The notes below the pieces were generated by a model. That model saw only the letters and a list, made by a program, of their open reading frames with translations. It was not told where the DNA came from and made no database searches. A DNA stretch of 34,138 nucleotides from Candidatus Omnitrophota bacterium (GTDB lineage: Bacteria; Omnitrophota; Gorgyraeia; JABMRN01; RBG-13-46-9). Position 1 is the first letter of the stretch; the number at the start of each line of letters is the position of its first letter. Of the stretch, positions 1 through 34,138 are shown in pieces. The stretch is from assembly GCA_016927795.1 (NCBI GenBank), contig JAFGLX010000083.1, positions 1 through 34,138 on the forward strand, in the 5' to 3' direction. The position numbers were made by a program, and so were the translations under genes.

Positions 1-525
1 AATTCTTATGTTGGAGAAAAATACAGAACGCGTTTCAGCTGTGCCCGATACGGAAACGTTGTAGGTTCGCGGGGAAGCGTCATTCCGCTTTTTAATAAAC
101 AAAAGGATACAGGCACGATCACAATTACGGATAAGAAGATGACACGTTTCTGGATTACCCTGGAGCAGGGGGTTGAATTTGTCATAAAAATGCTTAATAA
201 AATGCACGGAGGCGAAGTCTTTATTCCTAAGATACCAAGCATGAGGATTGTAGATTTGGCAGAAGCAATAGCTCCCAAATGCAAGATCAAATTGATCGGG
301 ATAAGGCCCGGGGAGAAGTTACACGAATGCCTTATTACCGAAAATGAAGCCAGGCATACGCTGGAATTTGACGACTTTTTTGTAATTGAACCGGAGCACC
401 CCTGGTGGGGCGTGGAAAATTGGCGAGGCGGCAAAACCTTGCCGGAAGATTTTAGTTATACAAGCGAAAAAAATACTAAATGGCTAACCAAGGCACAATT
501 ACATAAGATGCTAAAGGATATTTAG
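1..525 (+). CDS. pseB: UDP-N-acetylglucosamine 4,6-dehydratase (inverting), PseB/FlaA1/CapD family, C-terminal fragment; the 5' end lies outside the window
   Basis: Frame 1 is open from nt 1 (my translation: NSYVGEKYRTRFSCARYGNVVGSRGSVIPLFNKQKDTGTITITDKKMTRFW...) and runs into the listed 139-525 ORF. 'RYGNVVGSRGSVIP', 'ITD..MTRFWITL' and 'IGIRPGEKLHE' are hallmark C-terminal motifs of the Polysacc_synt_2/PseB family. It heads a pse-type operon. Confidence 0.85.
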   Translation, partial: NSYVGEKYRTRFSCARYGNVVGSRGSVIPLFNKQKDTGTITITDKKMTRFWITLEQGVEFVIKMLNKMHGGEVFIPKIPSMRIVDLAEAIAPKCKIKLIGIRPGEKLHECLITENEARHTLEFDDFFVIEPEHPWWGVENWRGGKTLPEDFSYTSEKNTKWLTKAQLHKMLKDI

Positions 526-528
526 CTC

Positions 529-1284
529 ATGGGTTTTCAGGGTAAGATTATCGCAAGCATAGAGGCGCGATTAGGTTCTAGGAGGCTACCCGGGAAGGCA
601 ATGAAAAAAATCTTAGGGAAGCCCATGCTGGAGTTAATGGTAGAAAGAGTTAAGAGGGCGCGTTTTATTGATGAGATTGTTATAGCGACATCCGTAAACC
701 CGGTCGATGACGCAATCAAGGCCCTAAGCGACAAATTGGGGGTAAAATGCTTCAGGGGGAGCGAAGACGACGTATTGGATAGGGTTCTCAAAGCCGTAAA
801 GCATTACGGCGGAGAACATATCGTTGAGTTGTGGGGCGACACACCCTTAATTGACCCTTTAATCATAGATGAAGTTATTAACTATTATTTCCGAAATAAA
901 CTTGACCTGGCTTCAACGTGCCTTGACCGCACTTTTCCGTGGGGAATGAGCGTATTGGTGTTTCCGACCCGGGTGCTGGATGAAGTTTCTCTGGTAACAA
1001 ACGACCCGGTTGACAGAGAAAACGTATCGAATTATATATACGAGCACCCGGAGAAATACAAAATAGGGCACTTACCGTGTCCTCCTGAATTAAACAGGCC
1101 GGAAATAAGGCTTACGGTTGACGAAGAGCCCGATTTCGAACTTGTTAAAATAATTTTTGAGAAGTTAGGGGCAAATAACACACTATTTTCTACGTTGGAC
1201 ATTATAAGATTTCTGGATAAGAATCCTGAATTTATAGAAATCAATAAATATGTTAAACAAAGAAAGCCAAGAGGCGATATCTAA
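529..1284 (+). CDS. Cytidylyltransferase, SpsF/PseF-like (CTP_transf_3 family); probable CMP-nonulosonate synthetase
   Basis: N-terminal 'IASIEARLGSRRLPGKAMKKILGKPMLELMVERVKRARFIDEIVIATS' is the typical nucleotide-binding signature of SpsF/NeuA-type cytidylyltransferases. The ATG lies 3 nt after the pseB stop. It is the only nucleotidyltransferase in the window. Confidence 0.7.
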   Translation: MGFQGKIIASIEARLGSRRLPGKAMKKILGKPMLELMVERVKRARFIDEIVIATSVNPVDDAIKALSDKLGVKCFRGSEDDVLDRVLKAVKHYGGEHIVELWGDTPLIDPLIIDEVINYYFRNKLDLASTCLDRTFPWGMSVLVFPTRVLDEVSLVTNDPVDRENVSNYIYEHPEKYKIGHLPCPPELNRPEIRLTVDEEPDFELVKIIFEKLGANNTLFSTLDIIRFLDKNPEFIEINKYVKQRKPRGDI

Positions 1285-2362
1285 TATAAAGACCGTTGAA
1301 AGGAACGGCGGGTCTTTTAAACCGCTGTGGGAAGAGTTCTGCAAAAAAAATGCTATTCCCGTATATTACACCATTGGCTGGCTTGAATTTTGCAGATGCA
1401 TCACACGGGAAAATTTTATAAGTGACGCAAGTTTTTTGATCACTAAGGACAACAAGCCTGTTTCGATTTGCCCTTTAATAATGGAAAGCGGGCGTTACGG
1501 AAAACAATTTTCCGTAAAGAACGGGCATCTCATGAGGGCTCCTGCATTCGAGGCGACCTTATCCTTTAAGGAGAGAAAGAAAATAGAAAAAGCTGTGTTT
1601 TTACATATTGAAGAATTGGCGCGTGCCGAGGAAGTATTGCTACACAGGGCCTTAATAGACCCCATGCTTATAATAGATCAGAGGTTTTACTGTAATTACC
1701 TATCCGAATTTTCCTATGTCGACTGTTCCATTCTGACCAATATTATCGACCTTAAATTGCCCGAGCAAACATTATGGGGCAATCTAAGGAAAAGTTACAG
1801 GCCCCTCATAAAAGGCGAAACTAAAAAATATGAAGTCATGTTTTTGGATTTTAAGAATATATCGGAGAGATTATTCGCGGAGTTCGAAAACCTCTATTTT
1901 TTAGCAAGCGGAAAGCACGTTTACAGCAGGCAGGAATGGGCAATCTTGTGCGAATTAGTGCGACAGGATAAAGGCATGTTGACCGTAGCTAAAACCGGCA
2001 ATAAAGCGATAGGCGGCGCCTATTTTAACCACGATAGCGGCAAGGCATATTATTCATTGGGCGCGAATCATCCGCAATATGAAAAGAACTATTTTATCGG
2101 GCATCGCTTGATTTGGGAAGCCATAACATATTACATAAGTAGAGGATTTCGTTGGCTGGAATTGGGATGGCAGTTTTACCCAGAGCAGCTGCTGGAAAAG
2201 CCCAGCGAAAAAGAAATAAATATTTCATATTTTAAAAGAGGGTTTGGCGGCATGAATTTTCCCCTCCACAGGGGTATCAGGTTCTTTAACGACGAGATAA
2301 AGAAAAAGTTCATAGACGAAAGCCTAAGCGCTTATCGATCCGGGAGGGATAAAAATGTTTAA
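1250..2362 (+). CDS. FemAB/CelD-like (Acetyltransf_6-type GNAT fold) acyl- or aminoacyl-transferase
   Basis: 'LWGNLRKSYRPLIKGETKKYEV', 'VAKTGNKAIGGAYFNHDSGKAYYSLGAN' and 'IGHRLIWEAITYYISRGFRWLELG' follow the conserved block pattern of FemX/FemAB and CelD/BioF2-like acyltransferases. The start overlaps the upstream gene by 35 nt and there is no later in-frame Met until about residue 78. Confidence 0.55.
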   Translation: MLNKESQEAISNIKTVERNGGSFKPLWEEFCKKNAIPVYYTIGWLEFCRCITRENFISDASFLITKDNKPVSICPLIMESGRYGKQFSVKNGHLMRAPAFEATLSFKERKKIEKAVFLHIEELARAEEVLLHRALIDPMLIIDQRFYCNYLSEFSYVDCSILTNIIDLKLPEQTLWGNLRKSYRPLIKGETKKYEVMFLDFKNISERLFAEFENLYFLASGKHVYSRQEWAILCELVRQDKGMLTVAKTGNKAIGGAYFNHDSGKAYYSLGANHPQYEKNYFIGHRLIWEAITYYISRGFRWLELGWQFYPEQLLEKPSEKEINISYFKRGFGGMNFPLHRGIRFFNDEIKKKFIDESLSAYRSGRDKNV

Positions 2363-3353
2363 GGTCGGGATAGTAGGATGCGGACATATAGCGAGTACTT
2401 TTGACGATGATCCTATGAGAAAGTATGTTTCGACTCATATAGGCGCTTACCGGGCGAACAGAAATACAGATGTTGTTGCCGTATGCGATATTGACCGGAA
2501 AAAACTCCGGGCGTGCATGAAAAAGTGGGATATAAAAAGCGGGTACACATCCGTGCAAAAAATGCTCGACAGAGAAAAAATAGACATACTGAGCATATGT
2601 ACGCCTGTAGAAACTCACGGCGCTATTTTGAGAAAAGCGGTGAATTTTCCCCTGAAGGCTATATTTTGCGAAAAACCGCTGGCAGATTCGACAAGCGAAG
2701 CAAAAAAGATAGTCAATATATGCAAACGTAAAAAAATAATTTTACAAGTAAACCACCAAAGGCGATTTGACCAGCTCCACGCGCGGGTGAGAGATGTCAT
2801 CCGCTATGGAAAATTGGGCGATGTTCAGCAGGTAACATTTTACTACACGGCCGGCATAAAAAATACAGGCTCCCACATGTTTGATTTGTTCTTGTTTCTG
2901 TTTGGCAAAGCCAAGGAGGTAATGGCATTTTCGAGCACCAACCGTTCCCATAAATTTCATGACCCCAATCTGGACGGATTTGTAAGATTCGAAAACGGAA
3001 TATTGGGTGTTTTTCAGGCATGTGATGCAAAAAAATACGTAATTTTTGAACTAAACTGCCTGTTGCAGGAAGGGAGAATTGTTATAAGAGACAGCGGCTT
3101 TTCCGTGGATTTCTACGTGTCCGGAAGAAGCAAATATTTTGCAGGGTATAGGGAACTCCTCAAGGCGAAGCCGCATTTAAAAGTAGAATATAAAAGGGAC
3201 TTTATGGTAAAGGCTGTGAGGCATCTTGTGGACTGTGTCAAAAAGAGCAAAGAGCCGATTTCATCGGGCAATGACGGAGTGGCTGTTTTGGAGTTGATTG
3301 AGGCCGCAAGTTCTTCGGCAGCCAAAAATGGAAAAAAAATACTTTTGAAGTAA
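2355..3353 (+). CDS. Gfo/Idh/MocA family NAD(P)-dependent oxidoreductase
   Basis: N-terminal Rossmann motif 'MFKVGIVGCGHIAS', 'CDIDRKK', 'ILSICTPVETHGAI' and 'IFCEKPLA' (the EKP motif of this family). GGGAGGG Shine-Dalgarno 5 nt upstream of the ATG. 8-nt overlap with the upstream gene. Confidence 0.8.
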   Translation: MFKVGIVGCGHIASTFDDDPMRKYVSTHIGAYRANRNTDVVAVCDIDRKKLRACMKKWDIKSGYTSVQKMLDREKIDILSICTPVETHGAILRKAVNFPLKAIFCEKPLADSTSEAKKIVNICKRKKIILQVNHQRRFDQLHARVRDVIRYGKLGDVQQVTFYYTAGIKNTGSHMFDLFLFLFGKAKEVMAFSSTNRSHKFHDPNLDGFVRFENGILGVFQACDAKKYVIFELNCLLQEGRIVIRDSGFSVDFYVSGRSKYFAGYRELLKAKPHLKVEYKRDFMVKAVRHLVDCVKKSKEPISSGNDGVAVLELIEAASSSAAKNGKKILLK

Positions 3354-3357
3354 CAAT

Positions 3358-4641
3358 ATGAGCAAACTAGCGCTTTTCGGCGGTAAAAAAATCAGGCGTA
3401 AACCTTTCGTGAGCCGGGCAATTGTCGGCAAAGAAGAATCGAAGAGGGTCAATTCCGTTTTAAAAAGTGGCATACTGTCGGGGTTTATCGCGAAATCCGG
3501 AGACGGATTTTTAGGCGGGAAGGAAGTCAGGGAATTCGAGTCTTTGGTGGGAGGTTATTTCGGTACGGAGCACGTAATATCGGTAAATTCAGCAACGGCA
3601 GGTCTTCATGTTGCTTTGGGGGCGTGCGGGATCGGTCCGGGCGACGAGGTAATAGTTACGCCTTACACAATGAGCGCTTCGGCCACGGCCATAATCATGC
3701 AGAACGCTATTCCCGTATTCGCGGATATTAGCGAAAACACATTTTGCATTGACCCCGGTAGCATTGAACAATGCATAACGGCTCGCACCAAAGCGATAAT
3801 CGTAGTTCATCTTTTTGGCCATCCGGCTGAAATGAATAGGATCAAAGCGCTTGCCAGGAAGTATAAACTTAAGATTATTGAAGATTGTGCTCAGGCGCCG
3901 GGAGCCGTATATAAAAAACAATTGGTTGGTACATTGGGGGATATAGGAATTTTTAGCCTTAATCAGCATAAAACCGTTACTTCCGGTGAAGGAGGATTTG
4001 CCATAACAAGAAACGCACGCTTGGCGCTTGGGATGCGTCTTATAAGAAACCACGGAGAGGTAATTGCCGGAAACATACGTCTTAAGGATATAAGCAACAT
4101 CGTGGGTTACAACTATCGGATGACTGAACTGGAAGCAGCTGTCAGCATAGGCCAATTCAGAAGGCTGGATTTTTTAAATGCCCATAGAATAAATTTGGCA
4201 CGTTATCTTACGGAGAAATTATCGAAATTCGAAGGTTTGACGCTTCCCGCGGAAGAAAGCGGCACCAAACATGTCTATTTTGTTTATCCTATCAGAATAA
4301 AAGAAAGCGAGGCCCGTATCCCGAGGGATGTTTTCGTGAAAGCGTTGAACGCGGAAGGGATACCCTGTGCCGCCGGTTATGTAAGGCCTATTTACCTGGA
4401 ACCGCTATATCAAAAGAAAATAGCATATGGCAGAAAGGGATGTCCATTTACCTGCGGTTTCTATAAAGGCAATGCCGTTTACTCGAAAGGTATTTGCCCT
4501 GTTGCGGAGAAAATGCATAGAAAGGAACTGGTCATAATTCCAGTATGCCGGTATCCCGAGACCCCGAGAGATATGGATGATGTGGTTAAAGCGTTTCAGA
4601 AGATTTTTAATAATCGGGATAAATTACGCAAATTTCAATGA
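3358..4641 (+). CDS. pseC: DegT/DnrJ/EryC1/StrS PLP-dependent sugar aminotransferase, PseC/SpsC-like
   Basis: 'VNSATAGLHVALGACGIGPGDEVIVTPYT', 'IIEDCAQAPGA' and the PLP-lysine block 'FSLNQHKTVTSGEGG' (K205). At 427 aa it is longer than typical PseC, with an extra Cys-containing segment (C362, C366, C380). Its position in the pse operon supports the call. Confidence 0.7.
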   Translation: MSKLALFGGKKIRRKPFVSRAIVGKEESKRVNSVLKSGILSGFIAKSGDGFLGGKEVREFESLVGGYFGTEHVISVNSATAGLHVALGACGIGPGDEVIVTPYTMSASATAIIMQNAIPVFADISENTFCIDPGSIEQCITARTKAIIVVHLFGHPAEMNRIKALARKYKLKIIEDCAQAPGAVYKKQLVGTLGDIGIFSLNQHKTVTSGEGGFAITRNARLALGMRLIRNHGEVIAGNIRLKDISNIVGYNYRMTELEAAVSIGQFRRLDFLNAHRINLARYLTEKLSKFEGLTLPAEESGTKHVYFVYPIRIKESEARIPRDVFVKALNAEGIPCAAGYVRPIYLEPLYQKKIAYGRKGCPFTCGFYKGNAVYSKGICPVAEKMHRKELVIIPVCRYPETPRDMDDVVKAFQKIFNNRDKLRKFQ

Positions 4642-6119
4642 TGAAAGTTCATATTCTGACCGAAGGCGGAAAAGGTATCGGGCTCGGCCATATTACCAGA
4701 TGTATTTCATTATATCAAGCTTTTAAGAAGAGGGGCATTTCGCCGACTTTGGTAATAAATGGCGACGACTCGGTCCGTAAGCTTTTAAAGGGAAAAAAAT
4801 ACCGCGTTTTCAATTGGCTGAAAGAACAAAAAAAGCTTTTCCAGATGATAAGAAAAGGCGACATCGCTGTTATAGATTCATATCTGGCAGGGCATAGAAC
4901 CTATAAGAAGATATCAGATTTAGCGCCTATTTCCGCATACCTCGACGATTATAAAAGGCTGGTTTATCCGCGCGGTATAGTAATAAATGGCGGTTTTCAA
5001 GCCAAAGATATAAGGTATCCCCGGAAAGAAAACATTAAGTATTTGCTGGGGCCCGGTTTTATCCCTATAAGAACGGAATTCCGCGATATGCCCCCCAGAA
5101 AAATAAGGCCGGTAATAAAAAGCATTTTGATATCATTCGGCGGATGCGACACGAAAAACCTGACGGCGAAGCTTTTAGAATTTTTAAACGCCATGTACCC
5201 TAATGTCAGAAAAAATATTCTTATAAGTGACGCATTCAAGGATACACAGGTAGCTGAAAAGCCGGCCGAACCGATGTGCGTTTTTATTAAAAATCCGGAC
5301 CCAATGAAACTAAAGACCGTTATGCTCAACTCTGACATCGCTATCTCAGCGGGCGGGCAGACGTTGAACGAGTTAGCCAGAACCGGAACGCCAACAATAG
5401 GGGTATGCGTTGCCGAGAACCAAAAAATGCACCTTTCCTACTGGGCAGAGACAGGTTTTTTGAGCTATGCAGGCCGTTACGATGATAAGGACCTTCTAAA
5501 AAAGGTGCACCGTGCTATTATAAGCTTACAGGATAAGAGAGTGCGAAAGGGTATGTCTCTGTGCGGCAGGGAGACTGTTGACGGGCGTGGTCCGGAAAGA
5601 ATTATAAAATTTATCTTATCCGAATATTTCAGAAACAGGCTCACCTTGCAGAAGGCCACTCTTCGGGACGCAAGGGAAATTTTTAATCTTTCGACGGACA
5701 AAGAAGTAAGAAAGAATTCCTTTCAGCCAAAAAGGTTTGATTTCAAACATCACCTGGGATGGCTTCGTGAAAGACTTAGAGACGTAAATTGTGTTTTTTA
5801 TATATTTAAAATCGGCCATGAGTTTATAGGACAGTTGAGATTTAACGTGGACAACGAAAAAAAATGCGCCACAGTAAACATAAGCCTGGTAGAAAAAATG
5901 CGAAACTTCAATTTATCGTCTTTCCTTGTAGAAAATTCTATTCGTAAACTGCTTAAACATCACAAGCACCTTCGGTCAATAAGGGCTTATGTAAAAAGGC
6001 ACAACATAGCCTCCGTTAAACTGTTTGAGCGCACAAATTTTAAATTTAGCGGAAACAGAACCGTAAAAGGCGCAAAAACAAGAGTTTATATACGAAAGGT
6101 TTCTGCGGGCAATGTTTAA
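4638..6119 (+). CDS. Bifunctional PseG-like UDP-sugar hydrolase (N-terminal, about 330 aa) fused to a PseH-like GNAT N-acetyltransferase (C-terminal, about 150 aa)
   Basis: The N-terminus 'KVHILTEGGKGIGLGHITRCISLYQAF' and 'ISAGGQTLNELARTGTPTIGV' match the SpsG/PseG GT-B-like hydrolase pattern. The C-terminus 'LTLQKATLRDAREIFNLSTDKEVRKNSF...HHLGWL...FIGQLRF...IRAYVKRHNIASVKLFERTNFKFSG' matches the PseH-type GNAT pattern. ATGA overlap with the aminotransferase gene. Confidence 0.7.
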   Translation: MMKVHILTEGGKGIGLGHITRCISLYQAFKKRGISPTLVINGDDSVRKLLKGKKYRVFNWLKEQKKLFQMIRKGDIAVIDSYLAGHRTYKKISDLAPISAYLDDYKRLVYPRGIVINGGFQAKDIRYPRKENIKYLLGPGFIPIRTEFRDMPPRKIRPVIKSILISFGGCDTKNLTAKLLEFLNAMYPNVRKNILISDAFKDTQVAEKPAEPMCVFIKNPDPMKLKTVMLNSDIAISAGGQTLNELARTGTPTIGVCVAENQKMHLSYWAETGFLSYAGRYDDKDLLKKVHRAIISLQDKRVRKGMSLCGRETVDGRGPERIIKFILSEYFRNRLTLQKATLRDAREIFNLSTDKEVRKNSFQPKRFDFKHHLGWLRERLRDVNCVFYIFKIGHEFIGQLRFNVDNEKKCATVNISLVEKMRNFNLSSFLVENSIRKLLKHHKHLRSIRAYVKRHNIASVKLFERTNFKFSGNRTVKGAKTRVYIRKVSAGNV

Positions 6120-7140
6120 AAAAATAAATAAAAAGAATTCCGCAACGTTCGTCATAGCGGAAATATCGGCAAATCACAACCAAGACCTGGAGAGGGCCGT
6201 GTCTTTGATTAAAAAAGCGCGGGAATGCGGAGCTGATGCGGTTAAATTTCAGACCTATACCCCCGACACTATTACCTTAAACGTAAATAACAAATATTTC
6301 AGAGTCAAGCACCCAAAATGGGGCAACCGTACTTTATACCAATTATATAAAACCGCCTATACGCCGTGGCATTGGTTCGCCAGGCTGAAGAAAGTTGCGG
6401 ACAGGGCAGGAATAGTTTTTTTCTCAACCGCCTTTGACAAAAGCGCGGTGGATTTTTTGGAGAACTTAAACGTTCCGTTTCATAAGATAGCATCCTTTGA
6501 GTTAGTGGATTTGCCTCTCATTGAATATGCGGCAGGTACGAAGAAGCCGCTTATATTGTCAACCGGTATGGCTACGATTCCGGAGATAAAGGAAGCGTTT
6601 TTTACTGCGAAGAGAGCCGGGGCAAAAGATGTCGTACTTCTGAAATGCGTAAGCAATTACCCCGCTCGCCCCGATGATATGAATCTAAAAGAGATAATCA
6701 AGTTGAAAAAAATTTTCAAATGCCCTATAGGTCTTTCCGACCATAGCCTTGGGACGGCAGTCGCATTGGCGGCGGTTTCATTGGGCGCTAAAGTAATCGA
6801 GAAACATTTCACCTTATCGAAAAAGTCAAAAGGGCCGGATAATTTCTTTTCCATTGAGCCGCAAGAGCTGAAATCCCTTGTGGAGAACATAAGAATTGTC
6901 GAGAGGGCATTAGGTAGCGATGCCCGCAAGCTGACGGCTGAAGAGAAGGGGAGCCTTGTTTTCAGGCGTTCGCTGTTTGCAGTACGGGACATAAAAAAAG
7001 GGGAAATCTTTACGGAAGATAAAATAAGGTCTATAAGACCGGCCTACGGTCTGCACCCGAAATTTTTAAAATACCTTTTAGGGAGAAAGGCCAGGAAAGA
7101 CATAAAAAAAGGAATGCCCTTGAGCAAGGATATGCTATGA
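6112..7140 (+). CDS. pseI: NeuB-family nonulosonic acid synthase, most likely pseudaminic acid synthase
   Basis: 'FVIAEISANHNQDLERAVSLIKKARECGADAVKFQTY', 'STGMATIPEI' and 'GLSDHSLG', plus a C-terminal SAF-like domain 'RRSLFAVRDIKKGEIFTEDKIRSIRP'. PseI rather than NeuB/LegI is inferred from the PseB/PseG/PseH context. Confidence 0.8.
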   Translation: MFKKINKKNSATFVIAEISANHNQDLERAVSLIKKARECGADAVKFQTYTPDTITLNVNNKYFRVKHPKWGNRTLYQLYKTAYTPWHWFARLKKVADRAGIVFFSTAFDKSAVDFLENLNVPFHKIASFELVDLPLIEYAAGTKKPLILSTGMATIPEIKEAFFTAKRAGAKDVVLLKCVSNYPARPDDMNLKEIIKLKKIFKCPIGLSDHSLGTAVALAAVSLGAKVIEKHFTLSKKSKGPDNFFSIEPQELKSLVENIRIVERALGSDARKLTAEEKGSLVFRRSLFAVRDIKKGEIFTEDKIRSIRPAYGLHPKFLKYLLGRKARKDIKKGMPLSKDML

Positions 7141-8990
7141 AATTAATATTATTCGGCTATGTGGACAAGCTCTCCTCATTGTGCCCCTTTCTTAGGCGCC
7201 ATAGTTTGCCTGGTGGCGCTGAAGCGGCAACACTGGTTTCAATGAATCGTTTTGCCGGAGAAACGCTTGGTCTCGGAGAAATAATGTATTCCGAAGAGTT
7301 TTTAAAAAAAGAGGATTTTGAATACATGGACGAATACATCTCCCGGACAAGCCGGATATGCCGGGAGTTTTTGTCAAACGATGAAAAGACAAGCGCGTTA
7401 AAAGGCATAAAGGTCACAGATGTATTAGAACTGGAGATTTACATGTATTTGTGCACGGTGATAAAAAACCTGCAGGTAACGTTGAACATCGTAGAGGCAA
7501 TTAATCCCTCGGAGATTCTTATTATAGGCGAAAAATCTACAGATGGCCTGGAGCAAATATCAAGGTTTCTGGCGGAGCGTCTTAATATTAAATCAACCTA
7601 CATAACGGTTAAAAACGGCCTCGTCCCCGAAGCCGGCATGAGAAAAATTTGTGAAAAAGCAAGTTCCTTTGCTGCAAAGATAATAACAGAACTTTTAGAC
7701 AGACTTGAAAGATTCCTCCTTTTAAGATCAAGAAAACACGGAAAATCCATTATAATGGATTATAGGTTTCCCGAGCTTGTTAAAGGCATAGAGAAAGAAC
7801 ACGTAGCCATGCCGTATATTGCCGGTTGGGGATTGCGGATCAGGCTGAATTTTATTAAACAGAGAAAGCTATACCTGTCTTTTTTGAAAGTCCATAATCC
7901 ACTGAACAAAAGAAGAGGCAGAGGATACTTTCTCGCGATAAATAAAATTCTTGAAAAAGGCTTTGCCGAAAACGAATATTTACGGTACAGGGGCTACAAC
8001 ATTTACCGCATATTGAAAAATATATTTCGCGAACAAATTGAGAACGAATTACCTTTGATGAAAGAAAATATTTCAATGCTTTGCCGTTTTTTTGACGGTG
8101 TAGGCCCGAAGGCGGTTATAGTGAGGGATTCCACGCGAAACTGGGAACATGCGCTTACCTTAGTGGCAAAAAGTAAGAATCTCCCCAGCATTGTTGTGCA
8201 GCATGGTATTACAAGTATAATGAATGTTTACGCGAAACAACACGCTACGGCAGTAGCTTTTTGGGGCGATGTTTACCTGAGGTTATATAAGGCCGCCGGT
8301 ACCGATACGTCAAAATCGAAGGTAACCGGTTACCCGCAACACGACCGTATATACGCAGGGCAGGGTGAAAGGTATAAAAGGTACCGTAAGATACTCTCGG
8401 ATTCAGGGGCCGATCCCGACAAAAAAACGGTTGTATATCTCGCCAGCTGCATAAAGTATTACCCGATAAATTCTGTATACCTTACGCCTGAGGTATCATT
8501 TTTTCTCCTGAGAGAGGTGTTAAGCGTTTTTGGAACGCTTAAGAATCTGCAACTAATAATAAAACTGCATCCTTTTTATGACAGGCAGGAGTACCCGCGC
8601 TTCAAGGAGGAAGTATCCGGGTTTACAAACGCATTTATTGTAAGAAACGCGGATATCCCGGATTTATTCAGCGGTTCTATCTGTGTCGTATCAGAGCTTT
8701 TCTCGAGCGCGATAATGGATGCGATTATACTGAAGAAACCCGTTATATTTTTTAATGCAATGGAAAAGGAGGAAGCGATACCCATAGAAGAACGGAAGGT
8801 GGGCATAGAAGTAAGATCGCGGGCAGATTTAATGGATGCGCTTCAACGTATCGTTGCCTCAGATAACACGCATGACCTGTTTCCGAATAAAGCATTTGAA
8901 GACTTCGTTGGGGATTTTGCGTATAAGGTAGACGGACGCTCTTCCGAAAGGGTCAGGCATTTTATAAACGATTTAATCCCCTCCGCATAA
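7137..8990 (+). CDS. Two-domain protein of unknown function; the C-terminal half resembles TagB/TagF-type CDP-glycerol glycerophosphotransferases (GT-B-like)
   Basis: C-terminal blocks 'IVVQHGITS' (cf. the WHG motif), 'TVVYLASC', 'LIIKLHPFYD' (cf. the K-x-HP motif) and 'VSELFSSAIMDAIILKKPVIFFN' follow the order of Glyphos_transf family motifs. I recognise no family in the N-terminal ~330 aa. ATGA overlap with the synthase gene. Confidence 0.45.
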   Translation: MKLILFGYVDKLSSLCPFLRRHSLPGGAEAATLVSMNRFAGETLGLGEIMYSEEFLKKEDFEYMDEYISRTSRICREFLSNDEKTSALKGIKVTDVLELEIYMYLCTVIKNLQVTLNIVEAINPSEILIIGEKSTDGLEQISRFLAERLNIKSTYITVKNGLVPEAGMRKICEKASSFAAKIITELLDRLERFLLLRSRKHGKSIIMDYRFPELVKGIEKEHVAMPYIAGWGLRIRLNFIKQRKLYLSFLKVHNPLNKRRGRGYFLAINKILEKGFAENEYLRYRGYNIYRILKNIFREQIENELPLMKENISMLCRFFDGVGPKAVIVRDSTRNWEHALTLVAKSKNLPSIVVQHGITSIMNVYAKQHATAVAFWGDVYLRLYKAAGTDTSKSKVTGYPQHDRIYAGQGERYKRYRKILSDSGADPDKKTVVYLASCIKYYPINSVYLTPEVSFFLLREVLSVFGTLKNLQLIIKLHPFYDRQEYPRFKEEVSGFTNAFIVRNADIPDLFSGSICVVSELFSSAIMDAIILKKPVIFFNAMEKEEAIPIEERKVGIEVRSRADLMDALQRIVASDNTHDLFPNKAFEDFVGDFAYKVDGRSSERVRHFINDLIPSA

Positions 8991-9017
8991 TACGAAGGGA
9001 AAAGTGATTTCTGCTTA

Positions 9018-9034
9018 GGGGAGGGAGCTCCACT
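9018..9034 (+). repeat. Short version of the GGGAGGGAGC/TCCACT intergenic motif, which also occurs at 18001-18034
   Basis: GGGGAGGGAGCTCCACT lies 9 nt upstream of the flippase ATG (9044). GGGAGGGAGC and TCCACT are identical to the arms flanking the 18-nt GC-rich insert at 18011-18028. Confidence 0.5.
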
Positions 9035-9043
9035 AGTCACAAG

Positions 9044-10507
9044 ATGAAAGACAAAATAATAAAGAGCACTCTGGTATATTCCATTTCCATATTTATCTCA
9101 AGGATATTCGGCTTTTTCCGAAGTATCATAGTGGCGCGTTTTCTCGGCCCCAAGCTTTACGGTATGTGGAACGCGCTTTCAATTATTCTAGAGTACAACC
9201 GTTATTCAAGCCTCGGCGTACTAACCGCCATGAACCGGGAAATACCGTTCTTTAGGGGGAAGGGTGATTCTGCCAAAGTTGAGCGCCTAAGGAGGACAGG
9301 TTTTTCTATGGCCTGCATCCCTTCTTTTGTTGTAGGGCTGATACTCACTTTAATTTCCATATTTATCAAACCTCACGCCGGAACGGAATGGGTGATGGCG
9401 CTGCGCACTATAGCGGTTCTGGTCTTTGCAAGGCAGCTTTACGAATTTTTTACGCTTTTGCTACGGTCTGACAACAGATTTTTATATTTGAGCAAAATAC
9501 TTATTTTGTTTTCGGTATCTGACCTTATACTAATATTAGTTCTGGTTATAAGATATGGCTTTTATGGATTTTTGTGGGCCATGGGCATTAACTATGTCGG
9601 GATAGTCTTATATATTTTTCTTAGAGAATACCGCCGATACAACCTCAAGCTATTTTTTGAAAAAGACATCTTGGGCTATCTTATAAGATTGGGGATGCTT
9701 ATGGCGATTATAGGCATAATTATAGATTTAAGAACAACGATTGACCGCCTTATGATAGCCAGATTTCTTGGGGTTACAGAGCTGGGTTATTTCGGCATAT
9801 CGTATGTTTTAATCCAGTTTATTTTTTTGATTCCCTCAGCGCTATCTCAGATAGTATACCCCCGTTTGGTCGAAAAATACGGTTCCTCCAACCGCGACAC
9901 ATCTACTTTGAGAAAATATATAGAAGTTTCAACCCTTGGGCTCGCTTACTTAATGCCGCTTTTAATAGGCCCGATTTTTATTCTTCTTCCTTTTGGAGTT
10001 AAGCTTTTACTGCCGCAATATATTTATGGCATTAAGGCTGCCCAGATAACCATTCTGGGCCTGTTCTTTTTTAGTACGGGCATAATTGCCGCAAATTTCC
10101 TGATTACAACAGACAGGCTTGGCTGGTATCTTGGGTTTTCATTTGTGGCTGTACTAATTAATATACTAGCGGACTATATTTTGCTTAAGATCGGATTCGG
10201 CATAGAAGGCGTTGCCTTCGGGGGAATCCTTTTTACTTCGTGTATCTACGCAACGTGCATTTTAGCCTTTGTAATGTTCCATTATCTAGGTCACGTATTC
10301 AGGGTATTCCTTTATATGATAAAAGCTTATTTCCCGTTTTTTTACACAATAGTTATATTAATGTTTTTCAGTTACCTTAAACTGGGGATGGCAAGCAGGA
10401 CGGTAGTTTTCTGCGTTTTGTACATACCACTACTGTGGAAACTCGAGCGTGATACGCAAATCCTAAGTTTGATTTTCGTTAACATACGGCAAGGCATAAA
10501 GAAATGA
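9044..10507 (+). CDS. Wzx-like oligosaccharide/polysaccharide flippase (MOP superfamily, Polysacc_synt type)
   Basis: 487 aa with roughly 12-14 hydrophobic segments. The N-terminus 'SISIFISRIFGFFRSIIVARFLGPKLYGMWNAL' is typical of Wzx/SpoVB/MurJ-like exporters. It is preceded by a 53-nt spacer carrying GGGGAGGGAG. Confidence 0.7.
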   Translation: MKDKIIKSTLVYSISIFISRIFGFFRSIIVARFLGPKLYGMWNALSIILEYNRYSSLGVLTAMNREIPFFRGKGDSAKVERLRRTGFSMACIPSFVVGLILTLISIFIKPHAGTEWVMALRTIAVLVFARQLYEFFTLLLRSDNRFLYLSKILILFSVSDLILILVLVIRYGFYGFLWAMGINYVGIVLYIFLREYRRYNLKLFFEKDILGYLIRLGMLMAIIGIIIDLRTTIDRLMIARFLGVTELGYFGISYVLIQFIFLIPSALSQIVYPRLVEKYGSSNRDTSTLRKYIEVSTLGLAYLMPLLIGPIFILLPFGVKLLLPQYIYGIKAAQITILGLFFFSTGIIAANFLITTDRLGWYLGFSFVAVLINILADYILLKIGFGIEGVAFGGILFTSCIYATCILAFVMFHYLGHVFRVFLYMIKAYFPFFYTIVILMFFSYLKLGMASRTVVFCVLYIPLLWKLERDTQILSLIFVNIRQGIKK

Positions 10508-11790
10508 CCGGCACGGAAAAAACAAAAGAAAAAATGTTGTCACGATTACTTACATGGACTCTGGTAGGCTTTTTGCTCAGATTGGCCATAATGCCTGTTA
10601 CCATGCACGGCCAGGACCTCACTTTTATAAATTATTTCCCTTACGCATTCATCACCGAAGGCGCCTGGAACCCTTACGCTTTCATAAGCATGAATTTTCC
10701 GAATTTTCCACACACTTATTACGGACCTGTACTGTTCGCAATCATGTCGGCGGCGAATTTCGTGTTTATCAAGCTGTTTAATTGCGTTACTCTCGGCAAA
10801 TTGCTTGCAATGTCGGCCGGCATGATGGCTAAAAATTCAGGTACCCTTGATTATATTCACGCCTTTTCGGGTCTATCACTCTTTAAAAATTTATTTCTGA
10901 TGAAAAGCCCGTATCTTATATTCGATTTCCTGATAGGCGGAATCCTGTTAAAGCTCGCCTCTGGAGAAAGAAAGGCGCTATCAAGCTATAAGCTCTGGAT
11001 ATTCAATGTGGTCGTTTTACATTCTGCCTACGCTGTCGGGCAATTTGATTTAATCCCGACTTTTTTTGTGATACTAGCGTTGTTATTGGCTACGGCAAAA
11101 ATGCCTTATCTTTGCATAATTTCGCTATGCCTTGGCGGAGGGACAAAGGTTTTTCCATTCATACTTGTATTACCTGCAGTTTTACTTTTGGGTAATAACT
11201 GGCGAAAGAGAGCCTTTCTTTTATTTACCGCTTTGATTACGACTCTATTTATATATTTGCCGTTTTATTTATCTTCCGGCAATGCATTGTTTGATGTTTT
11301 CGCGCAGGGACGGTATTATACAGGCATGACACATATTATATTAAGCGGCGTATTCTTTATTTTTTACATAGCGCTATCTTTAAATGCCCTGGCTGATTCC
11401 AAAAAAGACGCACCGGAAAACCAGTTATTTTATTACTTTCTTACTTTATGCTTTTTGGTTTATGCGGTAACCCCTATAGGTTTCAGGTATTTTGTCTTTG
11501 CAACACCTTTTATTGCATTACTTATTCCTGCCAATGGAAAGTTCGGTCTATTTACGTTTTTCATTGTTCTGTTTCTCGCGTTTCTGCGACTGCCAACGCG
11601 GGATGTGCAATTAGGCCTTTTTGCGCCTCTTAATCCACAATATTTTATGAGCATCCCGACCATCCAGGAGGTTATAGGAAGGTTCGTAGACATTAACATG
11701 GCTTATAAGCTGGCAGCTAGAGCACTGCTTTTCTCCTTTTTTGCTGCTGCCGGATGGGTATGGAAGATTAAAGCAAAGGAAGCGATATAA
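10504..11790 (+). CDS. Polytopic membrane protein, GT-C-like (DUF2029/GT87- or PIG-M-like) candidate lipid-phosphate-sugar-dependent glycosyltransferase
   Basis: At least 10 hydrophobic segments, with an acidic residue just after TM1 ('MHGQDLTF'). 'YYGPVLF', 'AVGQFDLIPTFFVILALLLA', 'GGGTKVFPFILVLP' and 'GFRYFVFATPF' resemble conserved GT-C blocks. ATGA overlap with the flippase gene. Confidence 0.45.
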   Translation: MTGTEKTKEKMLSRLLTWTLVGFLLRLAIMPVTMHGQDLTFINYFPYAFITEGAWNPYAFISMNFPNFPHTYYGPVLFAIMSAANFVFIKLFNCVTLGKLLAMSAGMMAKNSGTLDYIHAFSGLSLFKNLFLMKSPYLIFDFLIGGILLKLASGERKALSSYKLWIFNVVVLHSAYAVGQFDLIPTFFVILALLLATAKMPYLCIISLCLGGGTKVFPFILVLPAVLLLGNNWRKRAFLLFTALITTLFIYLPFYLSSGNALFDVFAQGRYYTGMTHIILSGVFFIFYIALSLNALADSKKDAPENQLFYYFLTLCFLVYAVTPIGFRYFVFATPFIALLIPANGKFGLFTFFIVLFLAFLRLPTRDVQLGLFAPLNPQYFMSIPTIQEVIGRFVDINMAYKLAARALLFSFFAAAGWVWKIKAKEAI

Positions 11791-12770
11791 TGAAAAAAAT
11801 TAGGGAACATCTGAAAAAGAACAGAAATTTGGTAAACATATTTTTCGTCTACTTCTTCCTTGCATTTGTGATCGGTTATATAGATTTTGACCGGAGGGTA
11901 CTGCCTTTTAAGGAAAGCACGGCTACACTTAAACGCGTCGTAGAAAGGACAGCCGTACCGCCTCTTGCGCGACGGCCTCTTGTACCTTTTACGGTATATT
12001 TTATGCATAAGGTATCTCACCTCCCGCTCGAATATACTTACGCGCTTTTCAGGTTGTTTTTTTTCATTCTGGCGTTTTGCCTTTTTCACGTCTATCTTAG
12101 ATTGTGGTTTGACGATAGGCTTGCGATGATAGGGACGCTCTCTGTGATAGCGTCCTTGCCGCTTTTTCTTACTAACTGGATTAGCGTTTTCACGGACATG
12201 CCGAACTTTGTAGCTTTTATACTGGGAACTATGTGGATTAAACAGAACAGGCACAGGCTCCTATATATATTGATACCCATAGCGACCCTTAACAAGGAGG
12301 CGATCGTTGCTATAGTTGTCCTTTATTTCCTGTACAACACACACAAAGAAAAACCGGGCATTTTGGCAAGGAGGATTGCCATAATGCTTTTCTTGTGGGC
12401 AGCCCCTTACGTATGGACAATTGTTACTTTCGGTTTGCAGACCTTTACGGATAACGGCGCCTCTTATCTTGTACCGTGTACGGTGAAGCATAACATCAAG
12501 GGGCTTTTGGCATTTTTTAAAAATCCGCACCCCTACAATCATTACTATTTTTTGATTTATTTACTGGGATTTTACTGGGTTTTGGCCTTTCGAAATTTTT
12601 CGCGCAAAGACGAGCTTTTGAAAAAATCAATCATTGTAATGGCGCTTTATTCGTTTTACGTATTCTGGAGAGTAGGCGCAATAAACGAGGTAAGGGTGTT
12701 TATACCGTTTTACGTTTACATAATACCGCTCGGACTTTTTAGTTTATTTGAGAAAAAAGAGGTTGAATAG
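11790..12770 (+). CDS. Polytopic integral membrane protein of unknown function (possibly a Wzy-like polymerase or small GT-C-like transferase)
   Basis: 326 aa with about 9 hydrophobic segments. It has 'DFD' directly after TM1, then 'RRPLVPF', 'ATLNKEAIVAIVV' and a C-terminal 'NEVRVFIPFYVYIIP'. 1-nt TAATG junction with the upstream gene. No soluble domain is recognisable. Confidence 0.55.
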   Translation: MKKIREHLKKNRNLVNIFFVYFFLAFVIGYIDFDRRVLPFKESTATLKRVVERTAVPPLARRPLVPFTVYFMHKVSHLPLEYTYALFRLFFFILAFCLFHVYLRLWFDDRLAMIGTLSVIASLPLFLTNWISVFTDMPNFVAFILGTMWIKQNRHRLLYILIPIATLNKEAIVAIVVLYFLYNTHKEKPGILARRIAIMLFLWAAPYVWTIVTFGLQTFTDNGASYLVPCTVKHNIKGLLAFFKNPHPYNHYYFLIYLLGFYWVLAFRNFSRKDELLKKSIIVMALYSFYVFWRVGAINEVRVFIPFYVYIIPLGLFSLFEKKEVE

Positions 12771-12843
12771 AGCGGGAAAAGAGAACATCCTTTTTTAGCC
12801 CATTTGCAAGAGGATGTGCGGTAAGTTCACAAAATAGCAGTTC

Positions 12844-13953
12844 ATGAAAAATATAACAAAAAATACAGTTATTTTTCTTGTCAGCACGTTGTTGTGTTTT
12901 CTGGTTTTGGAGGCATTATTAAGAATTTACAATCCGTTTCAATGGAGAGTTAAAGGGGATAAAATTATTTTGCCCGTAAACCGCAAGTATATTTTTGATA
13001 ATGACAAAATAGACAAGCTCGACAGAAAGATCATACATTCTAAAAATTCGCTTGGATTCAGAGGAGAAAACCCCCCAAAAAATTTTAGCGATTATCTGTC
13101 AATAGTTATCGTAGGCGGAAGCACCGCCGAGTGTTTTTATCTGTCAGACGGCAGGGATTGGCCGTATCTAGTGGGGCAAAAACTTAAAAACATATACGAT
13201 AAGGTATGGGTTAACAATGCAGGTTTAGCCGGCCACTCTACCTTCGGGCACATAATTCTCGTAAACGACTACTTAACGCGTTTGAAACCTAAAATAATAA
13301 TTTTTGAGGTCGGCGCTAACGACATAGGCAGGGATGATTTAGGCAAGTATGACAGGGTTGCGTTAAAAGGACGCTATTCCTCCTTTAAAAACTTTATTGT
13401 TAAAAACAGTGAAGTTGTATCTTTGCTCGCCAATATGGTGAGACTGGCAAAAGCCCAAAAAATGGGCATCACCCATAGAAATTTAGATGTTGTTAAAGCG
13501 GATAAACTGGTGCTTCCCGAAGGAAATATTGAAAAAGAGGTTAATCACCATAAATCCGGATACATCGATGGTTACAAAAAAAGGCTTTTGCAGCTTGTGG
13601 ATATATGCAGAAAAAACAGGATAGAGCCGATTTTTGTTACCCAACCCATCCTCTGTGGAAATACGGTGGACGCGACAACAGAGGTTGACCTTGGAGACGT
13701 GAAGTTGTCGGATTCCATGAACGGGAATTTATGCTGGCGTATTATGCAAGTTTATAATAACGCCACAAAAGAGGTGGCAGGTCGCACAGGAACTTTTGTC
13801 ATAGACCTGGCCAGTGAAATGCCGAAAGATTCCCGTTATTTCTACGATAATTGGCATTATACAAATGAAGGGGCCGAGAAAGTATCGCAAATAGTTTTTG
13901 AGAAGCTAAAAAACTATCTTGATGTGGAATATAAAGCAAATCTGAAAAAATGA
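12844..13953 (+). CDS. Membrane-anchored SGNH/GDSL-family hydrolase or acyl-esterase
   Basis: N-terminal TM 'VIFLVSTLLCFLVLEALL'. SGNH blocks: I 'VIVGGSTAE' (Ser kept, GDS Asp replaced by Gly), II 'NAGLAGHST', III 'EVGANDIG', V 'DNWHYT'. Confidence 0.7.
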   Translation: MKNITKNTVIFLVSTLLCFLVLEALLRIYNPFQWRVKGDKIILPVNRKYIFDNDKIDKLDRKIIHSKNSLGFRGENPPKNFSDYLSIVIVGGSTAECFYLSDGRDWPYLVGQKLKNIYDKVWVNNAGLAGHSTFGHIILVNDYLTRLKPKIIIFEVGANDIGRDDLGKYDRVALKGRYSSFKNFIVKNSEVVSLLANMVRLAKAQKMGITHRNLDVVKADKLVLPEGNIEKEVNHHKSGYIDGYKKRLLQLVDICRKNRIEPIFVTQPILCGNTVDATTEVDLGDVKLSDSMNGNLCWRIMQVYNNATKEVAGRTGTFVIDLASEMPKDSRYFYDNWHYTNEGAEKVSQIVFEKLKNYLDVEYKANLKK

Positions 13954-14966
13954 ACCCAAAAAAATACATCTTTATCACAATATTTTTAGCGGCAGTCTTT
14001 GTCTTTGTTATATTAGAGATCGGCCTGCGATGCTATACATATGTAAGATACTCTACCAATACGGTGAGGTTTGTACCGCACTCAAGGTTAATTTATGAAC
14101 ACAGGCCCTCTATCACTTTTGTTAATAAAGAAGGGATAAAGATTACATATAATTCTTTAGGCTTTATCGGTGATGAAATAAGCCCGAAGGGCAACAATGT
14201 GTTTAGAATATTGAGCATTGGTGATTCTATTGCGTCCGGAGAGTATTTACAAAAAAATCAGAGATATATAAATATGATGGGCGACATACTGTCCAAACAC
14301 ACAACCAAGAAAATTGATATAGTAAACGCCGGAGTCATAGGGTATAATTCGTGGCAAGAAGCAGAGCTCTTGAAGACCAAAGGTTTAAGTGTAAAACCCG
14401 ACCTAATAATCGTGAGTTTGTGTTTTAACGATGACCGCGGCTGGAGGCCGGAGATTAGGAAAACATGGTTTGGCGGCATAAGAGAAATACCGCGGCATCA
14501 CAAAAAAGCCCGGCATCTGAACTTTCTTTATCAGCGAAGCCAATTATTCCAGTTTATTTATGACCGAATGTATTTTCTTAAGAAATCTCTCAAGAAGCAA
14601 AAACGTTATTATGAAGAACATGAATGGAAATCGGAGATGAAAAAGTGGCGAGAGCCTCTCGAAGAAATAATTTCATTAGCCAAGGATCATAACATCGAGA
14701 TATTGTTTGTTGTATTTCCCCTGGAACAGCAGATATTAAAAAAAGAAGATAATTCTTCGAAACCGCTTGCGGATTTTTTCAAGGAAAGAAATATCTATTT
14801 TCTGGACATGATAAAAGCTTTTAACCGTAACTCTGACAAAAAATTGTATATAGAGCGCGACTCGATTCATCCTAATGCAACGGGCAGCGCAATCGCGGCG
14901 GAGGCAATGGCAAACTATATAATAGAAAAGAAAATTCCGTTTTTTTCCGGCAAAAACGGGCTATAA
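13950..14966 (+). CDS. Membrane-anchored SGNH/GDSL-family hydrolase or acyl-esterase (paralog of the upstream gene)
   Basis: N-terminal TM 'IFITIFLAAVFVFVILEIGL'. SGNH blocks: I 'LSIGDSIASG', II 'NAGVIGYNS', III 'SLCFNDD', V 'DSIHPN'. It shares the pre-catalytic 'NSLGF.G' motif with the 12844 gene. ATGA overlap. Confidence 0.75.
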   Translation: MNPKKYIFITIFLAAVFVFVILEIGLRCYTYVRYSTNTVRFVPHSRLIYEHRPSITFVNKEGIKITYNSLGFIGDEISPKGNNVFRILSIGDSIASGEYLQKNQRYINMMGDILSKHTTKKIDIVNAGVIGYNSWQEAELLKTKGLSVKPDLIIVSLCFNDDRGWRPEIRKTWFGGIREIPRHHKKARHLNFLYQRSQLFQFIYDRMYFLKKSLKKQKRYYEEHEWKSEMKKWREPLEEIISLAKDHNIEILFVVFPLEQQILKKEDNSSKPLADFFKERNIYFLDMIKAFNRNSDKKLYIERDSIHPNATGSAIAAEAMANYIIEKKIPFFSGKNGL

Positions 14967-15120
14967 AAGATATATCATAGCGCTTCGATGTAAGTTACAA
15001 AAAGGAGTGCGGATACAGATATTAATGTTTTTATGCACGAAACGGCCGTTAGTGAAGAAGGCGCAGGATAAAGCAAGGTACCTATTATTAAAGAATTCGT
15101 AGAGACTCGGAGAATTTTAG
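14967..15120 (+). promoter_or_regulatory. Longest non-coding spacer in the window (154 nt); possible internal promoter or processing region
   Basis: It is the only gap over 100 nt. It contains a weak sigma70-like pair, TTACAA (14995-15000), 17 nt, GATATT (15018-15023), and GGAG (15109-15112) 8 nt before the ATG at 15121. The hexamer matches are poor, so this call rests on position only. Confidence 0.2.
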
Positions 15121-15846
15121 ATGAAAAATAGAGCTGTTGTTGTAATACCCACATATAACGAAAAAGATAACATATTGAGGCTTGTAGACGAGATAAGCGG
15201 TATTGTGCCCGGAGCCGATATACTGGTAGTGGACGACAATTCTCCGGACGGTACGGGGGATATTGCAGAATCCGCCAGTAAGACAAGGCCTAACCTTTCG
15301 GTTCTTCACAGGTGCAGAAAAGATGGCTTGGGGCCGGCGTATATAGAGGCGTTCAGGCATTTACTGAAAAAGAACAAATACGGGTATGTAGTCCAGATGG
15401 ATGCTGATTTTTCGCACAGCCCGAAAGACATACCGCGCCTTATCGACGCAGCGGCCGATTGCGACGTAGCTGTAGGTTCAAGATATACCAAAGGCGGAGC
15501 CGTTACCGGGAAGTGGCATGTTGCCAGAAAATGCATATCGCAGTTTGGAAATGTTTACGCAAGACTCGTTACCGGTTTAGGTATAGGTGATTGCACTGCC
15601 GGATTTAAATGTTACAACGCTAGGGTTCTCGAAAAAATAGATTTCAACAGGATTTTCTTAAACGGCTACGGTTTTCAGATACAGATGCTGTATGAATCAA
15701 AGAGGAATGATTTCCGGATATGCGAAATACCGATATTTTTCAACGAAAGGGCGAAGGGGAAATCAAAGATGGATATAACCATTGTATGGGAGGCCTTCAT
15801 TTCTCTTTTGCTTATGCGCGCCCGGGATTTATTTTCCAAAAAATGA
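15121..15846 (+). CDS. GT2 polyprenyl-phosphate mannosyltransferase-like enzyme (Dpm1/Ppm1 type, soluble form)
   Basis: 'VVIPTYNEKDNI', 'VVDDNSPDGTGDIA', 'RCRKDGLGPAYIEAF', 'VQMDADFSHSP', 'VGSRYTKGG', 'DCTAGFKCY', 'NGYGFQIQM' and 'FNERAKGKSKM' form a near-textbook Dpm1/Ppm1 motif series. 241 aa with no C-terminal TM. Confidence 0.85.
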   Translation: MKNRAVVVIPTYNEKDNILRLVDEISGIVPGADILVVDDNSPDGTGDIAESASKTRPNLSVLHRCRKDGLGPAYIEAFRHLLKKNKYGYVVQMDADFSHSPKDIPRLIDAAADCDVAVGSRYTKGGAVTGKWHVARKCISQFGNVYARLVTGLGIGDCTAGFKCYNARVLEKIDFNRIFLNGYGFQIQMLYESKRNDFRICEIPIFFNERAKGKSKMDITIVWEAFISLLLMRARDLFSKK

Positions 15847-16883
15847 AAATACTTTTTTTAACAATCGGCGACATAACTGTCGCAAGCACGAGAGCAAGGG
15901 TATACGGTTATCTGCCGTTTCTCTCGGAAAAAAATATAAGGTTCAGGATTATTTCCTACACTTCCGGGGCAAAGTGCAAAAGGGTTATTAATTTGAAAGA
16001 AGACAATCCGGCCGAGCGCGCCTTCGAAATAGCGTACAAGATATATGCGCTTGTAGGGCTCTTTCTGTTTGCGGCGATATACGATACGGTTTTCATACAG
16101 AAAGTCATTTTGCCGAAAAGAATATGGAGTATTTTAAGGCTTATTAATAAAAACATTATTTTCGATTTTGACGACGCCCTCTATCTTTACCGTGACATGT
16201 CGTATGTGCTTCGGGATTCTGAAGCCGTAGTAGTCTCGAACAGCTATCTTAAAAATTTCGTTTCCAAGTATAATAGACGTATCCATGAGCTTATAAGCCC
16301 GGTTGATGTACACAGGAAAAAACCGGGAAAAGACGGGAAATTTATCACGATAGGTTGGACGGGTTCTCCGGAGACCTCCAGGTATCTTTATCCGCTTTGT
16401 GCGGTGCTTAGGAGGCTTAGTGAGAAATTCGGCAGTTTAAACATAGAATTCATGGGTATAGGCGATAATGAGGACTTTAAGTCTTGCGGCGTCAAAAAAA
16501 CGGACTGGTCTATCGAGGGGGAGAAGAACTATCTGGCGAAGGTAGATATAGGCATCATGCCGCTTGAGGCGGATGAGTGGTCGCAGTCGAAAGCCGGTTA
16601 TAAATTGCTGCTTTTCATGTCTTACGGCATACCGTGCGTTGCCTCGCCTGTAGGGGTAAACAGTCAAATAGTCGAAGACGGCGTAAACGGTTATCTTGCG
16701 AACACCGAGGACGAATGGACGAGGAAAATGGCTTCTCTTATAGAAGACGAAAACCTTAGGGCGAGATTGGGCGAAGAAGCAATAAAGACGGTTGAAAAAA
16801 TATACAGTTATGATGCTAATTTCAGCAAGTTCTACGATGTTTTGCGGGTGAGTGAGACTATAAACAAGGAGAACCGGATATGA
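15843..16883 (+). CDS. GT-B fold glycosyltransferase (GT1/GT4-like); paralog of the 25753 gene
   Basis: I place the start at ATG 15843 ('MKILFLTIGD'), which forms an ATGA overlap with the upstream stop. The listed 15720 start would overlap the GT2 gene by 127 nt. C-terminal 'GIMPLEADEWSQSKAGYKLLLFMSYGIPCVASPVGVNSQIVEDGVNGYL' is the GT-B nucleotide-sugar binding region. Confidence 0.75.
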   Translation: MKILFLTIGDITVASTRARVYGYLPFLSEKNIRFRIISYTSGAKCKRVINLKEDNPAERAFEIAYKIYALVGLFLFAAIYDTVFIQKVILPKRIWSILRLINKNIIFDFDDALYLYRDMSYVLRDSEAVVVSNSYLKNFVSKYNRRIHELISPVDVHRKKPGKDGKFITIGWTGSPETSRYLYPLCAVLRRLSEKFGSLNIEFMGIGDNEDFKSCGVKKTDWSIEGEKNYLAKVDIGIMPLEADEWSQSKAGYKLLLFMSYGIPCVASPVGVNSQIVEDGVNGYLANTEDEWTRKMASLIEDENLRARLGEEAIKTVEKIYSYDANFSKFYDVLRVSETINKENRI

Positions 16884-17977
16884 AAATTCCATTGGTTGAC
16901 CTTAAGGCGCAGTATTCGTCGATAAAAAGTGAAATAGACAACGCCATAGCGAAGGTAATCGCTAAAACCTCCTTTATACTCGGGGAAGAAGTATCTTCCT
17001 TTGAAAACGAATTCAGTAATTTTTGCGATACCAGATACGCAGTGGGCGTAAGTTCGGGGACGGCCGCTCTTCAACTGGCCCTTGTATCTCTGGGCATAGG
17101 AGAGGGCGACGAGGTTATAACAACGCCATTTACGTTTATAGCGACATCGGAGAGCATACTCGAGGTAGGTGCGCACCCCGTATTCGTCGACATAGAGGAG
17201 GATACTTATAATATTGACGTGAAACTGGTAGAAAAAGCCATAACCAGAAAGACAAAGGCCATTATACCCGTGCATCTTTACGGCCATCCGGTGGATATGG
17301 ACCCCCTTATGGAGATTGCCAGAAAACACAATATAGCCGTTATAGAGGATGCCTGCCAAGCGCACGGCGCGTTATATAAAGGCAGAAAGGTGGGTTCAAT
17401 AGGGGATGCGGGCTGTTTCAGCTTCTATCCGGGTAAGAATCTCGGTTGTTACGGGGACGGTGGAATGCTTGTAACCAATAACGAGCAAATTTTTGAGAAA
17501 ACGAAACTTCTAAGGGACCATGGCAGAAGCGACAAATACACCCATATAGCGCACGGCTATAATTTCAGACTGGACGGCATACAGGCGGCCATCCTAAAGG
17601 TCAAGCTTAAATACCTGGAGAAATGGAACGATAAACGAAGAAAAAACGCAGGTATTTATAATGAGGGACTCTCGCCTTTGGGGTCCGTAACGCAGCCGGT
17701 TGAGAAGGAATACGCAAAACACGTTTATCACCTTTATGTGATAAGAATCAAGGAGAGGGACAAGCTGAAGCTTTTATTAAGCGAAAACAGCATAGATACA
17801 GGCATACATTATCCTATACCTTTGCATAAACAGCCGGTCTATAAAAAAATAGGTCTTTCGGACAAAAAATTACCCGTTTCGGAAAAATGCGCAAAAGATA
17901 TTTTGTCTCTTCCCATTTATGCAGAATTAGAGGAAGATGATATAAGGAAAATCTGTAATCTCATAGCAGAATTTTAA
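16880..17977 (+). CDS. DegT/DnrJ/EryC1 PLP-dependent sugar aminotransferase (WbpE/QdtB/WecE-like subgroup)
   Basis: 'MKIPLVDLKAQY', 'GVSSGTAALQLAL', 'VIEDACQAHGA' and the PLP-Lys block 'FSFYPGKNLGCYGDGG'. ATGA overlap with the upstream gene. Confidence 0.85.
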   Translation: MKIPLVDLKAQYSSIKSEIDNAIAKVIAKTSFILGEEVSSFENEFSNFCDTRYAVGVSSGTAALQLALVSLGIGEGDEVITTPFTFIATSESILEVGAHPVFVDIEEDTYNIDVKLVEKAITRKTKAIIPVHLYGHPVDMDPLMEIARKHNIAVIEDACQAHGALYKGRKVGSIGDAGCFSFYPGKNLGCYGDGGMLVTNNEQIFEKTKLLRDHGRSDKYTHIAHGYNFRLDGIQAAILKVKLKYLEKWNDKRRKNAGIYNEGLSPLGSVTQPVEKEYAKHVYHLYVIRIKERDKLKLLLSENSIDTGIHYPIPLHKQPVYKKIGLSDKKLPVSEKCAKDILSLPIYAELEEDDIRKICNLIAEF

Positions 17978-18000
17978 TCCCTAAGAGGAGTTGTGGAAGA

Positions 18001-18034
18001 GGGAGGGAGCCCCGGCCAGGCCGGGGGCTCCACT
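18001..18034 (+). promoter_or_regulatory. GC-rich intercistronic stem-loop embedded in a Shine-Dalgarno-like motif
   Basis: GGGAGGGAGCCCCGGCCAGGCCGGGGGCTCCACT. Nt 18006-18016 can pair with 18020-18031, giving about 11 bp with one bulged G (18023) and a 3-nt loop. The following sequence is ACTTTACATG, so there is no U-tract. It lies between the DegT stop (17977) and the ATG at 18039. Confidence 0.6.
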
Positions 18035-18038
18035 TTAC

Positions 18039-19340
18039 ATGAGAGACGTAAAAACTGCGCTTATAATTCTCTTTATTTTCATAACGGCATTTTCAATCAG
18101 GCTTGCATATATTTTTACAAGCCAAGATACCATTGAAACGGATGAAGTAGAATATAATCGCATGGCTATAAGTATATTAAACGAGGGAAGGTACGTAAGC
18201 GCGGACGGAAGCGTTACATCGTACAGGCCGCCGCTTTATCCTGTTTTTATCGCCGCAATATATAAAATATTCGACCAAAATAGACTTGCGGTAAGAGTCA
18301 TCCAGGCAGTTATAGCTTCTCTCACCGTGTGCCTTATCTATCTCACCGCATGCCGAATTTTCAACAGACAAACCGCCCTAATTGCCGGTATTTTTTCCGT
18401 TTTTTACGCGACATTCGTTATCTGCGCCAAGCTTCTATATTCCGAAACGTTGTTTAGCTTTCTTTTGGTCCTCATAATATACTTGACGATTGCCGCCAAA
18501 AGGCGCGGGTTAGTACTTTTTTCCGCGTTAGGATTTTTATGCGGATTTCTCACTCTCGTAAAAGCCACAGGCCTTTTTGTACCGTTTATCATTATATTTT
18601 TATCGGCAATCGAAGTAAAAAGGCGCAGGCTCTCATTAAAGAGGTTTATTAAGGTTTCTGCCGTACTTCTAATTTCTTTTGCGTCGTTTGTATTGCCATG
18701 GACTGCAAGAAATTATAAGGCGTATGGAAAATTTGTATTAATCTCAACGAACGGCGGGATTAACATGTATCAGGGCCTCTGCAAGCCGGAAAAAGGCATG
18801 ATATTTACCTTTCCACCGGGGAGCCCCATGTCTGTCAAGTATGATACTATTACAGATGAGGTCGAACGCAACAATTTTTTTGCGCGTGAAACGTTAAAAA
18901 TTTATAGAACAAAACCGTTTTACGCGCTTAAAATGTTTGTGATAAGGTTTCTCTTTTTCTGGAATATTATCGACTGGGAGATTATAGGGGGCGATATTAT
19001 AAATTTCCAGTATGTTTTTATACTGCCATTTGCTTTTTTAGGCACATTTCTTGCCCTAAAAAGCAATAAAGAGATCGAAAGCATACTCCTTGTGATTTTA
19101 TATTTCGCATCTTTTACATTATTTTTTCCCGGATTTTCACGCTACAGAATGCCCATAGACGGCTATATCATAATTCTCGGTTCCTACGGTATTTACAGGT
19201 TAATGAGTAACGTAAAATACCGGTTGTATTCCGCCCTGTCTATAAGCGCTTATTTCCTTTTTACTTATTTTTTGTATAAATTTTCATCCGAAACAAAATA
19301 TTTCGTGAAAACACTCATGCAGCGAATAGGATTGTGGTGA
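18039..19340 (+). CDS. GT-C glycosyltransferase, ArnT/PMT_2 (GT39/GT83-like) family
   Basis: TM1 is followed by 'ETDEVEYNRMAISILNEG' (the DE..Y..M motif of ArnT-like enzymes). 'SYRPPLYPVFIAAIY', 'LVKATGLFVP' and C-terminal 'FSRYRMPIDGY' also fit. There are about 11 hydrophobic segments. I prefer ATG 18039; the listed TTG at 17991 would place the hairpin inside the coding sequence. Confidence 0.8.
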   Translation: MRDVKTALIILFIFITAFSIRLAYIFTSQDTIETDEVEYNRMAISILNEGRYVSADGSVTSYRPPLYPVFIAAIYKIFDQNRLAVRVIQAVIASLTVCLIYLTACRIFNRQTALIAGIFSVFYATFVICAKLLYSETLFSFLLVLIIYLTIAAKRRGLVLFSALGFLCGFLTLVKATGLFVPFIIIFLSAIEVKRRRLSLKRFIKVSAVLLISFASFVLPWTARNYKAYGKFVLISTNGGINMYQGLCKPEKGMIFTFPPGSPMSVKYDTITDEVERNNFFARETLKIYRTKPFYALKMFVIRFLFFWNIIDWEIIGGDIINFQYVFILPFAFLGTFLALKSNKEIESILLVILYFASFTLFFPGFSRYRMPIDGYIIILGSYGIYRLMSNVKYRLYSALSISAYFLFTYFLYKFSSETKYFVKTLMQRIGLW

Positions 19341-19370
19341 GTACGGAATAAAAACAGAAAGGCGATTATA

Positions 19371-20108
19371 ATGCTCTGGATCATATTGCCGGCCTATAAC
19401 GAAGAGAAGAACCTTAAGAACCTGCTTCCGGAACTGGGTGCATTCCTTGACGGAAAGATAGACGACTATAAGATATTGATTATAGATGACGGCAGCGTGG
19501 ATTCTACGAAAAAACTGCCCCAGTATTTTGAGGAACCGCTTCCGCTGGAAATTATCTCACACGAAATAAATAAAGGCGTGGGCGAAGTGTTTAAAACAGC
19601 GTTTGCCGCTGTCGGTCGCGCGGCCGGCGAAAAAGACTTTGTCATTGTAATGGAGGCCGACGGTACGAGCGACTATACCCTTATACCAAATATTATCCGG
19701 GAATTGCAAAACGGAAATGATATCGTTATTGCATCACGCTACATAAAAGGCGGCGCATATAAAAATTTTCCTTTGAAACGGCACCTGATAAGCCTTGCCG
19801 GCAACATGGTCCTTCGATTCTTGCTCGGCAACAAAAAGATAAAAGATTACACTATATTCTACAGGGGATATAAAGCCAGCCTGATAAAAAAAGCCTTAGC
19901 GAGATATCGCGAGAGACTTATTACCTCAAAGACGTTCCTGGCAAACACGGAGATGTTGCATAATTTTACAAAACTGACCGACCGGATTACCGAAATACCT
20001 TTTATCTATTCCTACGACCGCAAAATAGGAAAGAGCAAGATGCCGATAATAAAAACTTTGTTCGATTACCTTGGGTTCCTTTTTGTTGTAAAGTTGAAAA
20101 ATAAATGA
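19371..20108 (+). CDS. GT2 polyprenyl-phosphate glycosyltransferase-like enzyme (Dpm1/CsbB/GtrB-related, no TM)
   Basis: 'WIILPAYNEEKNL', 'IIDDGSVDST', 'VIVMEADGTSD', 'IASRYIKGG', 'KDYTIFYRGY' and 'YDRKIGKSKM'. 245 aa. Its stop overlaps the downstream membrane-protein start (ATGA). Confidence 0.8.
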   Translation: MLWIILPAYNEEKNLKNLLPELGAFLDGKIDDYKILIIDDGSVDSTKKLPQYFEEPLPLEIISHEINKGVGEVFKTAFAAVGRAAGEKDFVIVMEADGTSDYTLIPNIIRELQNGNDIVIASRYIKGGAYKNFPLKRHLISLAGNMVLRFLLGNKKIKDYTIFYRGYKASLIKKALARYRERLITSKTFLANTEMLHNFTKLTDRITEIPFIYSYDRKIGKSKMPIIKTLFDYLGFLFVVKLKNK

Positions 20109-22081
20109 GCGCTAAAATTTTTAAGAATAGTTTACCTTATTTTTTGCTTATGGGCGCGGCTATTTTTATGTTCCGCGGTATATTCGCTCGCGGATTTATG
20201 TCCGGCTACGATAACTCTTTCCATTATTACGATGCGTATTTTATGATAAACACGCTTATACCTAAATATCACTGGATAAGCGGATGGAATATGCGAGTGA
20301 TGGCCGGAATACCCATCTTCGTGGATTATTATCAGGCAGGATTTATCATTATAGCGATTCTTAACAAACTTTTCTTTATGCCGCTTGCGCTTTCGTATAA
20401 AGTCATGGTCATGGCAAGTTACGCATCCCTGGGGGTCTTTTTTTATAAACTCGCCTCGTATAGATTTGGACGTACAGCGGCTCTCGTTATGGCTTTATGC
20501 CTTATGCTGCAGAGGGACATTTATTACGACAGGATATTAAACGGCATATGGTGCAATTATTTGGGTATCGGCCTTTTTATGCTGTTTTATCACGTTCTTG
20601 ACAAAAACATAGAAACATTAACGCTAAAGAAGGCACTTTTGCTCGGCCTTTTACTGGGTCTTATTGTGCTTACTCATTTGTATGTGGCGATATTCGCCTT
20701 TATTGTCGTCTTACTGTATTTACCCGGATACGTAAAAGGCGCTCTGCGCAGGCAAGATACTTATCCGGCCCTCGTGATTTATTTTTCCATACCTCTTTTG
20801 GCGTTCGCAGTTTCGGCGTATTATCTTTATGGCTTTGTAATCTCAAGCGGTTATTTCACGAAATTGGGGAAAGAGCCGCTTAAAGAAGGCCTTGCATGGA
20901 GCCTAAAATCTTTTTTCGGACCGCTTGACAGAGTGGAGCATGTTTTGCCTACAGCGTTTGTGAATCTCCCTGTACTTATGCGTATAGTATTTGGCTTTTC
21001 AGGGGTTTATCTTTTTTTCAAAAACGAGGCCAATCCTACAATAAAGCGTTTCCTACGGTCTTTACTCTTTTTTATAGCGATAGCCCTCATTCTTTTCAGT
21101 AACATACTTGCCCGGTTTGCATTTTGGCAGAAGATCCCTCTTATTACGACACTTCAGTTCAGCAGGTTTCTAATATACATACAGCTCGGCCTTTATATAT
21201 TCGCTGCATACGGAATTCACAGGATTTTGAAAACCTTTAGAGTAAAAAAGCCCTTTATTGCTGTAACCGTTATTCTTATGGCGTGCTCCGTGCTTTTCCA
21301 TTATATGTACTTTGCCGACGCCGCTTCGGTAACGCTGGATAAATCGGCGAATATGAGTTATGTAAGAGATGTGTGGAGCTGGATCAATGATAACATAAAG
21401 GGGGAGAGTTCCAGGATAACTTATCAGAGTACCCTGGGTAACGTTGATGATCCTGTGTTGAAAAGAAGTGATGTTTTCGCGTTGTCGGGTATTTTTACAA
21501 AAGTTCCGCAGATAGGCGTGTTCCGTTCAGCCTCTCCGTTTCCGCAGGAATTTTTTATGCGTAATGACCATGGAAGCATTTTTGGAAGAGAAACCGGAAG
21601 CGTAGGCGCACCTTTCGTTAGAGACACCATGGAGTACTTTAATTCGTCTTACATAGTGACCGTTGAGCCGGATTTACGGAATAAATTGGAGACCTCAGAC
21701 ATATTCGTAAAGGAAGCCCGGATGGGGCCTTTTGACATATTTCGCCTGAAAAACCCGATAGAAAAATGGATTGCTTTTACAAAAGAAGGCGAATATAAAA
21801 TCGATGAATTCACAGACGAAAAAGTTGTTGTCGATATACATAACAATTCGGTCGATAATGAAGCCTTCATCAAGATAGCTTATCACCCGATGTGGAAAGC
21901 TGCCTTAAACGGTAAATCCGTCCCCATAAAACATGATGCGCATAGCCTTATGAAGATCGAGCTTCCGGAAAAGGGTGATTTCAGGCTGGAATTGGCATTT
22001 AACTCTTTCAGCCCGGTTTTAGTGTCTTTCTCTTTTTTGAGCTTTTTATCGGCCGCATTGTTAATAACGTTTAAAAAATAA
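20105..22081 (+). CDS. YfhO-like GT-C membrane glycosyltransferase with a C-terminal extracytoplasmic domain and a terminal TM anchor
   Basis: About 13 hydrophobic segments in the first ~400 aa, with 'SGYDNSFHYYDAYF' after TM1. A ~230-aa soluble region follows, ending 'IAYHPMWKAALNGKSVPIKHDAHSLMKIELPEKGDFRLELAF' plus a final TM. This is the Y-x-P-x-W-x-A...NGK pattern characteristic of YfhO-family C-termini. Confidence 0.55.
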   Translation: MSAKIFKNSLPYFLLMGAAIFMFRGIFARGFMSGYDNSFHYYDAYFMINTLIPKYHWISGWNMRVMAGIPIFVDYYQAGFIIIAILNKLFFMPLALSYKVMVMASYASLGVFFYKLASYRFGRTAALVMALCLMLQRDIYYDRILNGIWCNYLGIGLFMLFYHVLDKNIETLTLKKALLLGLLLGLIVLTHLYVAIFAFIVVLLYLPGYVKGALRRQDTYPALVIYFSIPLLAFAVSAYYLYGFVISSGYFTKLGKEPLKEGLAWSLKSFFGPLDRVEHVLPTAFVNLPVLMRIVFGFSGVYLFFKNEANPTIKRFLRSLLFFIAIALILFSNILARFAFWQKIPLITTLQFSRFLIYIQLGLYIFAAYGIHRILKTFRVKKPFIAVTVILMACSVLFHYMYFADAASVTLDKSANMSYVRDVWSWINDNIKGESSRITYQSTLGNVDDPVLKRSDVFALSGIFTKVPQIGVFRSASPFPQEFFMRNDHGSIFGRETGSVGAPFVRDTMEYFNSSYIVTVEPDLRNKLETSDIFVKEARMGPFDIFRLKNPIEKWIAFTKEGEYKIDEFTDEKVVVDIHNNSVDNEAFIKIAYHPMWKAALNGKSVPIKHDAHSLMKIELPEKGDFRLELAFNSFSPVLVSFSFLSFLSAALLITFKK

Positions 22082-22087
22082 GAGTAA

Positions 22088-23407
22088 ATGAAAAAGGGCT
22101 TAAAATACCTCACGATAGTCATAGCGGCGTTTGCGATTTCCGTAGCCGGCATAGGACGGTTGCCGCAATTTATAACCATTTTGACGCTTTGTATATTGGG
22201 CCTGTATCTTATAAGGCGCATTATCGACGCTAACACACGCAGGAGGGCATCCATATTGTTTCTGGCGGTATTCCTTCTTCAGGTAATGATAAGCATTTTT
22301 CTATATGCTCACACGGTAGATACGAAATATTACGGTTTTTCCTATAAAGGTGATGATTACGTATACGGTGATTTCGGGGTGCTGGCAGGTAAACTGTGGC
22401 GTAAAGGCATTTTCCCATCCATAAAAGGACTGGAATACTTAAGTCTTATCGGAAGGTACTCTCCGGTGCACCCGTATCAATTATATAATGCCGCTATATT
22501 TTACCTGTTCGGTGCCTGCAGCGGCCAGATAATACTTATACTTAATTGTTTTTTTCACGCAGCTATCATCTTACCGGTATTTTTTATATGCAAAGAGTTA
22601 AATATACGAAGCAACGTTATCTTATTTGCGTTTTTTCTGTTTTTATTCTGGCCATCTACCTTTTTTTGGTCCCTTTTTAATTTTAAAGAGCCTATTTACT
22701 TGCTGGTTGACTTCGTTATTTTTAGTATGTGCATAAAGTGGCAGAAGGATCAAAGTATCGGCACTTTGATCCTTTTAGGGTTTCTTTCTTTTGTCCTTTT
22801 CATGTTAAAACCCCACATCAAACCATGGCTTGCGATTCTGTTTCTTTATCTTTTGTTTACCTGGCGATTGAGGTACAGACACCTTGCGGCAATTATCCTT
22901 GCCGTAATTTTTGTATTGCGGCAAATCTTGAAGAAATCTTTCTTTGCCGATTTATATAGATCGTTTTCCCTCTTACCCAAAACATTTTCCGAGCGGCGGT
23001 ACGCAAGCTATTTTACGAATACAAGCTATCTATGGAATCTGCCTACAGATACGTGGCTTGCCACTATTATCTATTTACCTTTTGGCATGTTGCTTGTTTT
23101 ATTTTTACCATTTCTGTTAAGACCTTTTGAGCTCCAGCATGTAGCGGCAAACGTCGAGTCAATAGCCTGGTGGGCATTAATGCCTTTTTTGATAGGAGGG
23201 ATATGGGTCTCTATAACAAAGGAATTAAGAAAAACATTTTTAGTAATTGTTATGTTTTTCTTTTGGATTGCTGCTATGGCATTGACCCAATCGAGCATGG
23301 GAACATTGATCAGGCAGAAGGCCATTATTTATTATATCGGGTTCGTATTCATAGCTCTGGCGATTGATAGGGCTATGGATAAAGTAGAGGATAGAGATGG
23401 CGGATAA
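22088..23407 (+). CDS. Polytopic membrane protein of unknown function (candidate GT-C-like transferase or Wzy-like polymerase)
   Basis: 439 aa with at least 11 hydrophobic segments. It has an acidic loop 'YGFSYKGDDYVYGDFG', then 'FNFKEPIYLLVDF'. It starts 6 nt after the upstream stop. No soluble domain. Confidence 0.5.
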   Translation: MKKGLKYLTIVIAAFAISVAGIGRLPQFITILTLCILGLYLIRRIIDANTRRRASILFLAVFLLQVMISIFLYAHTVDTKYYGFSYKGDDYVYGDFGVLAGKLWRKGIFPSIKGLEYLSLIGRYSPVHPYQLYNAAIFYLFGACSGQIILILNCFFHAAIILPVFFICKELNIRSNVILFAFFLFLFWPSTFFWSLFNFKEPIYLLVDFVIFSMCIKWQKDQSIGTLILLGFLSFVLFMLKPHIKPWLAILFLYLLFTWRLRYRHLAAIILAVIFVLRQILKKSFFADLYRSFSLLPKTFSERRYASYFTNTSYLWNLPTDTWLATIIYLPFGMLLVLFLPFLLRPFELQHVAANVESIAWWALMPFLIGGIWVSITKELRKTFLVIVMFFFWIAAMALTQSSMGTLIRQKAIIYYIGFVFIALAIDRAMDKVEDRDGG

Positions 23408-24626
23408 GGCTGTAAGAGCACTTTATATATCATATAACGCTATAACGGAACCCATAGTGGAATCCCAGGTTATTCCGTACCTGAGGGAGTTATCGAAAAA
23501 GAAAATCAAGTTCTACCTTCTGACTTACGAAAAAAGCGATATGACAAAAGAGGCAAAAGAGCAATTGAAAGAACGTCTTAAAAAAGAATCTAACCTTGAG
23601 TGGTTTTCTTTAAGGTACCATAAAAAACCGGTCATTCCCGCAACTTTTTTTGATATAATCCTGGGATGTTTTTACAGCATGTATATCGCTGCCAAGAACA
23701 GAGTGGGTGTAATTCACGCAAGAGCGATAGTCGCGGCCTTGGCGGGTTTTCCGGCCGCAAAATTATTAGGAAGAAAATTCATTTTTGATACACGCGGCAT
23801 TGATTCCGAAGAATATGTAGACGCAGGTCTCTGGAAAAGGGATGGCCTAAAACATAAAATAGCGGGCTTTCTCGAAGGAGTACTGACAAAGTCGGCGGAC
23901 CATGTGATAGTTCTCACAAATAAATTTTTGGGGATACTGAAGGAAAAATACAGGAACAAAAACATAAGTTTTTCCGTAATTCCATGTGCAGTTGACACGG
24001 ATGAATTTGGAGTCGGGAGCGGCAACCCTTCGCTTCTTGCCGAAAATTTTGGAATCAGGGATAGCTTTGTTATAGTCTACATAGGCTCTCTGGGTACATG
24101 GTATATGTTGGAGGAAATGGTGGATTTTTTTAAGGTAGCGGATAAATTTGTGGAAAATGCACATTTTCTGCTTCTGACGCCCGCCAAGCGCGATTATGTG
24201 CAGGATATTCTTGACAAAAAGGGTATAAGCGCATGCCAGGTCAGCGTCCATACCGTTAAACACAGCGAGATACCCAAATATCTTCCAGCCTGCAACCTCG
24301 GCATATTTTTTATAAAACCGGTTTTTTCAAAATTGTCTTCCTCTCCCGTAAAATTTGCCGAATATCTTAGCAGTCGTTTGCCGGTAGTGATAAATTCAGG
24401 CATAGGCGATACGGACCAAATAGTCAAGCGGCGAAATCTTGGAGCCGTTATTGACAAATTCTGCGAAGAAAGCTATTCTAAGGCTATTAAAGCGGTATTA
24501 GATATGCTACGGAGCGAGAAAGACGCATTGCGGTCAAGGTGCAGGGAAGCGGCGGAAAAGGAGTTGTCGTTAAGCGCGGCGGTTGAAAGATATCATGAAA
24601 TTTACAAAGGTTTATTATTAAAATGA
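23397..24626 (+). CDS. GT4-family (GT-B) glycosyltransferase
   Basis: 'ALYISYNAITEPIVESQVIPYLRELS', 'VIHARAIVAA', 'FIFDTRGIDSEE', and the C-terminal 'SSSPVKFAEYLSSRLPVVINSGIGD' (cf. the E-x7-E region). GAGG lies 6 nt upstream of the ATG. 11-nt overlap with the upstream gene. Confidence 0.75.
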   Translation: MADKAVRALYISYNAITEPIVESQVIPYLRELSKKKIKFYLLTYEKSDMTKEAKEQLKERLKKESNLEWFSLRYHKKPVIPATFFDIILGCFYSMYIAAKNRVGVIHARAIVAALAGFPAAKLLGRKFIFDTRGIDSEEYVDAGLWKRDGLKHKIAGFLEGVLTKSADHVIVLTNKFLGILKEKYRNKNISFSVIPCAVDTDEFGVGSGNPSLLAENFGIRDSFVIVYIGSLGTWYMLEEMVDFFKVADKFVENAHFLLLTPAKRDYVQDILDKKGISACQVSVHTVKHSEIPKYLPACNLGIFFIKPVFSKLSSSPVKFAEYLSSRLPVVINSGIGDTDQIVKRRNLGAVIDKFCEESYSKAIKAVLDMLRSEKDALRSRCREAAEKELSLSAAVERYHEIYKGLLLK

Positions 24627-25756
24627 GATACAAAAAAACAATACCTATGGCCAGGCCCTCTTTGGGGCGCGAAGAAATAAAAAATGTAGAAAAAGCATTA
24701 AAGACGCATTGGCTCGGAATGGGGTCGTTTGTTTATGACTTTGAGAAAAAAATCCAAAAATATATCGGGGTGAAATACGCCATTGCCGTAAATACAGGAA
24801 CTACTGCCATCCACTTGGCCCTGGCCGGCATAGGCATTGTTCCCGGAGACGAAATTATAGTGCCGTCTCTTACGTTTGTCGGCTCTGTCCAGCCCATAAT
24901 AAATCTGGGAGCCAAACCGGTATTTTGTGAAGTCGAACCCGATACGCTGAATATTGACTTTGATGACGCCGAAAAACGGATAACAAAAAGAACCAGGGCC
25001 ATAATCGTCGTTCACTACGGCGGGACCGCATGTAACATGGATAGGGCCATGCATATGGCAGAGAATCGTAAAATACGTATTGTGGAAGACGCCGCACATG
25101 CGTTTGGGTCCTATTACAAAGGCAGGAAAATAGGTAGTTTTGGGGATATTGCGTGTTTTAGTTTTGACCCTATAAAGAACCTGACATGCGGCGAAGGGGG
25201 ATGTGTAGTTACGAATAAAGCCAGAATCGCGGAGGCGCTACGACGGAAACGTCTTTTGGGTATAAGTAAAGACACCTGGATGAGGTATAAGAACAAACGG
25301 AGCTGGTTTTATGAGGTAGTAACCGAAGGCTATAGGTATCATATGAGCAACATAAGCGCCTCTATCGGGCTTGCCCAGTTTGATAAGCTCGAGGGATTTA
25401 TAGAAAAGAAAAAACGCATTGTCCGGGAATATGACAATTTCTTCAAAAAAATAAGGGGCGTTGCGTTACTGCGCAGGAACTATTCCGAGACCGCGCCGTT
25501 TAACTATACTATAAGAATCGGGAGGAATCGGAACAAATTTATAGACTATGCTACGAAAAAAGGGATTACGGTGGGTATAAACTATATACCGAATCACATT
25601 CAGCCTTTTTTCAGAAAGTTCAGCACCAAACTTCCCGTTACCGAAAGAATATGGGGAGAAATAGTATCCCTGCCTCTGTATTACGATATGAAGGAGTCAG
25701 AAATACAGAGGGTTAAAAAAACAGTCAAAGATTTTATGACGGATACCGCAAAATGA
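24623..25756 (+). CDS. DegT/DnrJ/EryC1 PLP-dependent sugar aminotransferase (ArnB/WecE-like subgroup)
   Basis: 'AVNTGTTAIHLALAGIGIVPGDEIIVPSLTF', 'IVEDAAHAFGS' and the PLP-Lys block 'FSFDPIKNLTCGEGG'. ATGA overlap. Confidence 0.85.
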   Translation: MRYKKTIPMARPSLGREEIKNVEKALKTHWLGMGSFVYDFEKKIQKYIGVKYAIAVNTGTTAIHLALAGIGIVPGDEIIVPSLTFVGSVQPIINLGAKPVFCEVEPDTLNIDFDDAEKRITKRTRAIIVVHYGGTACNMDRAMHMAENRKIRIVEDAAHAFGSYYKGRKIGSFGDIACFSFDPIKNLTCGEGGCVVTNKARIAEALRRKRLLGISKDTWMRYKNKRSWFYEVVTEGYRYHMSNISASIGLAQFDKLEGFIEKKKRIVREYDNFFKKIRGVALLRRNYSETAPFNYTIRIGRNRNKFIDYATKKGITVGINYIPNHIQPFFRKFSTKLPVTERIWGEIVSLPLYYDMKESEIQRVKKTVKDFMTDTAK

Positions 25757-26841
25757 AAGTCTTGTTCGTGCCATACGGAACAGAGCGGGCGCCTGCAACA
25801 AGATACAGGGTGTTGCAGTATATCCCGCATTTAGAAAGCCGTGGTATCAATTGCCGCGTATTCTCGGCTATCTCCCAATTTTCGACCGCGCTTATGATTA
25901 AATCCTCCGATTTTTCGTCATTTTTAAAGCTTCTGTATTACATTTATGTAACAATAGAAAGAATATTACGCTTTTTATGTATAATGGCCTATGCGGTTAA
26001 ATCCGATATTGTTTTTTTACAGCGTTCCACTTTTCCTTTTAAGCTGGAGGCTTTGCTTAGTGTGGCAAACCGCAACATAGTTTTTGACATCGATGACGCG
26101 ATATATATGCCGGATCGGCAAGAGGGCGGTTTCTTAACGTCTGTAAAGAAGTTTATCAAAGAAAATGAAGTTGTGAATGTGCTTAAAGTTTCAAAAGCCG
26201 TTATCGTCGAGAACGAATATATTAGAAACTATGTATGCAGGTATTGCAAAAACATATATAAAATTCCGGGCCCGATAGATACGGAACGATTTTTTGTCTC
26301 CCCAAAGCCCGGGCATGGCGATATAATAATAGGGTGGATAGGTTCGCCGGCGACGACTCCTTATCTATATTTAATCGATAATGCGCTGGCAGCTATCGGG
26401 AGAAAATACAATTTTGTAAGATTTAAGTTTGTGGGTGTAGGGAAATATAAAAATCCGGGCATAAAACTTGAACGGGTAAACTGGACATACGGGACCGAGG
26501 TTGTGGATTTGCAAAGTTTCGATATAGGAATCATGCCTATGCCCGATAATGAATGGACAAGGGGGAAGCTTGGGTGTAAAATGCTTCAATACATGGCGGT
26601 CGGCATACCTGCCGTTGTTTCATATACCCCTACTAACGCGGAATTAATAAGCGAAGGCAAGGACGGTTTTTTCGTCAAAACCGACGAAGAATGGACGCAA
26701 ACTTTGTCTAAACTTGTGGAAAGCGCGTCTTTGAGAGAAAGAGTAGGGCAAGAGGGGAGGGTGGCGGTAGAAAAAAAATGCGCCCTCAATACAAGCGTCG
26801 ATACGCTGATAAGCGTTTTTAACAAAGTAAGAAAGCAGTAA
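25753..26841 (+). CDS. GT-B fold glycosyltransferase, paralog of the 15843 gene
   Basis: It is collinear with the 15843 product: 'MKVLFVPYG..ATRYRVLQYIPHLESRGI' vs 'MKILFLTIG..STRARVYGYLPFLSEKNI', 'IVFDIDDAIYM' vs 'IIFDFDDALYL', and 'GIMPMPDNEWTRGKLGCKMLQYMAVGIPAVV' vs 'GIMPLEADEWSQSKAGYKLLLFMSYGIPCVA'. Identity is roughly one third by eye. ATGA overlap. Confidence 0.75.
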   Translation: MKVLFVPYGTERAPATRYRVLQYIPHLESRGINCRVFSAISQFSTALMIKSSDFSSFLKLLYYIYVTIERILRFLCIMAYAVKSDIVFLQRSTFPFKLEALLSVANRNIVFDIDDAIYMPDRQEGGFLTSVKKFIKENEVVNVLKVSKAVIVENEYIRNYVCRYCKNIYKIPGPIDTERFFVSPKPGHGDIIIGWIGSPATTPYLYLIDNALAAIGRKYNFVRFKFVGVGKYKNPGIKLERVNWTYGTEVVDLQSFDIGIMPMPDNEWTRGKLGCKMLQYMAVGIPAVVSYTPTNAELISEGKDGFFVKTDEEWTQTLSKLVESASLRERVGQEGRVAVEKKCALNTSVDTLISVFNKVRKQ

Positions 26842-26851
26842 CGTATCATAT

Positions 26852-27556
26852 ATGAAATTTCCCAGCATTTCCGTTGGTTTTGCCGTATATAACGAGGAAG
26901 AAACGATAAAAGAGGTCCTGGAGGAGGCAGAATCCATTTTGTCGGGTTCCGGCCTCGAATATGAAATCCTGATTTGCAACGACGGCTCAACGGACCGCTC
27001 TAAACATATAATTGAGGATATGGCCAGAAAGTTTTCCGGGCTCCGCGTTATCAATCATCCGCGGAACCTTGGTATCCGTGCGACGTTTGAAGACCTATAC
27101 AGAAAATCAAGGAAAGACGCCGTTTTTTTAAACGCAGCGGATAAGCAGTGGAACACGGCTATTCTTCTCGATATGTTGCCGCTTTTAAAAAAAGCGGACA
27201 TTGTAATAGCAAGTCGCAGGAATAAGCCGTATGGCATATGGCGCAGGGTTATTTCATGGACGTTTAATTTTATACCGGTTTTACTGTTTGGCGTCCGCAC
27301 TTTCGATGCAGGCGCAGTAAAACTGATGAGGCGCGAAATCATAGAGCGGTTTCAGCTGGTTTCTAAGTCGCCTTTTTCGGAAGCAGAACGCCTGATAAGG
27401 GCGGCGCGGGCCGGCTATCGTATCGTTGAGTATCCGGTTGAAGTTTTTGCAAGGACAAGTGGCCGTTCACATGCTATAAAATTAAATGTCCTCTTAACCG
27501 CGCTGGCCGATCTTATGCGTGTTTGGTATGTAGTTTATTTTGGAGACAAAAAATAA
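26852..27556 (+). CDS. GT2 glycosyltransferase (Dpm1/GtrB-related, no TM)
   Basis: 'ISVGFAVYNEEETI', 'ICNDGSTDRS', 'HPRNLGIRATF', 'FLNAADKQW', 'IASRRNK' and 'TFDAGAVKLMRRE'. 234 aa. Confidence 0.7.
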   Translation: MKFPSISVGFAVYNEEETIKEVLEEAESILSGSGLEYEILICNDGSTDRSKHIIEDMARKFSGLRVINHPRNLGIRATFEDLYRKSRKDAVFLNAADKQWNTAILLDMLPLLKKADIVIASRRNKPYGIWRRVISWTFNFIPVLLFGVRTFDAGAVKLMRREIIERFQLVSKSPFSEAERLIRAARAGYRIVEYPVEVFARTSGRSHAIKLNVLLTALADLMRVWYVVYFGDKK

Positions 27557-27561
27557 ATAGA

Positions 27562-28293
27562 ATGTTCAAAAAGATAGCGATATTTCTCCTTCTCTTGGCG
27601 GCCGTTGTATTCGTCTTAAACCTGCCGACTACTACCAGGCAAGGAGTGGACGGCGGGCTCAACGTTTTCAGATTGCCGCTTTACATAAAGATCATTGAAT
27701 TTATCGACAGGGATTATCAGTATAAAGTTCTTTCCCGCAGGATAACCGAGGACAGTTCTACGGATAAGGAAAAGGCCATAGCAATTTTTAACTGGGTTGT
27801 TAAGAATATACACAAACCGCCCGAAGGATTTGAAACAGTCGATGACCATGTATTGAACATAATCATCAGGCGCTACGGCGTAGGCGATCAAATGGCGGAC
27901 GTATTTACTACGCTTTGTGTTTATTCCGGGATACCGGCATTAAGGATATATCAGCCGATATCGGAAGACAAAGATATCGGAATAACAATATCGTACGTGT
28001 TCCTTAACGGTAAATGGCGCGTTTTCGACGTTTACCAAAATAAGTATTTCAGGAATAAATCCGGCGAGATAGCCAGTATAGGGGATATTATTTCCGACAT
28101 TTCACTTGTTGACGGGGAAAACATACGCATAAAAGGCGTTGCCTACAGACATTTCTTCAGCAACATAAAACCGATAAACAAAACATTTACATCAAAGGAA
28201 GAGAAGCAAATACCTCTTTTAAGGCTGAGATACGAGATAAGACACCTGTTCGGCCTTGAGAAGGACGTTGTCCTTGAGAAGGACGTTGTATAG
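27562..28293 (+). CDS. Signal-anchored transglutaminase-like (Transglut_core fold) protein with apparently substituted catalytic Cys and His
   Basis: I place the start at ATG 27562 ('MFKKIAIFLLLLAAVVFVL'), 5 nt after the upstream stop; the listed 27523 start overlaps the GT2 gene. 'AIAIFNWVVKNI...RRYGVGDQMADVFTTLCVYSGIPALRIY...ISYVFLNGKWRVFDV' follows the transglutaminase-core pattern (G-x-C-x-x-F-A...GIPAR...H-x-W-x-E...W-x-x-x-D). It has G where the Cys is expected and S/Y where the His is expected. Confidence 0.5.
   Translation: MFKKIAIFLLLLAAVVFVLNLPTTTRQGVDGGLNVFRLPLYIKIIEFIDRDYQYKVLSRRITEDSSTDKEKAIAIFNWVVKNIHKPPEGFETVDDHVLNIIIRRYGVGDQMADVFTTLCVYSGIPALRIYQPISEDKDIGITISYVFLNGKWRVFDVYQNKYFRNKSGEIASIGDIISDISLVDGENIRIKGVAYRHFFSNIKPINKTFTSKEEKQIPLLRLRYEIRHLFGLEKDVVLEKDVV
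28255..28290 (+). repeat. Perfectly adjacent 18-bp tandem duplication at the 3' end of the transglutaminase-like gene
   Basis: CTTGAGAAGGACGTTGTC (28255-28272) is followed by CTTGAGAAGGACGTTGTA (28273-28290), 17/18 identical. It encodes LEKDVV-LEKDVV immediately before the TAG stop. Confidence 0.95.
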
Positions 28294-28317
28294 AAAAAAT
28301 AAAACCGGGAGACAGAC

Positions 28318-29322
28318 ATGATTAATATAGGCGTAATCGGATATGGATACTGGGGCCCCAACCTTGTACGTAATTTTCGTGCCCTTGACGGCGCAAAAGT
28401 CATTTCCGTATGCGACAGAGACAAAGAGGCGCTCGAACGCGTTAAAAAAGAGTATGATACCGTAGAGCTTCTTACAGATTCCCGCAGTATCACCGATTCT
28501 CCCAAAATAGACGCCGTCGTAATAGCGACTCCGGTTTCTACGCATTTTGAGCTTGCAAAAAGGTCCCTTGAAAACGGCAAACATATTTTTGTCGAAAAAC
28601 CGTTTACGTCAAACCAGAAAGAAGCGGAAAGCCTGATAGCGCTGGCCGAGAAAAAAAAGCTAAAGATAATGGTCGACCACACCTTTCTATTTACGCCCGC
28701 CATAAAGAAGATTAAAGAGATAATAGATAACGATATGTTAGGGCAGCTGTACTATTACGATTCTACGCGGGTAAACCTGGGGCTTTTCCAGCATGATGTG
28801 AATGTAATATGGGATCTTGCCCCGCATGATTTTTCAGGCATGGATTATTTAATAAAGGAGAAGCCCACCGCCATAGTGGCAACAGGCAGCGGGCATTTTC
28901 ACAGAGACCTTGAAGATATAGCGTATATTACCGTTTACTTTGACAGCAACATAATAGCGCATTTTAACGTAAACTGGATGTCACCGGTAAAAATAAGAAC
29001 GACACTTATAGGCGGCGAAAAGAAAATGCTGGTATGGAACGATTTGGAGACGGACGAGAAAATAAAAATATATGACAAAGGAGTTAAGATAGATAATGCC
29101 GAAAGCATGTACAAGCTTCTGGTAGAATACCGCTCGGGGGACATGTGGGCGCCCCGGCTGGAGCATGTTGAGGCGTTAAAAACAGAAACGAAGTATTTCT
29201 TAGATTGCATACGGGACAATACCGTCCCGATTAACGACGGCCATGCCGGGTTGAGGGTCGTAAGAATGCTTGAAGCCGCAGATAAGTCTTTAAAAAAGAA
29301 CGGGAGCCTTGTTAAGTTATGA
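28318..29322 (+). CDS. Gfo/Idh/MocA oxidoreductase, WbpB/WlbA/GnnA-like candidate UDP-sugar 3-dehydrogenase
   Basis: 'MINIGVIGYGYWGPNLVRNF', 'VVIATPVSTHFELAKRSLENGKHIFVEKPFT' and 'MVDHTFLF'. It is followed by an LbH acetyltransferase, with a DegT aminotransferase two genes further on, as in wbpB-wbpD-wbpE-type modules. Confidence 0.65.
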   Translation: MINIGVIGYGYWGPNLVRNFRALDGAKVISVCDRDKEALERVKKEYDTVELLTDSRSITDSPKIDAVVIATPVSTHFELAKRSLENGKHIFVEKPFTSNQKEAESLIALAEKKKLKIMVDHTFLFTPAIKKIKEIIDNDMLGQLYYYDSTRVNLGLFQHDVNVIWDLAPHDFSGMDYLIKEKPTAIVATGSGHFHRDLEDIAYITVYFDSNIIAHFNVNWMSPVKIRTTLIGGEKKMLVWNDLETDEKIKIYDKGVKIDNAESMYKLLVEYRSGDMWAPRLEHVEALKTETKYFLDCIRDNTVPINDGHAGLRVVRMLEAADKSLKKNGSLVKL

Positions 29323-29816
29323 ATAATTATCAATGCTTAGCCAAGAATGTGAAGTTGGGGAAAAACGTAAAACTCTCCAAGTTCGTAAACCTCTACGGCT
29401 GCAGTATCGGCGACAATACAAAAATAGGGTCTTTTGTTGAGGTGCAGAAGAATGCTAAGATAGGCAAGAATTGCAAGATTTCTTCGCATACGTTTATATG
29501 CGAAGGAGTCACAATAGGCGACAATTCATTTGTGGGACACGGCGTCGTGTTTATAAACGACAATTACCCAAGGTCAGTGACTAAAGACAAAAGGGTTGAG
29601 GAGGAAAAGGACTGGATGCCGAGGTTTGTTAAAACAAGTGTAAAATCAGGCGTTTCCATAGGCAGCAATGCCACTATATTGGGCGATATCACTATAGGCA
29701 CCGGTGCTGTTATAGGAGCCGGTAGCGTTGTGACAAGGAACGTCCCGCCCCGTCAAATATGGGCCGGCAACCCGGCGCGTTTAATCAGAAAAATCAAAAA
29801 TGGAAATAAGTACTAA
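29319..29816 (+). CDS. Left-handed beta-helix (hexapeptide) N-acetyltransferase, WbpD/WlbB-like
   Basis: Hexapeptide repeats 'IGDNTKIGSFVEVQKNAKIGKNCKISSHTFICEGVTIGDNSFVGHGVVFINDNYPR' and 'IGSNATILGDITIGTGAVIGAGSVV', with C-terminal 'WAGNPARLIRKI'. ATGA overlap with the oxidoreductase gene. Confidence 0.7.
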   Translation: MNNYQCLAKNVKLGKNVKLSKFVNLYGCSIGDNTKIGSFVEVQKNAKIGKNCKISSHTFICEGVTIGDNSFVGHGVVFINDNYPRSVTKDKRVEEEKDWMPRFVKTSVKSGVSIGSNATILGDITIGTGAVIGAGSVVTRNVPPRQIWAGNPARLIRKIKNGNKY

Positions 29817-30798
29817 AAAAGTATTGGTTACGGGCGGTGCGGGTTTTATAGGGTCACACCTGGTGGATCTTCTTATGTCAGAAGGCTGTCATGTCCGTGT
29901 CGTTGACAGTCTTATAAACGGGAAACTTGAGAATTTGAAACAGCATGAAGGGAGTGCGAATTTCGAGTTTGTCAAAGCCGACATACGTGATGCATCCACT
30001 TTCGCGAGTGCGGTAGAGAACGCGGAGGTAGTTTTTCATCTTGCCTGCTTAGGTGTGCGTCATTCAATTAAGTATCCGCATGAAAACCAGCGCGTTAATG
30101 CCGAGGGGAGTTTCATAGTTCTGAATGAAGCACACAAAGCAGGCGTTGAGAAGTTTATTTACTGTTCTTCTTCCGAAGTTTACGGGACCGCTGAATACGT
30201 CCCTATGCCGGAGGAACACCCAACACGTCCGTGCACGGTTTACGGCGCAGGCAAGCTAGCAGGAGAAGCGTATGCCAGGGCATTTCAAAGAACCTACGGG
30301 CTTAATACCGTTGTACTACGGCTTTTTAACACATACGGCCCACGTTCTCATCATGAAAACGATATAGGGGAATTGATACCCAAATCAATAGTACGCGCCC
30401 TTAACGGGAAGCCGGTCCTTATTTTTGGAAACGGTTCCCAAACACGCGATTTCACTTATGTAGAGGATAGCGCAAAGGCACTCCTTGAGGCGGCACGGTG
30501 CGATAACGCCGCAGGAAAGACGCTCAACGCCGGAAGCGAATTCGAAATAACTATTGAGCAAGTGGCGAAATTGATTTTGAACATCACAAAATCCGCCTCC
30601 TCTATCGAATATTACAAGAACCGGCCGGGAGACGTGCTGCGCTTATACTCGGATACGAGTGCTTTCAGGAAGTTAACAAACTGGAAACCGCAAGTCTCGC
30701 TTAAGGAAGGGCTAGCCAGGACAATGAAGTGGTTCAAGTCAAGGCCGGAAGGACCTTCTTTTCTTTTGAGCCAGGAAAAACCTATAAACTGGGAGTAA
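29800..30798 (+). CDS. NAD-dependent sugar epimerase/dehydratase (extended SDR; GalE/UXS/WbpP-like)
   Basis: 'KVLVTGGAGFIGSHLVDLL', 'SSSEVYG' and the catalytic 'YGAGKLAGE' (Y-x3-K). 17-nt overlap with the upstream gene. The exact reaction (4-epimerase, decarboxylase or dehydratase) cannot be resolved by eye. Confidence 0.8.
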   Translation: MEISTKKVLVTGGAGFIGSHLVDLLMSEGCHVRVVDSLINGKLENLKQHEGSANFEFVKADIRDASTFASAVENAEVVFHLACLGVRHSIKYPHENQRVNAEGSFIVLNEAHKAGVEKFIYCSSSEVYGTAEYVPMPEEHPTRPCTVYGAGKLAGEAYARAFQRTYGLNTVVLRLFNTYGPRSHHENDIGELIPKSIVRALNGKPVLIFGNGSQTRDFTYVEDSAKALLEAARCDNAAGKTLNAGSEFEITIEQVAKLILNITKSASSIEYYKNRPGDVLRLYSDTSAFRKLTNWKPQVSLKEGLARTMKWFKSRPEGPSFLLSQEKPINWE

Positions 30799-30799
30799 A

Positions 30800-31954
30800 A
30801 TGATTTCTATAGCCAAACCGTGTCTCGGCAACGAAGAAATAAGAGCCGCTAGGAAAGTTATCCTTTCAGGCTGGGTTAGCCAGGGGCCCAGGGTAAAGGA
30901 GTTTGAAAATCGTTTCCTGTCTTACACGGGCTCTAAATACGCATGCGCTGTTTCAAGCTGTACCGCCGGGTTACATCTTGCGCTTCTGGCTGTAGGCGTT
31001 AGACCCGGAGATCGTGTCGTTACCGTAAGCCATTCCTTTATCGCAACGGCTAATAGCATACGCCATACGGGCGCGGAGCCCGTATTTGTCGATATTGACC
31101 CCGAGACATTTAATATATCGCCGGCTTGTCTTGAGATGTGCCTGAATAAGAATAGGAGCAGGGTCGCGGCTATACTTGTTGTTCACCAGATGGGCATGCC
31201 GTGTGACCTTGGAAACATACTTCGACTTGCCCGCAGGTTCAAGCTTCCGGTTATCGAAGACGCGGCATGCGCTATAGGAAGCGAGGTTTCGGTGAATGGC
31301 GGAAAAACCTGGGAGAGAATCGGTAAACCGCACGGCGATATCGCATGTTTCAGCTTTCATCCGCGCAAAGTCATAACCACCGGTGACGGCGGAATGCTTA
31401 CGGCAAATAATAATAATTACGACAAGAAATTCCGCCTCTTAAGACATCAGGGTATGAGCATATCCGACAGAGACCGGCATTGTTCAAAAAAAGTTATTTT
31501 TGAGAAATATCCCGCAACCGGTTATAATTACAGGATGACCGATATACAGGCCGCTATCGGCATTGAACAGTTAAAAAAAATAAAAAGGATTGTAAAAAAG
31601 CGAAGACAAATCGCCCGATTATACGGCTCGGAGCTTAAGGGCGTTAAATGGTTAAAATTACCCGTCGAGCCTTTTTATTGCAGAAGCAACTGGCAGAGCT
31701 ACCCGGTAAGAATTTTAAAAAAAAACGCCCCTCTCGAAAGGAATAGACTCATGCAGCGCCTTCTCGATGCCGGGATATCCACCCGCAGGGGGATTATGAA
31801 CGCGCATCAGGAAAAGGCCTATGCGCTATCCGGAACTGACGTCAGACTTAAGAATTCCGAATTGGCGCGGGATGAGGTTATGCTTTTACCTATTTTTTAC
31901 GATATGAGAGAATCGCAGGTTAAAAAAGTTGCCAAGGAGATAAGGAATGCTTGA
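30800..31954 (+). CDS. DegT/DnrJ/EryC1 PLP-dependent sugar aminotransferase (PglE/PseC-like subgroup)
   Basis: 'ISIAKPCLGNEEIRAARKVILSGWVSQGPRVKEFE', 'VSSCTAGLHLALLAVGVRPGDRVV', 'VIEDAACAIGS' and the PLP-Lys block 'FSFHPRKVITTGDGG'. Confidence 0.85.
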   Translation: MISIAKPCLGNEEIRAARKVILSGWVSQGPRVKEFENRFLSYTGSKYACAVSSCTAGLHLALLAVGVRPGDRVVTVSHSFIATANSIRHTGAEPVFVDIDPETFNISPACLEMCLNKNRSRVAAILVVHQMGMPCDLGNILRLARRFKLPVIEDAACAIGSEVSVNGGKTWERIGKPHGDIACFSFHPRKVITTGDGGMLTANNNNYDKKFRLLRHQGMSISDRDRHCSKKVIFEKYPATGYNYRMTDIQAAIGIEQLKKIKRIVKKRRQIARLYGSELKGVKWLKLPVEPFYCRSNWQSYPVRILKKNAPLERNRLMQRLLDAGISTRRGIMNAHQEKAYALSGTDVRLKNSELARDEVMLLPIFYDMRESQVKKVAKEIRNA

Positions 31955-32603
31955 AAAAATACTTTTATTTCCGTTCGGGGGAAATGGCAGGGAAGCGCTT
32001 TTGTGTATTTTGGCCGTCAACGCGCGCAAAAAAAAGTGGCGCGTTCTGGGTTTTATTGACGACGATTCCTCAACCTACGGAAAGAGTTGTTGTGGCGTAA
32101 AAGTATTGGGCGGCAGGAAAGTCCTTAAAAAAGAGACTGCTGTGCGGATCCTTGCAGTGCCGGGAAACCCTGGCAATTACCTGGAGCGCAAGAAGATTAT
32201 AGAAAGCTTGGGGATAAAAAAAAGCGGCTTTGCAACCGTTATCCACCCCTCGGCAAACATCTCGCCCGATTCGGTGATAGGTTATAATACGCTTATAATG
32301 CCCAATGTAGTAATAAGTTGCGGGGCGCGTATCGGAAATCACTGTGTGATTTTGCCCAATACGGTGATTTCACACGATAGCGCTATAGGCGACTGGTGCA
32401 TGATCGGATCCAATGTATCGGTTTCCGGTAACGTGCGCATAGAGCCTTTCTGCTATGTAGGTTCCGGGTCGAAAATACGTGATCGTATTTCGATCGAAAA
32501 AGGGAGCCTGGTTGGTTTAGGATCAAACGTGGTTTCCGATATTGAAAAATACACTGTTGCGGCAGGAAACCCCGCCCGCGCGATGCGTAAAATCAGGCCA
32601 TGA
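31947..32603 (+). CDS. NeuD/PglD-family sugar N- or O-acetyltransferase (N-terminal Rossmann-like domain plus LbH)
   Basis: 'KILLFPFGGNGREALLCI', then hexapeptide repeats 'IGYNTLIMPNVVISCGARIGNHCVILPNTVISHDSAIGDWCMIGSNVSVSGNVRI', and C-terminal 'AAGNPARAMRKI'. 8-nt overlap with the aminotransferase gene. Confidence 0.75.
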   Translation: MLEKILLFPFGGNGREALLCILAVNARKKKWRVLGFIDDDSSTYGKSCCGVKVLGGRKVLKKETAVRILAVPGNPGNYLERKKIIESLGIKKSGFATVIHPSANISPDSVIGYNTLIMPNVVISCGARIGNHCVILPNTVISHDSAIGDWCMIGSNVSVSGNVRIEPFCYVGSGSKIRDRISIEKGSLVGLGSNVVSDIEKYTVAAGNPARAMRKIRP

Positions 32604-33367
32604 TACTATCCGTAGTAATACCCTGTTATAACGAAGAAGCCAACATTACCTCCACGCTGCATGAACTTATGGCGGAAATGAAAGTAATGCCCGGTCTGGA
32701 GGGCTACCAGATCATAGTGGTAGACGATCACTCCGCGGACAATACATTCGGGGTGATAAAGGCCATGAATAACGCCGCGGTTTCATGCATACGGCTGAAA
32801 GAGCGAAGGGGCAGCCACATAGCCATAAGAGCCGGCTTGAGGGAAGCGAGAGGCAGCGCCGTTCTATTTTTACCGGCGGATGGGCAGGAGGACCCCGGTA
32901 TACTAGCGGCAATGGTTAAAAAATGGCAAAATGGCGCCAGGGTAGTATGGGGTTTGAATAAAAGCGGCAGCCACAAGAGGTGGCATATCAGGAAGTCGGC
33001 CGAATTGTTTTATATGCTTCTTAAGTGGTCCGGTGCAACACGTGATGCGACGGTTGATGTGTCGCGCGCTGCGTTTTTCCTTTTGGACAGGTCTGTTGTT
33101 GATATGGTCAATAAATGTTCAGCGCCTAAAGCGCCTCTACACGGGCTTGTAATATCTTCCGGCCCGGAACAGGCAGGAGTTGAATACCAGAGGCGGCCGC
33201 GAATGTCCGGCAAGTCAAAATGGAGCCTCTTCGACCTTATAGGCCTTGCCAAGGACTGGATAATAGAGTTTTCCGATATGCCGCTTATCGCGTTTTTAAG
33301 GAAAGCAAGGCGCGTTTTGGAAAGTAAACAGAGAAGGCCCCTTTTTACCATAGAGCAAAGAACCTGA
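32600..33367 (+). CDS. GT2 glycosyltransferase, GtrB/ArnC-related catalytic domain without the usual C-terminal TM helices
   Basis: 'LSVVIPCYNEEANI', 'VVDDHSADNT', 'RRGSHIAIRAGL', 'FLPADGQEDP' and 'GKSKWSLFDLIGLAKDWIIEFSDMPL' (cf. the GtrB/ArnC 'SK.s...l..la.dgi..fS..PL' block). The ORF stops about 30 aa after this block. ATGA overlap. Confidence 0.7.
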   Translation: MILSVVIPCYNEEANITSTLHELMAEMKVMPGLEGYQIIVVDDHSADNTFGVIKAMNNAAVSCIRLKERRGSHIAIRAGLREARGSAVLFLPADGQEDPGILAAMVKKWQNGARVVWGLNKSGSHKRWHIRKSAELFYMLLKWSGATRDATVDVSRAAFFLLDRSVVDMVNKCSAPKAPLHGLVISSGPEQAGVEYQRRPRMSGKSKWSLFDLIGLAKDWIIEFSDMPLIAFLRKARRVLESKQRRPLFTIEQRT

Positions 33368-33371
33368 TTTT

Positions 33372-34138
33372 ATGGAGCAAAGCGCGAAAAGCAAAAGGCT
33401 ATGGTATTTTTTGTTTTTTCTGCTGATTATTTACCTTCTTATAAACACGGGCATCGTTTCCGACGATATTAGCTACACCCTGTCGGCGAAACACAGACAT
33501 CTTGCGGAAAACCTAATTCCGGTACGTAGCTGGTTTACCACGCCCCTGGAAAATTACACACACGTTATCTGGTATCGTTTTTTCCGACTCGATAATTTGG
33601 TTGTTAACAATCTTGTCAAAACCGCGTACATTCTTCTATGTTTTTATTTTGTAAGCAAGTTTTTCAGCATTTACTTGAGCGGGCTAAATGTTCTTTTCGC
33701 ACCTTTTTTATTTATTTTTTTCCCGTCACACGATTCCACTATCTACTGGTTTCTGGGGCAGCATCTCACATTTTCTATTTCCCTGTATCTTTTCGCGTAT
33801 TATAAGGCATATCACGATAGAGTCCCGCTGGCCTTAGCCCTAGCTTTTATAGCGTCTTTTGTATCATACGGCGTGGTGGCGGTAGCCTTTCCCTTGTCTT
33901 TAGTGTTTTTTCTGGATAAAAAAGTAAAAAAGGCACTTGCGCTTTTCATCCCCAGCGCCATTTATTTTGTTTTTTATATTTTCATAACAAAAGTCATGTC
34001 GGGCGGCGTGGATATGATTCCGGCCAATCCGGATTTTTATGCAATAGCGAAACAATTTACACTCCAGGTTTTTACTTTTGTCGATGCTGTCTTTGGCCCA
34101 TCAATGTGGTTAAAGGTGTATTACGCTTTCTGTCAACT
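33372..34138 (+). CDS. Polytopic membrane protein, N-terminal fragment (3' end outside the window); candidate GtrC-like/GT-C-like transferase
   Basis: It is absent from the ORF track because it has no stop. My translation from ATG 33372 is open to the window end: MEQSAKSKRLWYFLFFLLIIYLLINTGIVSDDISYTLSAKHRHLAENLIPVRSWFTTPLENYTHVIWYRFFRLDNLVVNNLVKTAYILLCFYFVSKFFSIYLSGLNVLFAPFLFIFFPSHDS... It has several hydrophobic segments and 'SDD' right after TM1. It starts 4 nt after the GT2 stop. Confidence 0.6.
   Translation, partial: MEQSAKSKRLWYFLFFLLIIYLLINTGIVSDDISYTLSAKHRHLAENLIPVRSWFTTPLENYTHVIWYRFFRLDNLVVNNLVKTAYILLCFYFVSKFFSIYLSGLNVLFAPFLFIFFPSHDSTIYWFLGQHLTFSISLYLFAYYKAYHDRVPLALALAFIASFVSYGVVAVAFPLSLVFFLDKKVKKALALFIPSAIYFVFYIFITKVMSGGVDMIPANPDFYAIAKQFTLQVFTFVDAVFGPSMWLKVYYAFCQ

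Follow-up and report, generated by a model that had tools for sequence, protein, structure and literature searches.

The N-acyl groups of pseudaminic and legionaminic acids, sugars that occur on flagella, capsules, O-antigens and S-layers, are of many kinds, and they influence antigenicity, motility, and recognition by phages and lectins. Chemically known nonulosonates include N-alanyl, N-acetyl-alanyl and N-methyl-glutamyl forms, examples being those of E. coli O161, of V. vulnificus CMCP6 and of C. botulinum flagellin; an enzyme responsible for attaching the amino acid did not turn up in our literature search. The window analysed here, a 34,138-nt stretch of DNA from Candidatus Omnitrophota bacterium (contig JAFGLX010000083.1), contains a gene for a 370-aa protein that a sequence-only reading had proposed to be a FemAB/CelD-like transferase embedded in a nonulosonic acid operon. 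Does this protein place an aminoacyl group on the sugar? The results of the HMM searches, the fold and the gene co-occurrence were all in favour of a FemAB-type aminoacyl-transfer candidate, and we consider it rather probable that the protein is a tRNA-dependent aminoacyl transferase which decorates an amine of a pseudaminic-acid (Pse) pathway intermediate.

The pseudaminic acid operon and its Fem-like gene

The genes are arranged in a tightly overlapping operon in the order PseB, cytidylyltransferase, Fem-like gene, Gfo/Idh/MocA oxidoreductase, DegT aminotransferase, PseG-PseH fusion and PseI (Table 1). The proposed nonulosonic acid setting was borne out by PseI, which scored above its cut-off, by the C-terminal part of PseB (NCBIfam TIGR03589, E 7.4e-49, model positions 197-323), and by the fusion of PseG to a PseH-like GNAT domain (PseH 31.5 bits, together with Pfam Acetyltransf_3, residues 334-472). 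The fusion also agrees with the suggestion that the Fem-like protein would provide a second acyl-transfer activity beside a PseH-like enzyme of the same operon. The Fem-like gene is an ATG-to-stop open reading frame that shares 35 nt with the gene before it and 8 nt with the one after it; its start, with the N-terminus MLNKK, is kept in close homologues. A search of the window for tRNA genes gave none.

Table 1. Features of the operon and of the Fem-like protein (nucleotide positions in the window).
Feature	Position	Strand	Evidence
PseB-type UDP-GlcNAc 4,6-dehydratase, C-terminal part (gene cut by window start)	139..525	+	Pfam Polysacc_synt_2, 80.6 bits
SpsF-type CTP_transf_3 cytidylyltransferase	529..1284	+	Pfam CTP_transf_3, 102.5 bits
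Fem-like tandem-GNAT protein, candidate aminoacyl-tRNA-dependent aminoacyl transferase	1250..2362	+	HMM, model, Foldseek, profile, motifs, fusions in relatives
Block LRKSYRPLIK	residues 179-188; nt 1784-1813	+	Fem-like protein
Block IGGAYFNHDSGKAYYSLGAN	residues 254-273; nt 2009-2068	+	Fem-like protein
Block LIWEAITYYISRGFRWLELG	residues 287-306; nt 2108-2167	+	Fem-like protein
Block FKRGFGG, includes F328-K329	residues 328-334; nt 2231-2251	+	Fem-like protein
Gfo/Idh/MocA NAD(P)-dependent oxidoreductase	2355..3353	+	Pfam GFO_IDH_MocA, 81.5 bits
DegT-long aminotransferase, 427 aa	3358..4641	+	Pfam DegT_DnrJ_EryC1, 321 bits
PseG-like hydrolase fused to PseH-like GNAT domain	4638..6119	+	NCBIfam PseG, 129.6 bits (cut-off 153.6), residues 2-264
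PseI, pseudaminic acid synthase	6112..7140	+	NCBIfam PseI TIGR03586, 460.5 bits (cut-off 340); Pfam NeuB + SAF
617-aa protein, C-terminal Glyphos_transf / BFO_1060-like domain	7137..8990	+	Pfam Glyphos_transf, 42.5 bits
MOP/Wzx-type flippase	9044..10507	+	Pfam Polysacc_synt_3, 42.1 bits

The remaining genes of the operon were assigned with different degrees of confidence. The cytidylyltransferase, which reached just 30 bits with the PseF model against a cut-off of 205 and whose best PDB match is 6oew, a 'cytidylyltransferase' (3e-38), is presumed to be the CMP-nonulosonate synthetase of the operon. The oxidoreductase was best matched by the inositol 2-dehydrogenase 4hkt (8e-14). The aminotransferase, here called DegT-long, gave 235 bits with the PseC model, below the cut-off of 423, and matched 8gyh (1.5e-63), BtrR (1.6e-56) and KdnA (6.5e-52) in the PDB, with H. 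pylori PseC at just 1.9e-30. A clear gap separates its orthologues (at least 42% identity) from PseC-like DegTs (at most 38%), and DegT-long is an orthologous group separate from PseC. No paper mentioning 8GYH or 6OEW was found in the literature search. The 617-aa protein, with weak matches to the NCBIfam models BFO_1060 and surf_polysacc, is kept behind PseI, or behind the cassette described below, in two related loci (L001 and L004) and is a candidate nonulosonate transferase.

Fold, family and the Phe-Lys dyad

The HMM searches bore out the sequence-only reading. Acetyltransf_6 (PF13480) was matched above its gathering score (26.9 against 22 bits, residues 207-307), and the sole NCBIfam model matched was TIGR04421, 'FemAB family protein' (107.4 bits, E 8.5e-31, below the 250-bit cut-off); the other family named in that reading, Pfam FemAB (PF02388), gave no match to the protein even at E values up to 10. 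The PseH model (TIGR03585) did not match the Fem-like protein either, the PseH-like domain being located in the neighbouring PseG fusion. The three sequence blocks from which a Fem-type protein had been recognized were all present, and in the 91-member family profile their counterparts in S. aureus FemX (6snr) are FERRNRSKVR, LSGALLMFAGSKSYYLYGAS and HMQYTMMKYAREHGATTYDFGG. The blocks are not a chance resemblance, because matching segments align in both S. aureus FemX and Sbb17. A fourth block that the reading had passed over, FKRGFGG, aligns with FKLGFGG of Sbb17 and FKKGY of FemA and is more diagnostic than the other three. It belongs to the family motif I-S-x-F-K-R-G-F-G-G, aligned with INRFKLGFGG in Sbb17 and VVKFKKGY in FemA, in which F328 and K329 of the window protein are conserved in at least 90% of the 91 members. 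A conserved Phe-Lys dyad near the C-terminus, as in the FemABX class, is thus found by alignment to Sbb17 and FemA. The lysine of such a dyad is the catalytic residue Lys305 in FemX of W. viridescens (dyad F304-K305), and DhpH-C requires its Phe328 and Lys329 (PMC12945691).

The AF2 model of the protein (pLDDT 96, pTM 0.92) has a tandem GNAT fold, the two domains forming one acceptor cleft as in the FemABX class. Its best Foldseek matches in the PDB were Sbb17 and Sba18 (E 1e-12, TM 0.75-0.79 on the target; 0.63/0.79 as a pair for Sbb17), followed by W. viridescens FemX (1ne9, TM 0.65/0.71). Lower in the list stood the catalytic domains of MprF and aminoacyl-PG synthases (TM 0.49-0.54, E 2e-9 to 8e-8) and the acetyl-CoA tandem GNATs VipF, GlmA and the clavulanate tandem GNAT (TM 0.39-0.52, E 1e-10 to 1e-8). 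The expected likeness to FemX was found in this way, with FemX and Sbb17/Sba18 as the best matches, and the tRNA-binding helical (coiled-coil) arm that had been looked for is absent from the model. Its absence is uninformative, because W. viridescens FemX and Sbb17 also lack the arm and still use aminoacyl-tRNA. At the sequence level, the protein shares just 12-14% identity with Sbb17 or with any Fem enzyme that has been characterised.

Relatives were collected by an exhaustive search of representative proteins, which gave 2355 sequences, compared with just 10-13 from a word-indexed search, and a profile of 91 members was built; a search with the profile matched 206 clusters (50% identity) at E values up to 1e-30. 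Searched against the PDB, the 91-member profile matched Sbb17 (E 2.8e-6), S. aureus FemX (4.7e-5), Sba18 (2.2e-4) and W. viridescens FemX (0.02), and none of the acetyl-CoA tandem GNATs there. A narrower profile of 10 sequences returned merely spurious matches to de novo TIM barrels and was discarded for the wider one. Among the 91 members, Acetyltransf_6 was matched by 72, Pfam FemAB by 14 (best E 4.5e-7) and TIGR04421 by 90 (best E 7e-35), none of the last near the 250-bit cut-off. These matches suggest that the Fem-like proteins form a sister family of TIGR04421, one that is named by no curated model. In the databases the relatives are called "hypothetical" or, by PGAP, "GNAT family N-acetyltransferase". 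They come from many bacterial phyla and from archaea (Natrarchaeobius, Halorussus, Woesearchaeota and Methanomicrobiaceae); cultivable organisms with a homologue include Clostridium algifaecis (DSM 28783), Aquirufa beregesia, Natrarchaeobius versutus and Halorussus aquaticus. No homologue was found in phages, and the DNA of an Enterobacteriaceae homologue had no match in E. coli genomes.

About ten members carry a C-terminal GatB_Yqey domain, which scored at or above the Pfam cut-off in six of them (P0094, P0251, P0249, P0191, P0200 and P0241; 89.5 to 28.2 bits) and just below it in four (P0125, P0225, P0199 and P0069). The window protein has no such tail, and over its full length it can be aligned with P0251, a fusion protein from a Sulfuritalea MAG (26% identity, E 4e-34). 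The GatB_Yqey domain is a tRNA-binding element of GatB, and in the D. radiodurans GlnRS it raises the affinity for tRNA in cis (PMC2811023, PMC1865053). NeuB is present in two of the three fusion loci examined (L169 and L170); in the third (L171), the stretch examined has a PseB-type dehydratase, a DegT, a formyltransferase and a PIG-L deacetylase and no NeuB. Together with the conserved Phe-Lys dyad, the fusions would favour aminoacyl-tRNA over acyl-CoA as the donor.

Genomic context of the homologues

The association of homologues with pse/leg-type genes, which the sequence-only reading had put forward as a check, was confirmed in loci retrieved with a 17-sequence alignment. Flanks of 5 kb or more on both sides were available for 53 genome loci; a NeuB/PseI homologue lay within 8 kb in 41 of them (77%; median distance 3.2 kb), and at least one nonulosonate-specific gene in 46. 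Genes of this kind thus accompany the Fem-like gene in the window (PseB, PseG/H and PseI) as well as among its homologues; a Halorussus plasmid record is likewise annotated as a nonulosonate locus, and several relatives lie in flagellin-Maf islands of Clostridia and Lachnospiraceae. To see whether the Fem-like enzyme takes the place of PseH, a PseH-like GNAT was looked for in the 46 loci with both Fem-like gene and PseI and was detected in 22, a count from incomplete detection (L010 was missed despite a GNAT next door). Of 75 loci, 22 have an aminotransferase-family gene as a direct neighbour of the Fem-like gene, and 45 have one no more than three genes away. PLP_IMCC1989-type genes often directly adjoin family members, as in L170. 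Methyltransferases also adjoin many family members. A neighbour-joining tree of 75 members labelled by context gave no clean split by context.

In all close relatives a cassette of cytidylyltransferase, Fem-like gene, GFO oxidoreductase and DegT-long is kept, with the cytidylyltransferase always directly upstream of the Fem-like gene (L001, L004 and L008), and in L004 it is intact despite different surrounding nonulosonate genes. The coupling was assessed in 80 metagenome loci sampled by DegT-long alone. In 45 of them the DegT was orthologous and none of these had a Fem-like gene; the lone sampled locus with one (L150) has a non-orthologous DegT. An obligatory coupling of the Fem-like gene to the GFO and DegT-long module is ruled out by these loci; Pse operons commonly carry the module as an independent accessory. 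Adjacency is no proof that the module supplies the acceptor, because GFO and DegT-long are common in Pse loci without a Fem-like gene.

Donor, acceptor and comparison with known systems

The protein might instead be an acyl-CoA- or acyl-carrier-dependent N-acyltransferase which, as a second PseH-like enzyme, puts an acetyl, hydroxybutanoyl or glyceroyl group onto the diamino sugar. Such a role would suit the Pfam label of Acetyltransf_6, '(GNAT) domain', the PGAP name of the relatives, and the presence of VipF, GlmA and the clavulanate tandem GNAT in the Foldseek list. We regard it as unlikely, since the TM scores of these enzymes are far below those of FemX or Sbb17, the family profile matches just Fem/Sbb17-type chains in the PDB, and the Fem-type dyad is conserved; the tRNA-binding tail of about ten relatives would also be hard to explain. 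A by-eye reading, which is a weak test, saw no CoA pyrophosphate-binding motif (Q/R-x-x-G-x-G/A) after the fourth strand of either GNAT half. Less likely again is a tRNA-dependent enzyme that forms esters, with the C4 or C8 hydroxyl of Pse, or a hydroxyl of the completed glycan, as its acceptor. Such a reaction has a parallel in the MprF-type synthases, which transfer the aminoacyl group to phosphatidylglycerol at its glycerol hydroxyl and whose catalytic domains are the tandem GNATs seen in the Foldseek list. Ester-linked glycine and N-acetylglutamine have moreover been described on the Pse of A. caviae and C. jejuni flagellins (PMC5207245). What makes ester formation improbable is that the nearest structural and sequence relatives, Sbb17 and FemX, make amides with amines, that Pfam LPG_synthase_C was touched by just one of the 91 members, and that most loci have an aminotransferase next to the gene or close by, in keeping with an amine acceptor.

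It is very improbable that the gene encodes a conventional FemABX enzyme of peptidoglycan cross-bridges, or an unrelated housekeeping GNAT that came to lie in a polysaccharide locus by chance. The fold is the same as that of FemX, and a relative from C. algifaecis is named 'lipid II:glycine glycyltransferase' in one database. Cross-bridge ligases, however, belong to murein organisms and cell-wall contexts, and this pattern was not found in the family: its NeuB/PseI linkage recurs across many phyla, its members include the murein-less archaea listed above, and the window protein lacks a PF02388 match and is encoded by a gene overlapping both neighbours inside a Pse operon. The family is spread over many bacterial phyla and archaea, and therefore a peptidoglycan role is ruled against.

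For the tRNA-dependent amide-forming transferase that we prefer, a mechanism can be proposed by homology. The protein would be a cytoplasmic Fem-type transferase, with an acceptor pocket built from its two GNAT domains. The aminoacyl-tRNA would enter with its 3' end beside Phe328-Lys329, where Lys329 would position and stabilise the aminoacyl ester like Lys305 of W. viridescens FemX, and attack by the sugar amine would give an amide on a free amino group of a Pse-pathway intermediate. The likeliest acceptor in the operon would be an amine made by DegT-long, either the 4-amino group of a UDP-hexose, which later becomes N7 of Pse, or an additional amine to whose formation the adjacent oxidoreductase also contributes. 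The reaction would yield Pse with an aminoacyl group on nitrogen, a group that may be acetylated or methylated further, and the sugar would then be CMP-activated and exported into a surface glycan. The GatB/YqeY association and the neighbouring methyltransferases offer only a lead to the amino acid, Glu or Gln. Several N-alanyl nonulosonates have been described with D-alanine, which tRNA would not supply, and this counts against a tRNA-dependent reaction.

The Fem-like family is a strong candidate for the enzyme that adds amino-acid decorations to sialic-acid-like surface sugars. If the family does use aminoacyl-tRNA, substrates of translation would be tied to the tailoring of surface sugars across many phyla, archaea included. 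Its sequences would then serve as a marker by which aminoacylated nonulosonates could be predicted from genomes, and its enzymes could be used in the chemoenzymatic synthesis of such sugars. A bolder proposal, conceivable and yet doubtful, is that the protein is the first representative of a broadly distributed family of tRNA-dependent aminoacyl transferases building amino-acid or peptide decorations on nonulosonic acids in Bacteria and Archaea, and that here the oxidoreductase and DegT-long create a third amino group on Pse which the Fem-like enzyme aminoacylates. To our knowledge, the resulting aminoacyl triamino-nonulosonate would be a type of sugar not described before.

Within nonulosonate pathways, the published candidate for an N-alanyl derivative is Lea3 of E. 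coli O161, a proposed 'alanyltransferase' for Leg5Ac7Ala (PMC7685785). Like PseH/LegH and Lea3, the Fem-like protein would act at the point where the amine made by the pathway aminotransferase is acylated, whereas PseH is a single small GNAT using acetyl-CoA. In the Clostridium difficile type B flagellin glycan locus, the FemAB-superfamily protein CDR20291_0244 adjoins the sugar aminotransferase FdtB and was proposed to acylate Fuc3N, an amino sugar with a Gly/Ala/taurine peptide cap (PMC5207246, PMC5207245). By description the two are alike as Fem-type proteins near an aminotransferase, but the sugar of CDR20291_0244, whose function is itself a proposal, is a hexose and not a nonulosonate. 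TIGR04421 ('FemAB_IMCC1989') is a hypothetical equivalog with the partner family PLP_IMCC1989 (Pfam PF27889), genes of which type are frequent direct neighbours of the present family too, although every member of the latter falls far below the 250-bit cut-off. With W. viridescens FemX the protein shares the double GNAT fold, with S. aureus FemX all three blocks and with FemA the aligned dyad; the acceptor of W. viridescens FemX, UDP-MurNAc-pentapeptide, is of a nucleotide-sugar type analogous to the UDP-sugar proposed here. FemA and FemB differ in having a coiled-coil arm, and the Fem enzymes as a group differ from the Fem-like gene in its position outside a cell-wall context.

The closest likeness in fold is to Sbb17 and Sba18, which the PDB entries (9wqw, 9wqx and 9wqy) describe as aminoacyl-tRNA-dependent peptide synthases from streptothricin-type pathways and which were solved with streptothrisamine. 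They have in common with the window protein an arm-less tandem-GNAT fold and the motif I-x-x-F-K-x-G-F-G-G. The Fem-like Orf11 of the BD-12 pathway glycylates the amino sugar of streptothrisamine from Gly-tRNA in vitro (PMC12945691). In all three enzymes the acceptor amine sits on an amino sugar and not on a peptidoglycan stem peptide. Besides the low identity, the window protein differs from them in being 60-80 residues longer, in belonging to surface nonulosonate biosynthesis of diverse bacteria and archaea rather than to an actinomycete antibiotic cluster, and in its acceptor, which here would be the precursor of a nine-carbon acidic sugar, either free or bound to a nucleotide.

Operon organization and family assignment of the Fem-like gene

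The open reading frame picked out by the sequence-only reading was borne out, with a 370-aa product carrying the three quoted sequence blocks at residues 179–188, 254–273 and 287–306. The ORF shares 35 nt with the cytidylyltransferase gene upstream and 8 nt with the oxidoreductase gene downstream, and the genes 3′ of it also overlap or abut, which implied a single tightly coupled operon. The G+C content is uniform at about 42% throughout the window, and no tRNA gene was found within it. Other glycan genes occur in the remainder of the window, where a second NeuB and a second cytidylyltransferase are absent.

Genes of the pseudaminic acid (Pse) operon
Feature	Coordinates	Strand	Evidence
PseB C-terminus	139–525	+	HMM
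SpsF-type CTP_transf_3 cytidylyltransferase	529–1284	+	HMM
Fem-like gene	1250–2362	+	HMM, structure model
Gfo/Idh/MocA oxidoreductase (GFO)	2355–3353	+	HMM
DegT aminotransferase (DegT-long), 427 aa	3358–4641	+	HMM
PseG + PseH-like GNAT fusion, 493 aa	4638–6119	+	HMM; both halves below NCBIfam equivalog cut-offs
PseI	6112–7140	+	460 bits against a cut-off of 340
Glyphos_transf/BFO_1060-like protein, 617 aa	7137–8990	+	HMM
Flippase	9044–10507	+	HMM

PseG–PseH-like fusions are found in many environmental Pse operons, with matches of about 1.4–1.5 kb in loci L104, L115, L122, L126 and L142. After the flippase, two adjacent ORFs (10504–11790, 428 aa; 11790–12770, 326 aa) have no Pfam match and resemble polytopic membrane proteins; they might serve the glycan pathway as polymerase- or ligase-like components, and their counterparts follow the flippase in locus L004. 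Farther along lie an ArnC/ArnB/ArnT-like amino-sugar set of GT2, GT1, DegT and PMT_2 genes (15121–19340), and a WbpB/WbpD/WbpE-like arrangement for a diacetamido sugar (28318–32603) consisting of a GFO, a hexapeptide acetyltransferase, an epimerase/dehydratase, a DegT and another hexapeptide acetyltransferase.

In the HMM searches, the Fem-like protein passed Pfam Acetyltransf_6 (26.9 bits against 22), and in NCBIfam it matched only TIGR04421 (“FemAB family protein”), where its 107 bits fell far short of the 250-bit cut-off. In the proposed comparison of FemAB and Acetyltransf_6 scores, Pfam FemAB gave no match. When 1.8 billion representative proteins were searched exhaustively with a profile, 2355 relatives emerged at E ≤ 1e-3, 206 of them at E ≤ 1e-30. 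Among 91 aligned members, 90 matched TIGR04421, none near its cut-off, while Acetyltransf_6 was matched by 72 and Pfam FemAB by 14. The members therefore form a separate sister family, one without a name in any curated model; in public records they appear as “hypothetical protein”, “GNAT family N-acetyltransferase” and, once, “lipid II:glycine glycyltransferase”.

The AlphaFold2 model built from the 91-sequence alignment was very confident (pLDDT 96, pTM 0.92), and contained a pair of GNAT domains, without any long coiled-coil insertion. Its top structural matches in the PDB were Sbb17 and Sba18 (E about 1e-12, TM 0.75–0.79 normalised to the target), whose PDB entries describe aminoacyl-tRNA-dependent peptide synthases in complex with streptothrisamine, followed by Weissella viridescens FemX (FemX_Wv; TM 0.65/0.71) and Staphylococcus aureus FemA. 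Acetyl-CoA-dependent tandem GNATs (VipF, GlmA and the clavulanate tandem GNAT) and MprF-type domains ranked further down, with clearly lower TM scores. Searching PDB sequences with the 91-member profile gave Sbb17 (E 2.8e-6), S. aureus FemX (4.7e-5), Sba18 (2.2e-4) and FemX_Wv (0.02), with no other notable match. Each of the three blocks, read earlier as a FemX/FemAB- and CelD-type pattern, aligned with the corresponding FemX segment. A fourth block, I-S-x-F-K-R-G-F-G-G (F328–K329 in the window protein), is at least 90% conserved and aligned with “INRFKLGFGG” of Sbb17 and “VVKFKKGY” of FemA. According to a 2026 review, Lys305 is the one reactive residue in the active site of FemX_Wv, and DhpH-C needs Phe328 and Lys329 (PMC12945691).

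Linkage of the family to nonulosonate loci

Close homologues (55–62% identity; nearest named source, a Candidatus Omnitrophota MAG) always lie in a cassette of cytidylyltransferase, Fem-like gene, GFO and DegT-long. A scan of one genome per species yielded 80 loci with homologues at 23–56% identity, from Bacteroidia, Spirochaetes, Patescibacteria, Acidobacteriota, Desulfobacterales, Clostridia/Lachnospiraceae, Actinomycetota, Chloroflexota, Elusimicrobiota, Halobacteria, Woesearchaeota and Methanomicrobiaceae. The proposed co-occurrence with pse/leg genes was evident in the 53 loci having at least 5 kb on either side of the Fem-like gene: a NeuB/PseI homologue lay within 8 kb in 41 (77%; median distance 3.2 kb), and at least one nonulosonate-specific gene was present in 46 (87%). 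With NeuB occurring about once per genome, we estimate chance co-location within 16 kb to be on the order of 1%. A peptidoglycan function was excluded by this linkage and by members in archaea without murein.

An aminotransferase-family gene (PseC-like DegT, DegT-long, PLP_IMCC1989-type or class III) directly adjoins the Fem-like gene in 22 of 75 loci and lies within three genes in 45. Methyltransferases, B12 radical-SAM enzymes, PIG-L deacetylases, formyltransferases and ATP-grasp enzymes also recur, and the overall gene content is that expected of a nonulosonate tailoring toolbox. On a Halorussus aquaticus plasmid, the curated annotation reads class-III aminotransferase, SpsF-like protein, GFO, methyltransferase, the Fem-like “GNAT family N-acetyltransferase”, two SDRs, DegT, a NeuB-family protein and a polysialyltransferase-family protein. 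Loci from Clostridium and Lachnospiraceae have the gene after flagellin(s), Maf (MptE-like) and a class I methyltransferase (L029, L048, L062, L065–L067, L071), which places it within a flagellin glycosylation island; this order brings to mind the flagellin of C. botulinum, which bears N-methyl-glutamyl legionaminic acid.

Several neighbours form patterns of their own. B12 radical-SAM genes are neighbours of the family in 18 loci and also lie upstream in L001 and L008. DegT-like proteins of PF27889 “PLP_IMCC1989”, a name mirroring that of TIGR04421 (“FemAB_IMCC1989”), often adjoin the Fem-like gene (cluster c9, 17 loci; e.g., L170, 11435–13463), and the two genes together look like a conserved unit. 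Another recurrent module, seen for example in L011, L016, L021, L022, L026, L037, L042, L044, L063 and L168, combines SpsF-type CTP_transf_3 and a class-III (GSA-aminomutase-like) aminotransferase, sometimes fused to each other (680–726 aa), with either an aldo/keto reductase or a GFO; it occurs in 30 of 80 Fem-containing loci. PIG-L de-N-acetylases paired with formyltransferases near the gene (L016, L018, L023, L026, L051, L053, L171) could free and re-acylate N5 of a nonulosonate precursor.

Predicted donor and acceptor

Member P0094 (548 aa) ends in a complete GatB_Yqey domain (89.5 bits, E 2.6e-25), and such tails were also found above the Pfam cut-off in P0251, P0249, P0191, P0200 and P0241 and slightly under it in P0125, P0225, P0199 and P0069, all among the members longer than the rest. 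The domain is the tRNA-recognising tail of GatB (PMC2811023) and acts in cis as a tRNA affinity enhancer in Deinococcus GlnRS (PMC1865053), so its presence gives independent, indirect support to a tRNA donor. P0251 and the window protein aligned from end to end (26% identity, E 4e-34), the FK motif included. NeuB was present in two of three fusion loci: L169 (Sulfuritalea MAG; DegT, CTP_transf_3, fusion, methyltransferase, formyltransferase, NeuB) and L170 (NeuB, PseB-like gene, fusion, two PLP_IMCC1989 genes, methyltransferase). L171, with DegT, methyltransferase, fusion, PseB-type dehydratase, formyltransferase and PIG-L deacetylase, showed nonulosonate-type sugar genes but no NeuB in the stretch examined. 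Given the link of GatB and YqeY to tRNA-Gln and tRNA-Asn biology, the fusions could be a clue to the amino acid used. Aminoacyl-tRNA is clearly favoured over acyl-CoA as the predicted donor. In P0037 (1247 aa), a B12-binding radical-SAM domain, a PseH-like Acetyltransf_3 GNAT and a Fem-like domain are fused, which suggests that one molecule is the target of both the small GNAT and the Fem-like enzyme. Aminoacylation might come first, followed by N-acetylation of the new alpha-amine, by analogy with the N-acetyl-alanyl legionaminic acid of V. vulnificus (PMC7371886).

An oxidoreductase, an aminotransferase and an acyltransferase are the standard route from a sugar hydroxyl to an N-acyl amine (WbpB/WbpE/WbpD), KdnB/KdnA follow the same oxidoreductase–aminotransferase logic for Kdo8N, and precisely this kind of set surrounds the Fem-like gene. 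DegT-long forms an orthologous group apart from PseC (orthologues at least 42% identical, PseC-like DegTs at most 38%), and in the PDB is nearer to 2-deoxy-scyllo-inosose aminotransferase (BtrR), perosamine synthase and the Kdo8N transaminase KdnA than to Helicobacter pylori PseC; the oxidoreductase is nearest to inositol 2-dehydrogenases. For this operon, we rank an amine from DegT-long first among the candidate acceptors. Should DegT-long double as PseC, this would be the UDP-hexose C4 amine; L004, where the cassette is intact among different nonulosonate genes and 21 kb contain no aminotransferase besides DegT-long, suggests such a double role. Alternatively, it could be a third amine made jointly with GFO. 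The canonical PseC product ranks second, N5 following de-N-acetylation third, and a hydroxyl, giving an ester, fourth. As a control, 80 metagenome loci were sampled by DegT-long alone. The 45 orthologous ones usually showed the order PseB-PseC-PseF-PseG/H-PseI-GFO-DegT-long, and 79 diverse queries found a Fem-like gene in none of them, indicating that GFO plus DegT-long is a common independent Pse-operon accessory and the Fem-like gene an optional add-on. The set of cytidylyltransferase, GFO, an optional GT-B-like protein (about 374 aa) and DegT-long (about 430 aa) closes many metagenomic PseB-PseC-PseF-PseG/H-PseI operons that lack a Fem-like gene (L088–L142; 45 orthologous loci). The set looks like an uncharacterised oxidation–transamination branch acting on pseudaminic acid, and it may introduce a third amino group.

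Comparison with known aminoacylated glycans

Every available computational test supported the earlier interpretation of the gene as a candidate for aminoacyl or unusual N-acyl decoration. The Fem-like gene represents an apparently new and unnamed branch within the Fem/aminoacyl-tRNA transferase class, and its predicted acceptor class also appears to be new; its donor, acceptor, amino acid and product are putative. No paper connecting the tailoring of pseudaminic or legionaminic acid with FemAB-type or tRNA-dependent enzymes turned up in full-text searches. N-aminoacyl nonulosonates themselves have been described chemically, including Leg5Ac7Ala in E. coli O161, for which Lea3 is the proposed “alanyltransferase” (PMC7685785), Leg5Ac7AcAla in V. 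vulnificus (PMC7371886) and Leg5GluNMe7Ac in C. botulinum (PMC5207245). On the enzyme side, the Fem-like Orf11 glycylates the amino sugar of streptothrisamine from Gly-tRNA (PMC12945691). The nearest published case to the Fem-like gene is CDR20291_0244, an unproven FemAB-superfamily candidate beside FdtB in the flagellin locus of C. difficile type B, where the Fuc3N of the glycan is capped with Gly/Ala/taurine (PMC5207246, PMC5207245).

Follow-up and report, generated by a model that had tools for sequence, protein, structure and literature searches.

The gene examined here lies in a 34-kb window (the whole stretch of DNA analyzed, 34,138 nucleotides) from an Omnitrophota bacterium, between genes for pseudaminic acid (Pse) synthesis and a flippase gene. 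The features of this part of the window are:

1..525, forward: PseB-like UDP-GlcNAc 4,6-dehydratase, 3' part, cut by the window start (frame 1 open from base 1)
529..1284, forward: CTP_transf_3 cytidylyltransferase of the KdsB/PseF/NeuA type (PF02348, E 3.8e-29)
1250..2362, forward: FemAB-like acyl/aminoacyl transferase (Pfam and NCBIfam matches)
2355..3353, forward: GFO/IDH/MocA oxidoreductase (Pfam and NCBIfam matches)
3358..4641, forward: PseC-like aminotransferase (DegT family, E 1.3e-95)
4638..6119, forward: fusion of a PseG-like UDP-sugar hydrolase with a GNAT (PseH-like) acyltransferase (NCBIfam)
6112..7140, forward: PseI, a NeuB-family pseudaminic acid synthase with a SAF domain (Pfam NeuB, E 1.6e-92)
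7137..8990, forward: target gene, 617 aa (ORF and translation), the sole long ORF at this position
9044..10507, forward: Wzx-type (MOP) flippase, directly 3' of the target (Polysacc_synt_3; 13 hydrophobic segments)
10504..11790, forward: 428-aa polytopic membrane protein, candidate Wzy-type polymerase (9 hydrophobic segments)

PseI passes the NCBI equivalog cutoff (TIGR03586, 460.5 bits vs. 340.25), and the truncated first ORF covers profile positions 197–323 of TIGR03589 PseB (E 7e-49). Matches below their cutoffs were TIGR03588 PseC for the aminotransferase (235.6 bits, its best NCBIfam match), TIGR03590 PseG and TIGR03585 PseH for the two parts of the fusion protein (129.6 bits at residues 2–264 and 31.5 bits at residues 343–472, respectively), and the KdsB and PseF models for ORF 529..1284. 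This last ORF is predicted to make a CMP-activated nonulosonate. It is the only cytidylyl-activating enzyme revealed by Pfam scans of the long forward-strand ORFs of the window, which contained neither CTP_transf_like (TagD) nor IspD (TarI). Both results agree with an earlier sequence-only reading of this DNA, which had described the window as free of TagD/TarI-type genes and the CMP-nonulosonate as its only cytidylyl-activated donor, CTP_transf_3 being of the CMP-nonulosonate/Kdo type. The FemAB-like and GFO/IDH/MocA genes occupy an equivalent position in two related loci (L001 and L004), and their products probably tailor the nonulosonate. ORF 10504..11790 has no Pfam or NCBIfam match; the 428-aa membrane protein is kept after Wzx in L004, L006, L011, and L016, and we infer a Wzy role for it.

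Bases 7137..7140 of the forward strand read ATGA, where the ATG of the target shares bases with the TGA stop of pseI, just as the sequence-only reading had it. The overlap implies a putative translational coupling of the target to pseI, and a NeuB gene also overlaps or abuts the homolog in L001, L004, L006, and L012. An AAGGA sits 6–10 nt 5' of the target ATG, and the choice of start codon is supported by the residues M1-K2-L3, which are identical in six homologs.

The target matches PF04464 Glyphos_transf at residues 389–610 only (E 5.5e-11; 42.5 bits vs. a gathering score of 22.1), using positions 155–365 of the 367 in the profile, i.e., its second half, on the nucleotide-binding side of the target. 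The match is well beyond chance. The four TagB/TagF motifs previously claimed for the C-terminal half are all present in the translation: VVQHG (about residues 352–357), VVYLAS (432–437), IIKLHPF (474–480), and SELFSSAIMDAIILKKPVIFF (519–539). Conservation was counted over 60 sampled family members, as given with each conserved segment:

8199..8207, forward: Q355-H356-G357, at the end of strand 351–354 of the N-domain in the structure model; H356 kept in 56/60, G357 in 60/60
8325..8345, forward: T397-G-Y-P-Q-H-D403, interdomain linker motif, counterpart of GYPRxD in TagF/TarL; G398 and D403 kept in 60/60
8562..8573, forward: K476-L-H478-P479, "HP" motif, aligning with KMHPF of TarL; K476 kept in 60/60, H478 in 50/60 (10 carry Asp instead), P479 in 59/60
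8691..8741, forward: SELFSS...KKP (S523/S524, K534-P535), a stretch within the nucleotide-binding domain, aligning with SDLLITDYSS...KP of TagF, TarL, and Cps3D; S523 kept in 58/60, K534 in 59/60
8931..8951, forward: D599-G-R-S-S-E-R605, C-terminal motif common to TagF-family enzymes, aligning with DGRSSERL (TarL) and DGQATKR (Cps3D); D599 kept in 59/60, R605 in 57/60

HMMER places the T397–D403 motif on TagF 496–546, TarL, and Cps3D. TagF reportedly has two catalytic histidines, His444 in the N-domain and His584 in the C-domain, and H356 is a candidate catalytic base that we liken to His444 by analogy rather than by alignment. The HP motif is predicted to stabilize the phosphate of a CMP leaving group. 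The pattern [DE][DE]G is absent from the whole target sequence, and DPD at residue 426 is its only DxD.

One reading of these likenesses is that the target is a genuine TagB/TagF-type enzyme, which would transfer glycerol or ribitol phosphate onto a polysaccharide using CDP-alditol made elsewhere in the genome. PF04464 exceeds its gathering score, and by family profile the nearest solved structures are Cps3D, TarL, and TagF; these enzymes and TagB have GT-B folds, as does the target, and their C-domains hold GxPxxD, KxHP, SS, KP, and DGxSxxR in common with it. The N-domain of the target is unrelated to theirs in sequence. A 37%-identical homolog is named "CDP-glycerol glycerophosphotransferase family protein" by NCBI. 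We nevertheless consider this reading unlikely, as neither the window nor any of the 12 related loci annotated with Pfam yielded a TagD/TarI/IspD-type gene. TagD and TarI probes also found nothing convincing in any locus, which is weak evidence since the probes were approximate sequences. Across 60 sampled relatives, TarB matched six and TarF three, compared to all 60 for NF046086 (best E 3.7e-38), and a role in alditol phosphate transfer would leave the tight, repeated linkage to NeuB and CTP_transf_3 unexplained. CMP is nonetheless the leaving group both in TagF-type CDP-alditol reactions and, as predicted, in that of the target, where glycosyl transfer from a CMP-sugar would take the place of phosphodiester formation.

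NF046086 (BFO_1060 family glycosyltransferase) is the top NCBIfam match for the target and for 10 singly scanned relatives, and is the closest curated family. By its cutoff of 200 bits the target is not a member (36.4 bits, residues 469–614 only), and the relatives, at 54–122 bits, also score below it; moreover, the target's match is confined to the nucleotide-binding half, which is common to enzymes with other donors. The HMM search proposed in the sequence-only reading has therefore yielded Glyphos_transf on that half only, and a family of legionaminic acid (Leg) and Pse transferases as the best curated relative. Membership in two other NCBIfam families was rejected: TIGR04396 surface carbohydrate biosynthesis protein (36 bits vs. 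a cutoff of 125) and TIGR04326 LIC13510 family (24 bits vs. 250).

In Tannerella forsythia, Tanf_01245 is a Pse transferase and TFUB4_00887/BFO_1060 a Leg transferase; Tanf_01245 and BFO_1060 knock-outs, published in 2017, strip only the nonulosonate from the O-glycan, these enzymes add a single terminal residue, and HP, D/E-D/E-G, and DXD motifs have been described in them (PMC5420450). Transferases of TagB type beside nonulosonate genes had thus already been published with knock-outs, contrary to the novelty that the earlier reading implied, and the target is a divergent, larger variant of a known concept (617 vs. 442–445 aa), with a computationally predicted function. Both the Tannerella enzymes and the target are of the TagB/GT-B type, lie directly 3' of a CMP-nonulosonate locus, carry an HP motif (478–479 in the target), and lack membrane segments, as judged for the target by the hydrophobicity of its translation. 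They differ in host (Tannerella vs. Omnitrophota), in the D/E-D/E-G motif, which the target does not have, and in likely acceptor, a Bacteroidota protein O-glycan for the former and a Wzx-dependent polysaccharide unit for the latter. The donor assignment in Tannerella comes from genetics, not enzymology.

The AlphaFold model of the target (pLDDT 92.6, pTM 0.92) is one GT-B fold, with two Rossmann-like domains and a C-terminal helix that crosses back. The N-terminal ~330 aa, in which no family had been recognized, indeed match no Pfam family (residues 1–340, even at E ≤ 1), but in the model they are not a separate module; they form the N-terminal, acceptor-side half of the GT-B fold, which is enlarged by long helical insertions. 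A Foldseek search of the PDB gave 286 matches at E ≤ 0.001, and all 50 of those listed are GT-B proteins. The structural comparison suggested earlier therefore bears out the single GT-B fold and places TagF among the matches, but no GT38, GT42, GT52, or GT80 sialyltransferase and no Maf/FlmG transferase appears among the best 50 of the 286.

In the structural comparison, UDP-GlcNAc 2-epimerases score best (TM 0.66–0.69, normalized to target length; E 4e-10), with WecB, MnaA, and NeuC giving the best overall superposition, a likeness that reflects shared GT-B architecture. In combination with weak Epimerase_2 (PF02350) matches in 40 of the 60 relatives and an IMG label of "UDP-N-acetylglucosamine 2-epimerase" on one, this could point to a GT-B enzyme of the nonulosonate pathway, either epimerase- or hydrolase-like on a nucleotide sugar or a decorator of the CMP-nonulosonate, instead of a glycan transferase. 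Such an enzyme would be just as likely to co-occur with NeuB, and gene neighborhood alone does not fully discriminate between transferases and tailoring enzymes of the biosynthesis, which weighs against a transferase assignment. Membership among the 2-epimerases was rejected, however, because neither Pfam Epimerase_2 nor the NCBIfam wecB/NeuC models match the target and the Pse route (PseB, C, H, G, I, F) is complete without 2-epimerization; PseG, the hydrolase, is already there. Other pathway roles are also made improbable by the position of the family at the junction of Wzx and glycosyltransferase genes, outside the pathway block, by its presence beside differently built nonulosonate loci (L006, L037, and L038), and by a nearest curated family made up of glycosyltransferases with knock-out evidence.

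Proteins of ~620 aa related to the target form at least 106 clusters (50% identity, E < 1e-30), most of which come from uncultured bacteria, Omnitrophota among them. A check for co-occurrence with neuB, also proposed in the sequence-only reading, came out positive: a NeuB-family gene lies within 10 kb of the homolog in 11 of the 15 non-redundant informative related loci. The order NeuB, homolog, Wzx is kept in all close homologs (43–59% identity), and L006 retains it despite an otherwise different locus. Wzx adjoins the homolog in most related loci, and CTP_transf_3 often does (e.g., L032, L037); in L034, family member, NeuB, and CTP_transf_3 are each present twice. Among more distant relatives the NeuB linkage is weaker (two of seven loci), as expected if linkage tracks the ~620-aa family.

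NeuB is not nearby in the remaining four of the 15 loci. In L017, where no NeuB lies within ±10 kb, a 23%-identical relative comes directly after genes for an Fe-alcohol dehydrogenase and a fusion of PEP mutase with a nucleotidyltransferase, a type of fusion that produces CMP-phosphonates (PMC6697681). At L036, both NeuB and a cytidylyltransferase are missing from the neighborhood. These two loci would fit a target whose donor is an ordinary NDP-sugar or a CMP- or CDP-activated group other than a sugar, such as a phosphonate or phosphocholine, with the Pse genes as mere neighbors. We think this improbable too: no PEP mutase, LicC-type, or other activating gene was found in the window, eight conventional GT2/GT4-type glycosyltransferases encoded there would already serve NDP-sugars, and the NeuB neighbor is kept by all close homologs. 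The CMP-phosphonate cassette that replaces NeuB at L017 suggests that donor choice varies within the family. More tentatively, the ~620-aa proteins may constitute a new glycosyltransferase family, a "CMP-X transferase" scaffold that combines a TagF-type domain for CMP binding with an acceptor domain that is rich in insertions and particular to the family. Each member would use the CMP-activated donor specified by its neighboring genes, a nonulosonic acid (pseudaminic, legionaminic, or another) in most cases and a CMP-phosphonate in some. We regard this broader proposal as less likely than not.

For the target itself, our preferred reading, to which we assign a probability of roughly 0.6, is a cytoplasmic GT-B transferase that moves one residue of a CMP-activated Pse derivative onto a lipid-linked oligosaccharide before Wzx flipping. 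It is based on the coupling to PseI, the sole CTP_transf_3 gene, the NeuB linkage, NF046086 as nearest family, the GT-B fold, and the alignment of CMP-binding motifs. It is weakened by NF046086 scores far under the cutoff and limited to the nucleotide-binding half, by best fold matches to UDP-GlcNAc 2-epimerases and not to sialyl- or Kdo-transferases, by the missing D/E-D/E-G motif, by the four loci without NeuB, and by the precedent of SpsB in Bacillus subtilis, a TagB-domain protein beside Leg genes that is dispensable for Leg transfer (PMC7439481).

According to this proposal, the upstream genes (PseB, cytidylyltransferase, FemAB-like, oxidoreductase, PseC, PseG-GNAT, PseI) would make the CMP-activated Pse derivative, and the target, as a metal-independent GT-B enzyme, would add one residue of it to an undecaprenyl-diphosphate-linked oligosaccharide, probably by inverting direct displacement. 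The absence of a membrane segment is consistent with activity on the cytoplasmic side of the membrane. The C-terminal Rossmann domain (about residues 425–617) would hold the CMP part of the donor through contacts shared with TagF/TarL (K476-x-H478-P479, S523-S524, K534-P535, and D599-G-x-S-S-x-R605), and CMP would leave as it does when TagF uses CDP-glycerol; with this leaving group in common, a teichoic-acid-type scaffold could serve a CMP-sugar. The adjacent Wzx would then flip the completed unit across the membrane, with Wzy-type polymerization to follow.

The sequence-only reading had allowed for transfer or polymerization of Pse. Computational evidence supports transfer, but a processive polymerase of a Pse homopolymer or Pse-containing backbone, comparable to TagF with poly(glycerol phosphate), is very unlikely given the Wzx/Wzy-type locus with its many single-addition glycosyltransferases, the lack of any KpsMT- or TagGH-type ABC transporter in the window, and the single terminal residue added by the Tannerella relatives. 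Although the closest solved relatives (TagF, TarL, Cps3D) are polymerases, and the modeled N-domain insertions could form a membrane- or polymer-binding platform, one-sugar transfer before flipping is the more likely.

To our knowledge, few transferases that attach Pse or Leg to polysaccharides are known. Besides Maf/FlmG, which act on flagellins, they comprise KpsS1 (GT118) and the Tannerella enzymes, for which the support is genetic. KpsS1, a CMP-Pse transferase, is presumably a member of Capsule_synth (PF05159), the family of the CMP-Kdo transferases KpsC/KpsS, which gave weak matches in 41 of the 60 relatives and no match to the target; the family profile search retrieved KpsC structures at E 3e-3. 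Like the KpsC/KpsS/WbbB beta-Kdo transferases, KpsS1 is GT-B-like and uses a CMP-activated ulosonic acid donor. KpsS1 of Acinetobacter baumannii is the one biochemically proven polysaccharide pseudaminyltransferase (cited in PMC12887879). Its mechanism is retaining, with the Glu of a YE motif as base, whereas QHG and KxHP are the conserved motifs of the target family and point to another chemistry, probably inverting. Sialyltransferases of GT38, GT52, and GT80 belong to the GT-B type and carry both an HP motif and a Ser-Ser clamp for the phosphate (Freiberger 2007, cited in PMC5420450), and they and Maf/FlmG use CMP-nonulosonates, the donor class predicted for the target. The window has no flagellin context, and the target has no sequence match to Maf/FlmG and no Pfam match to the bacterial sialyltransferase families (GT38/42/52/80), whose D/E-D/E-G motif it lacks; one relative matches A-2_8-polyST at E 0.004.

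The scarcity of such transferases limits both genome-based prediction of glycan structures and chemoenzymatic synthesis of Pse and Leg sugars. A large, uniformly sized, well-modeled family would supply many candidate enzymes, and the two misleading public labels on its members would be corrected. If the CMP-X proposal were true, the scaffold would bridge teichoic-acid, nonulosonate, and phosphonate surface chemistry, with the donor readable from the neighboring gene. The apparent switch to a CMP-phosphonate in one relative offers a tractable system for how a TagF-type site chooses between phosphoryl and glycosyl transfer.

The open reading frame at 7137..8990 (+ strand) encodes a TagF-like protein of 617 residues, a candidate transferase of a pseudaminic acid (Pse) derivative. 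Its ATG (7137-7139) overlaps the TGA stop of the PseI gene (6112..7140) as ATGA at 7137-7140, with AAGGA 6-10 nt upstream. The motifs VVQHG, VVYLAS, IIKLHPF and a fourth, C-terminal one lie at residues 352-356, 432-437, 474-480 and 519-539. The sole Pfam match is to Glyphos_transf (PF04464; E 5.5e-11, 42.5 bits, gathering score 22.1), confined to residues 389-610 and profile positions 155-365 of 367; residues 1-340 have no Pfam match, even at E ≤ 1. The sequence-only reading had described this ORF, its overlap with the pseI stop, the motifs and an unmatched N-terminal part, and sequence, translation and Pfam matches show it to be correct in every detail. Of the profile families it listed for searching, Glyphos_transf matches the C-terminal half, and neither Capsule_synth nor any sialyltransferase family matches the target.

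The whole window (42.5% G+C) is occupied by a single polysaccharide gene cluster, with its genes all on the + strand, and the target lies at the boundary between a Pse pathway and an export and assembly region:

Genes of the window around the target
Cut by the window start, + strand: PseB-like dehydratase, frame open from base 1
529..1284, + strand: CTP_transf_3 cytidylyltransferase, second in order
1250-2362, + strand: FemAB-like transferase, conserved in related loci L001 and L004
2355-3353, + strand: GFO/IDH/MocA oxidoreductase, conserved in the same two loci
Between the oxidoreductase and the following fusion, + strand: PseC-like aminotransferase
4638-6119, + strand: PseG-GNAT fusion, 493 aa, with the PseG-like hydrolase at residues 2-264
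6112..7140, + strand: PseI, passing the NCBI equivalog cutoff (460.5 bits vs. 340.25)
7137..8990, + strand: target
9044..10507, + strand: Wzx flippase, the next gene after the target
10504..11790, + strand: polytopic membrane protein without family match, Wzy candidate
12844-14966, + strand: paralogous pair of GDSL-type esterase/acyltransferase genes in tandem (369 and 338 aa); each product has a single N-terminal hydrophobic stretch

The idea that the PseB-like gene carries a frameshift was rejected, since its reading frame is already open at base 1 and the window start truncates the gene. The GNAT domain of the fusion matches PseH weakly (31.5 bits vs. a cutoff of 93), and the fusion together with the FemAB-like and GFO/IDH/MocA genes suggests a non-standard N-acyl pseudaminic acid derivative. 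Also downstream of the target are eight GT2/GT4-type glycosyltransferases, three further aminotransferases of the DegT family, GT-C-like proteins of the PMT_2 and PTPS_related/YfhO types, a second pathway for an amino sugar, and a second polytopic membrane protein without family match. No gene for CTP_transf_like (TagD), IspD (TarI), LicC or PEP mutase was found in the window, so for the window the sequence-only reading was right that TagD/TarI-type genes are absent and that no cytidylyl-activated donor other than the CMP-nonulosonate is encoded.

Homologs of about 620 residues form a family whose size is visible only by exhaustive profile search. A word-indexed search returned 5-6 full-length homologs (43-59% identity, all metagenomic) and reached no further with a 60-sequence alignment or a distant member as query. 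The profile search brought up 3625 representatives at E ≤ 1e-3, of which 106 reach E ≤ 1e-30; most have 600-660 residues and match end to end, which marks the N-terminal region as a conserved part of the family. Candidatus Omnitrophota MAGs supplied a 61%-identical fragment (on a 1.9-kb contig) and a full-length member with 37% identity (P0009, MFC1667060.1). NCBI names the latter “CDP-glycerol glycerophosphotransferase family protein,” and IMG names another member (P0156) “UDP-N-acetylglucosamine 2-epimerase”; the names conflict, and neither suits the gene context.

Sixty diverse members (alignment A2) were each scanned separately against Pfam and NCBIfam. Pfam matches were to Glyphos_transf (51/60), Capsule_synth (41/60), and Epimerase_2 (40/60); among NCBIfam models, NF046086 (“BFO_1060 family glycosyltransferase”) matched all 60 (best E 3.7e-38) and TIGR04396 matched 59, compared to six for TarB and three for TarF. 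When ten members were scanned singly, NF046086 ranked first for nine and a close second to TIGR04396 for the other, with scores of 54-122 bits that sometimes spanned profile positions 35-365 and were all below the 200-bit cutoff. The target itself scores 36.4 bits against NF046086, over its last ~145 residues, and falls below the cutoffs of NF046086, TIGR04396 and TIGR04326.

Gene contexts of family members were collected by exact-protein look-ups and a metagenome scan with a 17-sequence alignment, with PseI, the cytidylyltransferase and other proteins from the window serving as queries against all loci. Identical sequences were counted once (L001=L002=L003, L004=L005, L013=L014=L015, L011=L035) and contigs shorter than about 6 kb were set aside, leaving 15 loci with a homolog related to the target at E ≤ 1e-30. 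A NeuB-family gene lies within 10 kb in 11 of these 15 non-redundant loci (L001, L004, L006, L010, L011/35, L012, L013, L032, L034, L037 and L038), as expected if homologs co-occur with neuB-family genes, which the sequence-only reading had offered as a check. Because NeuB-family genes number at most a few per genome, this is far above any plausible chance rate, judged from NeuB copy number alone. A NeuB or CTP_transf_3 gene directly adjoins the homolog in L001, L004, L006, L012, L032 and L037. L034 (1-19560) carries two NeuB genes, two CTP_transf_3 genes and two family members, at 7647-9560 (+) and 11050-12975 (-); in the second, IPL replaces QHG and KLHP is kept, and hhalign assigns it to the family with a probability of 99.8 over 570 aligned columns. 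The order in L038, from an NCBI Omnitrophota MAG, is PseB, PseC, PseF, PseG, formyltransferase, PseI, two genes, the homolog, and Wzx, with a Wza-type export gene upstream.

No NeuB gene was found in the other four loci (L016, L017, L031 and L036). The upstream side of L016 is cut, and L031 has just 4 kb upstream, occupied by GNAT, formyltransferase, radical-SAM and methyltransferase genes. NeuB is nearby in just two of seven weaker relatives (E 1e-9 to 1e-18), so the link to NeuB strengthens with closeness to the target.

These contexts bear on whether the target is a true alditol-phosphate transferase supplied from elsewhere in the genome, which is possible, but that reading leaves the NeuB/CTP_transf_3 linkage unexplained and finds no supply gene in any locus. 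None of the annotated related loci has a PF01467 or PF01128 gene, and TagD/TarI probes gave no convincing match in any locus, which is weak, supporting evidence only. [quoted passage not shown]

In nearly all loci a Wzx flippase adjoins the homolog or is at most two genes away. The target is unlikely to be a polymerase, because its locus is of the Wzx/Wzy type, encodes many transferases of the single-addition kind and lacks an ABC exporter.

One locus without NeuB within ±10 kb, L017, has a 23%-identical relative in a different setting (7001-11656), directly after two genes:

Genes preceding the relative in L017
7001-8701: PEP mutase-NTP_transf_3 fusion, 566 aa
8704-9849: Fe-alcohol dehydrogenase

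PEP mutase-nucleotidyltransferase fusions make CMP-phosphonates (PMC6697681), and the arrangement in L017 resembles a cassette for a CMP-phosphonate, with the TagF-like relative as candidate phosphonate transferase. It supports the logic that members adjoin the gene making their CMP-linked donor, with the caution that the family does not share a single donor. For L017, a different donor linked to CMP or CDP is plausible, but the window encodes no such pathway.

An AlphaFold model built with 60 sequences (pLDDT 92.6, pTM 0.92) superseded one built with six (pLDDT 71; Foldseek TM just 0.3-0.45). It predicts that the chain is a single GT-B fold. The N-terminal Rossmann-like domain has modeled strands at 2-6, 31-35, 126-131, 152-157, 205-208, 224-227, 326-329, 351-354 and 372-375, interrupted by long helices at 58-79, 93-122, 164-197, 255-278 and 290-322, and the C-terminal nucleotide-binding domain spans about 425-617. 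A separate N-terminal domain family was ruled out, as that region lacks a Pfam match and is part of the modeled GT-B fold; so was a membrane helix at residue 514, where the hydrophobic stretch corresponds to the SELFSS beta-strand, which is buried. No membrane segment is present in the protein.

Against the PDB, Foldseek placed UDP-GlcNAc 2-epimerases first (E 4e-10, TM 0.66-0.69 normalized to target length), followed by TagF (E 1e-8), with no sialyl- or Kdo-transferase among the best 50 matches; TagF is one of the structures that the sequence-only reading had named for comparison. The modeled fold confirms GT-B and leaves the donor undecided. An epimerase- or hydrolase-type enzyme of the nonulosonate pathway would fit both the epimerase matches and the co-occurrence with NeuB, but the Pse route is complete without the target, epimerase HMMs do not match it, and its gene lies where the pathway genes give way to Wzx and the glycosyltransferases.

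When the PDB was searched by sequence, neither the target alone nor a six-sequence profile gave a match, even at E ≤ 10. The 60-sequence profile matched Cps3D, a TagF-like polymerase (1e-7), TarL (2e-6), TagF (3e-5), and KpsC (3e-3), in alignments that pair TGxPxxD/GYPRxD, KLHPF/KMHPF, SdlvItedS/SDLLITDYSS, KPvI/KPxI and DGxSSERV/DGRSSERL. In A2, G357, G377, G398, D403 and K476 are conserved in 60/60, P479, K534 and D599 in 59/60, S523 in 58/60, R605 in 57/60, and H356 in 56/60; H478 occurs in 50/60, with Asp at this position of K-x-H-P in the other ten.

GT-B sialyltransferases have a histidine in the HP motif and a pair of serines that clamp the phosphate of CMP; in TagF the catalytic histidines are reportedly His444 and His584 (Lovering, 2010). 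By analogy, the C-domain of a nonulosonate transferase of this type would hold the CMP moiety, and K476, H478, S523/S524, K534 and R605 could stabilize the departing phosphate. An acceptor hydroxyl may be deprotonated by H356, which lies in the cleft of the N-domain, or by E337 or D403, and would then attack C2 of the CMP-linked Pse derivative; a metal would not be needed, and inversion is the likely outcome. With no membrane segment in the target and Wzx encoded immediately after it, transfer probably takes place at the cytoplasmic face, onto an oligosaccharide linked to undecaprenyl diphosphate. CMP is released from both CDP-glycerol and CMP-Pse, which offers a straightforward reason why a TagF-type domain could be reused.

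The concept of a TagB-like nonulosonate transferase is already published. In Tannerella forsythia, deletion of Tanf_01245 in the Pse strain or of TFUB4_00887 in the Leg strain strips just the nonulosonate from the S-layer O-glycan (Tomek et al., 2017; PMC5420450), which gives the transferase proposal published precedent; BFO_1060 is the Leg transferase copy of strain FDC 92A2 (PMC5420450). The Tannerella enzymes (442-445 aa) have a TagB/GT-B domain and are encoded directly after CMP-nonulosonate genes (PMC5420450). They are closest to the target in proposed function, and the target is a remote, larger relative, ~170 residues longer. GT-B CMP-sugar transferases are closest in proposed chemistry. 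The target lacks the D/E-D/E-G motif, and by curated criteria it belongs to neither group. It passes the Glyphos_transf threshold solely via the shared nucleotide-binding half and fails that family's contextual criterion. Given the missed NCBIfam cutoffs, the absent motif, the extra length, the half-profile Pfam match and this context, we class the target as a variant, within a large family of putative nonulosonate transferases that comes from uncultured bacteria and is both uncharacterized and mis-annotated. This sizeable, well-modeling family provides testable candidates for an enzyme class that is still scarce.

Several other features of these loci were observed. L032:5748-8129 and L013:2268-4640 encode a ~790-aa fusion of a DAO/amino-oxidase-type flavoprotein domain with NeuB and SAF, which is unusual for a nonulosonate synthase. 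In four related loci the PseB-like gene is closely preceded by a small gene of the HTH_24 type, Lrp/AsnC-like (L001:2047-2406, L004:84-443, L032:3377-3727, L038:1786-2400), which could be a dedicated regulator; the equivalent position falls outside the window. The GDSL pair may serve polysaccharide O-acylation or deacylation. A 439-aa protein with 12 hydrophobic segments (22088-23407) and a membrane protein encoded only in part, at the end of the window (33423-34136), have no Pfam match, and either could be a second Wzy/O-antigen-ligase-like protein. The module at 15720-22081 (GT1, (DegT), PMT_2-type GT-C, GT2, and a PTPS_related/YfhO-like membrane protein) reappears downstream of Wzx in L001, L032 and L035, and may be a conserved periplasmic glycan-modification unit using a polyprenyl-phosphate sugar.
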